The notes under the pieces: model-generated | Databases searched by the model: none | What the model was told of the DNA's origin: nothing | What the model saw: the letters and a program-made list of their open reading frames with translations, nothing else | Made by a program: the position numbers and the translations under genes | In this document: positions 1 through 64,000 of the stretch, in pieces | Numbering within the stretch: position 1 is the stretch's first letter | Layout: each line of letters starts with the position of its first letter | Assembly: GCA_964422025.1 (NCBI GenBank) | Contig: CAYQYZ010000002.1 | Location: 67,765-131,764 of the forward strand | Reading direction: 5' to 3' | DNA length: 64,000 bases | From: an uncultured Gammaproteobacteria bacterium | GTDB lineage: Bacteria > Patescibacteriota > Microgenomatia > UBA1406 > HO2-37-13b

Positions 1-1
1 C

Positions 2-280
2 TACGGAAAACATGTAGGGCTTGCCGATAGCGTATACGTTCCCCCATCGCCTACCCCGACCGTAACTCTCACTCCCACACCAACAGTGGCCTTGGGAATT
101 CCCGCACAAGTTTTGAGGGAAATTAAGGATAAAAATTGTAAAACGGTATATAAATTAGCCTCCCCAGAATCTAAGTTGCGCGTGCGCCAATCGAGCGTGC
201 TGATTACGTGTACGGAGCCAACTGCAGTTCCGTCGAAAGCAATTAGTCCTACCGGCGATTCTTCGCTCCGCTCAGAATGA
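2..280 (+). CDS. 3' fragment of a CDS entering from upstream of the window (Pro/Thr linker, small Cys-containing tail)
   Basis: Frame 2 is open from base 2 to TGA 278-280 (..YVPPSPTPTVTLTPTPT..). The last codons (GDSSLRSE*) and the stop lie inside repeat copy 257-281. Confidence 0.35.
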   Translation, partial: YGKHVGLADSVYVPPSPTPTVTLTPTPTVALGIPAQVLREIKDKNCKTVYKLASPESKLRVRQSSVLITCTEPTAVPSKAISPTGDSSLRSE

Positions 281-281
281 C
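257..281 (+). repeat. Family B palindromic repeat (GATTCTTCGCTCCGCTCAGAATGAC)
   Basis: Identical 25-mer recurs at 36636-36660. Related copies at 7672-7697, 8622-8654 and 49671-49696. Confidence 0.85.
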
Positions 282-293
282 AATACCATTTGC

Positions 294-299
294 TATAAT
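294..299 (+). promoter_or_regulatory. -10 box TATAAT (TGcTATAAT), 6 nt before the tyrS ATG (leaderless-type)
   Basis: tgctataat acttcc ATG read directly. The same -10-to-ATG spacing occurs at several other genes. Confidence 0.4.
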
Positions 300-305
300 A
301 CTTCC

Positions 306-1400
306 ATGACTACCGACGAACGCGCAAAGCTCCTAAACGAGGTTGGGCAAGAAATTGTAACTTCCGATGAACTCCGCGACTTTTTAGCTTCAAATGACTC
401 ATATGTTTGCTACGACGGCTTTGAACCTTCCGGGCAAATGCATATTGCCGCCGGAATTCTGCGAGTAATTAATGTAAACAAAGCAATCGCCACGGGTGCT
501 CATTTCAAAATGTTGGTTGCCGACTGGCATGCGTATTTAAACAACAAAATGGATGGCGATTTGGAGAAAATTCAAACGGTCGGTCGTTATTTCATCGAAG
601 TGTGGAAAGCTGCAGGAATGGACATGAATCACGTAGAATTTTTATGGGCAAGCGAAACAGTTAAAGATCCTGCGTATTGGGAATTGGTCATGAAAATTGC
701 AAAAACAAATTCAATTAAGCGCTTCGCTCATTCTGCAGAAATTATTGGCCGAGCAGAATCTGACAGCCTCACCTTAGCGCAACTTATGTACGTTGCCATG
801 CAAGCGGCCGATGTCTTCTACTTAAAGGCTAAAGTTACCCAATTAGGCATGGATCAACGCAAAGTAAACATGCTAGCACGCGAAATTGCTAACCAGTTAG
901 GATTTGATAAACCAATTGTAGTAAGTCACCACATGTTATTGGGCTTACAGCACAAACCCGCAGGAGCAGATGACGATGTAGTCGCCCGTACTATAGAGCT
1001 AAAAATGTCAAAATCCAATCCCGATTCGGCTATTTTTATGACTGATACGGCCGAAGAGATTTCTCGAAAAATTGCAAAAGCATATTGTCCGGAAGGGGTG
1101 ACTGAGGAAAATCCAATTCTAGAATATTGTAGATATATTATTTTTGAATCACTTGATAAATTGGGATTGGGCGAAATTACGATCGAGCGTCCAGAAAAAT
1201 TTGGCGGAACCGTCTCCTTCGCCTCTTATGAAGCTCTGGAGAATGCGTTTGTGAGTAAGGAAATTCACCCTATGGACTTAAAAAACACCGTCGCCACACT
1301 CCTTGACCAACTACTGCAGCCAGTCCGTAAACATTTTGAAGAAAATGAAGAAGCAAAAACACTATTGAAACAAGTGAAGTCATTTCAAGTAACACGATAA
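306..1400 (+). CDS. tyrS: Tyrosyl-tRNA synthetase, archaeal/eukaryal type
   Basis: 364 aa. YDGFEPSGQMHIA (HIGH-region equivalent), KMSKSNP (KMSKS), RPEKFGG and HPMDLKN blocks are colinear with archaeal TyrRS as I recall it. Confidence 0.9.
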   Translation: MTTDERAKLLNEVGQEIVTSDELRDFLASNDSYVCYDGFEPSGQMHIAAGILRVINVNKAIATGAHFKMLVADWHAYLNNKMDGDLEKIQTVGRYFIEVWKAAGMDMNHVEFLWASETVKDPAYWELVMKIAKTNSIKRFAHSAEIIGRAESDSLTLAQLMYVAMQAADVFYLKAKVTQLGMDQRKVNMLAREIANQLGFDKPIVVSHHMLLGLQHKPAGADDDVVARTIELKMSKSNPDSAIFMTDTAEEISRKIAKAYCPEGVTEENPILEYCRYIIFESLDKLGLGEITIERPEKFGGTVSFASYEALENAFVSKEIHPMDLKNTVATLLDQLLQPVRKHFEENEEAKTLLKQVKSFQVTR

Positions 1401-1454
1401 AGAATCATTTAAAGCCTTACAACAGTACGAATTGGAGTATAATATACCCTTAAT

Positions 1455-2540
1455 ATGGGTATATTAATAACCGGAACTTCTGGTTTTCTAGCAAGTAACT
1501 TCGCGCAATACTGGCACCGTCAACATCCAAATGAAACTATAGTCTGTTTGGATAGAGTCGATCCAACCATTCCCATATTTCCCGAACAGACCGAAGCGGA
1601 ACCCACAACAAGTGATTCTGAAAAAATTCACTTTATAAAACTTGACCTTTCAATATATTCACCTGAACTTGCAGCTGTCATGCTAGAACATGGTTGCGAT
1701 ACAGTCATACATTTTGCCGCTGAGCAATCAGTCAATAAATCATGGAAAGCAGGAGGGGAAGCTGAATTCATAAGAAATAATGTAGGAGGCACCCGAAATC
1801 TTCTTGATGCAGCGCGTGCTGTAGGCGTTCATAAATTGCATGTTATTAATACCGATGAGGTTTTTGGTTCACATTCTTTAGAAAGACCCGATGAATTATT
1901 TGATGAATCATCTGCATATAATCCTCAAAACCCATATGCTCGTTCAAAAGCTATGCAAGGCGAAATAGTACGTGATTTCATGGACAGCTTACATTTACCT
2001 AAAGTCACCATGAGCTATCACTCGAACAACTATGGACCTCGACAAAAACCAGAAGCCCTAATTGCGAGATCTTTTTCACGCAGGCTTCGTCAACAACCAA
2101 TCACGCTCTACGAAGGAAATCAAACCCACACACGCGAGTATACTCATGTATCTGATACGTGTAGAGCACTAGAAATCATCTTAACCGATCCTAGCGTACA
2201 ACACAGAGATGAATATTGCATCGGTTCAGGTGTGGAAATATCAAATCAAGATATTGCAAATATGATGCTCCATGCTTTAAGAGATAGAACTGGCGAAGAT
2301 CAGCCTGCAGATAGTATACAATTAATACAACCAGAAAGACCATTAGATGACCATAGATATACAATGGATTCGAGCAAAATGAGATCTTTAGGCTGGGAGC
2401 CAAAACATACTCTCATGACAGGATTACAAGATACAATTAGGTGGTACGATTCTCCAGAAGGACGATTGTTTGTAGATCGAGAACAACAACTACAGACTAC
2501 TACTTTTGAAGGTCAAACTCGTATGACAGAACTAAGATAG
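1455..2540 (+). CDS. NAD-dependent sugar epimerase/dehydratase (dTDP-glucose 4,6-dehydratase-like extended SDR)
   Basis: 361 aa. N-terminal GTSGFLASN Rossmann motif and YARSK (YxxxK) catalytic motif. Confidence 0.8.
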   Translation: MGILITGTSGFLASNFAQYWHRQHPNETIVCLDRVDPTIPIFPEQTEAEPTTSDSEKIHFIKLDLSIYSPELAAVMLEHGCDTVIHFAAEQSVNKSWKAGGEAEFIRNNVGGTRNLLDAARAVGVHKLHVINTDEVFGSHSLERPDELFDESSAYNPQNPYARSKAMQGEIVRDFMDSLHLPKVTMSYHSNNYGPRQKPEALIARSFSRRLRQQPITLYEGNQTHTREYTHVSDTCRALEIILTDPSVQHRDEYCIGSGVEISNQDIANMMLHALRDRTGEDQPADSIQLIQPERPLDDHRYTMDSSKMRSLGWEPKHTLMTGLQDTIRWYDSPEGRLFVDREQQLQTTTFEGQTRMTELR

Positions 2541-2559
2541 TGACAACTAAATAATAAAA

Positions 2560-3435
2560 ATGAAACTCGCATATTTTGGAACACCGCAATTTTCAGCCGA
2601 TTTTTTGGGGAAAATTTTAACTGATCCCGATTTACGCTCTATTGAAGTTGTTTTGGTGGTTACGCAACCCGACAAGCCCGTTGGAAGAAAGCAGATTATA
2701 ACCCCAAGCCCAGTAAAAGTGCTGGCTCAAAGCCATGATTTGCAAGTAATTACCGCACTCCCCGACCCTGATTCAGAGCATTATAGAGCTCTAGCTAACG
2801 CTGATGTGGCGCTCGTGTATGCCTACGGTCGCATAATTCCCGCAAACATTTTAGCCTTACCACAACTCGGTTTTTGGAACATTCATCCTTCCCTACTTCC
2901 AAAATATCGCGGTGCCTCGCCTACTGCGTATCCGCTTTTGAATGGAGACACAACTACCGGGGTAACGCTCATGCAAATGGATGAGAAAATGGATCACGGA
3001 GCAATTATTGCGCAGGAAAAATATGAGATTGGTGTCCATGAGAAACGGCCCGATTTGGAAAGGGAACTGACAAAGATGGGGTTTGAAATGTTTAAGCATG
3101 TCATTCTGACCCAGAGCGAAGCGGCGGGGAAGAATCTCGGTGTGCCGCCAGTGCAACAAGATCATTCTCAAGCCACATTCACCAAACTACTTAAAAAAGA
3201 TGATGGATTTGTAGAACTTGATGATGTCCGAAGTGCGCTCCAAGAGAACGGTTCAACCGTATATAACAAGTTCCGAGCATTCTTCCCATGGCCTGGAATC
3301 TGGACAAAAGTAGGCGATAAACGTATGAAAATCACCGATTGCACTCTACAGGAGAGTAAGCTGGTTATTAATAAAGTGCAGTTTGAAGGAAAGACTGAAA
3401 CAAATTTTAATACACAAATGATTTTGTCATCCTGA
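2560..3435 (+). CDS. fmt: Methionyl-tRNA formyltransferase
   Basis: 291 aa. FGTPQFS, VVTQPDKPVGRK and NIHPSLLPKYRGASP motifs. Contains an in-frame repeat insertion (HVILTQSEAAGKNLG), and its stop codon lies in repeat 3426-3450. Confidence 0.9.
   Translation: MKLAYFGTPQFSADFLGKILTDPDLRSIEVVLVVTQPDKPVGRKQIITPSPVKVLAQSHDLQVITALPDPDSEHYRALANADVALVYAYGRIIPANILALPQLGFWNIHPSLLPKYRGASPTAYPLLNGDTTTGVTLMQMDEKMDHGAIIAQEKYEIGVHEKRPDLERELTKMGFEMFKHVILTQSEAAGKNLGVPPVQQDHSQATFTKLLKKDDGFVELDDVRSALQENGSTVYNKFRAFFPWPGIWTKVGDKRMKITDCTLQESKLVINKVQFEGKTETNFNTQMILSS
3100..3136 (-). repeat. Family B repeat, reverse orientation, in frame inside fmt
   Basis: gtcattctgacccagagcgaagcggcggggaagaatc. Compare gtcattctgagccgaaggcgaagaatc at 12028-12054. 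Confidence 0.75.
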
Positions 3436-3450
3436 ACTTGTTTCAGGATC
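3426..3450 (-). repeat. Family A repeat (reverse) covering the fmt stop codon
   Basis: gtcatcctgaacttgtttcaggatc is the reverse complement of the GATCCTGAAACAAGTTCAGGATGAC family. The fmt TGA is inside it. Confidence 0.85.
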
Positions 3451-3452
3451 TA

Positions 3453-3458
3453 TATAAT
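3453..3458 (+). promoter_or_regulatory. -10 box TATAAT, 6 nt before the GT2 ATG at 3465
   Basis: tatataat aaacat ATG read directly. Confidence 0.4.
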
Positions 3459-3464
3459 AAACAT

Positions 3465-4325
3465 ATGAAACTCTCCGTAGCCCTTGCGATTTTTAATGAA
3501 GAAAGTACCATTGCCCGCTGTATTGAATCGGTTTACGATATTGCTGATGAAATTGTTGTGGTAGACGGCGGATCGACCGACGAGACACTCTCTATCCTTA
3601 AAAAACTCGATGAGGGATCCCGAACCAAGTCCGGGATGACAAAAATAAAGGTTTTCCACGAAGAAAATCCTCCAATGTTTCACATTAACAAGCAAAAGGC
3701 ACTTGAAAAATGTACCGGTGATTGGATTTTACAGCTTGATGCAGATGAAGTGGTGTCGGGAGAGTTGGGTAAGGAAATCCTGAAACAAGTTCAGGATGAC
3801 AGCGCAACTCAGGATGACGCCTCTGTAAATCCGCACGATACCCATGTCATCTCGAACGAAATGAGAGATCTCAGTCCTGTCGCATATTGGATTCCCCGCC
3901 TGAATTACTTCCTTGGCAAACCACTACGAAAAGGGGGACAGTACCCAGACCCAACAATTCGTTTGTATAAAAATGGCGTCGCACATTTTGCATGCAAAAC
4001 GGTTCATGAACAAGTAACGGTAAATGGGGAAGTGGGTTGGCTTAAAAATGACCTTTTACATTATCCATACCCTACATTTACCGCATACGTAGAAAAATGG
4101 GTTCGCTATGCCCGACTAGAAGCTGAAAAAAACTTTAAAAAAGGTATGCGTCCAAGCGTGCAAAATGCCGTGAAATATGGCATTTTTATGCCTAAAATGT
4201 GGTTTTTCAAAACGTATTTTCGTCATCGTGGGTATGCCGATGGCTTTCCCGGATTCGTATTTTCCCTCTTTTCAAGCTTGCGCTACCTGGTTGAATACAT
4301 ATTCCTCTATGAAAAAAGTCGATAA
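3465..4325 (+). CDS. Glycosyltransferase family 2
   Basis: LSVALAIFNEE, VVVDGGSTDET and LQLDADE (DxD) motifs. Start moved to ATG 3465 because 3438-3464 is repeat and promoter sequence. Carries three in-frame repeat-derived segments. Confidence 0.8.
   Translation: MKLSVALAIFNEESTIARCIESVYDIADEIVVVDGGSTDETLSILKKLDEGSRTKSGMTKIKVFHEENPPMFHINKQKALEKCTGDWILQLDADEVVSGELGKEILKQVQDDSATQDDASVNPHDTHVISNEMRDLSPVAYWIPRLNYFLGKPLRKGGQYPDPTIRLYKNGVAHFACKTVHEQVTVNGEVGWLKNDLLHYPYPTFTAYVEKWVRYARLEAEKNFKKGMRPSVQNAVKYGIFMPKMWFFKTYFRHRGYADGFPGFVFSLFSSLRYLVEYIFLYEKSR
3616..3640 (+). repeat. Family A variant repeat, in frame in GT2 (GSRTKSGMT)
   Basis: gatcccgaaccaagtccgggatgac. Compare gatcccgaaacaagttcgggatgac at 7928-7952. 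Confidence 0.75.
3777..3800 (+). repeat. Family A repeat, in frame in GT2 (ILKQVQDD)
   Basis: atcctgaaacaagttcaggatgac, followed by a partial copy ctcaggatgac at 3808-3818. Confidence 0.85.
3846..3870 (-). repeat. Palindromic repeat variant, in frame in GT2 (VISNEMRDL)
   Basis: gtcatctcgaacgaaatgagagatc has the same GTCAT..GATC frame and hairpin arms (tctcgaacgaaatgaga). Confidence 0.6.
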
Positions 4326-5268
4326 AATAGGTGTGTATCGAGGGGCAGGGCGTTACTACAAAGCCCTAAATTCCGCTGGAGTTTCATACGAACAGCTCCC
4401 GTTGTGGCAACCCTTCACCCTCCCTTCCGCAAAACCAGTTGGCAGGGGAGTCATTGCGATTTTTGACGTAATCCCCCTGAAATTTGCAAACCACTTCCCT
4501 ATCGGAATTAAAGGAAAAATTAAGTTGTTTAAAAACAAGTTGGCGCTGAAAAAATTTATTACAATTCTAACGATTTCGCAGGTTGCCAAAAAAGACATTC
4601 AAAATTACCTTAAAATTCCCGCAGACTGCATTCATGTTGCCTACCCACCCGTCGATCCGGTCTTTCTTAAGGCTCCAAATAGGAAAAGTGAAGTCTCATC
4701 TGTCATCCCGAACTTGTTTCGGGATCCCAAACGCAATATTCCCTACTGTATTTACGTCGGCGACGTAAATTGGAACAAAAACTTGCCTACTTTAGCCCGT
4801 GCTATTAAGCTATCTGGCATTTCATGTGTGTTTGTTGGAAAGGCATTTTCAACCCCTCCCCTGCCTCATAAATGGCATAGGGGATACCAAGAATTCTATG
4901 AACTGGCAAAAGACGACCCAAAATTTATTTTCCCGGGGTATGTTTCCGATGAAGAACTCATTACGCTCTATAAAAATGCCGTATGTAACGTACTCGTTTC
5001 TCACGACGAAGGGTTTGGATATTCATATGCCGAGGCAGCAGCGTTAAGAGTGCCTAGTGTTCTCTCCGACACGCCTATTTTCCATGAAACCGCCGGCCGC
5101 ACTGCCCTATTCGCTTCCCCAACCGACCCTCAGGACATTGCGGATAAAATCACAACTCTCCTTAAAGATACAGAGAAACGAAACGAACTCGGTGCATCTG
5201 CTCAAAAACGAGCGTTAGAATTATTCGATCCAAAAGATTTCACGAACGCGGTGTCAAAGCTCGTCTAA
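4309..5268 (+). CDS. Glycosyltransferase family 1 (GT4-like)
   Basis: C-terminal EGFGYSYAEAAALRVPSV (E-x7-E) motif. Start set at ATG 4309 (MKKVDKIG), which overlaps the GT2 end by 17 nt. The longer track ORF from 4177 overlaps GT2. Confidence 0.75.
   Translation: MKKVDKIGVYRGAGRYYKALNSAGVSYEQLPLWQPFTLPSAKPVGRGVIAIFDVIPLKFANHFPIGIKGKIKLFKNKLALKKFITILTISQVAKKDIQNYLKIPADCIHVAYPPVDPVFLKAPNRKSEVSSVIPNLFRDPKRNIPYCIYVGDVNWNKNLPTLARAIKLSGISCVFVGKAFSTPPLPHKWHRGYQEFYELAKDDPKFIFPGYVSDEELITLYKNAVCNVLVSHDEGFGYSYAEAAALRVPSVLSDTPIFHETAGRTALFASPTDPQDIADKITTLLKDTEKRNELGASAQKRALELFDPKDFTNAVSKLV
4702..4728 (-). repeat. Family A repeat (reverse), in frame in the GT4 gene (VIPNLFRDP)
   Basis: gtcatcccgaacttgtttcgggatccc is the reverse complement of 7926-7952. 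Confidence 0.85.
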
Positions 5269-5694
5269 CTGTTTCTCGCGACGAATCATGCGGGGCTCAT
5301 TCAAAGCAGCAGTTTCCAAGAAAATTTGCACCAATTTTTTAGCCAAATCCACATCAATCTCATCAGCCGCCAACGCAAGCACATTTACATCTTCATGATC
5401 GCGCGCGTGTCTAACCTGACTTTCATCAAACCCCAACGCACAGCGAATCCCCTCAAAACGATTTGCTGCAATATCTACTCCTACCCCCGATCCACACAGC
5501 ACAATTCCCCGGGAATCTTCCAGCCCACTCTCTTTCATCATTCCTACCAACGATTCCACCATTAACGGATAATCATCGCTTGCATCAAACGTTTTAGTGG
5601 TATCATAAATGTCATACCCGTTATCGGTGAGCCAGGTGAAGAGCTGATTTTTAAGTTCAAAGCCCCGATGATCGGACCCAATATAGATTTTCAT
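5254..5694 (-). CDS. rpiB: Ribose-5-phosphate isomerase B
   Basis: 146 aa. MKIYIGSDHRGFELK and CGSGVGVDIAANR motifs typical of RpiB/LacAB. Confidence 0.9.
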   Translation of the reverse strand: MKIYIGSDHRGFELKNQLFTWLTDNGYDIYDTTKTFDASDDYPLMVESLVGMMKESGLEDSRGIVLCGSGVGVDIAANRFEGIRCALGFDESQVRHARDHEDVNVLALAADEIDVDLAKKLVQIFLETAALNEPRMIRREKQLDEL

Positions 5695-5716
5695 TTGTTA
5701 CATTATATAGTACCGT

Positions 5717-6550
5717 ATGATTGATACACATGCACATTTGAATTTCAAAGCATTTGCAAAAAATCTCGATACAACGCTTGACGAAGTGTACGCAGCCGGA
5801 ATTCATATAGCCGTTATTCCCGGAACCGACAATAAATCATCTGTTCGAGCTGTTGAAATTGCCCAAAAATATGCAGGCATGTATGCTGCAGTGGGAATTC
5901 ACCCACACCACGTGTTCGAAGAGGTTGGAAAGGCAAATGGGAAAGCAATCGATTATGAGCATCGTCTATCTGTAATTAAGGCACTCCTTAAAAAAGCCCG
6001 GGTTGTCGCAGTGGGCGAAATTGGGCTCGACAGACATTTGTACAAAGATACCAAATATACCCAGTATCAGATTGATGAAGAATTCATGACCGTCCAAAAA
6101 GAATTTTTTACCCGCCAGTTACAATTCGCTATTCAATTTGGAAAGTCAGTAATTATTCACAATCGAGAAACCGCCGATGAAATGCTGGAAATTCTGACCC
6201 AAAAATGGGATAAACGATTAGAAGGAAAAGTAGTAGTTCATTGCTGCGAACCCAATCGCAAGATTCTGCAATTTGCAATTAAACATCGCGTGTACATTGG
6301 GGTTGATGGAGATATTACGTATTATCCGGCCAAACAAAAATTTGTACAATATATTCCTCCTGAATTGCTAGTACTTGAAACAGACTCCCCTTTCTTGTTG
6401 CCCGAACCGTTAAAAAGTCAAAAAGCGTTTCCTAATACACCCAAAAATTTACCGGGAATTGCGAAATTTATTGCGAATTTACGAGGAGAAAATGAAGAGG
6501 ATTTTGTAAAACAGGTTGATGAAAATGCTTCGAAGTTATTCGGGATTTAA
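5717..6550 (+). CDS. tatD: TatD-family metal-dependent hydrolase/DNase
   Basis: 277 aa. IDTHAHLN, GEIGLD, HNRE and ETDSPFL motifs. Confidence 0.85.
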   Translation: MIDTHAHLNFKAFAKNLDTTLDEVYAAGIHIAVIPGTDNKSSVRAVEIAQKYAGMYAAVGIHPHHVFEEVGKANGKAIDYEHRLSVIKALLKKARVVAVGEIGLDRHLYKDTKYTQYQIDEEFMTVQKEFFTRQLQFAIQFGKSVIIHNRETADEMLEILTQKWDKRLEGKVVVHCCEPNRKILQFAIKHRVYIGVDGDITYYPAKQKFVQYIPPELLVLETDSPFLLPEPLKSQKAFPNTPKNLPGIAKFIANLRGENEEDFVKQVDENASKLFGI

Positions 6551-6564
6551 TACGAAAATATGAA

Positions 6565-6637
6565 GGCACTTCCCTGGGGGTAGAAACATTTTTAACGTGA
6601 TCGCTCACGATAAATTCTACCCCACAGGGAGAAGTGC
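6565..6637. terminator. Long imperfect hairpin between tatD and the GC-rich island (possible bidirectional terminator)
   Basis: ggcacttccctgggggtagaa pairs with ttctaccccacagggagaagtgc. The loop holds an inner palindrome, cgtgatcgctcacg. Confidence 0.4.
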
Positions 6638-6705
6638 ACCTCAGCTCAAGCCGAGAAATATTCTTTTGTTAAGGTTGAGACCTTGTCCTAGGTGGTTCCA
6701 CCTCC

Positions 6706-6825
6706 TCAGAGCGACTTGAAGACGCACGAGAGTAGCGCAAGCGCCAATACGCTCATGATGAGGCCGGCTCCCGACATGATCGGGGCTGATAATGTTGCAG
6801 TGTTTGCGACCTGTGCTAGGATCAT
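6706..6825 (-). CDS. Putative 39-aa hydrophobic peptide (MILAQVANTATLSAPIMSGAGLIMSVLALALLSCVFKSL)
   Basis: ATG is preceded by GGAGG plus 5 nt. One predicted TM segment. A GGTGGAACCACC hairpin follows. Too short for the ORF track; my own translation. Confidence 0.3.
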   Translation of the reverse strand: MILAQVANTATLSAPIMSGAGLIMSVLALALLSCVFKSL

Positions 6826-6915
6826 GCTCTCCTCCGAGAATTTTTGTATCACGAAACCGAAGCTTCGCAAAAGGGGTTTCACCAAGCAAGTGCCGGGTGA
6901 TTCGCGGATCGGTCT

Positions 6916-7023
6916 TTACCGTCGTCCTGCCCATACTACAAGGAATGCGAGGGTAATGCCGATCAAGAACGCAACGACTTGTAGGAACGGGTCTGCTTGT
7001 TCAGAGCCTGGAACAAATTCCAT
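6916..7023 (-). CDS. Putative 35-aa membrane peptide (MEFVPGSEQADPFLQVVAFLIGITLAFLVVWAGRR)
   Basis: ATG is preceded by AGGGAG plus 5 nt. Single TM segment with an RR tail. My own translation. Confidence 0.3.
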   Translation of the reverse strand: MEFVPGSEQADPFLQVVAFLIGITLAFLVVWAGRR

Positions 7024-7178
7024 GGTGGCTCCCTTTGGAGTTGAGGGGTTTCACTAGACAACGTCTAGCGATATGACAGAATGTCCATAGGCTCTCCTAT
7101 AACAGGTGTTCTGGTTTCGCTGGGCGGGGTGCCTAGCGATTACTTAGTTGTCTTCCTCCTTTCTGGAGGTTGACAGAT

Positions 7179-7385
7179 CTAATTCCAGCGGTTTCGGATC
7201 CGAGCAATCAAACCAGATGATCCGGGAACCCCGGCAAGGCCATTCAAGAGCGCAATCTTGTTCCTGCAATACGCGGAATTGGCAAGATGACGATCTAAAC
7301 ACGACTTGCAGAGAAAAGGTGCGCTATCATCGCAACCTTGACATCGTTCTACACCGGGTTGTTCTTTGCACCATTCGCACAACAT
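7179..7385 (-). CDS. Putative 68-aa Cys-rich zinc-finger protein (CxxC-x9-CxxC-x7-CxxC-x3-H-x7-C)
   Basis: MLCEWCKEQPGVERCQGCDDSAPFLCKSCLDRHLANSAYC.. The internal ATG 7385 has CGGAG plus 6 nt upstream. The track's longer start (7541) runs into degenerate repeat sequence. Confidence 0.35.
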   Translation of the reverse strand: MLCEWCKEQPGVERCQGCDDSAPFLCKSCLDRHLANSAYCRNKIALLNGLAGVPGSSGLIARIRNRWN

Positions 7386-7599
7386 ATCAGACTCCGTTCC
7401 GTTAGTAGTTTCCTTTCGGTTACTACGGTCAATGTCAAAAACGTGGGAACGCTTTCGACGAGAGATTTGTGCAGGATTGCGCACGTCAAAAACGGGGCAT
7501 CCCAAAAATGGGCAACTGTAACACTGTCTTGTCATCCTCAAAATACGAGCATCCTAATCGGTCATTGTTCTAAACAAAAAATGGAAAATCTCAAATCGA

Positions 7600-7730
7600 G
7601 ATTCTTCACTTTGTTCAGATTGACTGATAGGGATTCTTCATCGCGAATTGCGAATCGGAATGACAGGTGGAGATCCTTCGCTTGCGCTCAGGATGACAGA
7701 ATAGAGATTCTGAAACAAGTTCAGAATGAC
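7600..7730 (+). repeat. Head-to-tail array of four repeat units (families B, B, B, A)
   Basis: Units at 7600-7624 (gattcttcactttgttcagattgac), 7632-7664, 7672-7697 (gatccttcgcttgcgctcaggatgac) and 7704-7730 (gagattctgaaacaagttcagaatgac). Confidence 0.85.
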
Positions 7731-7927
7731 GAATATATAATATTTCGGCCGGGCTATTTGTAAACTACTTTACAAATATATTGTAAGGTGCACAATTGTT
7801 CAAAAAAATGAGCTTTAGACGATATATGCGATTATTTATGTCAAGACTCAATAATTGTCCAATATGCCTATGAGTATAGCATAAAATGAGGGAAAAATCA
7901 ATGCTATAGGATCATCAGGGTGACGGG

Positions 7928-7952
7928 GATCCCGAAACAAGTTCGGGATGAC
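7928..7952 (+). repeat. Family A repeat (GATCCCGAAACAAGTTCGGGATGAC)
   Basis: Identical 25-mer at 47935-47959. The arms atcccgaa and ttcgggat form a hairpin. Confidence 0.9.
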
Positions 7953-7976
7953 AGGCCAATATAGTACAATAGTCAC

Positions 7977-8615
7977 ATGAACATATATCCTTCAATTCTT
8001 GAGCATGCTTTGGAAGATTTTGTGGCACAAATTGAAAACGTAGCTCCACATTTTTCTCATTTCCAGCTCGACATCGCCGATGGCTTATTTGTGCCGAGTA
8101 AAACGGTACAACCACATGATCTTGAGAGTGTAGATTTCAGTAATTTACAAGGTAAAACTGTCGAATTTCACTTAATGGTGCGCGATTATGCCTCGTACAT
8201 AGAGCAAATTGAAAGGCTCGACTCCAAACTAGCCATAAATCGCGTATTTATTCCCGTAAGTGAAAGCGGGAAAAACATTGTTTCGCATCCTAAATATGAG
8301 ATTGGACTTGTGTTGAATCCGGAAGATTCAATTGCAGAGTATCTCGATCTTATCATGCAGTATAAAAGTGTTCAACTTATGACTATCACTCCCGGCGCAC
8401 AGGGAAATCCATTCAAGCCTGAGGTGCTTAATAAGATTGATGAGCTGCGTGTGGGAGGATATACTGGGGAAATCGTGCTTGATGGTGGGATAAACGATGT
8501 AACGTTAAAAGAGGTTGTTTCTCGAAAATATGCGCCTACGGGTGTGTGTCCGGGGAGCTATTTTAAGGAGAATGTAGAAGAACATCTCGCGACGCTCCAA
8601 TCAATCGCTGCATAA
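7977..8615 (+). CDS. rpe: Ribulose-phosphate 3-epimerase (divergent)
   Basis: 212 aa. PSIL.., QLDIADGLFVP, HLMV, MTITPGAQG and LDGGIN blocks follow the Rpe TIM-barrel pattern. Confidence 0.75.
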   Translation: MNIYPSILEHALEDFVAQIENVAPHFSHFQLDIADGLFVPSKTVQPHDLESVDFSNLQGKTVEFHLMVRDYASYIEQIERLDSKLAINRVFIPVSESGKNIVSHPKYEIGLVLNPEDSIAEYLDLIMQYKSVQLMTITPGAQGNPFKPEVLNKIDELRVGGYTGEIVLDGGINDVTLKEVVSRKYAPTGVCPGSYFKENVEEHLATLQSIAA

Positions 8616-8621
8616 CACCGA

Positions 8622-8654
8622 GATCCTTCGGTCGCTTCGCTCTCTCAGGATGAC
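8622..8654 (+). repeat. Family B repeat
   Basis: gatccttcggtcgcttcgctctctcaggatgac. Confidence 0.8.
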
Positions 8655-8655
8655 T

Positions 8656-10350
8656 TTAACGTCCTAAAAAATCTGAAAGTGTAAACTTTCCATCGCCATT
8701 GAAATCAATTGGTACAAATGCTGGGAATTGGATTTTATCGTCTTTACCCGTAAATAGGTACGAAGCGACTTGCACTGGCAAATATGCTTTTGCTTCTCCT
8801 AACAAAACAATCCGGTAGGCTTCATCAAGCGCAATGCCCGAAACTGCAGGAATGGTAGCTTTCCCATTAACTAATACAATGTCAGAATTTCTAAACACTA
8901 ACTTTTCATCGCGGGCTCTAAAAATCTGTAGTTCATACCCTTCCCCACTTGCTTTAGCAAGCGGAAAAACGCGAGCTTCAATTTCTAATTTAGGTGGCGC
9001 AACAACGGTTAAATTCCAGGCAAAAAGTTCATTTACACATTCGGCGCCTTTAAATAGGCACACTTTCAAGTTATGCGTTTTCAAGTCCGCTCCCGAATTA
9101 AATGTAAGTGTAGTAATAAATGAATTTCCGGGTTTTACATTATGAAAATCGGTGAATGAACCTGAAATTGCGTTATTAGTAAATCCGATTCGGTACCCGT
9201 CATTTTTTGACCACGTTGCCGTACTTTTGGAAGGGTTGTTTTTAATCCAAATTTGATACTCATATTTTGAATTTGCAATGACCGTTTGTGGAATCGTTAC
9301 TAAAATAGATGCGCTGTATTTTTGAGCCGGATCTCCATTGGTTTTTTGCAGGTCATTTTTAATAAAACAGTAGATTTCCCGGAAACCTCCGCATGTTGAA
9401 TTTTGTTCAACAATACCATGAATTTCGGCTGTTGCAGCACGATACGCAAAATCGGTGTTTGGAGGGCTTCCGTTCAAATCATAGAGTGTTACAGCCCTTA
9501 CCGAGTCATCTTTGGCCCACACCTCTTCGAACGCATTTTTGTAGTAATCTTTCAAAATTGCAGGTGAAAGTGCATTATTCTTCCACCCCGCTTCGGTAAT
9601 AAAAACAGGTAATTTTCGTCCACAATGTTTTTCATAAATCGCTTGTTCAACTTGGTATCCGGCAATACTTCCCAACCCTCGCGCATTAGGTGAACCAATA
9701 AAGTCCGGAGGATACGAGTGCGAAGCAATGCCATCAATAATATTACATAGTGGGGATTGGTTCCCCAGAACTTCATCTAAAAACCGCTGGGCAGAGTTAA
9801 AGTATGGCGGATTGTGTGGAGCCGTTTGATTTAACCCAGCAAGTAAAACTTGCACATCGGGATTTTTATTTTTAATAGCATTAGCATAAAAAAGTGCAAT
9901 ATCAGCATAACTTTTTGGATTCACTGCCCCACCCCATTCGGTTGCCATGTTTACTTCGTTAAATAGGGTGACGTAAATATTTTTCGTCGAACAATTTACC
10001 GAACCCAATACATCGGCCCAGGCAAATGCATCTCGTTTTTTGGGGAGCGCCCATGAATTACCTTCGGCGTGGCTGGCAAGTCGGAAAATTGGAATTAATT
10101 TATTATCGCGAAAATGATCGCACATGTGTTGGAGTGATTTTTTATCGCGATCTTTTTCTTGCAACACGACTGTCATGTAGCCCCACGATCCATTTGTATT
10201 TACCAATGCTGCGCCGTCTTTAATATCTTGTTCTGAAGGAGTTGCTACATGAATACCGTATTTATTATTGGCACCCGTTATAGCATGGGTCGATTGGGCG
10301 CTGAGGGCGAATACTGCGCACAAAATGAGTGAAAAAAGAACTCGTTTCAT
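8656..10350 (-). CDS. Secreted glycoside hydrolase, clan GH-A-like TIM barrel, with C-terminal beta-rich domains and a dockerin/EF-hand-like tail
   Basis: Signal peptide MKRVLFSLILCAVFALSAQSTHA (start set at ATG 10350). LFNEVN (acid/base NE) and FITEAGW (nucleophile E) motifs. Ends in DFNGDGKFTLSD. Confidence 0.6.
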   Translation of the reverse strand: MKRVLFSLILCAVFALSAQSTHAITGANNKYGIHVATPSEQDIKDGAALVNTNGSWGYMTVVLQEKDRDKKSLQHMCDHFRDNKLIPIFRLASHAEGNSWALPKKRDAFAWADVLGSVNCSTKNIYVTLFNEVNMATEWGGAVNPKSYADIALFYANAIKNKNPDVQVLLAGLNQTAPHNPPYFNSAQRFLDEVLGNQSPLCNIIDGIASHSYPPDFIGSPNARGLGSIAGYQVEQAIYEKHCGRKLPVFITEAGWKNNALSPAILKDYYKNAFEEVWAKDDSVRAVTLYDLNGSPPNTDFAYRAATAEIHGIVEQNSTCGGFREIYCFIKNDLQKTNGDPAQKYSASILVTIPQTVIANSKYEYQIWIKNNPSKSTATWSKNDGYRIGFTNNAISGSFTDFHNVKPGNSFITTLTFNSGADLKTHNLKVCLFKGAECVNELFAWNLTVVAPPKLEIEARVFPLAKASGEGYELQIFRARDEKLVFRNSDIVLVNGKATIPAVSGIALDEAYRIVLLGEAKAYLPVQVASYLFTGKDDKIQFPAFVPIDFNGDGKFTLSDFLGR

Positions 10351-10399
10351 AGTTACATTATACCTGATCGCACATGCGAGGCTGCTATAATAGAAGTTC

Positions 10400-12007
10400 A
10401 TGATTAAACTTCCCCTTCCCTACATTCGAATCGAAGAAAAAGACATTAATTTTAGAAGAAAAGGCGTTCCGGAAGCCGGGCGAAGAATTTATTTTCTCCC
10501 ATTTGTTCTCACTGTCATTGCACTCCTCCTGCTCGGGAGACTTTTTCAGTTAACCATCGTTCGTGGAACATATTATAAAGGGGTTGCAGAAAATAATCGC
10601 ATTCGAGAGTTGTCTATTAAGGGCGATCGAGCCGACATAGTAGACCGAATGGGCCTGGTGGTGGCTTCTTCTAAAAACGGCACCCGATCGTACGTGAACG
10701 GCGACGCAAATGCCCATTATATTGGATACATTCAATCGGCTGATAAAACGGATTTAGATCAAGACGCATGCAAACACAAATTGCGCGGAGCCGATGTAAT
10801 TGGAAAAAAAGGAATCGAAAAAGTGTATGAATGTTTGCTACGACCCATTAATGGAAAACGTTTAGTAGAGGTTAATTCGCGTGAAAAACAGATTAAAACG
10901 CTCAGCCTGATTCCCCCAGTAAAGCAACCCGATTTGCGCGTGGCACTCGACTCATACTTACAGCAAAAGGCGTATGAAATCGCGCTTGCCAGTAAAGACG
11001 CTGCTGGAAAAAAGGTATCGATTATCGCAACAAAGCCAAGTACGGGTGAAATTGTACTCATGTTGTCAATTCCCACATTCTCGCCCGATGCATTTATTAC
11101 CCAGGACAATCAAAAAATAAAAGAATATTTGAAAGATAAGAACTATCCGCTATTTAACCGAGTGTTACAAGCCGCCTATCCACCCGGATCAGTTTTTAAA
11201 ACTACTGTTGCAGCCGGGGCCTTGGAAGAGAAAAAGATTGATGAAAAATATATTGTAAATGATGAAGGATCTATTAAGGCCGGGTCGTTAAGTTTCGGAA
11301 ACTGGTATTTTTTACAGTACGGAAAAACCGAAGGACCGGTGGATGTTGTAAAAGCGTTGAAACGTTCAAATGACATATTTTTCTACCGAATTGGTGCCCT
11401 TTTAGGTGACCAGGCCATGAAAAAATGGGCAGAACGGTTTGGATACGGGCAAAAATCGGGCATTTTAATGAGCGAAGAAGTTACGGGAAGCATTCCATCC
11501 GCATTTTGGAAGAAAGAAGTACTAAATGAAAACTGGTATTTAGGAGACACGTACAACATGTCGATTGGCCAGGGATACACACAGGTTACACCGCTTCAGG
11601 TAAATATGGCCAATGCTGTTTTTGCAAATGGCGGGAGCCTGTGTAAGCCGAAATTGCTGTATGAAGAAAAGCCGGAATGCACCTCACTAGGGTTGCAGAG
11701 TAAGACGATTGAACTGGTTCGAGAAGGAATGAAACAGGCCTGTGCTACAGGTGGAACCGGATGGCCTTTTTTTGAATTTGGAATAAAACGCAATGGAACA
11801 ATTGAGAAAATTCCAATTGGATGCAAAACCGGAACGGCCGAGTCCCACGCACTTTCAGGGCTTCCTCATGCGTGGATCAGCGCATTCGGACCCTATGAAA
11901 AACCAGAAATTATTGTAACTGTTATGGTTGAAGAATCCGGAGAAGGATCGACAGTTGCGGGACCAATTGCAAGGGATATTATGAAGGCATATTTTGAGAG
12001 GAATTAA
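10400..12007 (+). CDS. Penicillin-binding protein 2 / class B transpeptidase
   Basis: 535 aa. N-terminal TM segment. SVFK (SxxK), SND and KTGTAE motifs. Confidence 0.85.
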   Translation: MIKLPLPYIRIEEKDINFRRKGVPEAGRRIYFLPFVLTVIALLLLGRLFQLTIVRGTYYKGVAENNRIRELSIKGDRADIVDRMGLVVASSKNGTRSYVNGDANAHYIGYIQSADKTDLDQDACKHKLRGADVIGKKGIEKVYECLLRPINGKRLVEVNSREKQIKTLSLIPPVKQPDLRVALDSYLQQKAYEIALASKDAAGKKVSIIATKPSTGEIVLMLSIPTFSPDAFITQDNQKIKEYLKDKNYPLFNRVLQAAYPPGSVFKTTVAAGALEEKKIDEKYIVNDEGSIKAGSLSFGNWYFLQYGKTEGPVDVVKALKRSNDIFFYRIGALLGDQAMKKWAERFGYGQKSGILMSEEVTGSIPSAFWKKEVLNENWYLGDTYNMSIGQGYTQVTPLQVNMANAVFANGGSLCKPKLLYEEKPECTSLGLQSKTIELVREGMKQACATGGTGWPFFEFGIKRNGTIEKIPIGCKTGTAESHALSGLPHAWISAFGPYEKPEIIVTVMVEESGEGSTVAGPIARDIMKAYFERN

Positions 12008-12010
12008 CCA

Positions 12011-12054
12011 TCATCCTGAGCCGATTTGTCATTCTGAGCCGAAGGCGAAGAATC
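12011..12054 (-). repeat. Family B repeat (reverse), 1.5 copies
   Basis: tcatcctgagccga plus gtcattctgagccgaaggcgaagaatc. Confidence 0.8.
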
Positions 12055-12074
12055 TCCGCATACTCCGCTCGATA

Positions 12075-12143
12075 CAACCTGGTAGGTTGAATACGCACGT
12101 ACAACCTCGAAGGTTGTCTAGGCACGTTCCACCTCGGAGGTTG
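12075..12143. repeat. Family D repeat cluster (three AACCTnnAGGTT-type hairpins)
   Basis: caacctggtaggttg, caacctcgaaggttg and ccacctcggaggttg, separated by acgcacgt/ctaggcacgtt spacers. Confidence 0.8.
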
Positions 12144-12188
12144 ACAAAGCTGGCAAAACAGATATCTCGCACCGTATGAAAGGATTCA

Positions 12189-13628
12189 TCAGCCTACCAC
12201 CCTCTGGAAGTACGAAGATTCTATAGAAATTTCACTTCCACTAAATTGCTTCTGCATTTTTTCTGCAGTTTCAGGCATAAAAGGTTGTAGCAAATAGGCA
12301 ATCTCACGCAGTCCGGTAACGACTGGCACTAGGGTCTCCTGGAGCTTGGACTGGTCAGCAATTTTCCACGGTTCGTTTTCGTTAATATATTTATCTAATC
12401 CTCGGATTCGAGTCCACAAGAGCGCGATTGCTTCGTTTAATCGAAATTCACGTAATGCATTTTCAAACTCTGCACCCTCTTTTATGTCGGTTAGTGAAAG
12501 AACTGCGCCTTTTTCAAACGTCAGTCCGCTTGCCATTTTTGCTGTTCGGGAAATCAAATTCCCCAGCCCGTTTGCCAAATCGGAATTATACACTTCTATG
12601 AATCGTTTTTCTGAAAAATCTCCGTCGGCCGTTGTTGGAATTTCTGACAAAAAGTAGTAGCGAACCGCGTCGACCCCATACTTCTCTACTAATTGAAACG
12701 GGTCAACTACATTCCCTAATGTTTTGCTCATTTTTTGCCCATTAACCGTGAAATACCCATGGATAAGCACGCTCTTGGGGAGCGCCAGTCCTGCGGATAG
12801 TAAAAATGCAGGCCAATAAATAGTGTGGAACCGAGAAATCCCCTTACCAATTACATGATTCGCTGGCCACCATTTTTTATATTGCTCGTCATCGTGTCCA
12901 AACCCAACGCCGGACTGATATATATTGAGTGCGTCAAACCATACATACATTCTTTGCGTATCATCGCCCGGAACCGGAACTCCCCAGTTTTTTGCACGGG
13001 CATTAGATCTGGAAATACTAATATCTTGGAGTGGTTGTCGCAGAAATCCAAGCATTTCATTTTTGCGCGTTTCAGGAATTATTTTAATCGCGTCATTGGA
13101 AATTAATTCATTAAGTTGTTCCTGATATTTTGAAAGTTTGAAGAAGTAATTTTCTTCAGAAATTTCTTCGAGTGGTTTGCCTGGATGCTCAAAACATTCC
13201 CCCTGATCGTTAAGTTCTTCGGAGGTATAAAACGCCTCGCAGCCAACACAATATAAACCGGTGTAGCTTTTTTTATAAATATCTCCGTTTTGTGCACACA
13301 GTTCCCAGAGTTTTTGAGAAGAAGAAACGTGAGATGGTGCGGTTCCCTTTTGAAAGACGTCGATGTGAACATTAAGAACGGTTGCGAGTTTTTTAAATTC
13401 CTCCGCATGTAAATCGACAAATTCCTGCACCGGCATTCCCGCCTTTTCCGCAGCTTGAACATTTTTGAGGGCATTTTCATCGGCCCCGGAAAGTAAACAG
13501 GTTTCTTCGTTAAGGAGATTTTTATGAAAACGTACAACAGCGTCGGATTGCACAAATTCTAGTGCATGACCAATATGTGGGGCTGCATTTACATATGGAA
13601 TTGCGGTGGTTAAATAAAACGTTTTCAT
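12189..13628 (-). CDS. metG: Methionyl-tRNA synthetase (short form)
   Basis: PYVNAAPHIGH (HIGH) and KMSKTLGN (KMSKS) motifs. Start set at ATG 13628 (MKTFYLTT), which is preceded by TATAAT plus 6 nt. Confidence 0.9.
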   Translation of the reverse strand: MKTFYLTTAIPYVNAAPHIGHALEFVQSDAVVRFHKNLLNEETCLLSGADENALKNVQAAEKAGMPVQEFVDLHAEEFKKLATVLNVHIDVFQKGTAPSHVSSSQKLWELCAQNGDIYKKSYTGLYCVGCEAFYTSEELNDQGECFEHPGKPLEEISEENYFFKLSKYQEQLNELISNDAIKIIPETRKNEMLGFLRQPLQDISISRSNARAKNWGVPVPGDDTQRMYVWFDALNIYQSGVGFGHDDEQYKKWWPANHVIGKGISRFHTIYWPAFLLSAGLALPKSVLIHGYFTVNGQKMSKTLGNVVDPFQLVEKYGVDAVRYYFLSEIPTTADGDFSEKRFIEVYNSDLANGLGNLISRTAKMASGLTFEKGAVLSLTDIKEGAEFENALREFRLNEAIALLWTRIRGLDKYINENEPWKIADQSKLQETLVPVVTGLREIAYLLQPFMPETAEKMQKQFSGSEISIESSYFQRVVG

Positions 13629-13634
13629 GAAGCA

Positions 13635-13640
13635 ATTATA
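13635..13640 (-). promoter_or_regulatory. -10 box TATAAT, 6 nt before the metG ATG
   Basis: The minus strand reads GTATAATTGCTTCATG. Confidence 0.4.
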
Positions 13641-13650
13641 CATTATATTA

Positions 13651-13733
13651 ACAACCTAAGAGGTTAACTGTGCCTGTTCAACCTTCGAGGTTGGTAGTGT
13701 CTGTTCTCCGCCAGCTGGCGGACTGGAAGGTTG
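13651..13733. repeat. Family D repeat cluster with an embedded TCCGCCAGCTGGCGGA hairpin
   Basis: acaacctaagaggttaactgtgcctgttcaaccttcgaggttgg..ctccgccagctggcggactggaaggttg. The 5' half is nearly identical to 58482-58525. Confidence 0.85.
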
Positions 13734-13792
13734 TAAAAGTAATTTGCTAAATTTAATAAGAATTTAATAATTGGGGTGTATTATGCCTACAA

Positions 13793-14881
13793 ATGGACAA
13801 GCAAACCCCCTATTATTTCGCATTTTCGATGTTTTATGGCATAGGCCCCATGCATTTTACCGCATTAATTGAAGAATTTGGAAATGCAAAAGACGCTTTT
13901 TACGCCAAAGAAAATACGTTAGTTCCGATTTTGGGGCAAGATTTGACGAAAAAACTCCGGACGTTTCGGTCCTCGTTTAATCCTATAGCAGAGCATGCTA
14001 CCCTGTTAAAACAATCTATACAATATATACATCGTGACTCTCCCCAGTATTCTAGCAAACTTCGCAGTATTTCCGACCCACCCATCGGATTATTCGTTGT
14101 TGGCAACGCAAATTTACTAAATTCTCAAAACAAATCTATCGCCATCGTTGGCACCCGTCAACCAAGTAGTTACGGCGAGGAAATTGCAAAAACATTTGCA
14201 CGCGACCTGGCCCTATCAGGCTGCACGATCATCTCAGGCCTGGCTATTGGTATTGATAGCTTCGCTCATCGGGGAGCGCTTGAGGCTCAAGGAGATACGA
14301 TCGCAGTTCTCGGTTGCGGCGTAGATAATATCCCCTCATCTCGCGCTAAACTGTATAAAGAAATCATTTCATCCGGTGGTACTATTGTTTCAGAATTTCC
14401 CCCGGGCACGTATGTACAAAAAGGATTTTTTGTAAGTAGAAACCGAATCGTTTCAGGGCTCAGTAATGGAGTATTAGTTATTGAAGGCACTGATAGATCG
14501 GGGACGCTTATTACCGCCAAATATGCCGCTGATCAGGGAAAAGATGTATTTGCCCCACCGGTTCCCATTACATCCCATTTATCGCAGGCTCCAAATATTC
14601 TTCTTAAAAATGGGGCAAAATTTGTAACTACTGCTCAGGATATTTTAGATGAATATAAATTACATGCACGCACAAAAGACTCTCAAAATATACTCCTAAA
14701 CCGCTCGGAAAATGAACAAATTATTCTCTCCGCCCTGCTTACCGAACCCGGCTCGCCCGATGAACTTTCCCGAAAAACAGAATTATCTATTGTTGCCATA
14801 CTTACAATTATATCTATGCTAGAAATTGAAGGAATCGTGAAAAAGAATCAGAATGGGATGTATTCGATATGCCAGCCTTGA
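13793..14881 (+). CDS. dprA: DNA processing protein DprA/Smf
   Basis: 362 aa. GTRQPSSYG, GLAIGIDSFAHRGAL and GTLITAKYAADQGKDVFA blocks. Confidence 0.85.
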   Translation: MDKQTPYYFAFSMFYGIGPMHFTALIEEFGNAKDAFYAKENTLVPILGQDLTKKLRTFRSSFNPIAEHATLLKQSIQYIHRDSPQYSSKLRSISDPPIGLFVVGNANLLNSQNKSIAIVGTRQPSSYGEEIAKTFARDLALSGCTIISGLAIGIDSFAHRGALEAQGDTIAVLGCGVDNIPSSRAKLYKEIISSGGTIVSEFPPGTYVQKGFFVSRNRIVSGLSNGVLVIEGTDRSGTLITAKYAADQGKDVFAPPVPITSHLSQAPNILLKNGAKFVTTAQDILDEYKLHARTKDSQNILLNRSENEQIILSALLTEPGSPDELSRKTELSIVAILTIISMLEIEGIVKKNQNGMYSICQP

Positions 14882-14906
14882 CAACTCCGCACATTTTTGC
14901 AACAAT
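14878..14906 (+). promoter_or_regulatory. Sigma70-like promoter TTGACA-17-AACAAT, 6 nt before ATG 14913
   Basis: ttgacaactccgcacatttttgcaacaat. A near-duplicate promoter lies at 19088-19116. Confidence 0.5.
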
Positions 14907-14912
14907 GAGTAC

Positions 14913-15422
14913 ATGTCTGAAACTTTCACTCCATTACAGTCGCCGTACGTTTCACATTCACAGAGTTCGCTCTCGAAAAAGCAAGTCATTGGCGCCGTTA
15001 CTACATTAGGGCTTTTGGTTGCCATGGGCGGAGGAATGCTTTTTGTTAACCGTAGTCAAACAAGCTCAACGAAAGCGTATTCGACTAACGAATGTATAGC
15101 TGCGGGCGGATATAAATGGCCCGGCTCATGCCCAGCAGATACTACTCATGTTGGAGATCTAAACGACAGTGGTCAGCTGTCAGGCTCGGATACCGGTGGG
15201 ACTTATGTTTGTTGTGTTGCAAGTGGTAGTCAAAGAGTACAGACTTCAACACAGACTACCCAAACAACACAAACAACCACTCAAAACACGCCACAAACAA
15301 ATACTCCTGGCACAGGGGATGGGGATCAGGTCCCTCCTCCTGACGTTGTTCCACCAAATTCGTGTAAAGTTCCCGACGCACAATTAACTATCGAGTGCCC
15401 TGACCCGGGTTGTAGAAAATAA
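14913..15422 (+). CDS. Membrane-anchored Cys-rich surface protein (cassette 1, gene A)
   Basis: N-terminal TM segment (VIGAVTTLGLLVAMGGGMLFV), a TQ-rich linker and a C-terminal SCKVP..IECPDPGC motif shared with the 19126 ORF. Confidence 0.6.
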   Translation: MSETFTPLQSPYVSHSQSSLSKKQVIGAVTTLGLLVAMGGGMLFVNRSQTSSTKAYSTNECIAAGGYKWPGSCPADTTHVGDLNDSGQLSGSDTGGTYVCCVASGSQRVQTSTQTTQTTQTTTQNTPQTNTPGTGDGDQVPPPDVVPPNSCKVPDAQLTIECPDPGCRK

Positions 15423-15426
15423 TACA

Positions 15427-16287
15427 ATGGATACCAAACAAAAAAAACAATTAATTACCATTTCTCTTGCTGGAGCGGTGCTTTTGGCCGGCTTGGTGGC
15501 TGGATTTTTAGTGGTTCAAAACGGAGTATTTATCCAAAACAGGGCTTCAACAGGCGCTATATCATGTCGTCCACCGCAAGGAATATGCCGAGCTATAAAA
15601 TCGAGTGGCGCTGGGTACTTTAGCTATACCATTGTTATAAAAGTCGTCGAAAACGGAGCGGAGCAAGAGTTTAAAAGATCCGGTCCAAATGCAGATGAAA
15701 TTTCATTTGATGCAGTTCCATTTAAACGATATATCTGTGAAATAGTAGCAGACGGAAATGCATGTAAGTCAACAGATGCAAAAGATGCTCCTGTGTGTAT
15801 AGCGCCTGATTCTGGTGTACCAACTGAAACTCTCAAAATGCCAACAGTGCCTCCGGTCGCTCCTAAGCCAAGTGATACGCCAACTCCAACTGATCCTGCA
15901 CGAGTAAATATTCCGAGTACAACACCTACGAGTGTAATTGTTACAACCGTGCTCTCCCCGACGCCAACGTCCAAAACTCCAACGCCTACTACAAAAACTG
16001 CGACTAACACTCCAATTCCGCCAACATCAGGCACAGGTGGATCGGGAATTACTCCAACCGGATTACCAACAAGTGTCCCTACCAACGCCCCAACCGCAAC
16101 CGCTGCTGCCCAAGCCACCAAAGCCGCTGCAACAGCCACGCAAGCAGCTGCTCAAACAGCAACGGCAAATCCATCAGCAACCAAAACAGCCTCAACAACA
16201 TCGCTTCCAGCCAGTGGGAATGTTCATCCGGCACTGATTTTTGGAATGCTCAGCGTGTTTATTATTGTATTAGGTCTGCTTTTTTAA
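15427..16287 (+). CDS. Surface protein with a Cys-bridged domain, Pro/Thr/Ala linker and C-terminal LPASG+TM sorting-like signal (cassette 1, gene B)
   Basis: 286 aa. N-terminal TM segment, an SCRPPQGIC..YICE..C..C domain, and ends ..SLPASGNVHPALIFGMLSVFIIVLGLLF. Confidence 0.7.
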   Translation: MDTKQKKQLITISLAGAVLLAGLVAGFLVVQNGVFIQNRASTGAISCRPPQGICRAIKSSGAGYFSYTIVIKVVENGAEQEFKRSGPNADEISFDAVPFKRYICEIVADGNACKSTDAKDAPVCIAPDSGVPTETLKMPTVPPVAPKPSDTPTPTDPARVNIPSTTPTSVIVTTVLSPTPTSKTPTPTTKTATNTPIPPTSGTGGSGITPTGLPTSVPTNAPTATAAAQATKAAATATQAAAQTATANPSATKTASTTSLPASGNVHPALIFGMLSVFIIVLGLLF

Positions 16288-16302
16288 GTGTTTTAGCGCT
16301 TC

Positions 16303-17409
16303 TTGTATAATATATTCATGAAATATATCCTTTTTCTAGTGATTTTCTGCGTAGGATTTTGGGGGGCAATTTCGTTGTTTAAACCTAAAGCAGAGGTTCT
16401 AAAGGAGAAAATTGTTACCCCACCCATCGTAGGCAATCCAATACAATTAGGTGATCCAAAAACGAGCATTTTTGTTCCGTATTGGTCACTTTCGGAAAGT
16501 GATAGTTCATTCTCTTCTCCACCGGACATAAATCGACCCATTGATACGGCGATATATTTTTCAGTTTCCGCAACAACGTCAGGGATTAACAAAACAAACA
16601 CTGGATATACAAACCTCGGAGATTTTGCTTCTCGAAGCGCAGACACACCCAACACGCTCCTTACAATTAGTATGGTCGATGACGATATAAATAATGTGGT
16701 TTTGGAGAATTCTGCAGCACAAGAAAAAATTATCTCTCAAGCAGTAGAAATTGCAAAGGAACATGGATTTGACGGCATTATTCTAGATTTAGAAGTAGGA
16801 GGCCTTGCTGGAAAAGAAGTAAATACACAGATTCTTGTGTTTGTAAAAAAAGCATCGGAAATTATAAAGAAAAATAACTTATCGTTTGCCATGACGCTCT
16901 ACGGCGACAGCTTTTACCGAAGCCGACCATATAGCATTGAACTACTCTCGCCTCACGTAGATCAATTTTACATAATGGCATACGATATGCATAAATTATG
17001 GGGAACCCCCGGACCTAATTTCCCAGCAAAAGGAGCCGATATTTTTGGGTACGACATGCAAACAATGATCCGCGATATGTTGAAATTTACTACTCGTGAC
17101 AAATTAACCGTTATTTTTGGCCTATACGGACACGATTGGACTGTTGATGAACAAAAACGCCCGTTTACCGCTGCAAAAACGCTCACTCAAAGCCAAATTC
17201 AGAAGAAGTTTATTGATTCCTGCGAAATGAAGAATTGCATTATTAAGCGGAATCCGTATGCGCTCGAGACAGAGATTAACTACATCGATGAAAAAGCGCA
17301 TTACCATATTGTGTGGTTTGAAGACGCGCGGTCAGTTTCTGAGAAAATTGGACTCCTAAAAGAAAATGGAATAAATTCCGTTTCATATTGGGCATATTCG
17401 TATTATTAG
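16303..17409 (+). CDS. GH18-like glycosyl hydrolase (chitinase/YaaH-like), membrane anchored
   Basis: 368 aa. GFDGIILDLE matches the GH18 DxxDxDxE catalytic motif. N-terminal TM segment. Confidence 0.65.
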   Translation: MYNIFMKYILFLVIFCVGFWGAISLFKPKAEVLKEKIVTPPIVGNPIQLGDPKTSIFVPYWSLSESDSSFSSPPDINRPIDTAIYFSVSATTSGINKTNTGYTNLGDFASRSADTPNTLLTISMVDDDINNVVLENSAAQEKIISQAVEIAKEHGFDGIILDLEVGGLAGKEVNTQILVFVKKASEIIKKNNLSFAMTLYGDSFYRSRPYSIELLSPHVDQFYIMAYDMHKLWGTPGPNFPAKGADIFGYDMQTMIRDMLKFTTRDKLTVIFGLYGHDWTVDEQKRPFTAAKTLTQSQIQKKFIDSCEMKNCIIKRNPYALETEINYIDEKAHYHIVWFEDARSVSEKIGLLKENGINSVSYWAYSYY

Positions 17410-17471
17410 GGTATTGACTTCGTCACCGTCGATCTCTATAGTATTCGTGATAGGATTGTGATAACAATCTC

Positions 17472-18503
17472 ATGAATAAACGTACTAGTTTTAACACTCA
17501 TACGTACTTAACGGCACAGATTGCAAAGATTGCTTCCGTTGTTAATTCTTCTTCTGATCGAATCTACATTGAATTTGGCGGCAAAGTAATTCAAGATAAA
17601 CACTCATCGCGCGTACTACCCGGGTACCATGAGAATGCAAAACTAAAAATAATCAAGAAAATTTGTCAATTAGGATCGCATGGCGAGTCAAACACCGACT
17701 CTGTCTTTATAGTTTCAGCAGCTGATATTTTACGAGGTAGGATCCGCGGCGATTTTCAAACGACATACGACCAAGAAACACTCCGAACACTTACGGAATT
17801 GAATAAATCTGGTGTTACTATCCGTAATGTTGCCATTACTTTAATGCCAAAAGGTAAAAAAATTCCACGAATTATAAAGAAATTAATGAATAATCTTGAT
17901 GACTTACAAATACGGACTCATTTATTTAATACTGTTTCAAACTATCTTCCTCAAAAAAAACTGTTTCATGAACTTAGTGCTAATCCATTTATTAACAGTG
18001 ATAAGAAAATTTTCTTAGTACTGAGCCCCGGTGGCGGGAGTGGAAAATTTGGCGTTTGCTTAAATCAGTTATATCACGAGATGACCCGGAACTATGCACC
18101 ACGGTATTTAAAATTTGAAACATTTCCTGTGTATAACTTACCCATTGATCACCCAATAAATTTAGCTTACATGGCTGCTTCTGCGGATTTTTACGACATG
18201 GTTATGAAAGATAATCGAAGGAAATCTACTGCTTCATATAATCGAGATTTGGAAAATTATGAACTCTTACGATACTTGGCGAAACAATTTCCTAGACAAG
18301 GAAAACATTTAAGAAAAATAACATCTGCTACCAGTATGGGAATTAACATGCTTACTAAAGGAATTCTTGATCATCAAACAATTCAAAAGGAATCTGCAGC
18401 TGAAATTGCACGGCGGCTTATTCGATATAAATTTGAGGTTGCCGCAGGAAAGGAGGATCCAAGAGTCTTGGATAGAGTCAGAAATATTTTAGCTATGTTA
18501 TGA
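17472..18503 (+). CDS. DUF1846/UPF0371 family protein (N-terminal ~340 aa only)
   Basis: YIEFGGK..SRVLPGY, SPGGGSGKF, KFETFPVYNLPIDHPINLAY and YNRDLE blocks match my recollection of UPF0371. The usual C-terminal third is absent. Confidence 0.75.
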   Translation: MNKRTSFNTHTYLTAQIAKIASVVNSSSDRIYIEFGGKVIQDKHSSRVLPGYHENAKLKIIKKICQLGSHGESNTDSVFIVSAADILRGRIRGDFQTTYDQETLRTLTELNKSGVTIRNVAITLMPKGKKIPRIIKKLMNNLDDLQIRTHLFNTVSNYLPQKKLFHELSANPFINSDKKIFLVLSPGGGSGKFGVCLNQLYHEMTRNYAPRYLKFETFPVYNLPIDHPINLAYMAASADFYDMVMKDNRRKSTASYNRDLENYELLRYLAKQFPRQGKHLRKITSATSMGINMLTKGILDHQTIQKESAAEIARRLIRYKFEVAAGKEDPRVLDRVRNILAML

Positions 18504-19081
18504 AAGGTAAACTAATCGTCTTTGAAGGAATTGATGGAGTTGGTAAAACAAGCATTTCTTGTGCTGTAACACGGTGGCTTAATGAGCACAATTATCCGGC
18601 GATCAGATATGAAGATTATGAGAACGACACAGAGGGTTTTGCACTTTTGAAACCGTTTATCAAAAAGAGCGCAACGATCGATACGAGCTTGTTATTTTAT
18701 CTGGCTTCCTCTGCGTATAAATCTCAAGTTATTGCAAAACTCTTAAAACGATCATGGGTAATTTGTGATCGATATCTTTATTCAACACTTGCATATCACT
18801 CGGTTCGAGGAGCTGATCTGCGAATGATTAATATTCCTAAGCTACCATTCTATAAGCCCGACCATCTTTTTCTTCTTAAGGTGCCTGATAAAGCACGTTT
18901 ACTACGCCTTAAAGCCAGAAGCTCAAATAAAAAGAATGATTTTCATAAAAACTCAACACGAAGCATATTTGCAAAAACAGAAAGGTACTATGAAAGCTTC
19001 GACCCTACTATCATAGAGAATTCACAAACGATAGATGCGACATTAAAAATAATACTAGAGAAAATTGTTGTAATCCCGTAA
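18500..19081 (+). CDS. tmk: Thymidylate kinase-like
   Basis: 193 aa. FEGIDGVGKTS P-loop and DRYLYSTLAYH motif. 4-nt ATGA overlap with the upstream gene. Confidence 0.75.
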   Translation: MKGKLIVFEGIDGVGKTSISCAVTRWLNEHNYPAIRYEDYENDTEGFALLKPFIKKSATIDTSLLFYLASSAYKSQVIAKLLKRSWVICDRYLYSTLAYHSVRGADLRMINIPKLPFYKPDHLFLLKVPDKARLLRLKARSSNKKNDFHKNSTRSIFAKTERYYESFDPTIIENSQTIDATLKIILEKIVVIP

Positions 19082-19087
19082 GTCTGG

Positions 19088-19116
19088 TTGACAACGCCCA
19101 CAAATTCTGCAACAAT
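19088..19116 (+). promoter_or_regulatory. Sigma70-like promoter TTGACA-17-AACAAT (duplicate of 14878-14906)
   Basis: ttgacaacgcccacaaattctgcaacaat. Confidence 0.5.
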
Positions 19117-19125
19117 AATAGCAGC

Positions 19126-19590
19126 ATGAATGCAACTCCGTTAGATGAAAATATATTGGTGCAAACTCCACCCAACAACCATAAAAAGTATGGAATGATG
19201 ATTGGCGTAATTGCAGTAGTCGCTCTGATTTTAGGAGTTGTGGGATATACGTTAAAAAGTCAGGTTACAACAACACAAACGACTACGACGCAAGCACGAA
19301 TTTCATGTCCTCCTGGTGATCTTGATAAGAAAACGTTTACAGTAGTTGTCGAATGTAAAAGCGGCGTCGAAATGTGTGCCGAACCAGGTGGTACCTTTGA
19401 TGTCTGTGGAGACGGTTGCAAACGCGTAAATCCATGTGTATTAAAATGTAGAAACGCTCAAGGGCTTGAACAATTTATTAATGAATGCGAACAACCCACA
19501 ACCCCACCACAAAAAACACCCGAAGTTTCGTGCCCAGTTCCAAATGTAGTCACCAACGTATCTATTAGTTGTCCAAAGTGCGCAATATAA
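19126..19590 (+). CDS. Membrane-anchored Cys-rich surface protein (cassette 2, gene A)
   Basis: 154 aa. N-terminal TM segment, a TTTQTTTTQ stretch, many Cys residues and a C-terminal SCPVP..ISCPKC motif. Confidence 0.6.
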   Translation: MNATPLDENILVQTPPNNHKKYGMMIGVIAVVALILGVVGYTLKSQVTTTQTTTTQARISCPPGDLDKKTFTVVVECKSGVEMCAEPGGTFDVCGDGCKRVNPCVLKCRNAQGLEQFINECEQPTTPPQKTPEVSCPVPNVVTNVSISCPKCAI

Positions 19591-19592
19591 CT

Positions 19593-20459
19593 ATGCCAGT
19601 CGCCAGTGTAAACACAACCGGAACCGGAAAAAGCAAATCAGTCTACATAATTGTAGCCGTGATTCTTCTGGCTGTTGTGAGCGCGTTTTTGTTCATTTTC
19701 TTGAATCGATCACAAAATTCGAATAATAAAGCTGCTGAACCATCAATTAATCCGGGTGGAACAAATTCTGGAAGCACGGCAAATCCTGGCGGAACCAATT
19801 CCGGATCAACAAGCACTACAATTCCAACTGTTCGACCAACGACTACAATGATTGATAATGGCGGCCTAAATCGATCTTGCGAACCAGAAGGCGCAACATG
19901 CCGATGGGAAGTTTCGGGAAACACGTCATCAACTCTTAGTGACGCAACCACATTTAATTACGAAATTCGCGATACAACCACCGGACAAGTGGTTAAATCA
20001 GGAAATACCACTTCGTTAAGCGTTGCATTTACCCCCCGATCCGGACACGAATATAGCTGTACCGTTACACCGGTAAATGCCTGTTCGCAGGGAGCCCCAG
20101 CAACCGCCCGACAGACCTGTGTTCCAAGCATTACGCCTACGTCAACGCCAACACCAACGAAAGTTATTAGCGTTACTCCAAGCCCAACACTGACTCCAAC
20201 AGCGACGCCTACATCCACGCCTGCCGCATCGCCATCAGTAACACCAACCGGCACTCCGCCAGCTGGCGGAACACCTACCAAAACACCTACCCCAACTGAA
20301 ATCATTATCGTGTCGATCACCAACACGCCTGCTCCATCAGCAACTGGCAAGGCGGGTACAACTGTCACTCCAACACCTCCACCGGCTGGTGTGGTTGGAC
20401 CAACACTTGCAATTCTGGTCTTTGCAAGCATAATCATTCTGCTCGGACTTGCGTTCTAA
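19593..20459 (+). CDS. Surface protein with a Cys-bridged domain, Pro/Thr linker and C-terminal PPAG+TM signal (cassette 2, gene B)
   Basis: Start set at ATG 19593, 2 nt after the upstream stop. Tandem NPGGTNSGST x2, an SCEPEGATC..YSC..C..C domain, and ends ..PPPAGVVGPTLAILVFASIIILLGLAF. Confidence 0.7.
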   Translation: MPVASVNTTGTGKSKSVYIIVAVILLAVVSAFLFIFLNRSQNSNNKAAEPSINPGGTNSGSTANPGGTNSGSTSTTIPTVRPTTTMIDNGGLNRSCEPEGATCRWEVSGNTSSTLSDATTFNYEIRDTTTGQVVKSGNTTSLSVAFTPRSGHEYSCTVTPVNACSQGAPATARQTCVPSITPTSTPTPTKVISVTPSPTLTPTATPTSTPAASPSVTPTGTPPAGGTPTKTPTPTEIIIVSITNTPAPSATGKAGTTVTPTPPPAGVVGPTLAILVFASIIILLGLAF

Positions 20460-20466
20460 GCACAAG

Positions 20467-20496
20467 TTGACATATTAAAGTAATCGGGCGTATACT
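20467..20496 (+). promoter_or_regulatory. Sigma70-like promoter TTGACA-18-TATACT, 6 nt before ATG 20503
   Basis: ttgacatattaaagtaatcgggcgtatact gtttgc ATG. Confidence 0.5.
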
Positions 20497-20502
20497 GTTT
20501 GC

Positions 20503-21033
20503 ATGGCCGATGAAACCGTTTCTACACTGCAAAAGCCCTCTTTTTTTTCAGGACCGAATAAGATTTTAGTGCTTCTGGGCGCATTCTTTGGAATATTTAT
20601 TGTAATTCAGCTGGTGTATATGATTTCCAAGGGTGCCCCTATTCCCGGATTTCCACAAAAGAAGCAGGTATTATTACCTACATTAACCCCATTCCCTGCT
20701 CCTTCGACTCCAGCAGCTGCGAATTTGGAATTCTATCGTACACTTAGAAACAGTAAGCCTGCTACAGAAGGACAAATCGTAATAAGTGAGTTCAAAGGGA
20801 AATTGACAAATAAAGAAACTACGCCTGATTCACTTACCTTAAGTGTTGAAAATGAGGAACAGGTAATAAATGACTTACAGTATGCACGAACCGTGCCTAT
20901 CGATTCGACCGGACTGACTTTGGATGCGATCAATGTAGGTGATATGGTAATTATTACTGAGACAAGCGATTTAAGTAAGCCATTTCCAAATAACGTGCAG
21001 AAAATAAAGATTGTGACTTATACGGAAGAGTAG
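20503..21033 (+). CDS. Hypothetical membrane-anchored protein
   Basis: 176 aa. One N-terminal TM segment (ILVLLGAFFGIFIVIQLVYMI). No recognisable motif. Confidence 0.6.
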   Translation: MADETVSTLQKPSFFSGPNKILVLLGAFFGIFIVIQLVYMISKGAPIPGFPQKKQVLLPTLTPFPAPSTPAAANLEFYRTLRNSKPATEGQIVISEFKGKLTNKETTPDSLTLSVENEEQVINDLQYARTVPIDSTGLTLDAINVGDMVIITETSDLSKPFPNNVQKIKIVTYTEE

Positions 21034-21116
21034 AATGCTCTGAACAAAAAGAGTTGACAAATCACACACAAAAGAGTAGTCTTTTCCTATAGGTTGTGAT
21101 ATAATACAGCCTAAAT

Positions 21117-23861
21117 ATGCCAACAGAAATCATGTCTGATTATGCGCAAAATATTGAGGCTGGATCGCCAGCAAGCTCTGCATTCGCTGAAAAAGTACCC
21201 CTTGGAACTGAACAAATCTTCCATACTACCGCCACAATAGGTCAAGATCAATATACTGTAATTTTTGACCCGAGAAATATCACCCTCGAAGAAGAAGATG
21301 CTATTGCTTCCCTAGATAGACAAATTGAAGGTTTGAATAGAGTTATGGGTAGTCGCGGACGTACTGATTTTGCTGATAGAAGACAACTTAGTAGAGCTTT
21401 AGAACAAAGACTGGCAGTTCTTGGACAAATTACCAATAGAGAAACGCTGATTTTTACTGATCCCGTTGGAAATAACCCATATATAAACGGCGTACTAAAT
21501 CGCCCACTCGATGAGGTACCTGCGCCTGCATCAAAAAAAGACAATTCCTCGCACACTATTTTTCCTGCTGTCAATGCAATGGTTGCCGCATCGCTTCTCG
21601 GTCAACCGTTTATGCACGATGGAATCCAACCAAATACACACCAAGAAATAGTACAGCACGCACAATCCCAAACAGTCGCAGGTCTTGTAGGTAAATTTGA
21701 TGCAAGTCGAGCTGTTCCAGATAAAAACGGGAACTACACATATGATATTCAACAAGGCGATGAAGCAATATCAGTAACACTTACTCCTCTTGAAGTTGCA
21801 TTCTTAGATACAGTTCAAAAACGAATTCCACAAGGAGACGAATCTGCACCAGGGGCAACACCCAATAAGATATTTCTACCATCAGTAGGAAAAGGTATGA
21901 CCCGTCTACCGGTTGAACCAACCGATGGGCCTCCGCCAACAGCGACCCGCCGACCAACAATGGTAATTCCAACACCTGAAAGAACTTCTCCTACGCCTCC
22001 TGCAATAAAAACAGAAGAACCAACTCCCACTACAGCGCCAACATCAGAGCCTACAGCCACGCCAACTGAAGCGCCTACGGCAACAGAAGCAGGGCCAGTG
22101 ACGGAATTAGCACTCAACATAGGCGATGAAATCATCGTAGTTGACGATTCCTATGAATATGCTATGGTTGGTAAAAATGGAGATCAGGAATCTGGAGCGG
22201 CCGCAGTAGGATATGATTTTTCAACGATGACTAACCCAGTTCTTGACGGTGAATATGTTGTTGGTACGGTGATAAAAGATGGGAAACCCATGACCATACG
22301 CAAGTCCATACATCAAGTTGATCCATCAATACGAGGTCGTATCAAACAAGGCAATCCCGATGAAGATACTCGATTGAGGAGTAAAGCGAGTATTTGGGAA
22401 GGCTCCGATGAACCGGGTATCGATAAACCCGTGCGCATTACAGCGAACAATAATGGAAGCTTGGGTGTTTATGGTCGGACATTTTTTGGAAATTTTAATA
22501 CTGGCGCTCAAATTGAGTTGAGCGGAAGAGCTTCGGGGAATGCAAAGACTGGCGACATGGTTATTATGAGCTGGAACCAAGACACAAGAACAGCGGAGAT
22601 GTTAACGTTTCGATGCAGTACGCAAGGGACGCAGTGGACCGTATTAGCTTCAACACAAGCAAGTACTTCGTTTGCTGCTTTAATAGAATCTAGAAAAACT
22701 TCAGATGGTTCTACCAATGGCTTACAAACTGAAAACGAACTATATAGATTTGCCATGGGTCAAACGGACATTAAAGTAGAAACAAAAGATGGAAACCTAA
22801 ATATACTTGATAAGGATGGTAAAGTCATCCAAACAATCCCACTTACTAATGCAATGGAAAGTGGCCTAAACTTTGTAGATTTTGGACGAACTGGTTTCCC
22901 AAAAAGCCAAGCAGTCATTACTGTGAATAGGGCGCATGTTTCTTTTTCTCGCCCACTAGAGGGAACGCCTCAATTAAGTCCTGAAAGTCGATTACCTACT
23001 TTAGCCGATCTAGCCAAAGCAAATGGAATAACTATTATGGCGCAAGGTGATTCTGAATTTTTTTCTTCACAGCCTGGATTATTAAAATTATATGACAGAA
23101 CCGCACATCTTATAGATACAAATTCAGCATATCAAGACGGTGCGGACTTACAAAGATTTCTTTTAGATCAAAAGCGTACACCCGCGATTGTTCTTGGGGC
23201 AGGAATATCGGATCTTGATCTTGAAAAGATTGTAAAGGAGAATCCCGGATCTGTTTTTCAGTTCGTAGCCAAAGGCACAAGTAACGGCCCTGAGGGAACT
23301 GTCGTTAAACCAGATGGTTCATTAGTAGACAAGAGAAAATTGCAAAAAGTTCTAGATGCTGCAGCCGCTAATGGTTCTAAAGTTATGTTAATTACTCCTA
23401 CGCCTCTTGATAAAAAACTAGACAAAGCCACACAGACAGACCGAGCTACGTCACTTTCCCCCCAACTAAGACTTTTAGAAGATCTCAAAACTCTTAAAAA
23501 TCAGAGCGCTCTAAAGGTGCTATTTGCTGGTGATTCAAAATATATCCTTGATCCAAAGCTAGCACGCTCTGATCTGGTATCTGCTGTCCGATATGCGTTA
23601 GAAGTTGTACAAAATGCGGGTTTTGATGCAGGGCTGGCAAATATCAGTGGACCTGATAAAGAATATGTTTCTTTAATTGGTGAAATAGCCTCAGGTTTAA
23701 AAAATATAACTCTTGGATTCGGCACGTCACTCAATACAGAAAGCAAACCTGTTGGACTGTTTAATTATACAGGTGGCCCCGTTGAAGATTATCAAACAGT
23801 CAGCTATTCAGAAGGAGAAGATGCTCTGTATAATGCACTTCTAAATAATCTTCCCAAGTAA
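21117..23861 (+). CDS. Large hypothetical protein (914 aa) with a central Pro/Thr linker
   Basis: Long uninterrupted ORF. PPTATRRPT..EPTPTTAPTSEPTATPTEAPTATEA linker. The C-terminal part has a GDSEFF / ITPTP pattern faintly reminiscent of SGNH hydrolases (weak). Confidence 0.7.
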   Translation: MPTEIMSDYAQNIEAGSPASSAFAEKVPLGTEQIFHTTATIGQDQYTVIFDPRNITLEEEDAIASLDRQIEGLNRVMGSRGRTDFADRRQLSRALEQRLAVLGQITNRETLIFTDPVGNNPYINGVLNRPLDEVPAPASKKDNSSHTIFPAVNAMVAASLLGQPFMHDGIQPNTHQEIVQHAQSQTVAGLVGKFDASRAVPDKNGNYTYDIQQGDEAISVTLTPLEVAFLDTVQKRIPQGDESAPGATPNKIFLPSVGKGMTRLPVEPTDGPPPTATRRPTMVIPTPERTSPTPPAIKTEEPTPTTAPTSEPTATPTEAPTATEAGPVTELALNIGDEIIVVDDSYEYAMVGKNGDQESGAAAVGYDFSTMTNPVLDGEYVVGTVIKDGKPMTIRKSIHQVDPSIRGRIKQGNPDEDTRLRSKASIWEGSDEPGIDKPVRITANNNGSLGVYGRTFFGNFNTGAQIELSGRASGNAKTGDMVIMSWNQDTRTAEMLTFRCSTQGTQWTVLASTQASTSFAALIESRKTSDGSTNGLQTENELYRFAMGQTDIKVETKDGNLNILDKDGKVIQTIPLTNAMESGLNFVDFGRTGFPKSQAVITVNRAHVSFSRPLEGTPQLSPESRLPTLADLAKANGITIMAQGDSEFFSSQPGLLKLYDRTAHLIDTNSAYQDGADLQRFLLDQKRTPAIVLGAGISDLDLEKIVKENPGSVFQFVAKGTSNGPEGTVVKPDGSLVDKRKLQKVLDAAAANGSKVMLITPTPLDKKLDKATQTDRATSLSPQLRLLEDLKTLKNQSALKVLFAGDSKYILDPKLARSDLVSAVRYALEVVQNAGFDAGLANISGPDKEYVSLIGEIASGLKNITLGFGTSLNTESKPVGLFNYTGGPVEDYQTVSYSEGEDALYNALLNNLPK

Positions 23862-23922
23862 GTCGACCCTTACTATTCATCCACAACTTTATAGTTCTTT
23901 TTTTGGTATCCTTAGGTAGGAT

Positions 23923-26154
23923 ATGAAAAAGATAATACTTGGCGGTGCATTATTACTATTTTTATTACCATTAGTATCTCCAGCCCAGGCTCTTTTTATT
24001 TGCGATGATCCTGCACATGTCCCGCCCAATAGATGTAATAATCCAATTTCAAATGTGAGCTGTGACAATCCAAGAAATTTTACAGGTTCATGTATCGGAA
24101 CAACAGGACAATACAATTCAGTCGCAAGTTGCGATGCTTTTGATCATGCAGACGTTGGATTCTACTACTTTAAACGGTATTATTACAGAATCAAGAAGGC
24201 AACTGACGGAACGTGTGGCTCTCCCAGTTGGGCATATTCACACACTTGGTCACAAACAACAAGTACAGACACATCAGTAAATCCACCTAATTGTCGATTG
24301 TATGCTACCAATGTTCCTGCCGGATGTGATGATGGGATCCAACCAAATGCACCAACAAATTTCCCACCTAGCCCTCCAGGCTCTTGTCCCAATCCATACA
24401 ATATTCCACCTATCCAATGTAACAACATTCCTTGTGCCTACAAAAATGCCTGCGGCTGTTCATGCACCTTCCCTCCCTGTGGTCCTGGGCAATGTTCCGG
24501 GGGGCCGCCGCCAACAGCAACGCCAAGCCCAACTCCCACTCCATTCTGCCAAGTATTTTGCCCCGGACAGAGCGGACTTGAAGGAGCAATGAACAACCAA
24601 GGTGGAGGAGGAGGAGTTTCAAATATAAATTTCCAACCAACGCCCATCCTACCAACCCAAGCAATAGGGTTTTTGAATTATTACGGATTTAATGGGTTTG
24701 CTTGTGGAACATTTGATGATGCAAAAACATATCCCAAAGCATGTCCAGCCGGAGGAAGTGGTCTGGGTAATACGACTGAATATTGGACATATCCTACCCC
24801 CACAACAAGCCCTTTGCGATACAACATGCTTTGTGGAAATCAGACACACATATATACGGCCATTGTTAATGCAGGAGCACGTACCGGTGCCTATGGGGTG
24901 GGTCAACTAGGAGGCCCCACGCCAACTACTGCTCCAACACCAACGATGGGGATATATCCAATTGGGTGTTTTATGGGAACTCCAACTCCAACTCCTGAGG
25001 GCGGAATTCAAACCGTTGCCGACCAAGATGCGGGATTCTTAAAGGAACAAGGAGGCGTAATTGGATCTGATGCAAATTCCTGCTCATGTTCAGTAGCCGT
25101 AGGGTGCCAAACAAGCTTGCAATCGCTTCCAAGTGCAACCGGCGTATCATGTGACGCTAATTGCGACTTTACCGTTTCCCCAGAAACTCCCGAATTTAAT
25201 GATGCGGTAACCTATACAGCAACCGGCGCGGGTGTCGATGGAAGTTCAACATTTAGTTTTGACGATAATACTACCCCGGTTGCTGCAAATGCCGGACCAG
25301 TTACTCGAACATTTGCAAACTCTGGCGTATATCGAGTTGCGCTTACCTGTAATAGTGGTGCCCAAACCTGTACTCGAACGGTAAATAATTACTGCGGACC
25401 ACTTTCATGGTACAAAATCAAAAACGCATCCTTCCATAAAAATAATTCGGTTAATAACTCAATTCCTGCCAGTATTACCGCGTTTGACGGCGACGACACC
25501 ACCCAAGCACTTACGAGTATTGGAAGTGCGGGACTTGTTACAACCACCGGATCAATTACCACCGGTGCCGGGAATCTTTCTACACCAAACTGGAGAAGCA
25601 CACTGTACACTCCAAATACAACATACACTCCAACGGCGTATGCTGATTATGTAGTAGCCCGAAAGACATATAGTACGATCAGTGACGCGAACAGCAACGG
25701 CGTAATAGACTCCGGAGAACTCACTGCAAACACCACAAATTACATCGTTGGAGATTACACAATCGATAGCAATAGCGTACAAAGCAAGGCTCCAGTAGTA
25801 ATAGTCGTTCGGGGCAATCTGACAATCAATTCTAGCAGTAATGAATTCAACCCGCCCGATAAAGCAATGGTATTTATTGTAACGGGAACATTAAAAATTC
25901 ACTCGCATCATGATCAATTAAATGGAATTTTCATAGCAACCGGGGTTGATTTGGCATACGATGTTTCAAGCACCACGACTCCTCTTAAAATTGTTGGAAA
26001 CTTAATTTCGCATAATACAATTAATTTAATGAAGCGCGTGCGAACAAATGGCGCACAACCATCGTTGTTTGTTGTGCAAGAATACAAACATTATTTGAAT
26101 ACAATTAATATGATGGGAATTAGTAAATATACACAGACCGAATTGAGGCCGTAG
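23923..26154 (+). CDS. Secreted Cys-rich giant protein with a PKD-like domain and a beta-helix-like C-terminal region (candidate pilus-associated adhesin)
   Basis: Signal peptide MKKIILGGALLLFLLPLVSPAQA. The segment VSCDANCDFTVSPE..VTYTATG..GVYRVALTC is PKD-like. Lies directly upstream of the PilX-like gene. Confidence 0.7.
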   Translation: MKKIILGGALLLFLLPLVSPAQALFICDDPAHVPPNRCNNPISNVSCDNPRNFTGSCIGTTGQYNSVASCDAFDHADVGFYYFKRYYYRIKKATDGTCGSPSWAYSHTWSQTTSTDTSVNPPNCRLYATNVPAGCDDGIQPNAPTNFPPSPPGSCPNPYNIPPIQCNNIPCAYKNACGCSCTFPPCGPGQCSGGPPPTATPSPTPTPFCQVFCPGQSGLEGAMNNQGGGGGVSNINFQPTPILPTQAIGFLNYYGFNGFACGTFDDAKTYPKACPAGGSGLGNTTEYWTYPTPTTSPLRYNMLCGNQTHIYTAIVNAGARTGAYGVGQLGGPTPTTAPTPTMGIYPIGCFMGTPTPTPEGGIQTVADQDAGFLKEQGGVIGSDANSCSCSVAVGCQTSLQSLPSATGVSCDANCDFTVSPETPEFNDAVTYTATGAGVDGSSTFSFDDNTTPVAANAGPVTRTFANSGVYRVALTCNSGAQTCTRTVNNYCGPLSWYKIKNASFHKNNSVNNSIPASITAFDGDDTTQALTSIGSAGLVTTTGSITTGAGNLSTPNWRSTLYTPNTTYTPTAYADYVVARKTYSTISDANSNGVIDSGELTANTTNYIVGDYTIDSNSVQSKAPVVIVVRGNLTINSSSNEFNPPDKAMVFIVTGTLKIHSHHDQLNGIFIATGVDLAYDVSSTTTPLKIVGNLISHNTINLMKRVRTNGAQPSLFVVQEYKHYLNTINMMGISKYTQTELRP

Positions 26155-26191
26155 ATCCTGATCCGCCGGCTGGCGGAAAGTTCAGGATGAC
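26154..26191 (+). repeat. Composite repeat: family A arms with a nested TCCGCCGGCTGGCGGA hairpin
   Basis: gatcctga-tccgccggctggcgga-aagttcaggatgac. The inner module also occurs in family D copies (13651-13733, 59467-59522). Confidence 0.75.
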
Positions 26192-26202
26192 CAATTAAAA
26201 CT

Positions 26203-26985
26203 ATGAAAAACATAAATAAGCGAAGCGGACAAACATTACTAATCATCATTTTACTTGCAACGGTGCTATTAACTGTGGGTTTATCAGTCTCACATGTCAC
26301 CCAGCAAGAGCAAAAAATTACAAAGCTTGAACAAGACGCTAAACAAGCATATGCAGCTGCTGAAGCAGGTCTGGATGCCGCCTTGAAACAAGCAGGGACT
26401 GTATCGATCGGGTCACTAGGGCTTGGTCAGGGAATTTCCGGATCCGCCACAACGTCGTCTTCGACAGTAAGTAGTTTTACAACTCCTGTTCTAAAAAAAG
26501 ATGAAGCATATACATTTTATCTGACCACCTACGATTCAGCTACAAATAGTTTTACCGGTTCCCCTTTCTCGGGAAATATGAATATTTCCGTGCAAATTCC
26601 GAGCGCAGGCGTTGTGTGTGGACCAAGTACCAGCGTTGCGCTTGAAATGACATTTATTGTCACTAATGCAAGTAATTCAAATTCCGCCGTAGTGGATCGC
26701 CGAATGATTGATCCATGCTTATTAACCAACGCAACAACCGGAACCGTTAGTTTTGGACAAGCATTTACCCCTGTAGCAAGTTCACTTATGATACTGCGCG
26801 TTATTACCCCAAGCTCAAGTTTTTCAGGAATTTCGCTTAATGTAAACAATAATAGCTCACAGTGGCCGCTGCAGGGCAAAACAATTGTTTCAAGCGCTTC
26901 TACTCAAACCGGTGCAACAAAAAAACTTCAACTATTCCAGAGCTATCCTCAAATTCCAAGTGAGTTTTTTGTAACGAGGTTTTAA
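26203..26985 (+). CDS. PilX-like type IV pilus minor pilin / pseudopilin
   Basis: 260 aa. N-terminus KRSGQTLLIIILLATVLLTVGLSV followed by Q..AKQAYAAAEAGLDAAL, the pattern I associate with the PilX N-terminal domain. Confidence 0.5.
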   Translation: MKNINKRSGQTLLIIILLATVLLTVGLSVSHVTQQEQKITKLEQDAKQAYAAAEAGLDAALKQAGTVSIGSLGLGQGISGSATTSSSTVSSFTTPVLKKDEAYTFYLTTYDSATNSFTGSPFSGNMNISVQIPSAGVVCGPSTSVALEMTFIVTNASNSNSAVVDRRMIDPCLLTNATTGTVSFGQAFTPVASSLMILRVITPSSSFSGISLNVNNNSSQWPLQGKTIVSSASTQTGATKKLQLFQSYPQIPSEFFVTRF

Positions 26986-26986
26986 T

Positions 26987-28135
26987 ATGATTAAACTTCT
27001 ACTGGCTATTGCAATAAGCGCGTACGCTCTTTTAACGCTCCCTTCGAGTATTAATGCCCAAACATCGCCCTGTGAAAGTAAGCGGGTTGCCGGGGACTAC
27101 AACTGTGATGATAGGATCAATTTACTTGATTTCGATAGCTTCCGAATAGATTTTGTAGCCAATAAAGTGTCGCTAATATATTTTGACTATTGGAGAAAGG
27201 CCATGTTCGGCTCCCCTCCAAATAGCTCTACTCCTACTCCCGCCAATCAAGGCAAGCAACAACTTATTACCCAAACAATTGCAGCGGTAAGCAAGCAAAA
27301 AATAACTGAAACAGTTACGGCAATTGCAGATGACGATGATGTTCCCGGAGTAGATGCTACCCAAACGCGCTATAGCAATTCTTCGGGGAACCAGGTAGAA
27401 CGCGCGTATATAACAGCACAATTGCAAGGCATGGGATATCAAGTAACCACTCAAACTTTTTCACTGAGCGGAGTAAATTCTGCCAATATTATTGCGCGTC
27501 TTGCAGGAAAAGACACGTCGAAATATTATATTGTCACGGCACATTTGGACTCCACCGCCGCGCTGTCGGGTACCAACGACCCCGCACCGGGGGCTGACGA
27601 TAATGGAAGTGGCGTGGCAGCAGTTTTGGAAACTGCGCGAGTATTAAAATCGATGGGTTCTCAGCTTACTAGTTCAGTCGAATTCGTACTTTTTTCCGGG
27701 GAAGAACAGGGATTGTATGGAAGTGACTATTACACTTCACGAATTACCGATCCAAGCGCCGTGCAAGGTGTTTTTAACATGGATATGGTTGGCTGGAATC
27801 AACCGGGGCGAGGCGAGTGTGTACAGTTTGGATATCTGGCACGCAATGGAGGCAATATTCTGTCAGAAGCTGCTCAAAATATCGATCGCGCACACAGTAT
27901 TCAACTGAAGGCAGATTCTGTACTTACAAATATTATGGCTTCCGACCATGGATCGTTTGTCCGAAAAGGAATGAAAGCAATCCTAATTTCCGAATGCGTG
28001 CTTATGGAAGGCGGCCGAGGAACGGTGCAGCCAAATTATCATAGTACCCGCGACAAGCCCGATACGTTAAACTATGCTCAGATAGAAAAAACAGCCAAAA
28101 CCGTTGCGGCAACCATTATTGATTTAGCATATTAA
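26987..28135 (+). CDS. M28-family zinc aminopeptidase, secreted, with an N-terminal dockerin/EF-hand-like loop
   Basis: GADDNGSGVAAVLE and FSGEEQGLYGS metal-ligand blocks. Signal peptide. DYNCDDRINLLD loop. Confidence 0.85.
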   Translation: MIKLLLAIAISAYALLTLPSSINAQTSPCESKRVAGDYNCDDRINLLDFDSFRIDFVANKVSLIYFDYWRKAMFGSPPNSSTPTPANQGKQQLITQTIAAVSKQKITETVTAIADDDDVPGVDATQTRYSNSSGNQVERAYITAQLQGMGYQVTTQTFSLSGVNSANIIARLAGKDTSKYYIVTAHLDSTAALSGTNDPAPGADDNGSGVAAVLETARVLKSMGSQLTSSVEFVLFSGEEQGLYGSDYYTSRITDPSAVQGVFNMDMVGWNQPGRGECVQFGYLARNGGNILSEAAQNIDRAHSIQLKADSVLTNIMASDHGSFVRKGMKAILISECVLMEGGRGTVQPNYHSTRDKPDTLNYAQIEKTAKTVAATIIDLAY

Positions 28136-28136
28136 T

Positions 28137-28658
28137 ATGAAAAAAATACTACTTTTTATAATTGCCCTCATTATTGCAGGCGGCTTATTGTGGAATTTTC
28201 AGTACCGGTCAAGCGCAACGAATTCCGTAATTTCATTAGTAAAAATTACGTATAACAACGATGTAGAATTTGAAAAAGCATTTGACGGAAGCACCAGCGT
28301 TCATTATATTTTCGAACAGCCCACAAGCAAGAACTCTTTTATGTTGTCGCTAATGACCCCCGACCAGCATACCCGGCTTACCGCGCAAGGATTTAAAACG
28401 GAGGTAATCGAGGAGAACCCCGATATGTCTAAATACATGGTCGCGTATTCCCCAAATGCTGCACCCGTACAAAGCTTTGCTGAAATAGGGCAAGCCGATG
28501 CACTTGACGCGCGATTCACACTCGTAAAAGCAGGTTCAGCTGCACAGTTTGCAGATCATGATGCATTAATGGGTGATAACTCGGCTATTTTTACATATGA
28601 CATTGCCAAGTCATTGGCAAAACCCAAATACAAAACCGTACGGGCTACATCTCCGTGA
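28137..28658 (+). CDS. Hypothetical membrane-anchored/secreted protein
   Basis: 173 aa. N-terminal hydrophobic segment. Starts 1 nt after the M28 stop. Confidence 0.6.
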   Translation: MKKILLFIIALIIAGGLLWNFQYRSSATNSVISLVKITYNNDVEFEKAFDGSTSVHYIFEQPTSKNSFMLSLMTPDQHTRLTAQGFKTEVIEENPDMSKYMVAYSPNAAPVQSFAEIGQADALDARFTLVKAGSAAQFADHDALMGDNSAIFTYDIAKSLAKPKYKTVRATSP

Positions 28659-28737
28659 GATAGATGCTATTTTCAAATATTCTCTACTAATTTCACCGCA
28701 TAAGCACGCATAAATCTGATACAATTACCCTAGTTGT

Positions 28738-30393
28738 ATGCTAAAAAAGAGCCTTCTTAATGCGATAAAAGACACATTCCCCAAAAAGGACATTTTCTTG
28801 CTTGCCCCAAAAAATCCTGATCACGGCGATTATGCCATACATAAAAGTTCTGTCCCCGATCACAAACTCCTTACTGCTGGTTTTGAGCATGAACTCGTGG
28901 GTTCCGTTGAACAAATCGGTGACTTCATAAATTTTTCTCTGAGCAAGCCCGCGTTGTGGGATGAAATTAAGAGAATTGTAAAAGAAAAAGACAAATATGG
29001 AAATTCTGTGCAAGACGGAACGGTAAAGATTAATTTAGAATTTGGGGATCCAAACACCCATAAACTTCCTCATATTGGCCACTTATTTTCATACATTATT
29101 GGGCATTCATGGTCACGTATTTTGGAAGCAACCGGACACCGAGTATTCCGCTCGATCTACCAAGGAGATGTCGGACTGCATGTCGCAAAATGCTTATATG
29201 TCGCTTCCCAAGACCCCCTGAAAATCGGTGAACTAAAAACGCTTGATGAAAAAGTGCAATTCTTGCAAGAATGTTATCAGAAAGGATCTCAATTATATGA
29301 AGACGACGCAGATGTAAAAAAAGCGATTGATGACTTAAATAAAAAGATTTATGAACACGATGGTGAAGTAGAAGAATTGTGGAAACAAACACGACAGTGG
29401 AGTGTAGATTATTACGAAAAATTTGAAGAGCAATTGGGAATTGAATACAACAAACATTACTTTGAAAGTATGACCGCAGATGAAGGAAAAAAAATAGTTT
29501 TAGAAAATGTTGGAAAAGTTTTTGAAGAAAGTGAAGGCGCAATTATTTTCCCCGGAGAAAAAATTGGATTGCATAATCGTGTATTTATAAATCGATTTGG
29601 CAATCCAACATATGAAGCAAAAGACATGGCCCTTGCTGCATTGAAATATAAAGATTGGAAATTTGATACATCCATTATTACAACGGCGTCTGAGCAAAAC
29701 GAGTACTTTAAAGTAATTTTTGCCGCACTTGAAAAAGTTAATCCGGAATTAAAAGGAAAGCTACAACATATCGGATTTGGAATGGTTGACTTAAAAAGTG
29801 GAAAGATGTCTTCACGTAGTGGTAATATTGTTTCCGCAATTGATTTAGTCGATGAAGTTCAGAAAAAAGCCGCCCTGATTTCACCTGAAAACCCCCTACA
29901 CATTGCGCTCGCTGCAATTAAATATTCATTTCTAAAAAGCGAAGCACGTAAAAATATTTCATTTGATATTGACGAATCAATTTCATTACAAGGAAATTCA
30001 GGGCCATATTTGCTATACATGTATGCGCGGGCAAAAAGTATTCTTACAAAAGCCGGCGGGCCGGGAATCCTGACTCAAGCTCAAGATGACAAACGCGCTC
30101 GAGAGGATAAAACATCTCTTGCTGAGGCTAGTAAAGAAGAATTAACCGTTGTACGAACACTTGTTAAATTCCCGGAAGTCGTTGAAGCTGCGAGTGAAAA
30201 AATGGCGCCTCATTTAATAGCCACCTATCTCTTTGACCTAGCGCAGAAATTTAATAAATTATATGAAACCACTCCAATTCTGAAAGCCCCCGATGCAGAC
30301 AAAATCAGACTATTAACACTCATTGAAGCAACTGCCCACGTTATTCAAAATGGCCTGTTTTTGTTAGGAATTGACACGCTTGAGACAATTTAA
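28738..30393 (+). CDS. argS: Arginyl-tRNA synthetase
   Basis: 551 aa. PHIGHL (HIGH), KMSSRSGN, and a C-terminal DALR-type anticodon-binding region. Carries an in-frame repeat-like insert (GILTQAQDD). Confidence 0.9.
   Translation: MLKKSLLNAIKDTFPKKDIFLLAPKNPDHGDYAIHKSSVPDHKLLTAGFEHELVGSVEQIGDFINFSLSKPALWDEIKRIVKEKDKYGNSVQDGTVKINLEFGDPNTHKLPHIGHLFSYIIGHSWSRILEATGHRVFRSIYQGDVGLHVAKCLYVASQDPLKIGELKTLDEKVQFLQECYQKGSQLYEDDADVKKAIDDLNKKIYEHDGEVEELWKQTRQWSVDYYEKFEEQLGIEYNKHYFESMTADEGKKIVLENVGKVFEESEGAIIFPGEKIGLHNRVFINRFGNPTYEAKDMALAALKYKDWKFDTSIITTASEQNEYFKVIFAALEKVNPELKGKLQHIGFGMVDLKSGKMSSRSGNIVSAIDLVDEVQKKAALISPENPLHIALAAIKYSFLKSEARKNISFDIDESISLQGNSGPYLLYMYARAKSILTKAGGPGILTQAQDDKRAREDKTSLAEASKEELTVVRTLVKFPEVVEAASEKMAPHLIATYLFDLAQKFNKLYETTPILKAPDADKIRLLTLIEATAHVIQNGLFLLGIDTLETI
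30065..30090 (+). repeat. Family B-like repeat variant, in frame inside argS
   Basis: gaatcctgactcaagctcaagatgac. Compare gatccttcgctctcgctcaggatgac at 49671-49696. Confidence 0.55.
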
Positions 30394-30395
30394 TT

Positions 30396-30962
30396 ATGGC
30401 AACAAAACCGCTTAAAGTTGGATTTGATTTTGACGGAGTACTTTTATACAACCCAACACGAATAGTTCGGGGTCCAGTAGTTTTATTTAAACACTTTTTT
30501 TTACCCCGACGTGAAAAAAAGTTCACTATTCCAAAAGGACGCATCGCAAAATTTGCATGGCAAATGGCACATTTATCGAGTTTTATGATCGCTCCCGGAC
30601 TTGATGAAATTGAACGATTGGTAAGAACAGGGAAAATTGAGGCTCATATTATTACGGCACGGTTCGATTTTTTGGAGGATGATTTCAAACGAAAATTACG
30701 TAATGTAAATAAAAATGGAATTTTTACAAGTGCCCATTTTAACAAGAAAAATGAACAACCCCATTTGTTTAAAGAGAGAATGATTAGGGAAATGAAATTG
30801 GATACATTTATTGAAGACAATTATGATATAGTCAGTTACCTAAGTAAAAAACACGTAACAAAGGTATTATGGATATATAATATTTTTGATCGCAATATTA
30901 ATCATCCGTACAAATTCCCAAACTTGCGAAAAGCAGTTGAACGATTGAAAAAGCCTCTATGA
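30396..30962 (+). CDS. HAD-superfamily hydrolase-like protein
   Basis: 188 aa. N-terminal FDFDGVL (DxDxV/T) motif. Confidence 0.5.
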   Translation: MATKPLKVGFDFDGVLLYNPTRIVRGPVVLFKHFFLPRREKKFTIPKGRIAKFAWQMAHLSSFMIAPGLDEIERLVRTGKIEAHIITARFDFLEDDFKRKLRNVNKNGIFTSAHFNKKNEQPHLFKERMIREMKLDTFIEDNYDIVSYLSKKHVTKVLWIYNIFDRNINHPYKFPNLRKAVERLKKPL

Positions 30963-32053
30963 AGTTACTACTTGCATCCGAATATTTTTACCCGCACTGG
31001 ACTGGAATCGCAAAAGCTTTTTTGGTTTTGGCAAAACAATTGAAAAAAGAGGGTCATGAGATTACTGTTTTGACGACGCGATTTGAGGATTCTCTACCTA
31101 TCGAAGAACGGTTCGAGAAGCTTGCAATTATTCGAGCCACGCCGCAGTTTAAAATTAGTAGAACTAATTATTCCTTTTCATCACTTGTTGATTTTTTTAA
31201 ACTCGCCGGTTCACATGATCAGGTCATTATAAATTCACCTCACAGCAACATTCTTTTTTTCACCTTTATTGCAAAAGTACTTGGAAAAAAAGTAACTATA
31301 TTTCACCAGGGCGATTTGAAGCTACCTCGGAAAACTGGTTCGCTGATTCAGCACATACTCTTAGAGCGGGTTTTTGATGTACTAACTATTCCTGCTTTTT
31401 TCTTGGCCGACAATATCTCAACGTATACCAAAGATTATGCAGCAAATTCCCGAACAATGAAATATTTTTTGTTTAAGTTTTTTACATATATTCCCGCCGT
31501 TTCGCTCCCTACGTCGCAAAGTTCAAAGACAGTAAAACAAACACTCATTGGGTTTGCCGGACGATTTGTAGAAGAAAAGGGGTTCGATATACTGTATAAA
31601 TCAATGGATAAGGTCATAAAAGAGATTCCTTCGGCAAAATTTGTATTTGCTGGGAGTACAAAAATGGATTATGAGCCATTTTATGAATCACAAAAAAAAC
31701 TTTTTGAAAGTCAAAAAAAATATGTTAAATATCTAGGATTGTTGGATGAGAAAAAACTTATAGATTTTTATAAAAGTCTTGATGTTTTTGTAGTAAGTTC
31801 GCTGTCAGATTGTTTTCCATTAACTCAAATGGAGGCGGCTTATTCAGGAGTTCCAATTGTATGCACCGATATTCCTGGAGCTCGTATGCTAGTAAAGGAA
31901 ACGGGGTTTGGGACGATTGTCGCTTCTAATGACTCAAACGCACTTGCAGATGGTATCATTGACGTACTAGAAAATCGCATGAAGTATATACAGAAGAAAA
32001 AGAACGCTATTCCCTTTCTAAAAAAATATGACACCTTTACAATCGATTCATAA
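30959..32053 (+). CDS. Glycosyltransferase family 1 (GT4)
   Basis: 364 aa. GRFVEEKGFD and CFPLTQMEAAYSGVPIV (E-x7-E region) motifs. Confidence 0.8.
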   Translation: MKLLLASEYFYPHWTGIAKAFLVLAKQLKKEGHEITVLTTRFEDSLPIEERFEKLAIIRATPQFKISRTNYSFSSLVDFFKLAGSHDQVIINSPHSNILFFTFIAKVLGKKVTIFHQGDLKLPRKTGSLIQHILLERVFDVLTIPAFFLADNISTYTKDYAANSRTMKYFLFKFFTYIPAVSLPTSQSSKTVKQTLIGFAGRFVEEKGFDILYKSMDKVIKEIPSAKFVFAGSTKMDYEPFYESQKKLFESQKKYVKYLGLLDEKKLIDFYKSLDVFVVSSLSDCFPLTQMEAAYSGVPIVCTDIPGARMLVKETGFGTIVASNDSNALADGIIDVLENRMKYIQKKKNAIPFLKKYDTFTIDS

Positions 32054-32849
32054 AATTATTGATGCAGAAATAGATCCGGCGTTTGCAAAACGCGCACGGT
32101 TTATTTTAAACGGCATAAACTCCCATAAACCCAAACGGGTACTAGATATTGGCTGTGGTCGGGGATACTACACCAAACTTACTTCTCTTTTTCCGTTTGT
32201 CAAAGAAATTCAAAGCATTGATGCAAATCCTGGATACGTTAAAAGAGCGAAAAAGAATGTCGGAAGTGATAAGCGGATTACTATCCAAACTGGATCCATT
32301 TACAAACTTCCTTTTAAAGATAATTATTTTGATTGTATTATTGCGTCTGAAATCTTAGAGCATTTAATAGATGATGGAAAGGCTATAGTCGAGTTACATC
32401 GAGTGTTAAAAAAAGATGGAGTATTATTAGTATCGGTGCCAAATAAAAATTATCCATTTTTATGGGATCCATTAAACTGGATTTTGGAGAAATTTTTTAA
32501 TACGCACATTCATAAAGATCGATGGTGGCTTGCGGGAATCTGGGCCGATCATGAACGACTATATTCAGTGAAAGAGATTAGGAGTTTGCTCACGAAAAAA
32601 TTTACTGTTTCAAAACTCGAAACAGTAATTTCATGGTGCTGGCCATTCTCGCATTTTATTTTATACGGAATTGGGAAAAATATTGCTGAACGAATGCCAG
32701 GAAGTTCATTTGATCGATTTGAATTTAATCGAAAAAAATCAATAGGAGCACTTCTTTCAAAACTATTCGCGCTACCTTCTATACTCCTTGATACACAATT
32801 CCCGAGTAAAAATTCGATGAATATCGTGGCAGAAGCGAAGAAAAATTAG
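32028..32849 (+). CDS. Class I SAM-dependent methyltransferase
   Basis: 273 aa. VLDIGCGRGYYT (motif I) and ASEILEHL motifs. Confidence 0.8.
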   Translation: MTPLQSIHKIIDAEIDPAFAKRARFILNGINSHKPKRVLDIGCGRGYYTKLTSLFPFVKEIQSIDANPGYVKRAKKNVGSDKRITIQTGSIYKLPFKDNYFDCIIASEILEHLIDDGKAIVELHRVLKKDGVLLVSVPNKNYPFLWDPLNWILEKFFNTHIHKDRWWLAGIWADHERLYSVKEIRSLLTKKFTVSKLETVISWCWPFSHFILYGIGKNIAERMPGSSFDRFEFNRKKSIGALLSKLFALPSILLDTQFPSKNSMNIVAEAKKN

Positions 32850-32862
32850 TGAGAAAAAAACA

Positions 32863-33429
32863 ATGCAGAGAAAAATGAAGCAAGCGATTAATATACTACT
32901 TATCTACGGTCTCATCGTAAGTAGCTTCTTTATTCTTTTTATAGTTGTTTTAAATATACCATTAATAAAATCTTACCCTGTTTTATTTTATCGGGGTCTT
33001 CAGGCACTTCTTCTTACTAGTGTTTTATATATCGCCATAGGAGCATCTTTTATACATAAGAAAGTATCATTCATAGAATCATACTTTAGCGCACTTGCTG
33101 TTGCCATAAGTTTTTCACTTACTATTTTTGTCCTAGTCCCCGTTACTGCAGATCGATCTATTAGCGTTTTTCTTTTACATTCATTACAACAAAACAAAAA
33201 TTCATGTCAGGCTGGTATGACAAAAAATGATTTAGAAAAAGAATTTATTTCCAAATACATATATGATGGTCGTGCAGTAACACGCCGTCTAAATGAGCAA
33301 ACACTATCAGAATCGGTAGTCAGAACGAATCAGTGTTTTGGATTATCAGAAAAGGGAGAGGTGCTCTTGAAACTATTCGACTTTAGCTTGGCCATCTTTG
33401 GATCTTCTCATTCGTCGCTGCAAAAATAA
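32863..33429 (+). CDS. Hypothetical polytopic membrane protein
   Basis: 188 aa with about four hydrophobic segments. Its 3' end overlaps the convergent gene by 57 nt. Confidence 0.5.
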   Translation: MQRKMKQAINILLIYGLIVSSFFILFIVVLNIPLIKSYPVLFYRGLQALLLTSVLYIAIGASFIHKKVSFIESYFSALAVAISFSLTIFVLVPVTADRSISVFLLHSLQQNKNSCQAGMTKNDLEKEFISKYIYDGRAVTRRLNEQTLSESVVRTNQCFGLSEKGEVLLKLFDFSLAIFGSSHSSLQK

Positions 33430-34884
33430 CACGAGAGTCATCAAGATGATCCATATGTATACGGCAATATCAGCATTCTCCCTATTTAGAAATAACGCTG
33501 TCACGATATTACTGTCGGGAGACTGTTCGTGAAAAGGCTCGAGCCAGATTCTCCGTTCTCCTGTTAATGCGGGTAAATACATATTGACCGCACCCAAAAA
33601 CCCCATGTAAATAGACCCTACGGTTGTTGCGGCTACAAAAATCCATGTTATTCGGAAACCCTTTAGATACATTAATCCTTGGGCAGCAGGTAGCGCCAGT
33701 AATATCATATACGGATAGAAATATCGAACGTCATATAAGTTTCCGCCCCAGAATGCATAGTATTTTGCTGTAGCTATAAACCCCACCACGCCTATTACAC
33801 ACGAGTACAGTGTTGCTCGGTGCATTTTTTTATACTTTATCAGTGAAATTAAACTAAGTAAGAAAAATGGGGAGATAACTAATAGTCCGTAGAAATTATA
33901 TTTCTGTGCGTATGATAGTGATACGTATTGATCAACTACATCGTCAATTTCATCAAAATGCCTAAACGTCGAAGGATTTAACTTATCATAAGAAAACAAC
34001 AAGTACCACACGTTGGGGATTAGGGGTGCCGACATCCATGTTTTTAAGACTGGCCCTTTAAATTTTTCTCCGATTACAATGTTTTCTTTATACAAACTCG
34101 AAGAAATTTGCTTGTACCACAATACATTTGATGCAACAATAATAAGCGTAATAATTGCAGCGGGCAAAACGATTTTAAATAGTCTCGTCGTATTAACGTG
34201 GTGTTTTTCATGATTCAAAGCAATATATACAATAATAGAAGCAACTACCGCAACAAACTGAATCACATCTATTGCGTAACTTGCTGCTGCAGTACAAAGT
34301 AAGCCGGTAAGCCACACTGAACTGCGCGACCTTGCTTCGACAAGTCGTGTAAAAATATACACAGTTAAGCCAAGTAAAAAAACCTGGATCCCTTGCCGAG
34401 AATAATAGGCAACGTACTTCCAAATGTACGTTCCAAGAGCCAAGTTCAATACAACGATATACGATATGAGATCATTACGCGTTACTCTTTTTACAGCAAG
34501 CCACACAAATACTAGTCCAATTAGGCTAAAGAGCGTGAACAAAGAAACAACGGTAACTTCATGACTAAAGTTGGGGGTAATAATTGTTTGAGGGAAATTA
34601 TGGAATGTAAAAACAGGAGCAATAACTTTTGCGATAATGTGTAGAGGGGCGGAAAAAAAACTAACACCATGACCTCGCATATTAAGTATTTGATCCCCTC
34701 GTTGCGCATAGTCGGGCCATACGAAATAATGAGGGTCTCTGCTATATGGAGAAAGATTTGGCGACCCCGTTTCGAGAATTGCTTGCGTAGTAAAATACTG
34801 GGGAGCGTCTCCTGAATTCATGAGTCCAACAACATGTGAAAAATAAACAACGAATATGCACAAGAAAAAAATATAGAATTTCAT
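33373..34884 (-). CDS. Polytopic membrane protein (GT-C-like candidate)
   Basis: 503 aa with more than 10 hydrophobic segments. Sits in the glycosylation cluster. No specific motif recognised. Confidence 0.65.
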   Translation of the reverse strand: MKFYIFFLCIFVVYFSHVVGLMNSGDAPQYFTTQAILETGSPNLSPYSRDPHYFVWPDYAQRGDQILNMRGHGVSFFSAPLHIIAKVIAPVFTFHNFPQTIITPNFSHEVTVVSLFTLFSLIGLVFVWLAVKRVTRNDLISYIVVLNLALGTYIWKYVAYYSRQGIQVFLLGLTVYIFTRLVEARSRSSVWLTGLLCTAAASYAIDVIQFVAVVASIIVYIALNHEKHHVNTTRLFKIVLPAAIITLIIVASNVLWYKQISSSLYKENIVIGEKFKGPVLKTWMSAPLIPNVWYLLFSYDKLNPSTFRHFDEIDDVVDQYVSLSYAQKYNFYGLLVISPFFLLSLISLIKYKKMHRATLYSCVIGVVGFIATAKYYAFWGGNLYDVRYFYPYMILLALPAAQGLMYLKGFRITWIFVAATTVGSIYMGFLGAVNMYLPALTGERRIWLEPFHEQSPDSNIVTALFLNRENADIAVYIWIILMTLVLFLQRRMRRSKDGQAKVE

Positions 34885-34929
34885 TTTCTAAAAGAAATTA
34901 ATGGGTGATCGATTTTATAAATATTCTTC

Positions 34930-36678
34930 TCATATTTTTTTGAATATCGTTACTTTCGGATGATCATACACCGTAAACGCTTCTTCACTCCATTGATCGG
35001 GAATTTCAAAACCCACGCTCCCCACACTAATACCCGGATATGAAGTGAATTCCTTTATTTTTTTAAACTCTAGTTTCCCGGCAAATAGGTCATTATAAAA
35101 TTGAGCCATTCTGGGAAATCGTTGGGGGGCAGTTGTCATACTGCCATACCCGCGATTGCTCGAAAAAACGATGTAATCGGCTTTTTGAAGGGCATCGGTA
35201 ATCTCGTTCCACTTACCTGCGTCATCAGGTGCAAAAACAGGCATTTGAATGGTCGTAAATGAATTTATATTCTCGGGAAACCCAAGTGGAAGCGAGTCGT
35301 CCCAATGTTCCTGAGCAAGAACCGCTGTGGGAGGTAAATTTTCATACATCCATTTGGAAGCGGTCACTCTGGAGTGAGGTCGGGAGTAGATAGAAAGAAA
35401 CGCGAGAGGCCAGATGAGTATGAGAATTGCATAGATGATAAAAATAGGGCTCCTTGACTTGATCCACGCTCTATGAGAGTTGTCACCAAGAGATTCAACA
35501 ATATTAAAAGAAAACAAATTGATTACAAAATACCCAGCAGTAATTGCCAAAAGCGAATACAAAATAGAAAAGTATCGCATCGTCATGCCAAACTGCATTC
35601 CTTGGTATATAAAAAATGCAAGGACCCACAGGTAAAGCAGATACAACTCTAAACGAGGATTATTTTTCAGTAGCATAATTACTCCAAGGATGGCCGAGAT
35701 AAAAAGCACCGGCCCCATACCAAAGAAAAAAATATTTTGCAGTGGAAACAGAATCTTTGTTTTTGAAATCCACTGAACTCCTGGCGGGTACCAGGCCTCG
35801 GGAGTATTAAGCACTTGTAGTTCCAAAATATTCTTTATAAAAATTTTGCTGATTTGTGGATCAAAAAAATTTCCGTTTGCAAACAAATAGGGGTCAGCTA
35901 GACGAAGAAATATGTATGCTGTAGCAGTAAAAAAAAGACCCGTAATAAGAATCGATGGAATTTCACGAAAATTAAACCTCTTAATGTTCTTCAGGAATAA
36001 CACCGCACCGAGTAAGGGAGCAATGTAAATGGCGTTTATTTTACTTGCGAGTGCGAGTCCAAAAAATGCAGCAGAAAGAATGATATTCAACTCTCTCTTA
36101 GAGAGCAAAAAACGCGCTCGATACGCAAAGTAGAGCGCGCCGAGCATAAAGAATGTTACAAAATTGTCTACGGTAAAAAAATGAGACACTTGAATCGGGA
36201 AGACCATGATCGAATATAAAAACGCGCTAACGTATTTTATTCTCCGATCCCATTTGTACTGTCTCTGGAAGAGCGATGTCAGTAAGTACACAAAGAGTAC
36301 AATTCCCACATCCAAAATAGCACTGACCACCCTCCCTACTTGCGTAAGTTGAAAATAATCTCCCCGTTCAAAAGTTGTCGCTACATATTTAACAAACGTT
36401 ATTGGAAATGTTCCATATACATAAAATGGAAACCCAATATTAGCCGGGTTTAATTTTGAAGAAATTGGATCTAAATACTGTTTAAAAGATGAAGGAAATT
36501 CCTGAGCAACTGCGACCATCGTTAAAAACCGCTCGTCTGGGTGTAAGTGCTGTCCTTGGTCCCAGTTAAGTCCATAGAGGCGTATGCAAAGGGCAAAAGT
36601 GAGAATTAAGAGTATTGGTAATTTAGTGGTGAGGAGATTCTTCGCTCCGCTCAGAATGACAAGTGGTATTCGAATCAT
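34930..36678 (-). CDS. GT39/ArnT-like (GT-C) membrane glycosyltransferase
   Basis: 582 aa, many TM segments, HPDERF in the first loop (DE motif). ATGA coupling to the upstream gene fixes the start, so the family B repeat is translated as VILSGAKNLL. Confidence 0.7.
   Translation of the reverse strand: MIRIPLVILSGAKNLLTTKLPILLILTFALCIRLYGLNWDQGQHLHPDERFLTMVAVAQEFPSSFKQYLDPISSKLNPANIGFPFYVYGTFPITFVKYVATTFERGDYFQLTQVGRVVSAILDVGIVLFVYLLTSLFQRQYKWDRRIKYVSAFLYSIMVFPIQVSHFFTVDNFVTFFMLGALYFAYRARFLLSKRELNIILSAAFFGLALASKINAIYIAPLLGAVLFLKNIKRFNFREIPSILITGLFFTATAYIFLRLADPYLFANGNFFDPQISKIFIKNILELQVLNTPEAWYPPGVQWISKTKILFPLQNIFFFGMGPVLFISAILGVIMLLKNNPRLELYLLYLWVLAFFIYQGMQFGMTMRYFSILYSLLAITAGYFVINLFSFNIVESLGDNSHRAWIKSRSPIFIIYAILILIWPLAFLSIYSRPHSRVTASKWMYENLPPTAVLAQEHWDDSLPLGFPENINSFTTIQMPVFAPDDAGKWNEITDALQKADYIVFSSNRGYGSMTTAPQRFPRMAQFYNDLFAGKLEFKKIKEFTSYPGISVGSVGFEIPDQWSEEAFTVYDHPKVTIFKKI
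36636..36660 (+). repeat. Family B repeat inside the 5' coding end of the GT39-like gene
   Basis: gattcttcgctccgctcagaatgac, identical to 257-281. Confidence 0.85.
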
Positions 36679-37394
36679 ACGAATTTTTCAAAATGAATAT
36701 TGGCTTTTTCAATTCCATTTTCCGCAACAAAAGTTTTTAATGATTCCACTACGGGTTGGGCACCACAAATATAAAATGTTGCGCTATTTTTTATTTCTGC
36801 ATCTTTTGTAATATGTCCATGCACGTACATATTTATTCTCCCTTTTCGAAAAAGCGAATCAGCAAAAACATTTTCATCAGTTTCTTGCGACAAGCAAATC
36901 ATTGCACGTAAATTCGGATACGCCAAGCATAGATCCTTAATTTCTTGTACAAGATATAAATCTTTTTTTGCTCGCAGTCCCCAGTATAAATACACATCTT
37001 CTTTCCAACCGGTCTGCAAGAGAGTTTTGATCATGCTCAAAATCGGCGCAATTCCAGTTCCGGTTGCCATGAAAATTTTTTGAGGGCGTTCATCTTTTAT
37101 TGAAAAAATCCCCGCAGGTCCTTGAAAAAAAGCAGACTCCCCAATCTTCAAATCTGACAAATGCGATGATCCGATTCCATTGGGAACCATTTCTACAAGC
37201 AACTCAAACGTTCCCTTCTCCGCCGGACTGGAAAGAACTGAATACAATCGACGAACTTCTCCAACTCGTAAAATCATGTATTGCCCTGCGGCAAACTCCA
37301 GCTGTTCCTGCGGTTGTAATGTAAATACTAATCTCCATACATCATGGGACAATTGTATTTTTTCAGTTAGGGTTGGATGAAAATCGGCGATCAT
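36675..37394 (-). CDS. Ferredoxin-NADP reductase-family oxidoreductase (FAD/NAD(P)-binding)
   Basis: 239 aa. RLYSV (RxYS), GTGIAP and FYICG motifs. 4-nt overlaps with both neighbouring genes. Confidence 0.8.
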   Translation of the reverse strand: MIADFHPTLTEKIQLSHDVWRLVFTLQPQEQLEFAAGQYMILRVGEVRRLYSVLSSPAEKGTFELLVEMVPNGIGSSHLSDLKIGESAFFQGPAGIFSIKDERPQKIFMATGTGIAPILSMIKTLLQTGWKEDVYLYWGLRAKKDLYLVQEIKDLCLAYPNLRAMICLSQETDENVFADSLFRKGRINMYVHGHITKDAEIKNSATFYICGAQPVVESLKTFVAENGIEKANIHFEKFV

Positions 37395-39730
37395 AATTTT
37401 GAACGTTGAATAATCTCGGCTTCCACAAGCTCACGTGGTCGGCCATATTTAAGTCGTGAGAGTTGAATAATAGCATCGGCAACTTTAGGATTTGCAGCGG
37501 CATTTAATTCGGTCATATCTTTTGTTGTATCAACCGAGAATGGTGGAACCGGTTCATTGTCGACGATTGTTTTCATGTATGCATTAAATCGGTCAATGTT
37601 AATTAAATCGGATTCACTAAAAATTGGTTGAAATTCATGCGACATATATGAAGCATCCGTTACGCCAACGCGGAAGCACATCAAGGTTCCTACGTTTCCA
37701 AAAACTGCATTTTTAACTTCTTCGTCCATCTGTCCGATAAACTGATTTGCTACGGTTAATGACAGGCGATATTTTCGAGCCTCAGAAAGAATTGTTGCAA
37801 AATCAGGAGTAGCAAAGTTTTGGAACTCATCGACATAGAGGAAGAAATCACGGCGCTTCTCTTCGGGAATATCTTGTCGACTCATTGCGGCAACAAGAAT
37901 TTTTGGGACCAGTACTAATCCCAAAAAGTTTGAATTTTCTTCACCTAATTTTCCTTTTGATAAATTAATCAAAAGAACTTTTCCTTGATCCATAACTTCT
38001 CGGAAATTAAATGCCGATGTTGATTGCCCAATAATATTTCGCATTGTTTTGTTGGTAACAAATCGACCGAACTTTGAAACGATATAGTCAAGGACTTCAG
38101 ATTTATGAAAGTCTGAGGTTTGAGCAATTTGATCAGTCCAATAACGGCGAATAATCGGATCCTTTACTTTTGGCAACAATTCTTGCACATATTTTTGATC
38201 AGTCAATACTCGCACAACCTCAATAAACGTGGCACCTGGGTCAACCATAACCGTAAGCATAGCATTCCGAACCGCATGTTCAAATCGGGGACCAATAATA
38301 CCTGTCCGTTGTGGATCGTACAATTTATACATCAAATTAATGATTGCCGATGTAATAAAATGCTGTTCTTCTTCTGTTCGGGCATCGAGCAAATTAAGCC
38401 CCATTGGTCGTTCGGTATCAGACGGATCAAAGTAAATAATATCTTCAGCTCGTGAAGGCGGAACGTGTTTGATAATGTCTTCGATCAAGTCTCCATGTGG
38501 ATCGATAACACATACGCCGTGACCTGCAACAATATCTTGTCGAGCCATTTCCAAAAGAAGCTGCGATTTTCCGGTACCCGTTTTTCCAATGATGTAAGTA
38601 TGACGGCGGCGATCGACCAATTGAATATGAATCGGTCGGCGAACACCACGGTATTGTCCCATTCCAATGCTTGTGCCGCCACTTTGAGGAACTTCTGCAG
38701 CAACAGGAGCCGTCTTGGCTTTGAGCCATTTAATGTGCGGCGTTTCAATGGTTTTATTGGGAAAATGGAAAATACTTGCGAGCTCGTCGGTTGAGAGGAT
38801 AGAGGTTGTTTTATAAATGGGCAATTTAAAAACTGGAAAAAATTTGTAAATAAAATTTAACATGAAATTACTTTTAAACAACATACTCGCCGAACCAAAA
38901 TTATTTAAGTCAGATGTAAATTGCGAGAATGACGATTTAATATTCTTTAAATGTAAATCCGCCATTTCTTTTGTTTTTGCAGATACAACAATTCGAATCG
39001 CCGTTTCAAATCCTGAGCGCGAAACTTTTTCATCAATTTTTTCAAGCGTTTTCGCATCTACGCTAAAACTGGCTTCATCAGGAGTAGCTTCCTTTTTTTT
39101 CGTTTCTGAAATATATTCTTTCCCTTTGTGTTTCCAATGACTATTAATGGGACGAATGAGGACTTGTACAATTGCGCCTTCTTCTTCCCCCATCTTAGAC
39201 AATGCGGATGTTATACCCGACAATGGATCGGTAGGAAGCTCTTTATATGTTTTTATTGGCTTAAATTCATCTTTTTTTTGACGAAGTTCAGTCCAGGCGA
39301 CTGCACCGTCTTCGGTAAATACGTGTGGTTCATCGACTAATTTAATATCTGCTGCGGAGTAGTACCCATAAATCTGCTTTTCAACTAGGTCGCGAAGCTT
39401 TGCGGGCGCAGTAACATAAAAGCGAATTTCAGCTTCCTTGGCAACAATTTCAAAAGCAATGGTGTCGGAAATATCGAAAAATGACCAAAATCCATGACTT
39501 GCAAGACCTGAAAATCCTGAAAACATCTGTTCAGCAGCGTCTATTTTAATCTCATTATCCTTAGGAACCCGAACTTCCATAGTAACCATATCAAGGGAAG
39601 CCTTTTCGCGTTTTTTGAGCCGGACGTACATGACGTATAAGTAAAAACATCCAACAGTCAATAAAGCAGCGAATAGAAAGGTGAATATTACGAGAATAGA
39701 AAGTACGATTCTACCAGTTATGTCATCCAT
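37391..39730 (-). CDS. TraD/VirD4-like (T4SS coupling-protein-like) membrane-anchored AAA ATPase
   Basis: 779 aa. N-terminal TM segment, Walker A GKTGTGKS and Walker B-like FLYVDEFQNF. Architecture resembles conjugative coupling / DUF87-type ATPases. Confidence 0.65.
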   Translation of the reverse strand: MDDITGRIVLSILVIFTFLFAALLTVGCFYLYVMYVRLKKREKASLDMVTMEVRVPKDNEIKIDAAEQMFSGFSGLASHGFWSFFDISDTIAFEIVAKEAEIRFYVTAPAKLRDLVEKQIYGYYSAADIKLVDEPHVFTEDGAVAWTELRQKKDEFKPIKTYKELPTDPLSGITSALSKMGEEEGAIVQVLIRPINSHWKHKGKEYISETKKKEATPDEASFSVDAKTLEKIDEKVSRSGFETAIRIVVSAKTKEMADLHLKNIKSSFSQFTSDLNNFGSASMLFKSNFMLNFIYKFFPVFKLPIYKTTSILSTDELASIFHFPNKTIETPHIKWLKAKTAPVAAEVPQSGGTSIGMGQYRGVRRPIHIQLVDRRRHTYIIGKTGTGKSQLLLEMARQDIVAGHGVCVIDPHGDLIEDIIKHVPPSRAEDIIYFDPSDTERPMGLNLLDARTEEEQHFITSAIINLMYKLYDPQRTGIIGPRFEHAVRNAMLTVMVDPGATFIEVVRVLTDQKYVQELLPKVKDPIIRRYWTDQIAQTSDFHKSEVLDYIVSKFGRFVTNKTMRNIIGQSTSAFNFREVMDQGKVLLINLSKGKLGEENSNFLGLVLVPKILVAAMSRQDIPEEKRRDFFLYVDEFQNFATPDFATILSEARKYRLSLTVANQFIGQMDEEVKNAVFGNVGTLMCFRVGVTDASYMSHEFQPIFSESDLINIDRFNAYMKTIVDNEPVPPFSVDTTKDMTELNAAANPKVADAIIQLSRLKYGRPRELVEAEIIQRSKL

Positions 39731-39775
39731 GGTTATATTATAGTCGAAATTGAGTACCGAATGATGAGTTGAGCT

Positions 39776-42211
39776 TTATAACCTCTGGCACCATTCATCT
39801 GGAGCGTAAAATTGAAAAGTAAGCTTTTCGATATATCCATCTGCTTGCACTGCCTGTATAAATCGCGGCCTTTGTTCGAGAGTGTCATTTATATACCAGT
39901 CAATCACTGGATATTTTTTATTTGATCCAAAGTTTGAGAAAGTAATATATTCATTAGTCGGTGTGAAAGATTCACGGTCTCGCATAACTTTATAATTTGG
40001 CTGTAGAAATAAACCATCACCCGTTTTCATCGCAATGTATATTTTTGAAAACGGTGCAACTGTATTTATATCGAATTCATGACTCAAAACTTTATTTATT
40101 GGAAGTGTTTGCCATTTTTGCTTTCCTGGAGGCCAAATCATATATACCATTTGGGTCTCAAGTAATTCAGACATTCGATTATTCTTACATACTATTTCAG
40201 CTGTAATGTTCCATTTTAAGGGATTACATGCGATAGGGTCATCAATTTTATATTTGAATTCGTATTCTCCTGATGGCAAATCTCGAGCATTCCAAATAAC
40301 CGACTCATCAAATCTGTCAAAAATCATGCTTTTATGCGGAAGTGCTGTGGTATTGCTTCGAGTTAGTTTTCCATCATAGCCCGTCCACATTGAAATCATA
40401 ATCGGCGTATCTATATCGGGCGATGTTATGTTGAACGTTTTTTCTTCAAGAACTTTTTTTGAAAGAACTCGACCATCCGAACTTTTTTGGCCATTATTAA
40501 GGATTTTTTCGGTCCTTAATGATAAATAGGTTCGCTGTTCCCACAGTACATTGCCATTTGTACATGAAGGAACGAAAGAAAGTTTCCAGTTTTTAAAACT
40601 GGGATATTGAGTGGGTAATGGTTTCGGATTGTTGAGTGTTCGATCGACATTAATAACTCCAAAGTGTGTTGATATACCTTCTGGAGCAGGGACAACATAA
40701 TCAACATTCCCAAAAATAGCTTGTTTTACCTGCGAGGAAGTATAATTTGGCCACTTTGTCATTACTAAGCTCGCTAGTGCTGAAACATGCGGAGTAGCCA
40801 TAGACGTACCTGACATAATATAATAATCTTTATTTTTCCCTACTACATATTCTGTTTCCTTTTTACGACCGCCTAAACAGCCGGCATCACGTATACAGGC
40901 AATGTCTGTGCCTTTTGCCCGCGGTGCAATAATTTGATCGCCAGGAGCGGCTATATCGGTTTTTTCGTTATTATAGTTCACCTTGCGGTTCGAGGAGTCT
41001 ATCGATGAAACAGCCATGACTTCTTCATAGTTAGCTGGGTATGTCATATTAAAATCTGTTGCAAGATTTTCATTAGCAGTAATAATAACAACTCCCAAAT
41101 CACTGGCAAATTTAATCGCATCATACAAAATCTTCGAATGTTCTTTAGTTCCCAGGCTCATATTTATAACCTTGGCTTTATTTGATGCAGCATAATTAAT
41201 CATCTCGGCGATATCTGATGCATAGCCTATGCCGCGGGCATTTAAAACACGCAGTGGCATAATAGTGGCGCCCGGGTTAATCCCAACCATTCCATAATTA
41301 TTACTGGTTGCAGAGGCTATTCCCGCAACATGTGTGCCATGCCCACCCGCAACAGCCTCACTCGAGTAATAATATGTAAAAAAGTCTTCACGAGGGTCGT
41401 CCATAGGATCATTGTCTGGTTTTTTAATAAATCGCGTGTTTGGATCAGTCGCATCTTCAGGAACAAAGTCATAGGCAACAGCATCCCACCCTCTAACATC
41501 GTCAATATATCCGTTTCTATCATCGTCTACTCCATTTCCCGCAATTTCATTAGAATTTTTCCACATGTGATCTATAAGCTCTGGATGGGTATAATCAACA
41601 CCCGTATCTATTACGGCAATAATTACCGATTGGTTAGCTTTTGGTAAATCATGAGGGAATGAAACTTTTTTCAGATTCCATTGAATATCAAACCTTGGGT
41701 CCCATTTACCACTTCCATTTGCCAACCCTCTTATTTCAGCCGGAGGATTTGGATCCAAAAAAAACTCGTCATTGATGTGATTTTCTGCTGTAACTATATA
41801 ATCAGGCTCAACATATTCAACATTACTGTCTTTCTTTAACACAGCGGTTGTTTTATTAATGTCTTTTGAATTGGGCACAGTAAGTCTAAAATACGTTCCC
41901 ATATCTTTTGATGGAAAACGCAGGAGCGGTGTTTCTGTGGATTGCAATTTGTCAGAATTGTTCAATCCTGCTTTAGTAAGAATCTTTATGGGTGTTGTGG
42001 TGTTCTTTTTAAGCTTAACAACCAATCGATTATTAAGGTGTTTTATTAAAGCATTTCTTTGTGCCATTGCTCTGTCTGGTTCTTTTAGACGCTCAATCGT
42101 GCGTTCTTGAGCATTCTTTCTAATGAGATTTGGTAATTGTACAGCGGTAAGTAAAACGATGAATACAACAAAAAAGCTACTTAAAAACATTATTGCTCTA
42201 GCTTTATTCAT
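39776..42211 (-). CDS. Subtilisin-like serine protease (S8) with N-terminal anchor/propeptide and a large C-terminal extension
   Basis: 811 aa. Catalytic triad in AVIDTGVDYTHPEL (Asp), GHGTHVAGIA (His) and SGTSMATPHVS (Ser). Confidence 0.9.
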   Translation of the reverse strand: MNKARAIMFLSSFFVVFIVLLTAVQLPNLIRKNAQERTIERLKEPDRAMAQRNALIKHLNNRLVVKLKKNTTTPIKILTKAGLNNSDKLQSTETPLLRFPSKDMGTYFRLTVPNSKDINKTTAVLKKDSNVEYVEPDYIVTAENHINDEFFLDPNPPAEIRGLANGSGKWDPRFDIQWNLKKVSFPHDLPKANQSVIIAVIDTGVDYTHPELIDHMWKNSNEIAGNGVDDDRNGYIDDVRGWDAVAYDFVPEDATDPNTRFIKKPDNDPMDDPREDFFTYYYSSEAVAGGHGTHVAGIASATSNNYGMVGINPGATIMPLRVLNARGIGYASDIAEMINYAASNKAKVINMSLGTKEHSKILYDAIKFASDLGVVIITANENLATDFNMTYPANYEEVMAVSSIDSSNRKVNYNNEKTDIAAPGDQIIAPRAKGTDIACIRDAGCLGGRKKETEYVVGKNKDYYIMSGTSMATPHVSALASLVMTKWPNYTSSQVKQAIFGNVDYVVPAPEGISTHFGVINVDRTLNNPKPLPTQYPSFKNWKLSFVPSCTNGNVLWEQRTYLSLRTEKILNNGQKSSDGRVLSKKVLEEKTFNITSPDIDTPIMISMWTGYDGKLTRSNTTALPHKSMIFDRFDESVIWNARDLPSGEYEFKYKIDDPIACNPLKWNITAEIVCKNNRMSELLETQMVYMIWPPGKQKWQTLPINKVLSHEFDINTVAPFSKIYIAMKTGDGLFLQPNYKVMRDRESFTPTNEYITFSNFGSNKKYPVIDWYINDTLEQRPRFIQAVQADGYIEKLTFQFYAPDEWCQRL

Positions 42212-42295
42212 ACTTGAAATAATATAATATTCTCAATATTGATTCAAGGAACGGACTCTCTTTGTTATACTAAGTCAAGACAATTACCGTTTCTT

Positions 42296-42709
42296 ATGTT
42301 TCAACCTATTGCAATTTCCCTTCTAATAACAGTGCTATCAACCATAGTCATTTCTAATGTAATAATTTCCCAGGCAGTTTCCCCATTTTTTCCTGCTATA
42401 ACGCGGTATAAAGACATTGACCAAACGGTTCTTTTTTTGAAAAACATTCGTGCATCAGAAGAATTTCCTGCACAACTAGCATATTTTGAAAGCTTGTACG
42501 GTCCTGATTTTCACGACCGGGTATTTAGTGAAGAAAAACAGCGCGTAGCAACAATCCAAAACTTACAAGCTGTTCTGGTAAAGAATCCAAAAAGTACTGA
42601 TATTTTGGTGAATTTAAGCCAGTTGCACAGAGCGAATGCGGAAGAAGAGATTGCGGATAAATATCTAAACGAAGCAAAAGCAATTGATCCGTGGATTAGT
42701 TCCCGTTAA
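42296..42709 (+). CDS. Hypothetical membrane-anchored TPR-like protein
   Basis: Start set at ATG 42296 (MFQPIAISLL..); the track ORF begins at a TTG at 42239. One TM segment followed by a helical region. Confidence 0.5.
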   Translation: MFQPIAISLLITVLSTIVISNVIISQAVSPFFPAITRYKDIDQTVLFLKNIRASEEFPAQLAYFESLYGPDFHDRVFSEEKQRVATIQNLQAVLVKNPKSTDILVNLSQLHRANAEEEIADKYLNEAKAIDPWISSR

Positions 42710-43100
42710 CCAACGCATCGGCTACCGTATTCTCTTCACGAGGCACTGAAGTATACGTAACTGGAATTCCCAGTAAAAGCTCCTTTTCCTTAACCTGATT
42801 AACCAGTGTTTTCATGACTGGATTTTTAACTTTATATATTCCTGAAAGTTGGCGCACGATAAGTTGAGAATCAGAATAAAAGTTTAGTTGTGTGACAATC
42901 AACGATCGCTCTTTTATGAGAGTAGAGATGAGGTCGTATGCTCTACTTACTGCCGTATATTCCGCGACATTGTTTGTTGCTATCCCAATATCTTCTCGAT
43001 AGCGCTGCAACTCTCCTTGGGGAGATGTTATAAGGATGCCAATTGAAGACGGTCCGGGATTTCCTTTTGAACCACCGTCGGTGTGAATTGAGAGAATCAT
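42696..43100 (-). CDS. rnhA: Ribonuclease HI
   Basis: 134 aa. TDGGSKGNPGPSSIG, NNVAEYTA, DSQLIV and ENTVADAL give the DEDD pattern. Confidence 0.85.
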   Translation of the reverse strand: MILSIHTDGGSKGNPGPSSIGILITSPQGELQRYREDIGIATNNVAEYTAVSRAYDLISTLIKERSLIVTQLNFYSDSQLIVRQLSGIYKVKNPVMKTLVNQVKEKELLLGIPVTYTSVPREENTVADALVNGN

Positions 43101-43129
43101 GTTATTACGATAGTAGAATGGGGCAGCTA

Positions 43130-43627
43130 CTAGCTGATTTTTATTTTAAATCTATTATTTACTTGTGAAACGAAATCTTCAGCGCTCTGCTTTGAAAATC
43201 CCCACACGCTTGTTACCTTATTTTCTTCAACCAAATCAATTTGGCATATTCCCAAAACTTTATGTATAAAATTCTGGTTTATTAACAAGCTACTTAGTTG
43301 GGAAAACATAAAAGTATGAGTAGAATCATTCATAATATTTCCCGATGTCAATAGAATTGCGTTCTCTTTGACTGCAAGTGAAGTTTTACGCGCATAAAAA
43401 ATTCCATCAACTGCGATAAAAAGTGCGAAAATACCTGGAAGTATTCCAGCAATTACAAAAGTCATCTGAACCATCCTGTCAGAAGCTGTAGGATCCAGGT
43501 TAAATACAAGCAGAAGCCATAGGACTAAAAATAACATGAAGAACTTAATTGGGCGGGTAATCAGCATGAAAATAACCACAGCAGCCTTATTCTCAATATA
43601 AATTTTCATATTCGAATGCAAAGACAA
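43130..43627 (-). CDS. Membrane protein with a bacterial PH (YdbS/YdbT-like) domain
   Basis: 165 aa. Two TM helices followed by a small beta-rich domain. Assignment based on architecture only. Confidence 0.45.
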   Translation of the reverse strand: MSLHSNMKIYIENKAAVVIFMLITRPIKFFMLFLVLWLLLVFNLDPTASDRMVQMTFVIAGILPGIFALFIAVDGIFYARKTSLAVKENAILLTSGNIMNDSTHTFMFSQLSSLLINQNFIHKVLGICQIDLVEENKVTSVWGFSKQSAEDFVSQVNNRFKIKIS

Positions 43628-43668
43628 AAAATTAGTAATGTCTAGATTATAAGTAATTCTGGAGCTAT

Positions 43669-44547
43669 TTACAATTCTCCAAGCTTTTCTTTGCGTTCAG
43701 TTTCTTCTTTAATGAGGTTTAGGTATTTTTCAGTTGAAGAAAGGCGTTTGTGACCAACTATTTTTGAAATGTAGGCAATTGATCCACCCCCAACAAGTTG
43801 ATAGGCGATAAATGTATTTCGTAAATCCTGTACTTTTGCATTTTCGATTCCGACTTCGCGGAAACAGCGAGTAATAAGCGTGCGAATATTTCGAACCAAT
43901 AATGGGCGTCCGGTTTTGGTTACAAACAAATAATCACTGTCTGTTTTATGTCGGATAGTCATGTATTCTTCAATTGCTTTTTTAACCGCTTTATTAAGGG
44001 GAATTGATCGACCATTGACTTTAAGTGCATCAGTTCCAATATCGGTAGTCTTAATTTCTGCAAGTTCTCCAATACGAACGCCTGTTTGGAGCAAAAGCTC
44101 TACAATAGCATAGGTTCGAAGGTCTTCTTTAGAAAAATCACGGAGGGCCCGATACTCTAATTTAGAGAGAATGCGAGGAGGAGCTTGGGTGTATTTAGGA
44201 TGCGACACTTCAAGCGCAGGGTTTTGACTAATAACTCCTTCAAGTTTCAAGAATCGGAAAAAGGTTCGAATAGAGTTTAGTTTGCGTGATGCTGATTTTT
44301 TAGTGTATCCTTCGCCTAAAAGCTTTTGAATGAAGCCATCAATTTCGTCGCGTTTAACTTCCTTGATGTCGTTTTTTTCACGAGAAGAGATGAAGGCAAT
44401 AAATTGCTCAAGGTCTTTCTTGTATGCTACAATGGTGTAATTCGATTTTCCCTGGTTCTTGAGGTTTTCGACAAAAGAACTTATGAGTCCTCGAAGGTCT
44501 CCTGAATCCATATAACCTATAATATCATTATTATGGCCAAATTGCAA
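43669..44547 (-). CDS. Tyrosine recombinase, XerC/XerD-like
   Basis: 292 aa. N-terminal SAM-like domain, GVRIGEL (catalytic Arg), LRNTF and GHKRLSSTEKY (His..Tyr). Confidence 0.8.
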   Translation of the reverse strand: MQFGHNNDIIGYMDSGDLRGLISSFVENLKNQGKSNYTIVAYKKDLEQFIAFISSREKNDIKEVKRDEIDGFIQKLLGEGYTKKSASRKLNSIRTFFRFLKLEGVISQNPALEVSHPKYTQAPPRILSKLEYRALRDFSKEDLRTYAIVELLLQTGVRIGELAEIKTTDIGTDALKVNGRSIPLNKAVKKAIEEYMTIRHKTDSDYLFVTKTGRPLLVRNIRTLITRCFREVGIENAKVQDLRNTFIAYQLVGGGSIAYISKIVGHKRLSSTEKYLNLIKEETERKEKLGEL

Positions 44548-44579
44548 CCGTAATTAACACTATTGTACTCATACTTACT

Positions 44580-44903
44580 ATGAAAAAACTACTCATTATT
44601 GTTCTGCTCGCGCTGCCAATTATGGCGTTGTCAAAGAGTATTTGGGATTCCATTCAAAAAAACTCATTCTATGACACGAGTTTACAACAATATAACGAAC
44701 AGGTAAAAATTAATAAAAAATTAAAAAGCGACTTAGCCAAAAGTAAAGACTATTATGAGGTTGAGAAAATAATTAGGAATAAATTGGGCAAAACAAAGCC
44801 AAATGAAACCGAATTAATTATTCCGCGGCCCACACTTCCCACAACCCCAGCACCGACAGTAGTACTCCCTGCGTACGAACAGTGGAGACGAGTGTTTTTT
44901 TAA
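44580..44903 (+). CDS. FtsB/DivIC-like septum formation initiator
   Basis: 107 aa. N-terminal TM segment, a coiled coil, and EKIIRNKLGKTKPNE typical of the family. Confidence 0.55.
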   Translation: MKKLLIIVLLALPIMALSKSIWDSIQKNSFYDTSLQQYNEQVKINKKLKSDLAKSKDYYEVEKIIRNKLGKTKPNETELIIPRPTLPTTPAPTVVLPAYEQWRRVFF

Positions 44904-45271
44904 GCCTTCTTTTTATACTGCTTATCTATTCCTCCAAGCTTGAGGTTAGTGTGGTGATTCTTTGTTTGTTTAATAGGAAAACGCTTCTGATTGCTCTTAA
45001 TAACCTTCGTAATTGCTTGGTCGAGATCGATATCGTATTTGTTGGCGAGAACTGCTAAAAACCAGTAAATATCGCCAATATTGTCTTCAAATTCATCCTT
45101 ATTGTCTAAAATCACTTTGTTAATTACTTTCGGATCTTGCTCCCATTTAATAATATTGCGCAATTCGCCAATTTCTTCGACAATGCCTAAAAGAAGGTCT
45201 TTAGGAGATTGAAATTGGTCCCAGTTGCGAGCATCGACAAATGTCTTAATTTGTTTTTGAAAGGAATTCAT
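44900..45271 (-). CDS. MazG-like nucleotide pyrophosphohydrolase
   Basis: EEIGELRNIIKWE and DIYWFLAVLANKYDIDL motifs. Start set at ATG 45271 so it does not run into the tRNA terminator. Confidence 0.7.
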   Translation of the reverse strand: MNSFQKQIKTFVDARNWDQFQSPKDLLLGIVEEIGELRNIIKWEQDPKVINKVILDNKDEFEDNIGDIYWFLAVLANKYDIDLDQAITKVIKSNQKRFPIKQTKNHHTNLKLGGIDKQYKKKA

Positions 45272-45284
45272 AGGGGAATAATAC

Positions 45285-45310
45285 CAAAAAAAACCGCCCA
45301 TGTGGGCGGC
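45285..45310 (-). terminator. Rho-independent terminator after the tRNA
   Basis: The minus strand reads GCCGCCCACATGGGCGG followed by TTTTTTTT. Confidence 0.6.
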
Positions 45311-45321
45311 TTTTACTTATG

Positions 45322-45576
45322 TTGCGGAGCCGGGAATCGGACCCGGTCTAGGAGATTATGCACTTATTCTTCAATTACTTGAAGGGTTGGACTATGTCTT
45401 CATCCCGACGTATCGGGAGCCGGCGTGTAGTCTCTACGGGGTCATTCCGACGCGTGTCGGAAGACTTCCCACGGCATTGCCCCATAAGGGTTTCACCGTT
45501 ATAGCCAGTTATCTAGGTAAATTACTCTACCAAGAGCCCATTTTGAGCCTCCTGTGCGGCCTTACACTACCCCGCT
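45322..45576 (-). tRNA. tRNA with anticodon CAU (Met or Ile2) interrupted by a group I intron
   Basis: 5' exon 45576-45546: AGCGGGG UA GUGU AAGGCC GCAC A GGAGG CU. 3' exon 45360-45322: CAUAA UCUCC UAGA CCGGG UCCGAUU CCCGG CUCCGCA A. The joined exons give a cloverleaf with loop CUCAUAA. No CCA is encoded. Confidence 0.7.
45361..45545 (-). ncRNA. Group I intron (~185 nt, no ORF) in the tRNA anticodon loop after U33
   Basis: The 5' exon ends in U and the intron ends in G. GUAGAGACUACACG and GAAGACAUAGUCC match the conserved P7/P3 core (R and S) elements of tRNA group I introns. Compare the Azoarcus GUAGAGACUAGACGG. Confidence 0.65.
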
Positions 45577-45585
45577 ATAAATATA

Positions 45586-45613
45586 AGTATAGCACAAAAG
45601 ACGCGTGTGTCAA
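45586..45613 (-). promoter_or_regulatory. Promoter for the tRNA: TTGACA-16-TGcTATACT
   Basis: The minus strand reads TTGACAcacgcgtcttttgtgcTATACT, 9 nt before tRNA position 1. Confidence 0.5.
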
Positions 45614-45654
45614 TTATTGTCAAACTGGACCCCATATGTTAATATGTCTCCTAC

Positions 45655-46344
45655 ATGGCAAAGTCGAGTGAAAAAATTAAGGCTCGGGATTTTAGAAAAG
45701 AAGGGAAGAGTATAAAAGAAATCGCACAATTGCTCCAAGTTTCCGCAGGAACAGTGAGTGTTTGGTGTTCAGATATTACACTGACTCCTGCTCAGAACGA
45801 AATATTAGCTCTAAGAATGACTGATCCTCACTATGGAAAACGCGCAATGTATTTAAAAAAAATTAAGAGCGACACCCTAGATAAGATTGAATTGCTTAAA
45901 AAAGAGGGTGTTGGCGAGATTGGTACATTACAGGAGAGGGACTTATTTATAGCGGGTGTTGCATTATATTGGGCGGAGGGGTTCAAAAAAGATAAACAAA
46001 TTGGATTTGCTAACCTTGACCCAAAAATGATTAACTTCTTTATAAAGTGGCTTGAAGTTAGTCTTGGCGTAAAAAAAGAAAACATTTCTGCTCGTGTTGT
46101 CATAAATGAATCTTACAGTGATAAAATTGATGAAATACAAGAGTACTGGTCAAATATGATAGGAATTCCACCTTCTAACTTCCAAAAGCCTACGTTTCAA
46201 AAAGTAACATGGAAAAAAGAATATGCAAATAAAAATGAATACAAGGGAGTATTGCGCATTAGAGTGGCCAAAAGCTTGCCGCTACTACGCAAGATATTTG
46301 GATATATTGAAGGACTTCACGCATCAAAAAGTTATTTAGTATAA
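45655..46344 (+). CDS. HTH domain plus LAGLIDADG-like homing-endonuclease-like protein (free-standing)
   Basis: 229 aa. N-terminal HTH (GKSIKEIAQLLQVSAGTVSVW). LFIAGVALYWAEGFK resembles the LAGLIDADG/..DAEGS motif and is followed by a beta-rich core. Divergent from the intron-bearing tRNA. Confidence 0.45.
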   Translation: MAKSSEKIKARDFRKEGKSIKEIAQLLQVSAGTVSVWCSDITLTPAQNEILALRMTDPHYGKRAMYLKKIKSDTLDKIELLKKEGVGEIGTLQERDLFIAGVALYWAEGFKKDKQIGFANLDPKMINFFIKWLEVSLGVKKENISARVVINESYSDKIDEIQEYWSNMIGIPPSNFQKPTFQKVTWKKEYANKNEYKGVLRIRVAKSLPLLRKIFGYIEGLHASKSYLV

Positions 46345-46351
46345 TTACTTC

Positions 46352-47287
46352 ATGCAGCGAGAAAAATTCTTGGTCTCTATAATTGTACCGGCATATAATG
46401 AATCGGTTGGGATTTCCGCGTTTTTAGAAAAACTTACGGGCGTTTTAACTCACATTCCCCATGAAATTCTTTTTATTGATGACGGATCGACAGATGACAC
46501 TCTTTCGAAACTAACCTCGTACGCACAAAAAAACAAGCACATAAAAATAGTCTCATTTTCTCGTAATTTTGGGCACCAAATGGCCCTTTCGGCCGGATAT
46601 GAGTTTGCCAAAGGCGATTGTATGGTAAGTATTGACGCGGACATGCAGGACCCACCCGAGCTTATTCCAGAACTGATCCACAAATGGCAAGCTGGGGCTG
46701 ACATTGTATATGCCAAACGCTCTGCACGACGCGAAACACTCTTTAAGCGCGCAACCGCTAGTATGTTTTATCGATTCTTGAATACATTTTCAGAAGTTCC
46801 CGTTCCGGTCGATGTAGGCGATTTCAGATTGATTGACAAGTCGGTAGCACAATTACTCGTAAATCTTCCTGAAAAATCACGTTTTTTACGAGGACTCGTA
46901 GCGTGGGGAGGGTTTAAAACCGACACGGTAACATTTACCCGTCACAAACGTCAATTTGGAAACACGCACTATCCATTCTTTAAAATGTTTAACTTAGCCA
47001 TCGACGGCATGGTTTCATTTTCTACCAAGCCGCTTAAAATAGCTTCGTATTTAGGCATATTTACGTCACTTTTCGGCTTTGTGGGTATAATTTATGCCCT
47101 CGCTCGCCGGTTTTTCTTACCGCATGAATTCTGGATAACTGGTTGGACGGCACTTTTTGTTTCTATTATGTTCTTTGGGGGCATTCAGCTGATGACCATG
47201 GGAATCATTGGAGAATATGTTGGTAAGATTTATAAAGAAGTACAAGGTCGACCAATGTTTCTAGTGAAGAAAAAAATTAATGTATGA
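46352..47287 (+). CDS. Polyprenol-phosphate glycosyltransferase (GT2, DPM1/GtrB/ArnC-like)
   Basis: 311 aa. IIVPAYNES, IDDGSTDDT and IDADMQDPPE motifs. Two C-terminal TM helices. Confidence 0.85.
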   Translation: MQREKFLVSIIVPAYNESVGISAFLEKLTGVLTHIPHEILFIDDGSTDDTLSKLTSYAQKNKHIKIVSFSRNFGHQMALSAGYEFAKGDCMVSIDADMQDPPELIPELIHKWQAGADIVYAKRSARRETLFKRATASMFYRFLNTFSEVPVPVDVGDFRLIDKSVAQLLVNLPEKSRFLRGLVAWGGFKTDTVTFTRHKRQFGNTHYPFFKMFNLAIDGMVSFSTKPLKIASYLGIFTSLFGFVGIIYALARRFFLPHEFWITGWTALFVSIMFFGGIQLMTMGIIGEYVGKIYKEVQGRPMFLVKKKINV

Positions 47288-47433
47288 AGCTTCTTGGATA
47301 CATATTTATCGCAATCGGATTTGGAATTCTCGTCTTTGTTAGTTATGTATTCTTTACTAAAGATAACGGACTTGTTTCGCCAGTACCCGATGCGGGTGGT
47401 GTAAAAGTAATTCAGCTATCTCCGGCTCCTTAA
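47284..47433 (+). CDS. Putative 49-aa membrane protein translationally coupled to the GT2 gene
   Basis: ATGA overlap with the GT2 stop. MKLLGYIFIAIGFGILVFVSYVFF.. has one TM segment. Below the ORF-track cutoff; my own translation. Confidence 0.35.
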   Translation: MKLLGYIFIAIGFGILVFVSYVFFTKDNGLVSPVPDAGGVKVIQLSPAP

Positions 47434-47910
47434 TCAAATGGGTGTGGGTCTTGGTCTGCGTGAATCAATGGTTGGGATTGGTGTCATTCTTTCAAAACGT
47501 CGTCTTGGAGTTGGGGTCGGCATGGGCGAAACACCATATTCAGGGATCTGGAATTTAAATAAATTATATTCTCTATTGTCTCTACCTCCAAGAAACAACG
47601 CCTGGAGGACGGTAAGAAACAGATAGGAGCCTAGAAACAGAAATGTTCCAATGAACGCAAATTTCAGCGTACTTTGTGCCCCCGCAAGTTTTTCGGCTTC
47701 TCCGCCGGAAGTAAGATATTTAAATGCTCCCACAATAAGCATGATGAACAATACGAGTAATACGAGAGAGGAGGATATGGTGAGTAAGCGTTCGAAAATT
47801 ACTTCTGCGCATCTAATAGTGACTATATCCCTCACTCCATCTTCTCCGGCAACAACACAAGCGCTTGTGGCAAGCGAAGCAATTTGCGCATTCACAATAA
47901 ATGAGAGCAT
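47434..47910 (-). CDS. VirB2/TrbC-like (T4SS pilin-like) two-TM protein, paralog 3
   Basis: 158 aa. TM1, then LTSGGEAEKLAGA, then TM2. Pro/Arg-rich tail. Confidence 0.5.
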   Translation of the reverse strand: MLSFIVNAQIASLATSACVVAGEDGVRDIVTIRCAEVIFERLLTISSSLVLLVLFIMLIVGAFKYLTSGGEAEKLAGAQSTLKFAFIGTFLFLGSYLFLTVLQALFLGGRDNREYNLFKFQIPEYGVSPMPTPTPRRRFERMTPIPTIDSRRPRPTPI

Positions 47911-47934
47911 GCATTCAGTATACCATTAATCCGA

Positions 47935-47959
47935 GATCCCGAAACAAGTTCGGGATGAC
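47935..47959 (+). repeat. Family A repeat
   Basis: gatcccgaaacaagttcgggatgac, identical to 7928-7952. Confidence 0.9.
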
Positions 47960-47970
47960 ATGGGTGGTTT

Positions 47971-48579
47971 TTAGAGTCCAGTACCGGGGAGTCTTTGTAA
48001 CCCAGTAGGAGATGGTCTTGTGGATCCTCCATTTGCTCCTGAACCGCTATTTGAGCCACTATTCGATCCTGTTCCACCAGTTGACCCTTGTGAACCACCG
48101 GTTGTGCCTCCCGCGCCTCCACCACCTCCTGTTGAAGTTGATGCGGTAGGTCGTGCAAAAATGTGTGAAGATGTACTTGATCCATTCGATCCACCGGACC
48201 CACCTGATCCTCCAGACCCACCTGATCCTCCCGCGCCTCCGGTACCCTTAGTAGAGTTGAGTAGCGTGGGAATCGAAACTGGGCACGAAAGTCCAAAACA
48301 CATAGTTCCTTTAAATACGATTTGTTCGAGTGTCCAAACAATAGAAAGTGCTACAAGAATCATAAATACGCCAATAATGGCTGCAGTCATACGATCGCGG
48401 GCAGCTTCCACTTTCTCCTTATCTCCACCAGAGAGTACCCACGCTAACGCTCCCCACAGGAGCATAACAAGTGCTGCAATTCCAGCAACCACAAAAAAAC
48501 CTTTTACCATAAAAGTAAGCATTTCTCCGAATGTGGGAATTTGGAAACCTAAAGTCCCTTCATTTACTTGAACATCCAT
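47971..48579 (-). CDS. VirB2/TrbC-like (T4SS pilin-like) protein, paralog 2, with a long Gly/Ser-rich tail
   Basis: 202 aa. FGEMLTF..WGALAWVLSGGDKEKVEAARDRMTAAIIGVFMILVAL core, a CFGLSCPVS motif, a GGSGGSGGSGGS.. tail, and ends ..RLPGTGL. Confidence 0.55.
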   Translation of the reverse strand: MDVQVNEGTLGFQIPTFGEMLTFMVKGFFVVAGIAALVMLLWGALAWVLSGGDKEKVEAARDRMTAAIIGVFMILVALSIVWTLEQIVFKGTMCFGLSCPVSIPTLLNSTKGTGGAGGSGGSGGSGGSGGSNGSSTSSHIFARPTASTSTGGGGGAGGTTGGSQGSTGGTGSNSGSNSGSGANGGSTRPSPTGLQRLPGTGL

Positions 48580-48638
48580 ATAACAATATTACGAAATAAA
48601 AGAAAATAAGGCAAGGAGAAGATTGTTAATAATGGCTC

Positions 48639-49106
48639 TTAGGGAGTACAGGTTGGGCCAGGAGAACTGGTTGGCGTCCCTGCACCAGGGACGGCTGGAT
48701 TAAGCAATGTTGGCAAGCTCACTGGGCACGATAACCCGAAACATATAGTTTGCTTGAATACGATCTGCTCAAGAGTCCAGATGATTGCCAAAGCAACCAA
48801 AATCATGAATACACCAATGATTGCAGCAGTAATTCGATCACGAGCACCTTCGACTTTTTCTTTATCGCCACCTGAAAGAACCCATGCAAGCGCTCCCCAC
48901 AGGAGCATAAGTAAAGCCGCGAGTCCCGCAACGACAAAGAAGCCTTTAACTAAAAAGGTAAGCATTTCTCCAAAACTTGGTATGGCAAATCCTAATGCAC
49001 TTTCATCAACTTTTATATCTGCACATGGATAAGCATATGCTACTTTTACAAAAGGGGCGTTTACAATATAGAATAGTTTTTCTCCGACGGTACTAATTAC
49101 ATCCAT
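48639..49106 (-). CDS. VirB2/TrbC-like (T4SS pilin-like) protein, paralog 1
   Basis: 155 aa. The core is nearly identical to 47971-48579 (WGALAWVLSGGDKEKVEGARDRITAAIIGVFMILVAL; CFGLSCPVS). Confidence 0.55.
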   Translation of the reverse strand: MDVISTVGEKLFYIVNAPFVKVAYAYPCADIKVDESALGFAIPSFGEMLTFLVKGFFVVAGLAALLMLLWGALAWVLSGGDKEKVEGARDRITAAIIGVFMILVALAIIWTLEQIVFKQTICFGLSCPVSLPTLLNPAVPGAGTPTSSPGPTCTP

Positions 49107-49157
49107 AAATAACAGTATAGATAAAAATAATACGTTGTCAATGGGTAATTTGGGAAT

Positions 49158-49186
49158 TTGACATAATCGCTCAAATATGGTATACT
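49158..49186 (+). promoter_or_regulatory. Sigma70-like promoter TTGACA-17-TATACT
   Basis: ttgacataatcgctcaaatatggtatact, 10 nt before ATG 49197. Confidence 0.5.
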
Positions 49187-49196
49187 ACAGGACTAT

Positions 49197-49664
49197 ATGG
49201 ATAACTTACGACGCATCATATCGCTCTTTGTGGGACTAATAGTAGTCCTTCTTCTCATTTCTTATGCCTTTGGCAAGTTGGGTTTTTACGACAAAAAAAC
49301 AACTGCATCTAAAAATGGTGGGGCTTTGGCTGGCCTTTTTGGAAAAAAAGACGGAACAGTAACACCAACACCAAACGCTTCTAAAAAAGTCACTATTAAA
49401 CAAATAGTCGATAATGATTCGTCAAAAGTACGAACTATTGAGAATGGTAACGATGCTCAAATTGTGGCTCCAACCATGGCTCCAGCTGCAGCTACTATTA
49501 AAGTAGCCGCTCCTACAAAAACTGTTTATATTACTAATACCAAAGGTGGCTTAAAAACAACCGAAACTATTCAAACAATTCCAAGTGCTGGTGCAGAAAC
49601 CGCACTCTTGCCGTTACTCGCTTCTGCCTTATTCGGCGGCGTGTACTTACGTAGAAAATCCTAA
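49197..49664 (+). CDS. Hypothetical surface protein with a C-terminal IPSAG + TM + RRKS sorting-like signal
   Basis: 155 aa. N-terminal TM segment. Ends ..IQTIPSAGAETALLPLLASALFGGVYLRRKS. Confidence 0.6.
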   Translation: MDNLRRIISLFVGLIVVLLLISYAFGKLGFYDKKTTASKNGGALAGLFGKKDGTVTPTPNASKKVTIKQIVDNDSSKVRTIENGNDAQIVAPTMAPAAATIKVAAPTKTVYITNTKGGLKTTETIQTIPSAGAETALLPLLASALFGGVYLRRKS

Positions 49665-49670
49665 TACAGA

Positions 49671-49696
49671 GATCCTTCGCTCTCGCTCAGGATGAC
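49671..49696 (+). repeat. Family B repeat
   Basis: gatccttcgctctcgctcaggatgac. Confidence 0.85.
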
Positions 49697-49716
49697 AACT
49701 GCTATAATGAATCTAT

Positions 49717-51399
49717 ATGCGCAGATTTCTGGCTCTATTGTTGACTCTTTTTGTGTGCTTTGGCTTGGCCACCACTATTCGTGCCGATGAAATTGATGAT
49801 ATTAATAGTCAACTAGGCAAACTCAAGAGCGACTTAGAAGCTTCCCAAAAAGCCACTAAGCCCCTGGAATCAGACATGATCAAACTCCAAGCCCAATTAG
49901 ATGGGATAAAGGGGCGATTAACCACCATTGAAAACGATATTGTAAAAAAAGAAGCCGCGGTTAAAAAAGGTGAAGAAGCGCTTGTTGCCCAGAAAAAAAT
50001 TCTGGACAAACGAATTAATCTATACTATCGAAATGTTAAAAAGGCTGAAGTTTCCCTCCTTACGCTTCTGGCTTCCGACAATCTTTCTGTTTCCCTAAAA
50101 AACTTTTTCTATCAGAAGACGATTGCTGATAAGGACAAGCAAACAATCATTAACTTAATTGTATATATAACTGGGCTTGAAGAAAGTAAAAAGACACTTG
50201 AAAGCGAACGTTCGCGGCTTGCAGTAGCAAAAAAAACGGTCGATACACAGTCTACTTTCCTTTCTGGAGAAGTTTCAAAAGCTAAAAAATACCAAAATGA
50301 GCTTTCTGGTAAAATTGCTTCCCTTTCTGCTCGACAGCAGAGCTTGGTTGCTTCCAAACTTGCGGGTTTAGGAATTCCCCGTTCGGCCGGATCATCAGGT
50401 GGCCGATGTTCAAGCGACTTAACAAATGGGAAATCGCCCGGATTTTCACCTGCGATCGGGTTTTTTACGTATGGGGCCCCTCACAGAAATGGTTTGAATC
50501 AATATGGAGCGTATGCACGGGCTAAAGCCGGACAATCAGATGAGCAAATCATATCGGAATATTATCCACAATTTTCACTTAAGAAAGATTACGATCAGAA
50601 TGCCCAGGTTAATGTAGATGGTCACGGCACGTTTTCTATTGAAGATTATGTAAAGCGAATTTGGGAAGTTCCTAATTCATGGGGCGATGATGGAGGGATG
50701 GCCGCCCTGAGAGCGCAGGCTGTGGCAGCTCGAACGTATGCGCTTAATTCTATGCAACGAAACGGACATATTTGTACCACGGAAGCGTGTCAAGTATTTA
50801 AACCTGAACCAAAAGGTGGTAATTGGGAAGCGGCAGTAGAAGCCACCAAAGGATGGGTAATTATGGATGGCGGAAATCCGGGATTCACCCAATACGCATC
50901 GACTCACGGTGGATATATTATGAATCTAGGGAAGTTTGACGGAAGCGGAGGAAATCCGGGAAGCTTTGCAGAATTAAATGAACGTGCGTACGACAAAGCC
51001 TCACCATGGTTTTATTGCAATTGGGGATCACGAAGTCAGTACGGTGGAACTGCGTGGCTAAAAAGTGAAGAGGTTGCTGACATTGCCAATGTAATTTTAC
51101 TCGCGCGATACTCAGATGTTGATAAGGAGCACTTGTATCAAGTCGATGGGCCTAATCCCGCAGGAAAAGAAACGTGGGACGGCGCTCGGGTAATCCAAGA
51201 GCTTCGCAACCGCGGAGGCAGTCCTGTAGGCGACGGAACAAACGTTTCAGTATCGCCTGACTTTGGATCAGGAAAAACAAGTTCAATTAGTGTTGGGGGA
51301 ACAACATTCAGCGGAAGCGAGTTTAAGGATTGGTTTAACCTGCGTGCCCCGGCCAATATCCAGATTGTAGGGCCGTTGTATAATGTGGAGAAGAAATAA
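49717..51399 (+). CDS. Secreted SpoIID/LytB-domain peptidoglycan-remodelling protein with an N-terminal coiled coil
   Basis: 560 aa. Signal peptide, a CwlO/PcsB-like coiled coil, and ALRAQAVAARTYAL..CTTEACQVF (SpoIID signature). Confidence 0.8.
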   Translation: MRRFLALLLTLFVCFGLATTIRADEIDDINSQLGKLKSDLEASQKATKPLESDMIKLQAQLDGIKGRLTTIENDIVKKEAAVKKGEEALVAQKKILDKRINLYYRNVKKAEVSLLTLLASDNLSVSLKNFFYQKTIADKDKQTIINLIVYITGLEESKKTLESERSRLAVAKKTVDTQSTFLSGEVSKAKKYQNELSGKIASLSARQQSLVASKLAGLGIPRSAGSSGGRCSSDLTNGKSPGFSPAIGFFTYGAPHRNGLNQYGAYARAKAGQSDEQIISEYYPQFSLKKDYDQNAQVNVDGHGTFSIEDYVKRIWEVPNSWGDDGGMAALRAQAVAARTYALNSMQRNGHICTTEACQVFKPEPKGGNWEAAVEATKGWVIMDGGNPGFTQYASTHGGYIMNLGKFDGSGGNPGSFAELNERAYDKASPWFYCNWGSRSQYGGTAWLKSEEVADIANVILLARYSDVDKEHLYQVDGPNPAGKETWDGARVIQELRNRGGSPVGDGTNVSVSPDFGSGKTSSISVGGTTFSGSEFKDWFNLRAPANIQIVGPLYNVEKK

Positions 51400-51460
51400 A
51401 CGCTCAAATCCATATTGATTTTATAAAAGGGATTCGGTATGATGAGTATCCGTTGTTAGA

Positions 51461-51504
51461 GATCCTGAAACAAGTTCAGGATGACAAGATAAATTCGGGA
51501 TGAC
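51461..51504 (+). repeat. Family A repeat plus a partial second copy
   Basis: gatcctgaaacaagttcaggatgac, then attcgggatgac. Confidence 0.85.
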
Positions 51505-51514
51505 ATAAAATAAT

Positions 51515-51841
51515 ATGGTTAAACAAATAACATCTGCAGAATTTCAGAAAGAAGTATTAGAAAGCAAAACGCCTGTTTTTGTGGATTTTTTTGCCGAATG
51601 GTGTGGCCCATGCAAAATTACAGAACCTATTATTGAAGAACTTTCAGAATTACCCGAATATAAAGATAAAATTTCATTCATCAAAATTGATGTCGATGAA
51701 AACAATGATTTAGCCCAACAATTCAACGTATTCTCAATTCCAACTTTCATGTCGTTTAAAGGCGGAGAGCCCGCGAACTCCATAGTCGGCGCTCGTGACA
51801 AAGGTGGATTTAAAAGCGAGATCGATAAACTTCTTACTTAA
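51515..51841 (+). CDS. trxA: Thioredoxin
   Basis: 108 aa with the WCGPCK active site. Confidence 0.9.
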   Translation: MVKQITSAEFQKEVLESKTPVFVDFFAEWCGPCKITEPIIEELSELPEYKDKISFIKIDVDENNDLAQQFNVFSIPTFMSFKGGEPANSIVGARDKGGFKSEIDKLLT

Positions 51842-52289
51842 TAGTAACTCGCGTAACCTTTCCATGAATAGTTTTGATCTTCAAATGAGCTTTTCTAAGC
51901 ATATATAAACAAATTTCTGCAATCCAGCGAATTCCTGAAGAAACAGGTTTCTTGAGTGCCGCAGGGATTTGCCCATCGGGTAGTGGAAGCTCTAAGACTG
52001 GTTCATTAGCCGACACAACGGCTGGCGCAACTTGTACCCCCGCCGCGGCAACGTCGGCTGGAATGACAGGCACTTGGGTATGAATTTGTACGTAATCCTG
52101 CACTGTGGGCTGCTTAGGTTGTTCGTTTTTTGCTGCTTCCTTAATTTCAGCAATAGGTTTTGATTCAATGATTCGTCCCCCGACTGGTTCCGTTTTCTCT
52201 ACGGAGCCGGTGGAGATTGGATTAGTAGGAGGTTGCACTGGAGCTAGTTGATTGAGTAAAAAATCGATAGACGTAAAATTCGGGTTCAT
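51834..52289 (-). CDS. Hypothetical protein, second gene downstream of the cobalamin riboswitch
   Basis: 151 aa. Pro/Val/Ala-rich with a basic amphipathic C-terminus (IRWIAEICLYMLRKAHLKIK). Lies 24 nt after the 426-aa ORF. Confidence 0.5.
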   Translation of the reverse strand: MNPNFTSIDFLLNQLAPVQPPTNPISTGSVEKTEPVGGRIIESKPIAEIKEAAKNEQPKQPTVQDYVQIHTQVPVIPADVAAAGVQVAPAVVSANEPVLELPLPDGQIPAALKKPVSSGIRWIAEICLYMLRKAHLKIKTIHGKVTRVTIK

Positions 52290-52313
52290 ATATTGAGTAT
52301 ACAGGAGAATTAA

Positions 52314-53594
52314 TCAACAATTATATGGTGCCTCTGCTTTACATTCAGGACAATGAATCTTGCCATTTTGAATTCGTGCTTTAATGTTTTTCGCTTTGCA
52401 CATGGGACATTCTTTACATAAAAGCGTATCTGAGCCGGCTGTTTTAGACATAGATTCTCCATCTTGCAAGCTTGCAGAAATAGTGTTTGATGATGAGGCT
52501 GTTGGACATGATATACCCCCAAACACCCGAGGGTCTTCTTGTTGTTTGTAAAAAGCGATGCGCTGATCTTGTGACATAGGCGGAAGCTCAAAAACTTGTA
52601 CTTTGTCGCCGTTGTTTCTGTGCTTGTATTTTGTATACAACTCATTCGCGCGTACGTAAATTCCATTTCGAAGTGCTTCGGTAGTCTTGAGAACTTCTGC
52701 ACCCTCAGGACCTAGATTCATAAGATTATGGCGGGCCAATTCCCGAATCATTCTTTTGTATGTACTAATATCTTCCGATAGTTGCCAGTCATTTTTAGCC
52801 ATAGCTTGGAGCTCTAAAGAACGAGAGATTTCTTCTTGTCCGATTCCTAAAATATTGAGTGTTGCATCAAGCGTTTGGCGCGAACCATCGGTGAGTGCAA
52901 TGGGGCGGGTAAGCATGTCTCTGTTGGTTTGCATGGAAGGACCTTGAAGTGTGGGTTGACCTGTTAGTCGCTCGATGGCCGTATACTGATCGCGCGCAAC
53001 ATGAAACGGTAGTTGATCACCTTCATGCATAAGATTGATTTGGGTAAACCATTCGCCATCAGCGTCATTTGGATCAACATTGTCATTATTAGTACCATAC
53101 CAGTCTCCTTTTGCGAGAATAAAAGTAAATCGTCGATCAACTTGCGTGCCGTTTCCATCGACTTTTTGGGGAGAAGAAATAACTGCTCCAGCCGCTCCTG
53201 ATCGGAGCATTTCGTGTGCGGCTTCATATCCTTGCGTTTCATAGTCTTCGTTACTTCCCAAACCAAACCGTTGCCGAGCCCGTGCCCACGAAGCTGACAT
53301 GTTGGTTCCTTGGATATCCATGTGTCCTTGCGGAGAAAGTTGACCTAGAAAATAACTAAAGGGAACTCGGAAACTGTGTTCATTGATAAAATTAATTGCA
53401 CTGCGCTCAATGTATTTATCGGCTTGGGCAGGAGTTAAGTGGGGATTATTCTGCAAGAATGCTGCTTCATCAAGTGGTCGCCAGGTATCGTTAATCGATG
53501 CTCCAGTTTCGGGACGTTCGCTCTCTAAAACAGGCTGACGAGAGTAAACAGCAGGTTGTTCGGGATAATAAAGTGCTCTGACTTCTGCGTGCAT
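52314..53594 (-). CDS. Uncharacterised 426-aa soluble protein with a C-terminal zinc ribbon; first gene downstream of the cobalamin riboswitch
   Basis: Long ORF with no TM segment or signal peptide. The C-terminus is CKECPMC-x15-CPEC. I recognise no family. Confidence 0.8.
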   Translation of the reverse strand: MHAEVRALYYPEQPAVYSRQPVLESERPETGASINDTWRPLDEAAFLQNNPHLTPAQADKYIERSAINFINEHSFRVPFSYFLGQLSPQGHMDIQGTNMSASWARARQRFGLGSNEDYETQGYEAAHEMLRSGAAGAVISSPQKVDGNGTQVDRRFTFILAKGDWYGTNNDNVDPNDADGEWFTQINLMHEGDQLPFHVARDQYTAIERLTGQPTLQGPSMQTNRDMLTRPIALTDGSRQTLDATLNILGIGQEEISRSLELQAMAKNDWQLSEDISTYKRMIRELARHNLMNLGPEGAEVLKTTEALRNGIYVRANELYTKYKHRNNGDKVQVFELPPMSQDQRIAFYKQQEDPRVFGGISCPTASSSNTISASLQDGESMSKTAGSDTLLCKECPMCKAKNIKARIQNGKIHCPECKAEAPYNC

Positions 53595-53619
53595 ATAATT
53601 TCCCTGCTCGGGGTGTGAT

Positions 53620-53707
53620 CGAAGGTTGGTATTCGGACTTGTTCCTGTGGAAGGAACTTACCGTTGCGGCACAGCTTAGGATTTTCACCTAATTCCCACA
53701 ACCTTCG
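53620..53707 (-). promoter_or_regulatory. Cobalamin riboswitch aptamer (compact, class II / variant-like)
   Basis: The minus strand reads CGAAGGUUG-UGGGAAUUAGGUGAAAAUCCUAAGCUGUGCCGCAACGGUAAG..CACAGGAACAAGUCCGAAUACCAACCUUCG. It has a 9-bp P1, the GGUGAAAAUCC and CCGCAACGGUAAG core, and a B12-box-like AAGUCCGAAUACC. Confidence 0.75.
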
Positions 53708-53716
53708 TTTTAGTAA

Positions 53717-54223
53717 CTATGTTGAAATCTCTTCAACCGATTCATTATACTGTCGGGCCAACATAAAAAACAAGTCTGAAAGACGGTTGATATATTGGAG
53801 AATTACTTCGTCGTCGATGCTCAGGGCAACGATGGATCTTTCGGCTCTGCGCGAGATAGCACGAAGCACATGAAACCACGAAGAAACTTCGGTTCCTTGG
53901 GGCAAAATAAAGCGCGTTAATTTTGGAACACTGTCTTGGATTGTGTCGATACGCTCCTCGAGAGCCTGGACGTCGGGGAGAGTGACCATTTCTCCTTTTC
54001 GGGCTCCAACCAAATACCCCATGATTTTGTACAGGTTTGTTTGGATATCGGTTAAGAGCTGTTTATCCTGGTCACTATTAAGCTTTGAAATGACTAGACC
54101 GATAAAACTCTCAAGTTCATCAATCGTGCCACAGGCATTAATGGTAGGATCCGATTTGGAAACGCGCGTTTTACCAAATAAGCTCGTTTCGCCTTTGTCT
54201 CCTGTTTTAGTATAGATTGACAT
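53717..54223 (-). CDS. pduO: ATP:cob(I)alamin adenosyltransferase, PduO type
   Basis: 168 aa. IYTKTGDKGETSLFGKTRVSKSDPTINACGTIDEL is a hallmark N-terminus. Confidence 0.9.
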   Translation of the reverse strand: MSIYTKTGDKGETSLFGKTRVSKSDPTINACGTIDELESFIGLVISKLNSDQDKQLLTDIQTNLYKIMGYLVGARKGEMVTLPDVQALEERIDTIQDSVPKLTRFILPQGTEVSSWFHVLRAISRRAERSIVALSIDDEVILQYINRLSDLFFMLARQYNESVEEIST

Positions 54224-54224
54224 A

Positions 54225-56663
54225 TCAGCACGCGCTGAATCCGCAACTGTAGCACTTCTTACACCCTTCTTCGTGTACTAGGGATGCTGCTCCACAGTCA
54301 GGGCAAATATCAAAATGTGTGGAACGCGACACGGTTGATGATACTGCATGAGATGCGGTAGTAGATGCAGCTCGAGCCATTGCGTCGGCAATTGTTTCTT
54401 GCTGGGCTTTCGCCTCTACGTCTTGTTCAAGAGCTTGAAGCTCGGGCGCATTAGCTCCATTCCCATTGAGCGCTGGTTGTTCCACAAGTTGACTACTATT
54501 AAGCTGATAATGCATGGAAAGCACTTTAGCAACTGCATCGGGCAGGCTTCGAACACGTTCTTTTCCAAATCCGACTGCGCTGCTACCGCCAATATTGGAC
54601 AGTACTCTAATAATATTGCTAATTTTGTCTTCGGGCGACAAATTGGTTGAAAGGCGCAGGACCAAAGAAATCATTCGGCCCAAGCCTTCGGCCATAGCCG
54701 CAACATCGGTTCCTGCTTTTCCAACATTAATAAACACTTCCATAGGAGTTTGCCCGCCATTAGTGTTTACGGTTACATATGCTTTACCAACAGGCGTGTT
54801 GACTTTGTATGTAGCTCCGTGAACAACCATTGGACGAGGTTTAACGGCATATTGGAAAACTGGTTTTTCAACCACTTCCTCTTTTTTCTCCTCGATACGT
54901 TCAAGCACTCCTTGGCGAGAGCCTTCTCGCATGTAAGCAATACCTTTAAGACCGTGATCGTATGCAAGCGTGTACAAACGCTTCACGTCTTCAACAGTAT
55001 GTGTCGTGGGTGCATTCACCGTTTTGGAAATAGAAGCGTCAACATACTTTTGAATGGCCGCCTGCACCATAACGTGGTCTTCAGGCGAAAGATCGTTGGC
55101 TGATACGAACCACTCAGGGCGCTTAAGCTCTCCGCTCGTTATTTCCGCTTCGTGTTTTGAATACCATTCATTGTATAAATGGTGACGAATAACGTCTTTA
55201 CCAAGACGGCTGTACCGATTAAATTCAAATTCGTATACCGGCTCTATTCCCGATGTTGCATCGGCCAAAAGTGCCGTGGTCCCGGTTGGGGCTTGCATAA
55301 GCAACACAGAGTTTCTGATTCCGTTGTCGCGGATGTCATTTACTAAGTCGGTTGGTAATTGTTTCACGAATCCTCCGGCCGGATATAATTTTTTGTCAAA
55401 CATTTTGAAGCTTCCTTTTTCTTTGGCAATTTCCATAGAAGCCCTGTAAGCCTCATCGCGAATTGTTCGATAAATTTGTTCAATTACCGGAAGCGATTCT
55501 GGGGAACCGTAGCGCAAATGCATTTTAATTAACGCGTCTCCCAGTCCCATGGTTCCGAGCCCAATGCGGCGTTCGCCTTCAAGTTGGGTTTTTCGAATTC
55601 CCTCAAAAACGTATGGATCCATGTCGACTACATTATCTTGGAATCGGACCGCCGTATGAACAACTTCTTTTAATTGCTCGTAGTCAAATTCGCCCGGGGA
55701 GTCAATATCATTTCCCTTGACTAGAGCCGAAAGATTGATCGAACCCAAGTTACATACACCCCATTCTGGCAACCCTTCTTCGCCACAGGGATTTACGCAA
55801 ATAATACGATTCCAGTAATAATTGTTATGGAGTTTGTTGTAACGTTCCATGAAAACCACTCCAGGTTCTGCACTGCGCCATGCAGCATCAGCAATAAGAT
55901 CCCAGATCTTTTGGGCTTTTACCACTTTGTGAACAATGACTTTTTTGCCCAATTTTTTCCAGGCCTCTAAGTCCCCGTTCCATTTTTCGTCATATTCTGG
56001 GTCTGTTTTATCGGGAAAAACCAATGGCCAATCGGCATCGGCTTTGACTGCTTCCATGAAACTATCAGAAATGCAAAGCGAAAGGTTGGCGCCATTAATA
56101 CGTGTTAAGTCTTGTTTAACGGTGATGAATTCCTCAATGTCAGGATGCCAGTCCCATAACATAAGCATCAGAGCTCCGCGACGGCTTCCTCCTTGTTGAA
56201 TAATATCTTTGGTAGCAACGGAGAAAAGCTCGGCCCAGTTACACGGACCCGACGAAAATCCATTCACTTTTTTAACCCGTTCTCCACGGGGACGAAGTGA
56301 GGATAAATTAATCCCCACTCCTCCGCCATGGGCCATGATTTCAATCATTTGCTTTAGAGTGTCAATAATGCCTCCGCGGGCGTCTTTGGGGCTAGGGATA
56401 ACGAAACAGTTGTAATAGGTCACAGAATATCCGGTACCTGCTCCGGCAAGAATTCTCCCACCCGGAACATACTTAAAGTCTTCCATGATGCTGTAGAATT
56501 TTTCTTCCCAATTTTTTCTCTTTTTACCAACCTCTACCTGCGCTACTGCACCAGCAACCCGGCGCCACATTTCTTCAGGAGTTTTTTCTATAGGAGATCC
56601 TTCTTTATTTTTAACTGAGTACCGATCTAAAAAAACCTTGTTTCGAATTCCGGTTAAGTTCAT
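54225..56663 (-). CDS. nrdJ: Adenosylcobalamin-dependent ribonucleotide reductase (class II)
   Basis: 812 aa. VCNLGSINLS and NPCGE motifs, and the C-terminal Cys tail CPDCG..CKKCYSCGFSAC. Confidence 0.92.
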   Translation of the reverse strand: MNLTGIRNKVFLDRYSVKNKEGSPIEKTPEEMWRRVAGAVAQVEVGKKRKNWEEKFYSIMEDFKYVPGGRILAGAGTGYSVTYYNCFVIPSPKDARGGIIDTLKQMIEIMAHGGGVGINLSSLRPRGERVKKVNGFSSGPCNWAELFSVATKDIIQQGGSRRGALMLMLWDWHPDIEEFITVKQDLTRINGANLSLCISDSFMEAVKADADWPLVFPDKTDPEYDEKWNGDLEAWKKLGKKVIVHKVVKAQKIWDLIADAAWRSAEPGVVFMERYNKLHNNYYWNRIICVNPCGEEGLPEWGVCNLGSINLSALVKGNDIDSPGEFDYEQLKEVVHTAVRFQDNVVDMDPYVFEGIRKTQLEGERRIGLGTMGLGDALIKMHLRYGSPESLPVIEQIYRTIRDEAYRASMEIAKEKGSFKMFDKKLYPAGGFVKQLPTDLVNDIRDNGIRNSVLLMQAPTGTTALLADATSGIEPVYEFEFNRYSRLGKDVIRHHLYNEWYSKHEAEITSGELKRPEWFVSANDLSPEDHVMVQAAIQKYVDASISKTVNAPTTHTVEDVKRLYTLAYDHGLKGIAYMREGSRQGVLERIEEKKEEVVEKPVFQYAVKPRPMVVHGATYKVNTPVGKAYVTVNTNGGQTPMEVFINVGKAGTDVAAMAEGLGRMISLVLRLSTNLSPEDKISNIIRVLSNIGGSSAVGFGKERVRSLPDAVAKVLSMHYQLNSSQLVEQPALNGNGANAPELQALEQDVEAKAQQETIADAMARAASTTASHAVSSTVSRSTHFDICPDCGAASLVHEEGCKKCYSCGFSAC

Positions 56664-56684
56664 GGTGCTATTTGGTTGGTAAAT

Positions 56685-57131
56685 TTATAATAATTTTTTT
56701 ATTTCTCTTTCAAAATCTTGTACATCTAGAAATCTCCAGAACACTGATGCAAACCGAATGTACGCAATCTTATCAATTTTTTTAAGCTTTTTGGCAGCAA
56801 GTTTTCCAATACTACTGCTTGAAACTTCGGTCGATTCGGCTTGCTTTAAATCTGTTTCTATTCGCGACACAATGTCTTCGATTTGTTCTTGTGTTACTGG
56901 CGTTTTTTCAACCGACTTTACAATTCCTTGACGTAATTTATTTCGGTCAAATCGTTCACGTTTTCCGTCGCGCTTTATTACTATTATTGGTAGCTCTTCT
57001 ACCCTTTCGTATGTAGTAAAACGTTTTTCACAACTGGTGCACGCTCGACGACGACGAATCGTGGCTCCTTCATTTGATATTCGTGTTTCGACTACGTCGG
57101 TGTTATCGTTCCGGCAAAAAATACAGTGCAT
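56685..57131 (-). CDS. nrdR: Transcriptional repressor NrdR
   Basis: 148 aa. N-terminal zinc ribbon (CIFC..CTSC) plus an ATP-cone. Confidence 0.92.
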   Translation of the reverse strand: MHCIFCRNDNTDVVETRISNEGATIRRRRACTSCEKRFTTYERVEELPIIVIKRDGKRERFDRNKLRQGIVKSVEKTPVTQEQIEDIVSRIETDLKQAESTEVSSSSIGKLAAKKLKKIDKIAYIRFASVFWRFLDVQDFEREIKKLL

Positions 57132-57147
57132 ACATTTCGTTGTGAAA

Positions 57148-57163
57148 ATACTTTATCTAGTGT
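57148..57163 (-). promoter_or_regulatory. NrdR-box-like operator (ACACTAGATAAAGTAT)
   Basis: 13 of 16 positions match the acaCwAtATaTwGtgt consensus as I recall it. Sits just downstream of the -10 of the nrdR promoter. A half-site-like second element lies at 57170-57185. Confidence 0.45.
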
Positions 57164-57171
57164 CAAGTAAC

Positions 57172-57200
57172 ACTTTATTACACTAATTAGCCCCTGTCAA
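57172..57200 (-). promoter_or_regulatory. Promoter of the nrdR-nrdJ-pduO operon: TTGACA-17-TAAAGT
   Basis: The minus strand reads TTGACAggggctaattagtgtaaTAAAGT. Confidence 0.45.
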
Positions 57201-57354
57201 CCGATCGAATTGTCATGAAACTATATCAGGTGATTTTGGGTGTGCCTGGAAGCAAAGATAATAGAATTTTTGAGTAATTTCCCTGGAAAAATTTGTACAG
57301 TTTGATCGAATTTCTTCAATTGACAATGCCGGTACAATTGGAGAAAATGAAAGT

Positions 57355-57846
57355 ATGTATTCAAATCCACAAACCATCTTTTCATGGGAAGCACCACTGC
57401 GGGCGTATAAAAAAGAATCAAAAGGGGTGTTGCGATTTTATTTAGCGCTAGCCCTATTACTCTCGCTCATCGTGTTTTTCTGGGGGGAGAAGATATTGGT
57501 GTTGCCGATCTGGGCAATGTTGTTTTTATTCTATACGCTTACCATCACAAAGCCACCAGCAGTGAAAAACAGCATTACAAAATTTGGGCTACAGGCAGAT
57601 AGTAAGACGTTTCGGTTTGATCACCTGTCGCACTTTTATATAACGAAACAATTTGATTACTATATGTTGGTGGTGGTCTCACATCCCCCATTGTCATATC
57701 ATATATATTTCGTGGTGCCTGATGAAGAAGTTCGAGATCGAGTCATTGAGATTTTATCGGATTATTTAGTGTACCAAGAACATCCTCGGCGAACATTTAC
57801 TGATAAGATGATTGGGGCTTTATCGAGCCTCATGCCCAACGAGTGA
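57355..57846 (+). CDS. Hypothetical membrane protein
   Basis: 163 aa with two TM helices near the N-terminus. No motif recognised. Confidence 0.55.
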   Translation: MYSNPQTIFSWEAPLRAYKKESKGVLRFYLALALLLSLIVFFWGEKILVLPIWAMLFLFYTLTITKPPAVKNSITKFGLQADSKTFRFDHLSHFYITKQFDYYMLVVVSHPPLSYHIYFVVPDEEVRDRVIEILSDYLVYQEHPRRTFTDKMIGALSSLMPNE

Positions 57847-58458
57847 GAGCTTGTTAAGGAGCAATTCTGCAGGAACTTCTTTGACGCCAAACATTCTTCC
57901 CCATCGAAGTACACCTTCATCAGCTGAAACCAGGTAACCATCGAGTTCTTTAGCGAGAACAATAAGGTCAAGGTCAGCAACGCTGTCAAGGAAATTGAAA
58001 CGGGTCGCTTGACGATAACGATCTCGGAGCTTGGTGATAACATCGCCCAGTCCTTTTTGATATTCAATTTTATTTTCAAATGTTTTACTTGACATGAGCT
58101 GAGCTCCAGCCTCAACTTGTTCTTGGGCTACTGTTAGGCCCCGATATGAACGTGTACGGATTTCGTCTACCATGGTGTAAAAAATAGTCGCTGGGAACTC
58201 GACTTTGGAAACATCGGGAGATTTGATGGTTATATGTGTAAGGAGAGTCTTAATGTCTTCTTCGCTTGCAGTATTACTGGTAAATTCACTTGTTTCACGA
58301 GCTACGCTTGCTGGCATAAAAAATTCAACTTTTTTTTCGGCTTTTAGTTTCTTGGCAAGCTCGATGAAGTTGGTAATAACATCATGCGCATTGCTGCCAA
58401 ATCCGGTTTTTACTTCAAGGTTGAAGAAAAAGTTAGTATCGATAATGTAGGAATCCAT
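57820..58458 (-). CDS. PIN-domain protein resembling HARP (protein-only, RNA-free RNase P; UPF0278 family)
   Basis: 212 aa. IIDTNFFFN, EFFMPASVARE and RYRQATR..LDSVADLDLIVLAKELDGYLVSADEGV follow the pattern I recall for Aquifex Aq_880 homologs. Confidence 0.5.
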   Translation of the reverse strand: MDSYIIDTNFFFNLEVKTGFGSNAHDVITNFIELAKKLKAEKKVEFFMPASVARETSEFTSNTASEEDIKTLLTHITIKSPDVSKVEFPATIFYTMVDEIRTRSYRGLTVAQEQVEAGAQLMSSKTFENKIEYQKGLGDVITKLRDRYRQATRFNFLDSVADLDLIVLAKELDGYLVSADEGVLRWGRMFGVKEVPAELLLNKLSLVGHEAR

Positions 58459-58481
58459 GAGAGTATTATACAGTAGTTTTG

Positions 58482-58525
58482 ATAACCTAAGAGGTTAGTA
58501 GTGCCTGTTCAACCTCTTAGGTTGG
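58482..58525. repeat. Family D repeat
   Basis: ataacctaagaggttagtagtgcctgttcaacctcttaggttgg. Confidence 0.85.
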
Positions 58526-58526
58526 A

Positions 58527-59447
58527 TTAAAAGAGATAGATGAGACCGATCACAATCGCTCCCCACAGAGCAATAGCGGCAATAAGTGGTTTGTCTTTCG
58601 TAATAATAGTTTCAGGCGATTCTCCTTGTTCTTTCTCGTAAAGAAGTTGTGCATATCGTGCAATTCCATATACTACGATTGGAACCGTTACCATAATCCA
58701 TTTACGGGCTTCGAACGAGGGAAATAGCGAGCCAAAATAAACAGTAATTGGAGTTGAAATAACAGGAGGCTTCTCGAGGAAGGTATAGAGCGAATATGAG
58801 GTAATGGTGAGCGTTGCAAAGGTAGTGGTAAGAAAGTTGATTAAATGCTCTTTATACCGATATAAAGATGAGCGCGTTTGGGTTCCATGAGCCACAAGCT
58901 CAGCGTGACGTTTAACGGTGGCGATAAACAATGATATGAAAAATACGGTTAAAAGAAGCCATATTTGAATATGGTAGCCGGTAATAATGGACCCTGCAAA
59001 TGCGCGCAACATAAATGAGAATGAAATGGTGAAAATATCGAGCACCGGGTGCATTTTGAAATAGAGCGAATAAAAAAAGTGTAGTAGTAGAAAAGCAAAG
59101 GCAACAAAGAAAAATGGAATTGAGAAAAAAAGCGATGCGATTAAAACAACCAAAGATGCGGCAAAAATTACAAATGTAGCGTCAGGAACGGTTAATTCCC
59201 CCGAAGCAATAGGACGGAACTTTTTGGATGGGTGCTTTCGATCAAACGGGTAATCAATAATATCGTTAAGAATGTATGAGACAGAAGATAGTAGGCAAAA
59301 AAGCCCAAACCCAATAAGTGATTTTATAAACAGATCTCCGTTAAATAATTGCCCCGAGAAAATAAGCGAAGTAAAAATAATGAGGTTTTTGAGCCATTGA
59401 TTGGGTCGCGCCGCGCGATATACCGCTTTCAATTTCACAAGATTCAT
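58527..59447 (-). CDS. UbiA-family prenyltransferase (decaprenyl-phosphate phosphoribosyltransferase-like)
   Basis: 306 aa, polytopic. NDIIDYPFDRKHPSKKFRPIASG motif. Confidence 0.85.
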   Translation of the reverse strand: MNLVKLKAVYRAARPNQWLKNLIIFTSLIFSGQLFNGDLFIKSLIGFGLFCLLSSVSYILNDIIDYPFDRKHPSKKFRPIASGELTVPDATFVIFAASLVVLIASLFFSIPFFFVAFAFLLLHFFYSLYFKMHPVLDIFTISFSFMLRAFAGSIITGYHIQIWLLLTVFFISLFIATVKRHAELVAHGTQTRSSLYRYKEHLINFLTTTFATLTITSYSLYTFLEKPPVISTPITVYFGSLFPSFEARKWIMVTVPIVVYGIARYAQLLYEKEQGESPETIITKDKPLIAAIALWGAIVIGLIYLF

Positions 59448-59466
59448 ACAGAAATTATATCACAGA

Positions 59467-59522
59467 CAACCTCTTAGGTTAGTAGTGCGTGTTCTCCGCC
59501 GACTGGCGGACTCTTAGGTTGG
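59467..59522. repeat. Family D repeat with an embedded TCCGCCGACTGGCGGA hairpin
   Basis: caacctcttaggttagtagtgcgtgttctccgccgactggcggactcttaggttgg. Confidence 0.85.
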
Positions 59523-59525
59523 TAA

Positions 59526-60101
59526 TTAGAAAGGCAACGTCATACTAATATCATTCTTTGCTTTGCTTTGCATAACGCTTTTCCAATTGACCCGAATAGT
59601 TGCTTTTCCCGCGTGATTAAGATAGTAGATTTCCCCGTGTTCAACTCCATAGTCAAATAATAATCGAGTAATATTCACATCCCCCTCACAGTATTGACGT
59701 AGCTCCTCAATCTTTCCTTCTTTATACAATTCAATCGCATGCAGCCCGTGTCCACTTTTCTTTAAATCAAGCGTTGCCCCAACAACATCATTAAGCGCAA
59801 GTCGATGACCTAATTTTTCTTTAATATCGTCCAAAATATCAAATGTCTTGAATTGCTCAACATTCCCTGGGTAATACGCCTGCAAAACGGGTAAATCAAA
59901 ACTTACAATATTAAATCCAATGATAAATGAAGCTTGCTCGAGCTTTTTATATAATTCCCCCAGCTCACTTTCTAAATAACTATGCATCGTAGCCGTAGAG
60001 TAATCGTACAGGGAAGCAATCGAGATTCCTAGTTTTTTATGGTCAGAAAAATCGCGAAACGTATATTTTGTTTCTAAATCAAGAACGACGGGGTGATTCA
60101 T
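59526..60101 (-). CDS. RNase H-fold 3'-5' exonuclease-like protein (YprB/PolB-exo-like)
   Basis: 191 aa. VLDLET (DxE), GFNIVSFD and YCEGD (YxxxD) motifs. Confidence 0.6.
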   Translation of the reverse strand: MNHPVVLDLETKYTFRDFSDHKKLGISIASLYDYSTATMHSYLESELGELYKKLEQASFIIGFNIVSFDLPVLQAYYPGNVEQFKTFDILDDIKEKLGHRLALNDVVGATLDLKKSGHGLHAIELYKEGKIEELRQYCEGDVNITRLLFDYGVEHGEIYYLNHAGKATIRVNWKSVMQSKAKNDISMTLPF

Positions 60102-60104
60102 ACG

Positions 60105-60494
60105 TTAGTTGACTAGTTTGGAGTCGACATCGTCGCGGTTGAAAACCTCGAGTTTGACGGTACGAGAGGTTAGAGAATTGTCGGATTCGGGTTCGTAGCG
60201 CCATTGGGTGCGAGAATCAAGATATGAAAAAAAGTGTTCGGCTTCTGCATCATCAAGAATTTCAGTGGCTTCACGAGCAATTTGCTCGATTTTTGTAATT
60301 TTCCACAGCGACTGAATGAATTGGCCTTCGTCGTGGTTCAAGCTAAAAAGATCACCTTCGACTGACCGAATTTTAACATTGGTCATTTTTATGTCGTCGA
60401 TCATAGCTTTATGGCCAGGCTGGGTAAGATCGAGAGCTTGTACGCGTTCGATAAGCGCAATTGCTTTTTGAGTTTTTTGGGAAACTGAATTCAT
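60105..60494 (-). CDS. Hypothetical protein
   Basis: Start set at internal ATG 60494 (MNSVSQK). No motif recognised. Confidence 0.5.
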   Translation of the reverse strand: MNSVSQKTQKAIALIERVQALDLTQPGHKAMIDDIKMTNVKIRSVEGDLFSLNHDEGQFIQSLWKITKIEQIAREATEILDDAEAEHFFSYLDSRTQWRYEPESDNSLTSRTVKLEVFNRDDVDSKLVN

Positions 60495-60512
60495 GGTATA
60501 ATCAACTATACA

Positions 60513-60953
60513 ATGCTCACCACAAAAATTCAAGAAGACCAGCTCGCTGCCTTAAAGGCAAAAGATGAATCCACACTCACAACCCTACGTTTATTGAGCG
60601 CAGAACTGAAAAATAAACAAATTGATGCGGGTCACGAACTCTCAGACGAGGAAGCAATGGGAGTAATTCGAAAACAAGTAAAACAATTAAATGACGCCAA
60701 AGAAATGTTTGAAAAAGGCGGACGGTCCGATTTAGTAGCTGAAAACGAAGCGCAAATCGCTATACTCTCTAAATACCTCCCTACTGAAATAGGAGATGAA
60801 GATTTACGATCACGTATGACTGAACTTCTCACAACACATGCAACAATACGAGAACAAAATCCCAACGCATTATTTGGCATTGCAATAAAAGAGCTAAAAG
60901 ACGTGGCCGATCCAAGTAGAATAACACGGATGCTCAAGGAGCTTACTGCATAA
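60513..60953 (+). CDS. GatB/YqeY-domain protein
   Basis: 146 aa. I..DQLAALKAKDESTLTTLRLLSAELKN is a typical YqeY N-terminus. Confidence 0.8.
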   Translation: MLTTKIQEDQLAALKAKDESTLTTLRLLSAELKNKQIDAGHELSDEEAMGVIRKQVKQLNDAKEMFEKGGRSDLVAENEAQIAILSKYLPTEIGDEDLRSRMTELLTTHATIREQNPNALFGIAIKELKDVADPSRITRMLKELTA

Positions 60954-60963
60954 AAATCCTCCA

Positions 60964-60992
60964 TTGACAAACCCCTCATAGTATCGTACGAT
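60964..60992 (+). promoter_or_regulatory. Sigma70-like promoter TTGACA-17-TACGAT, 9 nt before ATG 61002
   Basis: ttgacaaacccctcatagtatcgtacgat. Confidence 0.5.
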
Positions 60993-61001
60993 GTTCTCGC
61001 T

Positions 61002-62051
61002 ATGAACGTTCGTCCGTTGGGATTAACCTTTGACGATGTCTTACTGGTTCCACAAAAAAGCTCACTTGCTTCTCGAGCCGATGTTATTTTAGATACCCAA
61101 TTAACCCCTTCTGTTTCGCTCCATATCCCGCTTGTTTCTTCCAATATGGATACGGTCACGGAGAGTGCTATGGCAATTCAAATGGCGCATATGGGGGGCA
61201 TTGGAATTATTCACCGTTTTTTAACTATTGAAAGACAGGTCGAAGAAGTTTCTTTGGTAAAATCACTCGACCTACTCGTAGGTGGAGCCATAGGAATAAA
61301 AGACGATTGTTTCGATAGAGCAGCAGCACTCATTAATGCTGGTTGCGATGTCCTTGTTATCGATATTGCCCATGGCCACAGCACGCATTTGCTCAAAATC
61401 CTTACACAATTAAAAAAACGCTTTAAAAAAACAGATATTATTGCAGGGAATATCGCAACCGCACAGGCTGCAAAAGACTTAATCAATGGCGGAGCCTCTG
61501 CTTTGAAAGTTGGAATTGGTCCTGGTGCTATGTGTTCGACTCGAATAGTTGCTGGGGCTGGAGTTCCACAACTTACCGCAATTGCCGACTGTGCAAAAAT
61601 AGCTCAAAAATTTAACGTCCCTATTATTGCCGATGGTGGGGTCCGTTATTCGAGCGACATTGTTAAATCGCTTGCTGCTGGCGCTTCAACCGTAATGATT
61701 GGAACTTTGCTGGCCGGGTGCAAAGAAAGTCCAAGTGCGGCCTTTTTTCAAAATGGAGAAAAATTCAAACTTGTTCGAGGAATGGCTTCTTTACAAGCAA
61801 GTCAGGATAGAAAAAAAACAACAAACGATATTGCCCATAAAGATCTAAATACGTATACTGCCGAAGGAATTTCAGCAATTGTCCGTTACAAAGGAACGGT
61901 CGAAGATGTGCTTCATCAACTTCTTGGAGGTGTGCGGTCAGGATTTTCATATGCCGGAGCTTCCACACTCGAACAACTGTGGAAAAAGGCAGAATTTATT
62001 CAAATCTCTCGAAATGGATTGGTTGAATCGCACCCACGCCCAAACAATTAG
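61002..62051 (+). CDS. IMP dehydrogenase / GMP reductase family protein lacking a CBS subdomain
   Basis: 349 aa. GLTFDDVLLVPQ, GIGPGAMCSTR (catalytic Cys loop) and IADGGVRYS motifs. Confidence 0.85.
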   Translation: MNVRPLGLTFDDVLLVPQKSSLASRADVILDTQLTPSVSLHIPLVSSNMDTVTESAMAIQMAHMGGIGIIHRFLTIERQVEEVSLVKSLDLLVGGAIGIKDDCFDRAAALINAGCDVLVIDIAHGHSTHLLKILTQLKKRFKKTDIIAGNIATAQAAKDLINGGASALKVGIGPGAMCSTRIVAGAGVPQLTAIADCAKIAQKFNVPIIADGGVRYSSDIVKSLAAGASTVMIGTLLAGCKESPSAAFFQNGEKFKLVRGMASLQASQDRKKTTNDIAHKDLNTYTAEGISAIVRYKGTVEDVLHQLLGGVRSGFSYAGASTLEQLWKKAEFIQISRNGLVESHPRPNN

Positions 62052-62097
62052 TTTCCCTCTCTCCTTCTCCTCCTCTCTCCTACGGTATAATAGCTTC

Positions 62098-63369
62098 ATG
62101 AAATACTTCATTAAAACATTTGGGTGCCAGCAAAATGCCGCTGATTCAGAGCGGGTTGCTCAAGCCTGCCAGTCGCGGGGAATGAAACCGGCAGCCGATA
62201 TGGAGAGCGCTGACTATATTGTAATAAACACCTGCATGGTTCGGGAAACCGCGGAAAACAGGGTGTATGGATTGGTAAATAATTTAAAGGATCGAAAGGC
62301 CAAAAATCCTGATCTCAAAATAGTAGTAACCGGTTGTATGGTAGGGGTAGCATTTCGCGATAAAACAGGCAAATATTTACAACGCCTTAAAGAGATTATG
62401 CCCCAAGTTGATGAATTTATGCCGATTGAAGAAGTAGGGTTTGATCATCCGCCTGTGCGGACAAACGATAAAAGCGCCTGGGTGCCAATTTCTAATGGAT
62501 GCAATAATTTTTGCACTTTTTGTATTGTGCCATTTACCCGAGGAAGAGAGATCTCGCGGCCGTATGAGGCAATTATTCAAGAGTGTCAGGATTTGAGGAA
62601 TAAGGGATATGAGAATATTATGCTTTTGGGGCAAAATGTAAACTCATATGGCGCAGATTTGATTATGGGCGAAAAGGCTGTGCAGGTTATGCGCGATGTT
62701 CCGGGAAAATCATATTTTAAGAGATCTTTAAAGGATGCTCCAGATAACGCTCCAGGAGAGAGCGACTTGTACTTAGGTAAAAAACCAGTATACGTAAAAC
62801 ACTTGGGCCGCCTGCGCATCCCTACCCTCTTCCCTCACTTACTTGAGGAGGTGGCACAAATGGGATTCACTGTCGTCGACTTTATTTCCTCAAACCCATG
62901 GGACTTTTCGGATGAACTTATTGAAGTGATTGCGAAGAATAAAAATATTTCCCGAACACTCCATTTTGCCCTGCAATCAGGCGACGACGACGTTCTTCGC
63001 CGCATGAATCGCTGGTATACGGCCAAAGACTATTTGTCGCTTTTGGAACGAATCCGAGCAAAAGTCCCCGACATTCGATTTACCACCGATATTATTGTGG
63101 GGTTTTGTGGTGAAACGGATAAGGAGTTTGAAAGCACGGTCGCGCTCTGTAAGGCTGCTAATTTTGAGAAAGCGTACATTAGTATGTACTCGCAACGGGC
63201 CATGACAGCAGCTACAAAATTAATGAATGATGATGTTCCCCACCCGGTGAAAAAAGCGCGGTGGAATGTGTTGGATACGCTGATTAATCAGCCAAATGTA
63301 GGAACCGAACATTATAAAACCCGCTTCAAAACAAGCTCTGCGACTTCACGACCCAATTTTACCGCATAA
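62098..63369 (+). CDS. miaB: Radical-SAM methylthiotransferase (MiaB-like), apparently without a TRAM domain
   Basis: Start set at ATG 62098 (MKYFIKTFGCQQN). CNNFCTFCIVP radical-SAM cluster motif. The C-terminus ends in non-conserved sequence that overlaps the convergent gene. Confidence 0.8.
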   Translation: MKYFIKTFGCQQNAADSERVAQACQSRGMKPAADMESADYIVINTCMVRETAENRVYGLVNNLKDRKAKNPDLKIVVTGCMVGVAFRDKTGKYLQRLKEIMPQVDEFMPIEEVGFDHPPVRTNDKSAWVPISNGCNNFCTFCIVPFTRGREISRPYEAIIQECQDLRNKGYENIMLLGQNVNSYGADLIMGEKAVQVMRDVPGKSYFKRSLKDAPDNAPGESDLYLGKKPVYVKHLGRLRIPTLFPHLLEEVAQMGFTVVDFISSNPWDFSDELIEVIAKNKNISRTLHFALQSGDDDVLRRMNRWYTAKDYLSLLERIRAKVPDIRFTTDIIVGFCGETDKEFESTVALCKAANFEKAYISMYSQRAMTAATKLMNDDVPHPVKKARWNVLDTLINQPNVGTEHYKTRFKTSSATSRPNFTA

Positions 63370-64000
63370 TTCGTTCCCCGGTCGTTTGGATAGGTCATAT
63401 CAAGATTTGCTATGTAGAAATTCTGGACTGGAGTAATAAAATCGGGCTTATTCTTAATGAAATTCTTGTCGAAAATTGGTTGAGCGTATGGCGCCTGAAA
63501 CCGGAAGGTTTTAGCGTCTTTGAGGGTACTTTTGGAAGAAAGCGCCTCAATATAGGGTTTAAAGTGTTTAAAAAGCGCTTTATCAGTCATTTTTAACAGT
63601 GGACTTGTTTCATCAAGATAATTTCCAACATATAAAAGATGTTTGTCGCCATAGCGTTTTTTACTGACAAAGTTTGTGTGTTGAACTAATACCAAAAATG
63701 GAATTGTGGGAATACAAACATTAAGCCAGTAGGATTTTTTAAGAACGGGCTTTTCGGTTTGAATAATAAGTGTTTGTGCCCATAAATAGTTTAGCTTTGA
63801 GAATTTATTGAGATAGTTTTGTGGAAATACATTTTTTGCAATAAATCCAAGTGCGGGAGTAGGCAATGTAGAAATAACTACGTCGAAAAGTTGTCCGTTT
63901 ACCAAAAACTTCTTCCCCTTTTTTATAATTGGTCCCACTCCCTCCCCTTTTTTCACGACAACTCCTTGTTTAACAATCATTCTCTCCACATGCTCGGTAA
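63312..64000 (-). CDS. FAD-dependent amine-oxidase/PPOX-like oxidoreductase, C-terminal part (5' end outside the window)
   Basis: The frame stays open to base 64000. The track start at 63989 is a GTG. The C-terminus ..YIANLDMTYPNDRGTNYAVKLG is typical of this flavoenzyme fold. Confidence 0.55.
   Translation of the reverse strand, partial: TEHVERMIVKQGVVVKKGEGVGPIIKKGKKFLVNGQLFDVVISTLPTPALGFIAKNVFPQNYLNKFSKLNYLWAQTLIIQTEKPVLKKSYWLNVCIPTIPFLVLVQHTNFVSKKRYGDKHLLYVGNYLDETSPLLKMTDKALFKHFKPYIEALSSKSTLKDAKTFRFQAPYAQPIFDKNFIKNKPDFITPVQNFYIANLDMTYPNDRGTNYAVKLGREVAELVLKRVL

Follow-up and report, generated by a model that had tools for sequence, protein, structure and literature searches.

Palindromic repeats in the window

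The window, that is, the whole 64-kb stretch of DNA that was analyzed, derives from a Candidatus Roizmanbacteria (CPR/Patescibacteria) MAG (GC 41%), and was compared with ~100 kb of sequence from relatives. The genome of the Roizmanbacteria host is tiny and reduced. One hairpin family, represented by 19 full copies and 2-3 half copies, is found in the window both between genes and within the coding sequences of fmt, GT2, GT4, argS and a GT39/PMT_2 gene (Table 1). Its members are 24-40 bp in size and share the layout (T/C)GTC-AT-stem-loop-stem-AT-C. The family is in clear excess over chance, as the pattern GTCATYCYGA-N(3-28)-RGRATC has 15 matches in the window versus 0.00 expected (100 shuffles), and TGTCATYCYGA has 14 matches versus 0.12 expected.

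Table 1. Repeat copies in the window, with the residues they encode where they overlap genes
Feature	Positions	Strand	Location and encoded residues
REP, B-type GTCATTCTGAGCGGAGCGAAGAATC	257-281	-	last 7 residues DSSLRSE and TGA stop (278-280) of 117-aa ORF
REP, expanded inner hairpin	3099-3138	+	fmt N/C-domain linker, VILTQSEAAGKNL, aa 181-193
REP, A-type (8-bp stem, 5-nt loop)	3425-3452	+	last codons ILSS and TGA stop of fmt
REP in GT2	3616-3641	-	GSRTKSGMT, net +21 nt
REP, A-type, in GT2	3776-3801	-	ILKQVQDD; head-to-head pair with 3846 copy
Left-half copy GTCATCCTGAG... in GT2	3802-3819	-	SATQDD; adjoins full copy 3776-3801
Degenerate REP in GT2	3845-3872	+	VISNEMRDL
REP, A-type, GT4 interdomain linker	4701-4728	+	VIPNLFRDP
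Three same-orientation REPs	7632-7730	-	non-coding
Intergenic REP	7928-7953	-	upstream of rpe; copy number differs among relatives
Intergenic REP	8622-8654	-	between convergent genes
Half copy (12009-12026) and full REP	12009-12056	+	between convergent PBP and MetRS genes
REP, long inner hairpin	26154-26191	-	abuts stop codon of 743-aa ORF
Degenerate REP in argS	30066-30091	-	GILTQAQDD, aa 443-451; then half-copy-like RAREDK
REP, B-type, GT39/PMT_2 gene	36636-36661	-	VILSGAKNL, codons 7-15
Intergenic REP, A-type	47935-47960	-	between two T4SS-pilin-like genes
Intergenic REP, B-type, 25 nt	49671-49697	-	
Intergenic REP, A-type, and adjoining left-half copy (51486-51504)	51461-51505	-	

The tag TGTC precedes 14 copies, with CGTC, AGTC or GGTC before the remainder, and in none of the predicted folds is the tag paired. 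The stem of A-type copies is 8 bp long, ATCCTGAA/TTCAGGAT, and is closed by the 5-nt loop CTTGT, and B-type copies have AT plus 3 bp, beyond which tandem G·A precedes a short inner stem of 2-3 bp, a variant of the 8-9-bp stem rule. In B-type and long copies an inner mini-hairpin, 9-21 nt long and flanked by G·A, takes the place of the simple loop, and loops beyond 4-5 nt belong to the long variants at 3100, 8622 and 26154; copies in L004, a related Roizmanbacteria locus, have the 4-nt loop GAAG. The 3' tail is a C-led trinucleotide, mostly CTC, CCC or CTA in place of the consensus CCA. Most copies in the window are single, apart from one same-orientation array of three and one head-to-head pair in GT2, and head-to-head dimers are clear in L004 (441-464(-) with 471-493(+), among others). 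The copies at 3846 (GT2) and 30066 (argS) fold no better than shuffled sequence and are decayed. Several intergenic copies lie 0-20 nt past stop codons (281, 3426, 8622, 12028, 26154, 47935 and 49671).

Copies within genes

Seven full copies are in frame in intact genes: fmt, GT2 (n=3), GT4, argS and GT39/PMT_2, and three further copies supply or abut stop codons. The copies that the initial annotation had placed inside ORFs were recovered to within 1-3 nt, at 3100-3136, 3616-3640, 3776-3800, 3846-3870, 4702-4726, 30066-30090 and 36636-36660, with the translations it had proposed, and the repeats indeed furnish the stop codons of fmt (TGA 3433-3435, within the stem of the copy at 3426-3450) and of the ORF ending at 280 (TGA 278-280, derived from the copy's GAATGAC end). 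An artifact, whether pseudogenized or miscalled host genes or repeats created by misassembly, is barely credible. The sequence is MAG-derived and the N-terminal copy of GT39 hinges on the choice of start codon; however, identical copies were recovered in independent assemblies (Logan, ENA, NCBI), all host genes were confirmed by Pfam as full-length ORFs with complete domains, and the AF2 models of fmt and ArgS are of high confidence overall. In GT39/PMT_2, no canonical start codon that could serve as an alternative occurs in the stretch from the repeat to the first transmembrane helix.

The intragenic share is 7/19 full copies, though ORFs make up ~90% of the window, which corresponds to a copy density of ~0.12/kb in coding versus ~1.9/kb in non-coding DNA (~15x denser in the latter). 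The distance from GTC to AT is 24 or 36 nt in all seven intragenic copies, and lengths of 25, 26, 32 and 37 nt also occur among the intergenic ones. Copies in the window show an apparent preference for the phases V-I-x and I-L-x-Q-x-Q-D-D, while the main reading of the window's 24-mer in metagenomes is xHPELVSGS. As the phase preference of the window is not general in metagenomes, frame use looks like a simple filter for stop-free frames and multiple-of-3 lengths. The exact 24-mer was found in at least 120 metagenome stretches, and ~11 of 143 copies lie inside real genes, class I and class II aaRS, SecA, MiaB, TatD and RfbB among them.

In the predicted structures the copies sit in low-confidence loops and linkers. 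The repeat segment of fmt covers the end of helix 163-188 and the linker, with pLDDT <50 at residues 189-195, and that of ArgS falls in a stretch of pLDDT 47-57 between helices 422-438 and 466-475 of the AF2 model, a loop that differs in length among solved ArgRS structures. The loop location expected for both proteins is consistent with the models, which place the segments at a helix end and in low-confidence loops; however, the argS copy, previously assigned to the linker before the anticodon-binding domain, belongs by Pfam and AF2 to the DALR domain itself, where it occupies the first loop between helices.

Presence, absence and turnover of copies among relatives

The copies differ in their presence among relatives. 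In GT2, the 3616 copy is carried by the window and L010 only; the 3777 copy, which also adds 21 nt, is missing from L010 and L003, and its site in L008 and L002 has a B-type inner part; the 3846 copy, a 27-nt insert, is missing from L010 and has orthologous copies in L008, L002 and L003. The argS copy adds 6 aa relative to a 91%-identical relative and ~13 aa relative to PDB 6ao8, and the N-terminus of GT39 is longer than in close relatives. The same is true of the tail of the 117-aa ORF, for which L007 and L008 end differently, without a repeat, and the site of the fmt-stop copy is empty in L007. At the filled/empty pairs compared, the inserts measure 21, 21, 27 and ~30 nt and no target-site duplication was found; with such variable inserts and no target-site duplication, a fixed-size cut-and-paste or copy-and-paste unit is unsupported.

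The proposal that the segments are lineage-specific extra residues was borne out in GT2, in argS and at two termini, the N-terminal one of GT39 and the C-terminal one of the 117-aa ORF, but not for fmt and GT4. The fmt linker copy brings no gain in length, as repeat-free orthologs and solved Fmt structures have the same length, and neither does the GT4 linker copy relative to relatives that bear other hairpins there. Across lineages these two linkers hold A-type, B-type, reverse or family-2 hairpins at constant length, and some hairpin is present in the fmt linker of every close relative, that of L007 being an unrelated palindrome. For the fmt and GT4 sites, 'replacement or turnover' is a better fit than 'insertion'. 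Variation of this kind also affects an intergenic site, 8622-8654, which in relatives holds a 24-nt variant with compensatory stem changes.

Part of this variation was exchanged between lineages. Across most of the region, identity between the window and L010 is 95-100%, but at 3101-3200 and ~3800-4400 the window instead matches L002 and L008 at 95-100% identity, and the differences in repeat content between the window and L010 fall exactly within these two stretches. Mosaic recombination between related lineages has therefore taken place at repeat-bearing genes.

It is possible, though unlikely, that transposition is not the main source of the hairpins. Template switching at quasi-palindromes, or short-patch gene conversion from other copies, would then make them or overwrite them where they stand, perfecting a half-site like GTCATCCTGAAC to a complete hairpin or swapping one type for another, often without change in length. 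For instance, tyrS of L004 carries a perfect GTCATCCTGAACTCGTTTCAGGATC with no indel versus six relatives, and L010 has the left 12 nt alone at the same codons. The GT4 and fmt linkers, which keep their length under differing hairpins, are in line with such a process, as are the left-half copies adjoining full ones (3801-3818, 12009-12026, 51486-51504, and the rpe gene of L003, in which left-half copies stand by a full copy and AQDDK is repeated four times), the compensatory stem changes and loop expansion that distinguish same-site copies, and the failure to find either a target-site duplication or a transposase. However, clean net insertions of 21-30 nt occur too, and much of the inter-lineage 'replacement' consists of homologous recombination tracts importing the allele of a neighbor. 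Moreover, the exact 24-mer spans very diverse metagenomes, viral contigs included, which argues for copying or transfer over repeated independent origin.

A few sites recur, with differing hairpin types and orientations across lineages. A permissive-site filter can explain this recurrence, but targeting of the sites, or selection for a hairpin, might also lie behind it. In the latter case the intragenic hairpins would be selected for a nucleic-acid structure function at domain boundaries, such as ribosome or RNA polymerase pausing (co-translational folding), RNase processing or stability, or a gyrase or nucleoid-protein site. The sites are indeed domain junctions (fmt N/C, GT4 N/C Rossmann, the start of the ArgS anticodon-binding domain), and both the hairpins found in the fmt linker of all close relatives and the compensatory stem changes are compatible with such a role. 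Nevertheless, this appears distinctly improbable: GT2 site 2 of L010 is without a hairpin, repeats are missing from the more distant orthologs of ArgS, GT39 and fmt, the folds of two intragenic copies have decayed to non-significance, and both orientations are present, so that no single RNA is conserved. The units are also ~15x denser in non-coding DNA, and linkers are simply where insertions are tolerated.

Class assignment and proposed origin of the repeats

The repeats share their defining architecture with a superfamily of CGTC/TGTC-tagged REPs (Di Nocera, De Gregorio, Rocco 2013, BMC Genomics 14:522; PMC3733652), for which CGTC or TGTC/CCTC are the accepted tags. Common to both are the unpaired (C/T)GTC tag, an 8-9-bp stem opening A-T, T-A, a 4-5-nt loop, and a position just downstream of ORFs, where convergent or co-directional genes meet, with some copies supplying the stop codon. 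A short pyrimidine-rich tail and head-to-head dimers, which predominate in the superfamily (PMC3733652), are shared in part. The superfamily likewise includes in-frame intragenic copies, some of them in tRNA synthetase genes (PMC3733652), and no transposase has been linked to CGTC REPs in the literature. The L004 copies GTCATTCCCGCGAAGGCGGGAATC, frequently arranged as head-to-head dimers, encode VIPAKAGI, the peptide listed for R. conorii CGTC-1 (PMC3733652). The repeats described here differ in their CPR/Patescibacteria host, which is not among the five phyla of the known host range (PMC3733652), in tails that are mainly CTC/CCC and not the superfamily consensus CCA (PMC3733652), in the inner mini-hairpins (B-type, long) of many copies, although long loops were also noted for some superfamily members (PMC3733652), in their high intragenic share, and in the different variants present at the same sites in close relatives. 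Neisseria dRS3, equated with CGTC-1 (PMC3733652), has the superfamily architecture and clustered copies as well; however, it belongs to another host and in-frame coding insertions are not reported for it.

The likeness to in-frame Rickettsia palindromes suggested by the initial annotation applies more literally than proposed, as the tag and stem architecture is that of the superfamily containing RPE-6 and RPE-4. RPE-1 (Ogata et al. 2000, Science) is reportedly a selfish palindrome of ~100-150 bp, in frame in essential genes, surface-tolerated and translated into 30-50 residues. This size is not matched by the present units of 24-40 bp and 7-13 residues, and the resemblance to RPE-1 is functional, not one of family. 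With RPE-4 and RPE-6 (Ogata et al. 2002, as represented in PMC3733652) the repeats share in-frame short palindromes, a reduced genome and 8-10-residue segments, whereas host, stem and loop sequences differ from the A and B types of the window; the link is drawn from the listed peptides and from the statement that R. conorii RPE-6 is CGTC-1 and RPE-4 is CGTC-4 (PMC3733652).

It is highly improbable that the repeats are classical GTAG-type REPs or MITEs mobilized by a RAYT (IS200/IS605-like Y1) or another transposase encoded elsewhere. Size, hairpin, a position at the 3' ends of genes, dimers and clusters, and occasional intragenic copies are shared with the GTAG REPs/BIMEs of E. coli and Pseudomonas, and the examined portion of the genome is 64 kb. 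At one filled/empty pair, moreover, a TCTGTC already present at the site is followed on its 3' side directly by the insert, an arrangement reminiscent of the tetranucleotide-directed insertion of IS200/IS605. However, GTAG REPs have a GTAG tag and a RAYT (Y1 transposase), while the tag here is (T/C)GTC and no transposase (Y1_Tnp, DDE or other families) was found among the ~58 ORFs of the window, the sole recombinase-type gene being an XerC/D-like recombinase. In addition, there are no terminal inverted repeats besides the hairpin, and the inserts of 21-30 nt lack the fixed-length target-site duplication of MITEs.

Taken together, the repeats are very likely CGTC/TGTC-tagged REPs, of which rare stop-free, multiple-of-3 coding copies survive in tolerant segments as passengers. 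Copies would arise and turn over at many sites, by a process for which no dedicated transposase is known in this class, and would pass between related lineages via homologous recombination of flanking genes. Within coding DNA, purifying selection would clear nearly every copy that arrives, and would leave those with a stop-free frame and a length change that is a multiple of three, in segments that tolerate any sequence, such as the fmt and GT4 interdomain linkers, the ArgS and GT2 surface loop, the pre-TM N-terminal tail of GT39, and C-terminal ends. These copies would presumably be translated as 7-13-residue passenger peptides, putatively neutral, which decay slowly. A rather improbable alternative is that the repeats are more than passive transposed junk, and that a specific set of linkers and termini act as 'hairpin cassettes', repeatedly rewritten at constant length in a transposase-free manner, that continually write new 7-13-residue segments into essential proteins. 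The tag and stem may seed such rewriting, whether by template switching, by gene conversion or by recombination, and half-sites could be perfected de novo (cf. tyrS of L004).

The phenomenon itself is known, and what is new is the host phylum and the member; no paper linking REPs with Patescibacteria was found in the literature searched. CGTC/TGTC-tagged REPs and their in-frame colonization of essential genes thus reach the Candidate Phyla Radiation, which after Rickettsia would provide a second example of reduced genomes tolerating palindromes that are, here presumably, translated. Peptides such as VILSGAKNL, ILKQVQDD, CHPELVSGS, DSSLRSE* and VIPAKAGI that recur in proteins of CPR and metagenomes derive from the repeats and should not be taken for conserved motifs; the prediction of starts and stops can also be shifted by them. 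The filled and empty sites, recombination mosaics and same-site turnover across relatives, the last being the most interesting part, provide material for how a transposase-less class of REPs spreads.

Repeat family and its genomic setting

Palindromic repeats were collected by reading the window sequence and by a scan for GTCATYY, and they form one family with the architecture (T/C)GTC, AT-Y-C-Y-G-A, an inner part, R-G-R-AT, C and two pyrimidine-rich bases. In its strict form, GTCATYCYGA-N(3-28)-RGRATC, the pattern matches 15 times in the window versus 0.00 expected from shuffles, and TGTCATYCYGA 14 times versus 0.12 expected; with degenerate copies included, the 64 kb contain 19 full and 2-3 left-half copies. 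Measured from GTC to AT, both main types are 24 nt long: the A-type (GTCATCCTGAACTTGTTTCAGGAT) forms a perfect stem of 8 bp around a 5-nt loop, and the B-type (GTCATTCTGAGCGGAGCGAAGAAT) combines an outer stem of 5 bp with a tandem G·A and a GC-GGA-GC mini-hairpin. Other variants have a longer inner hairpin (32-37 nt), and every predicted fold leaves the tag unpaired, with AT as the first bases of the stem. All copies that the initial annotation had placed in frame inside fmt, GT2, GT4, argS and a GT39-like gene are present with the translations it gave, and each of the two stop codons it ascribed to repeats, the TGA of fmt and that at 278-280, is located within a copy. In-frame copies do exist, and the repeats greatly exceed chance expectation.

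The top protein matches are from Microgenomates and Roizmanbacteria, and the GC content is 41%. The fmt protein is 88%, 81% and 61% identical to those of three MAG contigs, two labelled Candidatus Roizmanbacteria and one mislabelled as Gammaproteobacteria, and the gene calls at the repeat-bearing loci are borne out by Pfam. Syntenic loci were taken from six relatives (L002, L003, L004, L007, L008/L009 and L010) and their genes aligned at the protein and codon levels. An NAD-dependent epimerase/dehydratase gene between tyrS and fmt (1455-2540) is confined to this genome: in L007 and L010 tyrS is followed directly by fmt, and in L002, L003, L004, L008 and L009 the gap is short repeat-bearing intergenic DNA.

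An Rfam search of the window gave no family matching the repeats; the sole features above threshold were a group I intron and a cobalamin riboswitch. The intron (45368-45555, within 45330-45600, minus strand) splits the anticodon loop in a tRNA-Met(CAT) gene, which ARAGORN matches only once the intron is removed in silico. The riboswitch (53607-53721, minus strand) precedes a 426-aa ORF without a Pfam match; nearby (52314-56663) are genes for a cobalamin adenosyltransferase and for an 812-aa ribonucleotide reductase large subunit (nrd) with barrel and TSCPD domains, taken to be of the B12-dependent class II type. ARAGORN also called a 94-nt tRNA-Phe at 23188-23281, inside a 914-aa ORF (21117-23861) without a Pfam match; either the tRNA call is spurious or the ORF is no genuine gene. 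The tatD/rpe gap of about 1 kb (6550-7600) is GC-richer, lacks credible ORFs, has a similar-sized counterpart in all relatives and, at E values up to 1, matches nothing in Rfam. For the 1.4-kb gap 6550-7977, the idea of a large conserved ncRNA was rejected, since Rfam yields no match and 6600-7400 is poorly conserved in relatives. At 7950-7976 the order is a reverse REP end (..GAATGAC), AAAGGTATAGTACAAT, about 8 nt and ATG, and the same layout of REP end, AAAGGTATAGTACAAT and ATG stands upstream of GT2 and rpe, which are different genes, in L002, L003 and L008. A composite module of repeat and -10-like box is possible.

Intragenic copies and their counterparts in relatives

Alignment with orthologs, proposed in the initial annotation as a check for lineage-specific insertion, bore this out for the GT2 sites, argS, GT39, the 117-aa ORF and the fmt C-terminus, but not for the fmt and GT4 linkers (see table). 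The insert at GT2 3846 lies directly 3' of a TCTGTC that the empty site already has. At the argS site, relatives at ~52% identity have ~17-20 fewer residues, and the window ArgS is ~13 residues longer here than PDB 6ao8; in other lineages this loop holds different repeat dimers (VILTKVGIQ...ESGMT in the homologous protein P0125, VMPNSFRHL...LKQVQDD in P0147). In GT39 no canonical start codon separates the repeat from the first transmembrane helix. Predicted peptides across the repeat junctions would include ...FKHVILTQSEAAGK for fmt and ...GGPGILTQAQDDK for ArgS. The rpe ortholog of L003 (L003:15264-16010) has an in-frame insert of 36 residues made up of one REP and four half copies (EILRFAQDDKESAQDDKGSARDDKGSAQEN), which is missing from the window, L008 and L010.

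The fmt linker is as long as that of Roizmanbacteria without repeats and that of solved Fmt structures (e.g. 3r8x), and some hairpin is found there in each close relative. The L007 protein (P0007) was rejected as an example of an empty linker, as it carries a different palindrome. Likewise, the GT4 linker is constant in length across the window, L010, L003, L008 and L002. A second 25-nt palindrome (TTTACRAGCCCCCGGRGCTYGTAAA), unrelated to the TGTC-tagged REP, occurs in the L007 fmt linker and the L002 GT4 linker, exactly the sites that hold the TGTC-tagged REP in the window. In tyrS of L004 (L004:9717-9740) a perfect A-type REP lies inside the gene with no indel relative to six relatives, and in L010 the same codons hold the left 12 nt only (GTCATCCTGAAC), which suggests in-place origin or overwriting of the L004 copy. 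Turnover, conversion or in-place origin fits the fmt linker, the GT4 linker and L004 tyrS better than insertion.

Genes, repeat sites and their state in relatives (window positions unless a locus is named; copies by start coordinate)
Feature	Position	Strand	Content or support	Distribution	Size change
fmt	2560-3435		Pfam Formyl_trans_N, Formyl_trans_C
GT2	3465-4325		Pfam
GT4	4309-5268		Pfam
argS	28738-30393		Pfam tRNA-synt_1d, DALR_1
PMT_2/GT39-like gene	34930-36678	minus	Pfam
FAD/NAD oxidoreductase	36675-37394	minus	Pfam; stop overlaps GT39 start (ATGA)
fmt linker			long variant as in window	L002, L008
fmt linker			B-type, reverse	L010
fmt linker			long variant, reverse	L003
fmt linker			VIPAKAGI-like variant, forward	L004
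fmt linker	L007:10545-10569		unrelated 25-nt palindrome TTTACAAGCCCCCGGAGCTTGTAAA, in frame, FYKPPELVK	L007
GT4 linker			A-type copy	window, L010
GT4 linker			A-type, decayed	L003
GT4 linker			reverse copy	L008
GT4 linker	L002:12147-12171		second palindrome, in frame, GLRAPGARK	L002
GT2 copy	3616			window, L010 only; L002, L003, L008, L004 without copy	net +21 nt
GT2 copy and half copy	3777			window, L008, L002; absent L010, L003	net +21 nt
GT2 copy	3846			diverged form in window, L008, L002 and L003; absent L010	27-nt insert
argS site			LTQAQD	missing in P0122, a relative 91% identical
GT39 N-terminus			repeat-derived extension	all relatives at >=75% identity; none at <=58%
117-aa ORF			end ...GDSSLRSE*	window only
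fmt C-terminus				empty site in L007

Mapping of the fmt and ArgS segments onto AF2 models (mean pLDDT 88 and 90, respectively) placed them at a helix end and in low-confidence connecting regions. In the fmt model, the last helix of the N domain ends with residues 181-188, and 189-195 belong to the linker (pLDDT <50). In the ArgS model, residues 443-451 are a stretch of pLDDT 47-57 between helices 422-438 and 466-475; the argS copy had been described as lying in the linker before the anticodon-binding domain, but it is inside the Pfam DALR domain (from residue 425) and not before it. The GT4 site precedes the start of the conserved C-terminal Rossmann domain (YCIYVGDVNWNKN).

Copy distribution and reading frame

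Although ~90% of the window is taken up by ORFs, no more than 7 of the 19 full copies are intragenic, and copy density is ~15-fold lower in coding than in non-coding DNA. All seven intragenic copies are 24 or 36 nt long; intergenic copies are also 25, 26, 32 and 37 nt long. Frames that read TCC-TGA or GGA-TGA are avoided or used as stop codons. A stem with CCCGA makes available frames that are closed by CCTGA: the GT2 3616 copy owes its open frame solely to a CCCGA/CCGGG stem in place of CCTGA.

Six of the seven intragenic window copies are read in the GTC|ATC phase. A scan of metagenome contigs for the exact A-type 24-mer gave at least 143 copies on at least 120 stretches. Among the matches listed, 15 copies lie in long ORFs, of which ~11 are credible genes, including those for class I and class II aaRS, the SecA C-terminus, MiaB/RimO-like proteins, TatD and RfbB. 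Its translations there are xHPELVSGS (8-9 cases) or I[LP]KQV[QR]DD (3-6 cases), and the VILNLFQD reading is absent among the matches listed. As these readings differ from the window's phase, a universal codon-phase preference was rejected; only stop-free frames matter. The exact 24-mer recurs every 91 nt in four copies at L027:2713-3009 and about every 364 nt in three copies at L030:816-1567, and these metagenome contigs look like tandem arrays of larger REP-containing units. In addition, it was found on 36 IMG/VR viral-contig stretches (L131-L166); the repeats may be carried or spread by phages or by the flanks of prophages.

Spread of the copies and relation to known repeats

In a sliding identity comparison with relatives, the window matches L010 at 95-100% outside 3101-3200 and ~3800-4400; within these two stretches it matches L002 and L008 at 95-100% but L010 at only 33-75%. 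The tract boundaries lie at or near repeat copies, and recombination tracts account for a large part of the divergence of the window from L010, its nearest relative. Homologous recombination therefore transfers alleles with repeats from one lineage to another. A replacement of A-type by B-type at GT2 3777 was rejected as proof of gene conversion, because an L010-like/L008-like recombination breakpoint falls at that repeat and confounds the test.

Among ~58 window ORFs no transposase was detected (Y1/RAYT, DDE or other families) but only a XerC/D-type recombinase, the filled/empty pairs show no target-site duplication, and their insert sizes vary (21, 27 and ~30 nt). For these reasons we favour the reading that the repeats are transposase-less CGTC-type REPs whose intragenic survivors would be selected passengers in permissive segments. 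It is plausible that template switching or conversion contributes to the generation of copies. A fixed 21-nt mobile core 3' of GTC would by itself keep the reading frame, if real, and it agrees with the gain of 21 nt at two GT2 sites and with one insert directly 3' of a pre-existing TCTGTC; however, the pre-existing bases at GT2 3777 stand at the tail end and other pairs differ by 27 and ~30 nt, so this core is not supported as a general rule. The hairpins may have a function at domain boundaries, but this reading is disfavoured, because copies decay, are absent from some close relatives, occur in both orientations and are far denser in non-coding DNA.

The CGTC-tagged REP superfamily was defined by Di Nocera et al. 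2013 (PMC3733652) as repeats without an associated transposase that form mostly head-to-head dimers downstream of ORFs, with intragenic units as well. In-frame copies in tRNA synthetase genes and stop codons provided by copies were already described for this class, and the intragenic peptides of Additional file 3 include VIPAKAGI, SFPRKRES, DSRFRGND and CHSRESGNP (PMC3733652). The window A-type shares the CGTC-2 geometry of an 8-bp stem and a 5-nt loop, and GTCATTCCCGCGAAGGCGGGAATC of the related Roizmanbacteria locus L004, found there as head-to-head dimers and inside the GT2 gene, encodes the same VIPAKAGI. As the repeats fit this class, and Rickettsia conorii RPE-6 and RPE-4 correspond to CGTC-1 and CGTC-4 (PMC3733652), the earlier analogy with Rickettsia palindromic elements is correct and concerns a kind of element already described. 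In the literature searched, no paper connects REPs with Patescibacteria. The kind of repeat is thus already known, and what is new is its host phylum and the comparative detail.

Follow-up and report, generated by a model that had tools for sequence, protein, structure and literature searches.

A tRNA gene with the anticodon CAU, lying on the minus strand of the window (the whole stretch of 64,000 nucleotides analysed here), is very probably a functional gene that is interrupted between tRNA positions 33 and 34 by a genuine group I intron of 185 nt. With only slightly less confidence, we read the region as a single-gene transcription unit, composed of a promoter, the split tRNA gene and a terminator, in the chromosome of a member of the Microgenomatia (CPR/Patescibacteria). 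A search with the Rfam covariance model for group I introns (Intron_gpI, RF00028), which the first-pass annotation had proposed as a check, matched positions 45555-45368 of the minus strand with 70.2 bits (gathering score 50, E 9.2e-16) and over the full length of the model (positions 1-253 of 253). The intron has a minimum free energy (MFE) of -64.8 kcal/mol (z = -4.3), none of 200 shuffles folds as well, and its MFE fold recovers P2-P6, P8 and P9. The gene and its parts are as follows, in the order of transcription.

45586-45613, minus strand: putative sigma-70-type promoter by match to the consensus, TTGACA-16 nt-TATACT with a TG extension, 11 of 12 consensus positions matched
45546-45576, minus strand: 5′ exon, tRNA positions 1-33 (A1, GCGGGG, U8, GUGU-AAGGCC-GCAC, GGAGG, C32, U33)
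45361-45545, minus strand: group I intron, 185 nt, at tRNA position 33/34 (Rfam RF00028, structure, covariation, MFE)
45535-45541, minus strand: internal guide sequence, AUG followed by GGCU; AUG with the 3′-exon CAU forms P10, GGCU with the 5′-exon GGCU forms P1
45516-45531, minus strand: P2, 6 bp, GUAA tetraloop (per-sequence folds; a GNRA hairpin in most family members, with differing stem sequences)
45504-45508, minus strand: P3 5′ strand CUGGC, partner 45420-45424 (99% of cells paired; UA to CG at two pairs)
45472-45498, minus strand: P4 (5 bp), J4/5, P5, J5/4 and P4′ (P4 99.5%, P5 92% paired)
45438-45470, minus strand: extended hairpin P6/P6a/P6b (per-sequence folds; outer P6 pair exchanging GC and AU)
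45428-45434, minus strand: P7 5′ strand G(A)GACUA with a bulged A, partner 45389-45394, presumed guanosine-binding helix
45420-45424, minus strand: P3 3′ strand GCCGG (family covariation)
45403-45418, minus strand: P8, 6 bp, UACG loop (per-sequence folds)
45389-45394, minus strand: P7 3′ strand UAGUCC, preceded by J8/7 UGAAGACA (covariance-model match, structure)
45369-45384, minus strand: P9, 6 bp, GUAA tetraloop (99% paired; compensatory changes at 5 of 6 pairs)
45361, minus strand: omega-G, last intron nucleotide (sole placement with U at -1 and G at omega)
45322-45360, minus strand: 3′ exon, tRNA positions 34-73 (CAU, A37, A38, UCUCC, variable loop UAGA, T arm CCGGG-UCCGAUU-CCCGG, CUCCGC, A72, A73)
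45289-45314, minus strand: intrinsic terminator, a GC-rich hairpin and then a T run

The promoter lies about 10 nt upstream of tRNA position 1, and the terminator starts 8 nt past A73. The flanking genes encode a Xer recombinase, an HTH protein, GT2, pilins and T4CP. Their synteny with loci of Woesebacteria and Roizmanbacteria bears out the earlier suggestion of a CPR-like host. A record search for an exact match to the flanking HTH protein returned none. A tRNA-targeting mobile element, considered from the nearby tyrosine recombinase, was rejected; the recombinase is a conserved syntenic neighbour (87 loci).

The spliced tRNA and the placement of its splice sites

Joining 45576-45546 to 45360-45322 (minus strand) gives a 70-nt sequence, AGCGGGGTAGTGTAAGGCCGCACAGGAGGCT followed by CATAATCTCCTAGACCGGGTCCGATTCCCGGCTCCGCAA, with U8, A14, the anticodon loop CUCAUAA, the T loop UCCGAUU (C55) and A1 opposite A72; CCA is not encoded in the 3′ exon. 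The first-pass annotation had described this same 70-nt cloverleaf with its stems, U8 and A14, and all of its statements about the sequence are correct. ARAGORN, run on the joined exons as had been advised, identified them as tRNA-Met(cat). For the unspliced gene the program returned nothing in its default mode, and in intron mode it found a 185-nt intron and called the tRNA Leu(CAA). This placement was rejected: it is at odds with the U(-1)/omega-G rule and with the conserved CUCAUAA loop. Three splice-site placements yield the same mature tRNA, of which U33/C34 is the only one with U at -1 and G at omega; the earlier claim of a 185-nt intron that begins right after U33 and ends in G is confirmed. 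The predicted spliced junction joins CU to CAUAA, that is, GGCU to CAUAAUCU.

A tRNA model with other boundaries was also considered. ARAGORN offers a 68-nt register with G1-C72, A8 and a 4-bp T stem, which fails against the homologues: at the position of A45576 these carry U or C, and they retain U8 along with D and T stems of 4 and 5 bp. By sequence comparison, the cloverleaf register with A45576 as position 1 is the correct one. Standard annotation tools overlook or mislabel the gene, and tRNA-based completeness estimates for CPR genomes are distorted as a result. The homologues form a family of 91 copies with measured introns, found at 46 genome loci and 45 metagenome loci, all with the same exons and an intron at 33/34; the metagenome counts refer to the 45 of 87 copies with a validated 5′ splice site.

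Identity of the host tRNA

The acceptor end marks the host as the probable initiator tRNA(fMet) of the lineage, although only 64 kb of the genome is visible and a second, intron-less copy may exist. The window gene combines A1xA72 with A73, G2-C71 and C3-G70, the absent or weak 1:72 pair of the initiator type, so the A1-A72 mismatch that had been singled out as odd is real and fits this identity. Position 1 is U in 27 and C in 19 of the 46 genome loci, and A in the window; every correctly registered sequence has A72 and A73. In the portion of Table S5 available to us (PMC13011429), the same acceptor stem, N1-GCGGGG...CCCCGC-A72-A73, is found in the fMet-labelled tRNAs of Nitrospirota, Desulfobacterota and Omnitrophota with 33/34 introns. 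The neighbouring intron-less CAU tRNAs are G1-C72 elongator types. With no more than two CAU tRNAs in complete Microgenomatia genomes (Table S2), elimination may also point to the intron-bearing one as the initiator.

The host could instead be the elongator tRNA-Met, with the other CAU tRNA serving as initiator, which we consider rather unlikely. The body of the tRNA favours this identity: in place of the initiator's three consecutive G-C pairs (29-41, 30-40, 31-39) it has A29-U41, G30-C40 and G31.U39, only one of the three, with A29-U41 and G31.U39 in every family variant, and in place of the initiator A11:U24 it has the elongator-like U11:A24 (D stem GUGU/GCAC) throughout the family. Furthermore, the homologues, and the intron-less relatives too, carry the label 'Met(CAT)' and not 'fMet' in the output of tFind and tRNAscan-SE. 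However, the other CAU tRNA, which lies beside 25 family loci, has G1-C72 and a canonical elongator D arm, and it also lacks the GGG/CCC anticodon stem, whereas at 1:72 the intron-bearing tRNA has U-A, CxA or AxA, never a strong pair. It would be unusual for an elongator to carry a CxA mismatch there. The acceptor stem (C/U)GCGGGG...CCCCGCAA is moreover common to the fMet-labelled tRNAs in the same part of Table S5. A BLAST search of the spliced tRNA against E. coli genomes, in which a comparison with annotated fMet and Met genes was sought, gave just chance 25-nt matches.

The initiator identity, which we prefer, differs from the automated elongator 'Met' labels. Were it correct, translation initiation would depend on splicing, and across a CPR class it would hang on a ribozyme.

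Intron structure and predicted splicing

The intron comprises P1-P10, P2, P3-P9 and P9.0, with P3 and P7 in a pseudoknot and without P2.1, P5abc or an open reading frame, and it contains the core strands GUAGAGACUACACG and GAAGACAUAGUCC. P1 has 4 bp. P5 is minimal, with CCC[U]/[G]GGG and a loop of 3-5 nt, and its region of 21 nt is the shortest in the family, which accounts for the intron length of 185 nt.

Pairing across the family agrees with this structure. When 43 sequences were aligned, the paired share of cells came to 83.6%, compared with 36-46% in slid controls; the structure used for scoring came from the window sequence, which biases the result in its favour. The U33.G pair at the splice site is present in 43 of 43 aligned sequences, P1 and P10 are paired in 97% and 92%, and pairing reaches 99% in P3, P4 and P9, where UA/CG and AU/GC/CG exchanges occur. 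P2 (48%) and P8 (61%) score low in the MAFFT columns because they are misaligned there, and draw their support from per-sequence folding; the peripheral hairpins each fold individually in nearly every family member, with differing sequences. P7 is invariant in the alignment, which is uninformative because P7 was part of the search pattern.

Two observations bear on tertiary contacts. A receptor-like P5 of the form CCUAA...AUGG accompanies a GAAA L9 loop in 8 of 14 members and other loops in 4 of 33 (Fisher p = 0.003). In addition, one family member (L105) has an L2 loop GAAA together with a P8 that carries CCUAAG...UAUGG, from which the CCC/GGG helix of P8 is the likely receptor for the L2 GUAA loop of the window intron.

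In the splicing pathway that we propose, the precursor would fold into a complete minimal group I core, and the guide (AUG, then GGCU) would pair with both exon ends so as to form the U33.G wobble at the 5′ splice site. The attack after U33 would come from free guanosine or GTP held in P7, which we take to be the guanosine-binding site by analogy with the Azoarcus and Tetrahymena introns. The omega-G (45361) would then take the place of the guanosine, and the freed 3′-OH of U33 would attack after omega-G, joining CU to CAUAA and producing the 70-nt tRNA, to which CCA would be added. The L2 and L9 GUAA tetraloops probably dock into the CCC/GGG helices of P8 and P5. This layout would be that of the Azoarcus intron with simpler receptors, which would keep the intron RNA short.

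Going by homology and by a related Patescibacteria intron of 196 nt that splices in vitro, the window intron probably splices autonomously. It is improbable, by our estimate, that a genuine intron of this kind relies in vivo on unusual ionic conditions or on a protein that acts as chaperone or cofactor. Many small or destabilised group I introns do depend on proteins, and the peripheral elements here are minimal (4-bp P1, tiny P5, simple helical receptors); Mrs1 and bI3 provide an example of protein dependence (PMC2813881). On the other hand, we saw no gene for an RNA-binding protein inside the intron or conserved next to it; the conserved neighbours are Xer, the HTH protein and GT2. Azoarcus-type introns are very stable self-folders. 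The similarly minimal 196-nt intron in a Patescibacteria tRNA-Asp gene self-splices in vitro in the absence of any protein (PMC13011429).

Still less probable is a decaying copy, in which a pseudo-tRNA would hold a dead intron and both A1xA72 and C55 would reflect decay or sequencing error. No other sequence among the 47 from genomes has A1, and U55, which C55 replaces here, is near-universal. Against decay, no helix is disrupted, and the U.G pair, omega-G, promoter and terminator are likewise intact; C55 occurs in 4 of the 47 genome copies; A1xA72 and C55 are found together on an independent metagenome contig (L141); and the locus is syntenic with the single-copy gene of the relatives. C55, likewise flagged earlier as an oddity, is a recurring family variant tied to 18:55 covariation, the variants being G18:C55 and A18:G55.

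A much more speculative proposal, to which we give little credence, combines several of these points: the tRNA would be the only initiator gene of the Microgenomatia, the family (from ~180 nt) would include the smallest natural autonomous group I ribozymes, and splicing, whose first step needs free guanosine or GTP, would make the supply of initiator tRNA subject to a nucleotide-sensing gate. Such a gate, if real, would operate in organisms that lost most protein regulators.

The intron family and its relation to known introns

Intron length ranges from 180 to 266 nt in the genomes and from 181 to 258 nt in the 45 validated metagenome copies (median 197), with a family median of ~197-200 nt; 60 of the 91 measured copies are below 205 nt and the shortest is 180 nt. 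An intron of 185 nt is ordinary within the family and small among group I introns generally. The Azoarcus intron is ~205 nt long, and the first-pass description of the window intron as unusually small holds against that length; it does not hold within the family (180-266 nt) or against the published minimum of 184 nt. A literature search on the smallest group I intron gave no result. As a family, these introns are consistently below the Azoarcus model ribozyme in length and would have simple GUAA/CC:GG contacts, which makes them candidates for structural studies of minimal ribozymes.

The published minimum is from Nakagawa et al. (mSystems 2026, PMC13011429), who reported tRNA introns of 184-894 nt. 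Their Table 1/S3 lists Microgenomatia Met(CAU) 33/34 introns of 190 nt (GCA_001029755.1, also one of our family loci, L033) and 216 nt (GCA_013426185.1). The view that tRNA introns are much less discussed in CPR bacteria is contradicted by this study, which covers exactly the Microgenomatia Met(CAU) 33/34 class. The intron class and its size range are already published, and the present locus is an added member with little new on its own. The two published introns and the window intron have the same exons, xGCGGGGTAGTGTA...GGCT before the intron and CATAATCT...CCGCAA, the same insertion site, common core strands (UAGAGACUAYACGCC and AAGAYAUAGUCC), P2/P9 GNRA hairpins and the same ARAGORN Leu(CAA) miscall. 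Sequence identity of the window copy is ~72-77% with named relatives and does not exceed 82% even with the closest locus; the window copy differs in having A1 (AxA mismatch) in place of U1 or C1, and in having C55.

The subgroup is less clear. The core had been matched to the tRNA-borne IC3 introns, a label that is unproven for the window intron. The P7 strands agree with it, and so does the architecture, with P2, without P2.1, P5abc and P7.1/7.2, and with probable L2-P8 and L9-P5 contacts such as those of the Azoarcus intron (PMC2813881). The strands of J3/4-P4 (GGCUAUAACGG / GGCUAUAACGGUGAA), P6 (CCGUGGGAAG) and P3′ (ACGCC) do not: they are unlike the signature of the IC3-labelled tRNA introns in the available part of Table S5 (J3/4-P4 UCAAAnUCGGGGAA, P6 CCGAGCCAAGC, P3′ GACGG; PMC13011429) and are common to CPR 23S rRNA introns. 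When core similarity was scored over 73 positions against 12 subgroup-labelled introns, the best matches were an 'IC3' Bacteroidota Arg intron (49/73) and an 'IA3' Elusimicrobiota Phe intron (46/73), and typical IC3 Leu, fMet and Lys introns matched at 28-39 positions. The covariance-model typing of PMC13011429 placed zero Patescibacteria tRNA introns in IC.

The Azoarcus sp. BH72 tRNA-Ile(CAU) intron (IC3) resembles the window intron in having P2 without P2.1, no P5abc, two tetraloop-helix contacts (probable ones in the window intron), a P7 strand GAGACUA with a bulged A and a host tRNA with the anticodon CAU. It differs in its 36/37 site, its CAU/GUG P1, its GAAA loops with 11-nt receptors, where the window intron has GUAA loops and, as probable receptors, plain CCC/GGG helices, its ~20 nt of additional length and its far higher GC content. 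That the window host is likewise a tRNA-Ile2, with CAU modified to lysidine, is very hard to credit: the anticodon would fit and group I introns do occur in Ile2 genes of other phyla, but Azoarcus-type Ile2 introns lie at 36/37, and Ile2-labelled tRNAs in the available part of Table S5 have G1-C72 and other acceptor stems (PMC13011429). Nor is an Ile2(CAU) required, given that complete Microgenomatia genomes contain just two CAU tRNAs and two tRNA-Ile (Table S2) and that tRNA-Ile(UAU) genes are found close by at 13 loci.

The classical fMet.2Ug introns sit at 33/34 of tRNA-fMet in cyanobacteria, Bacteroidota, Desulfobacterota, Nitrospirota and Omnitrophota (Williams 2020 preprint; PMC13011429, Table S5). 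As far as the available parts of these sources go, they have in common with the window intron the site, the loop context (GGCU before and CAUAA after the intron), the guide type AUGGGCU and the acceptor-stem sequence of the host; unlike it, they are 244-305 nt long, are labelled IC3 and have UCAAAUUCGGGGAA, CCGAGCCAAGC and GACGGCAGG as their J3/4-P4, P6 and P3′ strands, and the tRNAs that host them retain a canonical initiator D arm as well as the GGG/CCC anticodon stem.

Within the phylum, the CPR/Patescibacteria 23S rRNA introns share the exact core pattern of our scan, TAGAGACTANACGCC...AAGANATAGTCC, score 53-78 bits with RF00028 and measure ~200-230 nt; they occur mostly in Parcubacteria, Saccharibacteria and other classes, and their P1 and P10 necessarily differ. 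The 196-nt intron at 35/36 of tRNA-Asp(GUC) in GCA_001029755.1, from the same phylum and the same genome as L033, is also minimal, ORF-less and below 200 nt, with P7 strands GUAGAGACUA and AGAUAGUCC as in the window type, but it occupies another tRNA and another site, and only 34 of 73 core positions match.

The split tRNA(CAU) gene

On the minus strand of the window, 45576-45322 comprises AGCGGGGTAGTGTAAGGCCGCACAGGAGGCT and CATAATCTCCTAGACCGGGTCCGATTCCCGGCTCCGCAA separated by 185 nt, and all the tRNA and intron elements named in the first-pass annotation were found there. The Rfam group I intron model (RF00028) gives a full-length match at 45555-45368 (minus strand) with 70.2 bits (E 9.2e-16; gathering score 50). 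Run with its default bacterial settings, ARAGORN missed the split gene; its intron mode detected a 185-nt intron but misplaced it, leading to a Leu(CAA) call that we rejected, and the exons once joined are identified as tRNA-Met(cat). Three intron placements yield the same mature tRNA, of which only the one after U33, as originally proposed, has U at position -1 and G (omega-G) at the 3′ end. The intron has a fold energy of -64.8 kcal/mol (z = -4.3), and its unconstrained minimum-energy fold contains P2, P3, P4, P5, P6, P8 and P9. We take the group I intron to be genuine and correctly read, boundaries included. The gene lies between two predicted transcription signals:

45613-45586, near-consensus promoter (TTGACA-16-TATACT), 5′ of the split tRNA gene
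45314-45289, intrinsic terminator, 3′ of the split tRNA gene

A Microgenomatia intron family

Homologs were collected by two scans. The first looked for TAGAGACTANACGCC-N(8-38)-AAGANATAGTCC in a single genome of every GTDB species and gave at least 119 loci, which were sorted by enumerating all U(-1)/G(omega) splice-site pairs and running the joined products through ARAGORN; the second, in metagenomes, was anchored on the 5′ exon and guide sequence and gave at least 120 loci. Among the genome matches listed, 46 loci are tRNA(CAU) genes with an intron at 33/34, and the named hosts are all Microgenomatia (Woese-, Roizman-, Gottesman-, Levy-, Shapiro- and Chisholmbacteria). Their introns measure 180, 183, 183, 184, 185, 186 and up to 266 nt (median 200.5), one of them (L023) equalling the 185 nt of the window copy, and the 45 listed metagenome copies with a secure junction measure 181-258 nt (median 197). 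The Azoarcus intron is about 205 nt long, and 60 of the 91 copies measured among the matches listed in both sets are shorter. The 185 nt first described as unusually small is thus small for group I introns generally, but ordinary within a family of 180-266 nt. The window copy has the shortest P5 region among the family matches listed (21 nt), and its remaining segments are near the family median; its shortness is mainly due to P5.

Many family loci keep the same genes beside the tRNA gene, namely an Xer-type recombinase, an HTH protein, a GT2 glycosyltransferase, T4SS-type pilins and a coupling protein, three of which were counted in the fetched loci:

43669-44547 (minus strand), Xer-type tyrosine recombinase, conserved in at least 87 loci
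45655-46344 (plus strand), HTH protein, conserved in at least 80 loci
37391-39730 (minus strand), T4SS coupling protein, conserved in at least 40 loci

The best neighbourhood matches among those listed are a Woesebacteria locus (L044, Xer 74% identical) and a Roizmanbacteria locus (L035). This conserved synteny bears out the suspected CPR-like host and identifies the window as a Microgenomatia chromosome segment; it also led us to reject the recombinase as an island marker, since it is a syntenic housekeeping neighbour. Several "MAG TPA_asm" records titled "uncultured Gammaproteobacteria" or "Pseudomonadales" bear Microgenomatia-type tRNA, intron and neighbours (for example L006, the 615-kb chromosome OZ246397.1, and L023, L037 and L107), and the NCBI organism names of these records on CPR-like contigs look wrong. 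Elsewhere in the window, a cobalamin riboswitch match (RF00174, 43 bits; gathering score 31.5) lies at 53607-53721 (minus strand), directly upstream of a 426-aa ORF at 52314-53594 (minus strand), and a 94-nt "tRNA-Phe(gaa)" called by ARAGORN at 23188-23281 (plus strand), within a 914-aa ORF at 21117-23861 (plus strand), is probably a false positive.

Identity of the host tRNA

The acceptor stem in the genome family is N1-GCGGGG...CCCCGC-A72-A73. Among the matches listed in the genome-derived set, position 1 is U in 27, C in 19 and A in the window alone, and A72 and A73 occur in all correctly registered sequences; the A1-A72 mismatch flagged in the window is present and recurs in a metagenome contig (L141). 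With U, C or A facing A72, no member has a strong 1:72 pair. The stem is identical to that of fMet-labelled tRNAs of Nitrospirota, Desulfobacterota and Omnitrophota, likewise with 33/34 introns, among the entries considered from Table S5 of Nakagawa et al. (mSystems 2026, PMC13011429), and the intron-less CAU tRNAs adjoining 25 family loci are ordinary elongator types with G1-C72. Complete Microgenomatia genomes hold two CAU tRNAs and two tRNA-Ile, and Saccharimonadia, JAEDAM01 and several other genomes hold three CAU tRNAs and one tRNA-Ile (Table S2, PMC13011429). As one of only two CAU tRNAs must be the initiator, the intron-bearing one is probably the better candidate. Other features count against an initiator: of the canonical G-C pairs in the anticodon stem, three in number, G30-C40 alone is present, position 11:24 carries U:A, and automated tools label it Met. 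In 13 of the 46 genome loci a tRNA-Ile(UAU) gene is found no more than 8 kb from the split tRNA gene, which, together with the two CAU tRNAs per genome, suggests that Microgenomatia use a UAU anticodon, and not a lysidine-modified tRNA-Ile2, to decode AUA.

The normally invariant T-loop U55 varies in the family (for example at L045, L046, L058, L076 and L141): positions 54-55 are UU in 33, UG in 6, CG in 4 and UC in 4 sequences of the genome set among the matches listed, the window counting as UC. All ten genome copies with G55 have A at the D-loop position that aligns with G18, and copies with U or C at 55 have G there. The odd C55 noticed at first is thus present in four genome-set copies including the window, as well as in L141, and this recurrence together with the 18:55 covariation rules out a sequence error.

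Intron structure and known relatives

The Rfam alignment and the family together gave the following model of the window intron:

P1, 4 bp, exon GGCU with guide GGCU, U33.G at the splice site
P2, 6 bp, GUAA loop
P3 and P4, 5 bp each
P5, 3-4 bp, small loop
P6/6a/6b, single extended hairpin
P7, 6 bp, bulged A
P8, 6 bp, UACG loop
P9, 6 bp, GUAA loop
P9.0, 2 bp, followed by omega-G
P10, 3 bp, guide AUG with anticodon CAU

In a MAFFT alignment of 43 sequences, standard pairs fill 83.6% of cells versus 36-46% with partners slid by 1-3 columns, a comparison favoured by deriving the structure from the window row, and none of 500 shuffles reached the observed covariation score. Repeated double changes occur in P3 (99% paired), P4 (99.5%), P5 (92%), outer P6 and P9 (99%), and the splice-site U.G is found in 43/43 sequences. 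P7 is invariant, and uninformative as part of the scan pattern; P2, P6a and P8 are variable hairpins that MAFFT misaligns, which makes their columns look weak; folded singly, each forms the expected hairpin in nearly all members.

The window intron is a further member of an already published class. A survey of 95 Patescibacteria genomes and 4,934 bacterial genomes, all complete, reported tRNA introns of 184-894 nt (mean 257), precise in vitro self-splicing of a 196-nt Patescibacteria tRNA-Asp intron, and two Microgenomatia genomes in which the Met(CAU) gene has an intron at 33/34 (Table 1/S3, PMC13011429). Both the exons (TGCGGGGTAGTGTACGGCTGCAC...GGCT / CATAATCT...) and the core strands of these two show plain homology to the window copy; one of these genes suffers the identical Leu(CAA) error in ARAGORN. 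Position 2 of the fMet loop (33/34) is also listed as one of four classical settings for tRNA introns in bacteria (Williams, 2020, tFind preprint). Beyond this literature are the probable initiator host, the family-wide sizes, the 18:55 covariation and a set of core strands that also occurs in CPR 23S rRNA introns. Ten non-tRNA loci among the genome matches listed are 23S rRNA genes with group I introns of identical core (including L001, L004, L008, L011, L016, L024, L036, L042 and L053) in Parcubacteria, Saccharibacteria, Berkelbacteria and others, which suggests, from core sequence, that CPR tRNA and rRNA introns may form one lineage.

The IC3 assignment made at first agrees with the Azoarcus-like architecture and the matching P7 strands; however, the J3/4-P4, P6 and P3′ strands are unlike those of the Leu, fMet and Lys introns labelled IC3 among the Table S5 entries compared, none of the Patescibacteria tRNA introns was assigned to IC (PMC13011429), and membership is unproven. 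In a rough similarity scoring against 12 subgroup-labelled introns, the window core came closest to an IC3-labelled Bacteroidota Arg intron (49/73) and an IA3-labelled Elusimicrobiota Phe intron (46/73). The Azoarcus intron is laid out with L2-P8 and L9-P5 contacts (PMC2813881). In the family, a receptor-like P5 (CCUAA...AUGG) occurs in 8 of 14 members with a GAAA L9 versus 4 of 33 with other L9 loops (p = 0.003), and L105 combines a GAAA L2 loop with CCUAAG...UAUGG in P8, a loop/receptor pattern matching the Azoarcus layout, and the same contacts may form in the family; the window copy differs from these members in having GUAA loops and plain CCC/GGG helices.

What the first reader, a model, noticed from the sequence alone, without database searches (positions are those of the whole stretch)
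57820..58458. Candidate protein-only RNase P (HARP) homolog
The 212-aa PIN-like protein (IIDTNFFFN.., EFFMPASV.., ..LDSVADLDLIVLAKELDGYLVSADEGV) follows the sequence pattern I recall for the UPF0278 family. That family includes Aquifex aeolicus Aq_880, the minimal RNA-free RNase P. I found no RNase P RNA hallmark (GAGGAAAGUCC etc.) in this window. If the genome lacks rnpB and rnpA, this would be the tRNA 5'-maturation enzyme. That includes maturation of the intron-containing tRNA 12 kb away.
Basis: partly seen in the sequence, partly recalled or inferred. Interest (0 to 1): 0.55.

Follow-up and report, generated by a model that had tools for sequence, protein, structure and literature searches.

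The report
Protein-only RNase P in Roizmanbacteria
This gene encodes a small protein-only RNase P (HARP) in a tiny wastewater bacterium of the Candidate Phyla Radiation whose whole order appears to have swapped the usual RNA-based tRNA-trimming enzyme for this protein.

Summary
[quoted passage not shown] It scores 162.5 bits on Pfam PIN_5 against a cut-off of 27. It matches seven solved "RNA-free ribonuclease P" sequences at E 5e-28 to 2e-23. A pLDDT-92 model superposes on tRNA-bound HARP structures (TM up to 0.91).

The genome (1.04 Mb, 98.4% complete) sits among MAGs labelled Candidatus Roizmanbacteria. I found no rnpB with three Rfam models, a class-specific nhmmer profile or a two-block descriptor. 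I found no rnpA, and rpmH abuts yidC exactly where sister lineages carry rpmH-rnpA-yidD-yidC.

In 150 genomes of the order, HARP was found in 146, rnpB in 0 and rnpA in 3 (two shown to carry a duplicate rpmH, so probably bin contamination). In 41 genomes of the class, rnpB was found in 37 and rnpA in 36. HARP occurred only in the three genomes that lack both.

tRNA genes separated by 2-29 nt still need an endonuclease.

It is a new member of a known family. The lineage is unusual for HARP: mesophilic, order-wide and without the Rnl3 ligase partner. Enzyme activity is untested.

The parts
57820..58458 (-). HARP gene (212 aa, protein-only RNase P; PIN_5 domain over residues 4-204)
   Evidence: ORF. 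PF08745 162.5 bits vs cut-off 27. TIGR03875 167.1 bits vs 95.3. Seven PDB 'RNA-free ribonuclease P' sequences at E 5e-28 to 2.2e-23. It is the only PF08745 place in the genome.
58438..58440 (-). Codon of Asp7, first predicted catalytic aspartate
   Evidence: Invariant in 81 of 81 clade HARPs. Aligned to Asp in the three printed PDB alignments. Aq880 D7 is described as indispensable in eLife 2021 (passages). Codon checked.
57919..57987 (-). Stretch holding Asp158, Asp162 (also Asp164, Asp173) and Asp180, the remaining active-site acidic residues
   Evidence: D158 and D162 are invariant, D164 and D180 are conserved in at least 90% of 81 sequences. D158, D162, D173 and D180 align to Asp in all three printed PDB HARP alignments. 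Codons checked.
58000..58191 (-). Spike-helix (SH) hairpin, residues 90-153, with invariant R145, Y148, R149, T152, R153. Predicted dimerisation and tRNA-elbow binding element, about 12 residues longer at its tip than in solved HARPs
   Evidence: AF2 model has helices 90-124 and 130-153, pLDDT 92. Invariant basic residues. 11+1 gap columns against 7e8j in this region. SH-SH contacts in the predicted tetramer. The SH role is taken from eLife 2021 passages.
57832..57870 (-). C-terminal helix (residues 197-209), predicted inter-dimer contact
   Evidence: Helix 197-209 in the model. Residues 184-203 touch residues 50-84 of another copy in the predicted tetramer. C-terminal truncations of Aq880 abolish oligomerisation and activity (eLife 2021 passages).
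57355..57846 (+). Convergent neighbour: 163-aa protein with a hydrophobic N-terminal part (by eye) and no Pfam family. Its 3' end overlaps the HARP 3' end by 27 nt. It marks the conserved insertion site of HARP
   Evidence: No Pfam hit. Adjacent and convergent to HARP in 80 of 80 related loci. Present in 36 of 41 class genomes, including RNP-bearing ones.
   Evidence: ARAGORN with introns. Rfam RF00028 at 45368-45555, 70.2 bits.

Best explanation
The ORF encodes a functional HARP, a PIN_5 metallonuclease with an inserted spike-helix hairpin. It is the only RNase P of this Candidatus Roizmanbacteria-type (Microgenomates, CPR) bacterium. By analogy with solved HARPs, monomers pair head-to-head through the spike helices. 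Dimers then stack through the alpha4-alpha5 loop and the C-terminal helix. The basic face of one spike (R145, R149, R153) holds the tRNA elbow. The Asp7/Asp158/Asp162/Asp180 metal site of a neighbouring dimer cuts off the 5' leader. The ribonucleoprotein enzyme (rnpB RNA plus RnpA) was lost in the ancestor of the order after HARP was inserted next to a conserved membrane-protein gene. Shown here: family membership, fold, conserved catalytic and RNA-binding residues, lack of detectable rnpB and rnpA with positive controls, the rpmH-yidC scar, and complementary phyletic distribution. Inferred: catalytic activity on pre-tRNA, oligomeric state in vivo, and the order of gain and loss.
For: Family. 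PF08745 E=1.2e-47. TIGR03875 167 bits. Seven solved HARP sequences at E 5e-28 to 2.2e-23, with the next PDB hit at E 0.07. The AF2 model (pLDDT 92.2, pTM 0.85) has all 34 Foldseek hits at E<=1e-3 in HARP entries, for example 8kd9 Aquifex HARP with pre-tRNA at TMt 0.91 and rmsd 2.1 A. VapC-type PINs reach only E~1e-2 and TMq 0.31-0.46.

Residues. D7, D158, D162, R145, Y148, R149 and R153 are invariant and D180 is at least 90% conserved in 81 clade sequences. The Asp positions align to Asp in three solved HARPs.

Oligomer. A 4-copy prediction scores 0.51 against a best control of 0.00. The runs agree in at least 93% of contacts and partner pLDDT is at least 82. The same mark was reached by 20 of 30 solved homo-pairs and 1 of 23 single chains in the tool's calibration. 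It reproduces the SH-SH and C-terminal-helix interfaces described for Hhal2243. This pass may come from likeness to solved HARPs.

No RNP enzyme in the genome.
- RF00010, RF00011 and RF00373 give 0 matches (13, 23 and 28 candidates scored).
- RF00010 gives 0 matches even at E<=10.
- An nhmmer profile of 20 class rnpB finds 3 held-out controls at E 1e-41 to 2.5e-59, but the best own-genome hit is E=8.6.
- A two-block descriptor hits 23 of 23 class rnpB, 0 places in the own genome and 0 in a shuffled genome.
- PF00825 gives 0 matches. tblastn with three class RnpA proteins gives a best E of 0.12.
- The rpmH stop overlaps the yidC start at C7 24337, whereas class relatives have rpmH-rnpA-yidD-yidC.

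Phyletic pattern.
- Order sample of 150 genomes: HARP 146 of 150 (68 of 68 genera), rnpB 0 of 150, rnpA over cut-off 3 of 150.
- Class sample of 41: rnpB 37 of 41, rnpA 36 of 41, and HARP over cut-off only in the 3 genomes (G000, G025, G352) that lack both.
- Phylum sample of 301: HARP over cut-off in 2.

Need for the activity. There are 48 ARAGORN tRNA calls, with four same-strand pairs spaced 2, 7, 13 and 29 nt.

Vertical inheritance. The same convergent neighbour is present in 80 of 80 loci.
Against: There is no biochemical or in vivo evidence for this protein.

Four recombinant bacterial HARPs formed oligomers but did not cleave pre-tRNA, and HARP turnover is 10-100 fold below that of RNP enzymes (Seshadri and Gopalan 2025, main text read).

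The protein is only 28-33% identical to solved HARPs, with about 12 extra residues at the spike tip.

17 of the 48 tRNA genes encode CCA. The Hydrogenobacter HARP cleaves CCA-bearing substrates about 10-fold more slowly.

CPR RNase P RNAs can be very diverged. Lui et al. 2021 missed 10 of 35 at standard thresholds (passages).

The genome is a draft of 18 contigs at 98.4% completeness. The genome search scores only the candidates of a loose first look.

rnpA was found in 3 of 150 order genomes. Only two of these were checked for a duplicate rpmH.

Many tRNA genes have a -10-like box 7-12 nt upstream, so leaders may be very short.
Confidence: 0.85

Rival explanations
1. HARP is an accessory or back-up nuclease. 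The real RNase P is a ribonucleoprotein whose RNA is too diverged, or lies in an unassembled gap, to be detected.
For: Lui et al. 2021 report diverged CPR RNase P RNAs, 10 of 35 missed at Rfam thresholds (passages). In the class sample only 11 of 41 genomes reach the RF00010 gathering score. Archaea and most HARP-bearing bacteria carry both enzymes. The genome is a draft.
Against: The same pipeline finds rnpB at E<=1e-3 in 37 of 41 class genomes, down to 38 bits. It finds rnpB in 0 of 150 order genomes, several of them in 1-4 contigs. The unfiltered nhmmer profile and the core-motif descriptor, both with positive controls, find nothing. The protein subunit is gone as well, and the rpmH-yidC junction has no space for it. 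The second HARP lineage, G352, has rpmH-yidD-yidC without rnpA.
Confidence: 0.06
2. The protein is a HARP-family nuclease that does not process pre-tRNA here (some other RNA substrate). tRNA 5' ends arise from near-leaderless transcription plus another nuclease.
For: Four bacterial HARPs were inactive on pre-tRNA in vitro, and non-tRNA roles have been proposed. -10-like hexamers end 7-12 nt upstream of tRNA +1 in 20 of 45 own tRNA genes, which predicts very short leaders. Only 3 of 45 own tRNAs have another tRNA within 100 nt upstream.
Against: The short-leader promoter layout is equally present in RNP-bearing class relatives (17 of 40 and 12 of 37), so it does not replace RNase P there. Same-strand tRNA pairs spaced 2-29 nt need an endonuclease. 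The inactive HARPs came from bacteria that kept a functional RNP (abstract of PMC9945441, listing). Here HARP presence is exactly complementary to loss of rnpB and rnpA. The proposed ligase-linked role cannot apply, because Rnl3 is over cut-off in 0 of 41 relatives.
Confidence: 0.07
3. It is a VapC-like PIN toxin of a toxin-antitoxin module.
For: HARP belongs to the PIN superfamily, and a toxin-antitoxin origin has been suggested for the family (passages; main text).
Against: Generic PIN models score below their cut-offs. VapC structures match only at E~1e-2. No small antitoxin-like ORF was seen beside it among the ORFs of at least 50 aa: upstream is a 306-aa UbiA-family gene and downstream a convergent 163-aa gene. 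The gene is single-copy, in a fixed chromosomal context in 80 of 80 loci, and present in 146 of 150 genomes of the order. That is housekeeping behaviour, not mobile behaviour.
Confidence: 0.01

Closest known systems
Aq_880 / HARP of Aquifex aeolicus and Hydrogenobacter thermophilus (PDB 7f3e, 8kd9, 8kda, 8ssf)
   Same: Same Pfam family. Same fold (TMt 0.88-0.91). Same acidic and basic key residues. Same genomic situation: no rnpB or rnpA, and rnpA excised from the rpmH operon (the Aquifex rpmH-yidD-yidC order is quoted in the 2024 review). Predicted homo-oligomer through the same interfaces.
   Different: Only 29-32% identity. About 17-20 residues longer, mostly at the spike tip. The host is a mesophilic, roughly 1-Mb CPR bacterium found in wastewater, activated-sludge and freshwater runs, not a hyperthermophile. 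No Rnl3 ligase was found in the lineage. Activity is untested.
HARPs of bacteria that also keep the RNP enzyme (Halorhodospira halophila Hhal2243, 7og5; Thermodesulfatator indicus and others)
   Same: Same family and architecture.
   Different: Those genomes keep functional rnpA and rnpB, and several of their HARPs are inactive in vitro (abstract of PMC9945441). Here rnpB and rnpA were not detected.
HARP of 'Planctomycetes bacterium GWF2_40_8' (7e8k, 7e8o) and of Thermococcus celer (7e8j)
   Same: These are the best sequence matches among solved structures (E 2.1e-26 and 5e-28). 7e8o is a complex with tRNA (title).
   Different: About 30-33% identity. Representatives of the classical HARP groups score 160-216 bits to these chains, whereas the window protein scores about 100 bits. 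The Roizmanbacteria clade is therefore a separate, divergent branch.
Eukaryotic PRORP (protein-only RNase P)
   Same: Same reaction, and a superposable PIN-type aspartate site according to eLife 2021 (passages).
   Different: A different PIN subgroup with PPR and zinc-finger domains. No PF16953 match in the genome, but that search had no positive control.
Nanoarchaeum equitans (life without RNase P, leaderless tRNAs)
   Same: A small symbiont-type genome without RNase P RNA. Promoter boxes lie close to tRNA 5' ends.
   Different: Here a dedicated protein enzyme is present, and tandem tRNA genes need cleavage. The promoter spacing predicts leaders of a few nucleotides rather than none (my inference). 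The Nanoarchaeum facts come from the 2024 review and the Lui 2021 passages.

Membership tests
HARP / PIN_5 (PF08745; TIGR03875) | Full-length match to the family profile above the curated cut-off | tested here: met
   PF08745 162.5 bits vs 27, profile positions 2-200 of 205. TIGR03875 167.1 bits vs 95.3. The NF00334x equivalog models are all below their cut-offs, so it is not an equivalog of those named subgroups.
HARP / PIN_5 | Four active-site aspartates (Aq880 D7, D138, D142, D161 as printed in eLife 2021) | tested here: met
   D7, D158, D162 and D180 align to Asp in the three printed solved-HARP alignments. They are invariant or at least 90% conserved in 81 clade members. The mapping to Aq880 numbering is inferred from spacing, not from a printed Aq880 alignment.
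HARP / PIN_5 | Spike-helix hairpin inserted in the PIN core, carrying conserved Arg/Lys needed for activity (Aq880 R125, R129) | tested here: met
   Helices 90-124 and 130-153 in the pLDDT-92 model. R145, R149 and R153 invariant. Fold match to HARP structures. The hairpin is about 12 residues longer than in 7e8j.
HARP / PIN_5 | Homo-oligomerisation through the SH domains and the C-terminal helix | tested here: inconclusive
   The predicted 4-copy complex passes (0.51 vs best control 0.00, at least 93% contact agreement, pLDDT at least 82) with the interfaces described in eLife 2021. The pass may reflect memory of solved HARPs and is not a measurement.
HARP / PIN_5 | Site-specific 5'-leader cleavage of pre-tRNA without RNA subunit | not testable with these tools
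   Needs recombinant protein and a pre-tRNA assay, or complementation.
HARP-only bacteria (Aquificaceae type) | Genome lacks both rnpB and rnpA | tested here: met
   Own genome. rpmH-yidC junction. Order sample: rnpB 0 of 150 and rnpA 3 of 150. Limits: draft genome, and the genome search scores only prefiltered candidates.
'RNA ligase partner protein' (the name of TIGR03875; HARP-Rnl3 pair of Seshadri and Gopalan 2025) | Co-occurrence or co-localisation with Rnl3 ligase (TIGR01209) | tested here: not met
   TIGR01209 is over cut-off in 0 of 41 genomes of the order, including the own genome. One sub-cut-off hit of 17.5 bits. No ligase among the neighbours.
VapC toxin (PIN, PF01850) | Match to the PIN/VapC profile and an adjacent antitoxin gene | tested here: not met
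   PF01850 scores 15.2 bits against a cut-off of 23.6. No small partner ORF was seen among ORFs of at least 50 aa. VapC structures match only at E~1e-2.

The most novel reading that the evidence does not exclude
An entire order of mesophilic, ultra-small CPR bacteria (Roizmanbacteria type; 68 of 68 sampled genera), plus a second lineage of the same class, has replaced the RNase P ribozyme by HARP. That would make it the largest HARP-only radiation and the only one that is non-extremophile and free of the Rnl3 ligase. Its close sister lineages still use the ribozyme. It would count against the proposals that HARP is tied to harsh habitats or to an RNA-ligase partner, and it would offer a natural before-and-after comparison for the switch from ribozyme to protein.
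Probability: 0.5. Interest if true: 0.72.

Novelty: new member of a known kind. Interest (0 to 1): 0.6.

Why it matters
RNase P is the textbook case of an essential ribozyme that evolution has occasionally replaced by a protein. Among bacteria, the papers I could read name HARP-only genera only in Aquificae and Nitrospirae, plus unnamed "unclassified" genomes.

A 2025 survey linked HARP to extreme habitats and to an Rnl3 ligase. This locus belongs to a large, mesophilic, host-dependent-type lineage in which the swap looks complete and no ligase was found. Sister orders one step away still have rnpB and rnpA.

That makes several questions directly testable by comparative genomics and simple enzymology:
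- What allows the swap (short leaders, scattered tRNA genes, few encoded CCA ends)?
- When did HARP arrive?
- Is HARP sufficient on its own?

It also matters in practice. Pipelines that require RNase P RNA as a completeness check, as in Lui et al. 2021, would wrongly flag these genomes. The NCBIfam name "RNA ligase partner protein" is also misleading here.

Tried and rejected
Origin of the gene. I built a quick ML tree of 113 HARPs: window, 19 named loci, G352, and the 92 of the 150 listed library representatives that are 165-260 aa long (the other 58 were left out). It places the Roizmanbacteria sequences with 18 unnamed representatives (SH-aLRT 93), and G352 plus P0016 as sister (89). The representatives carry no names. 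Four of them (P0039, P0033, P0018, P0040), looked up against the PDB, were not close to any one solved HARP. The donor lineage is therefore unresolved and I make no HGT-source claim.

PRORP. PF16953 gave nothing in the own genome, but nothing rang in the controls either, so this is uninformative.

Expression. Three metatranscriptome runs each gave one short contig (152-172 nt) on the 2.2-kb stretch. One of them (X20) lies at 58312-58481 over the HARP start. The tool warns that DNA can be present in such libraries. The rest of the stretch had no cover and run X24 laid nothing. I give this no weight either way.

Promoter scan. The scan of 57200-59700 found 3 sigma-70-like sites against 6.9 expected, which is not informative.

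Short 5' leaders as a HARP-specific adaptation. Rejected, because the -10 box spacing is the same in two RNP-bearing class genomes.

The 163-aa neighbour as a HARP-specific partner. Rejected, because it is class-wide (36 of 41) and present in RNP-bearing genomes.

P4 hallmark with up to 1 mismatch. It gave 10 places genome-wide and none exact. By my own arithmetic this is about chance level.

rnpA hits in G034 and G036. I considered these as true retention. Both genomes hold two rpmH copies, and the rnpA-linked one is the extra copy, so contamination is more likely. G468 was not checked.

Literature. Six full-text searches found no paper on HARP in CPR, Patescibacteria, Microgenomates or Roizmanbacteria. 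A seventh supplied the HARP papers cited here. The library lacks most subscription journals. Nickel et al. 2017 is not held, so what I say of it is taken from later papers. Supplements are closed. Table S1 of Seshadri and Gopalan 2025 and the figshare genome list and Fig. 1B of Daniels et al. 2019 may already list such genomes among their "unclassified bacteria".

Full report
THE OBSERVATION.
The ORF listing returns an ATG-started ORF of 212 aa at 57820..58458 on the minus strand. It overlaps by 27 nt the 3' end of a convergent 163-aa ORF (57355..57846, +). It lies 68 nt downstream of a 306-aa UbiA-family gene on the same strand.

WHAT THE PROTEIN IS.
- Pfam assigns it to PF08745 (PIN_5, "PINc domain ribonuclease") at E=1.2e-47 and 162.5 bits against a cut-off of 27, covering profile positions 2-200 of 205. 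Generic PIN (15.2 bits) and PIN_12 (13.4 bits) stay below their cut-offs.
- NCBIfam gives TIGR03875 at 167.1 bits against 95.3.
- phmmer against all PDB chains finds seven distinct sequences, all named "RNA-free ribonuclease P", at E 5e-28 to 2.2e-23. The next hit is at E 0.07.
- An AlphaFold2 model built on 81 clade sequences (alignment A2) has mean pLDDT 92.2 and pTM 0.85. It shows a PIN core with a long helical hairpin (helices 90-124 and 130-153) and a C-terminal helix 197-209.
- In Foldseek against the PDB, all 34 matches at E<=1e-3 are HARP entries. They include the pre-tRNA complexes of Aquifex aeolicus (8kd9; TMt 0.91, rmsd 2.1 A) and Hydrogenobacter thermophilus (8kda; E 4.3e-16). VapC-type PIN proteins appear only at E~1e-2 with TMq 0.31-0.46.
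- The eLife 2021 HARP structure paper (passages read) names D7, D138, D142 and D161 of Aq880 as indispensable and R125/R129 in the spike-helix domain as essential. In the window protein D7, D158, D162 and D180 align to Asp in each of the three printed alignments with solved HARPs.
- In 81 clade sequences D7, D158, D162, R145, Y148, R149, T152 and R153 are invariant. D164, D180 and E181 are at least 90% conserved.
- Relative to 7e8j the protein has 12 extra residues at the tip of the hairpin.
- A four-copy complex prediction passed. The score was 0.51 against a best control of 0.00, with contact agreement of at least 93% and partner pLDDT of at least 82. The mark was reached by 20 of 30 solved homo-pairs and 1 of 23 single chains in the tool's calibration, which used two copies. 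The contacts are spike-to-spike (residues 104-118 and 140-152), and residues 50-84 against 184-203. These are the two interfaces described for the Halorhodospira dodecamer (passages). Because HARP assemblies are solved, this shows likeness, not binding.

THE ORGANISM.
The window is contig C2 67765-131764 of a 1,035,828-bp assembly of 18 contigs, 98.37% complete with 0.4% contamination. It has a tmRNA and 48 ARAGORN tRNA calls. A scan of GTDB species genomes with an alignment of ten HARPs from the order found 179 stretches that encode a relative. The best 80 lie on MAGs titled Candidatus Roizmanbacteria, Microgenomates or Patescibacteria group. Many others carry what look like placeholder titles such as "uncultured Gammaproteobacteria". 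The closest is 92% identical and titled Candidatus Roizmanbacteria. Near-identical DNA is held by 15 public runs (half of the sampled words or more) labelled wastewater, activated sludge, freshwater or anaerobic digester. These are ordinary, non-extreme habitats.

IS THE RIBONUCLEOPROTEIN ENZYME REALLY MISSING?

1. RNA subunit.
- The genome search with RF00010, RF00011 and RF00373 found nothing in the own genome (13, 23 and 28 candidates scored). RF00010 found nothing even at E<=10.
- CPR RNase P RNAs are known to be diverged: Lui et al. 2021 missed 10 of 35 at standard thresholds (passages read). I therefore added two checks of my own.
- First, an nhmmer profile built from 20 rnpB genes of the same class (fetched) and run without filters recovers three held-out class rnpB genes at E 1e-41 to 2.5e-59. 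Its best hit in the own genome has E=8.6.
- Second, a descriptor made of the two most conserved blocks of the class alignment (the two P4 strands and their flanks) hits 23 of 23 class rnpB at up to 5 and 4 mismatches. It hits 0 places in the own genome and 0 in a shuffled genome. At looser settings the own genome (13 pairs) does not exceed the shuffle (19 pairs).

2. Protein subunit.
- PF00825 has no match. tblastn with three class RnpA proteins gives a best E of 0.12.
- Class relatives have the canonical rpmH-rnpA-yidD-yidC operon. In the own genome rpmH (C7 24188-24337) ends on the start codon of yidC (24337-25170), and yidD sits alone on contig C9. This is a deletion scar, not an assembly gap. 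It resembles the rpmH-yidD-yidC arrangement quoted for Aquifex in the 2024 review (passage).

PHYLETIC PATTERN.
- First sample: own genome plus 40 relatives. HARP was over cut-off in 38 of 41, rnpA in 2 of 41 and rnpB in 0 of 41.
- Larger sample: 150 genomes of the order, at least 80% complete. HARP was found in 146 of 150 (68 of 68 genera), rnpB in 0 of 150, and rnpA over cut-off in 3 of 150. A fourth, sub-cut-off rnpA hit has five stop codons.
- Of the four HARP-less genomes (G002, G033, G038, G458; 87-99% complete, 30-250 contigs), the three tested also lack the gene that always flanks HARP. The locus is therefore probably just unassembled in them.
- Two of the three rnpA-positive genomes (G034, G036) contain two rpmH genes. 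One is linked to rnpA and the other is like the rpmH of a clean relative. This points to contaminating contigs. G468 was not examined.
- In 41 genomes sampled across the class, rnpB is found in 37 and rnpA in 36. HARP is over cut-off in exactly three, G000, G025 and G352, all of which lack both. One further genome (G367, 87% complete) lacks all three.
- G352 lies outside the order. Its HARP (197 aa) branches beside the Roizmanbacteria clade, and its operon reads rpmH-yidD-yidC without rnpA.
- In 301 genomes sampled across the phylum, HARP is over cut-off in two, both of this order.
- Kin are not independent, so I read this as one or two evolutionary events, not 146.

IS AN RNase P ACTIVITY STILL NEEDED?
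Four pairs of same-strand tRNA genes are separated by 2, 7, 13 and 29 nt. One example is tRNA-Phe, ending in CCA, followed 2 nt later by tRNA-Gly. The downstream 5' ends must therefore be made by an endonuclease. Many tRNA genes carry a -10-like hexamer ending 7-12 nt upstream of position +1: 20 of 45 genes, against a background of about 0.3 per position per 48 sites. With usual promoter geometry this predicts leaders of a few nucleotides (my inference). This layout is not special to the HARP clade. It is found in 17 of 40 and 12 of 37 tRNA genes of two RNP-bearing class genomes and in 9 of 33 of another HARP genome.

CONTEXT.
- The neighbours are housekeeping genes: ribonucleotide reductase, NrdR, a UbiA-family prenyltransferase, an exonuclease-like protein and YqeY. 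There is no ligase and no antitoxin-like gene.
- The 163-aa convergent neighbour is adjacent in 80 of 80 related loci. Other neighbours vary: reductase in 37 of 80, UbiA in 12 of 80. This fits one ancestral insertion followed by vertical descent.
- The neighbour itself is class-wide (36 of 41). In two RNP-bearing relatives it is followed 13 nt later by a tRNA gene.
- The Rnl3 ligase (TIGR01209) was over cut-off in 0 of 41 genomes of the order. Seshadri and Gopalan 2025 found it in 89% of HARP-positive genomes and adjacent in 80% of the bacterial ones (main text read).

COMPARISON WITH WHAT IS KNOWN.
- HARP was discovered in Aquifex. I could not read Nickel et al. 2017, which is not held, and rely on later papers.
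- Daniels et al. 2019 (passages) report HARP in a few bacterial phyla, mostly together with RnpA. [quoted passage not shown]
- The 2024 review lists five phyla beyond Aquificae "and a few unclassified bacteria" (passage).
- The 2025 survey counts 178 bacterial instances in five named orders and ties HARP to high salinity, alkalinity or temperature.
- None of the text I read names CPR, Patescibacteria, Microgenomates or Roizmanbacteria. Six full-text searches for such a link found nothing relevant.
- The unseen figure, figshare list and supplements may include such genomes, so I do not claim priority.
- The gene is thus a new member of a known family. What seems under-described is the scale (an order with at least 68 genera), the mesophilic habitat, the missing ligase, and the existence of ribozyme-using sister lineages.

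VERDICT.
The best explanation is that HARP is the sole tRNA 5'-maturation enzyme of this bacterium (confidence 0.85). The main rivals are an undetected, extremely diverged rnpB (0.06) and a HARP that does not act on tRNAs (0.07). A VapC-like toxin is effectively excluded (0.01). Catalytic activity, the oligomeric state in the cell and the source of the gene remain untested. Interest is 0.6.

Noticed in passing
window 57355-57846 (+); loci L020-L099: A 163-aa protein with no Pfam family and a hydrophobic N-terminal part (by eye) is convergent with and directly adjacent to HARP in 80 of 80 related loci. It is conserved across the class (36 of 41). In the RNP-bearing relatives G043 and G357 a tRNA gene starts 13 nt after it. 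HARP may therefore have been inserted at a former tRNA-flanking site.
   Followed up: partly
own genome, upstream of tRNA genes (e.g. C1 86601, C1 100507, C2 134601): -10-like hexamers (often a perfect TATAAT) end 7-12 nt before tRNA position +1 in 20 of 45 tRNA genes, far above background. The same holds in RNP-bearing class genomes (17 of 40 and 12 of 37), so very short pre-tRNA leaders look like a class-wide trait.
   Followed up: yes
G043, G357 versus G026, G000 (loci L121-L210, genome): tRNA genes with another same-strand tRNA within 100 nt upstream: 7 of 40 and 14 of 37 in two RNP-bearing genomes, against 2 of 33 and 3 of 45 in two HARP genomes. With only two genomes per group this is suggestive only.
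   Followed up: partly
window 58459-58530 (-): Just upstream of the HARP start there is a 13-nt-arm inverted repeat, then a perfect TATAAT that ends 6 nt before the ATG (sequence printed). No Shine-Dalgarno-like stretch is obvious, so the mRNA may be leaderless.
   Followed up: no
window 45323-45575 (-); genome C6 55639-55724: tRNA-Leu(CAA) carries a 185-nt group I intron (RF00028, 70.2 bits). A second, intron-less tRNA-Leu(CAA) lies on contig C6.
   Followed up: partly
window 53607-53721 (-): A cobalamin riboswitch (RF00174, 43 bits vs 31.5) lies downstream of the ribonucleotide reductase gene (54225-56663, -). It presumably controls the next minus-strand gene.
   Followed up: no
window 23188-23281 (+): ARAGORN calls a 94-nt 'tRNA-Phe(GAA)' with an odd 5' end. 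Rfam tRNA does not reach gathering score there, and a canonical tRNA-Phe exists on contig C3. It is probably a false call or a tRNA-like element.
   Followed up: no
G034:C7 (L011/L217), G036:C46 (L012/L219), G468:C86: These are the only rnpA genes over cut-off in the order samples. G034 and G036 each hold a second rpmH of the clade's own type elsewhere. They are most simply contaminating contigs in the bins. G468 was not checked.
   Followed up: partly
own genome C9 ~27983-28213 (-): yidD has left the rpmH operon and stands alone on another contig. The other HARP lineage, G352, keeps rpmH-yidD-yidC.
   Followed up: no
own genome contigs C10-C12, C16, C17: Five contigs of 1.1-2.6 kb have 55-75% G+C against about 40% for the rest. 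They are likely foreign to the bin. They were included in the nhmmer and motif searches for rnpB and held nothing.
   Followed up: no
class rnpB loci L014-L016, L100-L119: In the class sample only 11 of 41 genomes reach the RF00010 gathering score, although 37 of 41 match at E<=1e-3. This fits published reports of diverged CPR RNase P RNAs.
   Followed up: partly
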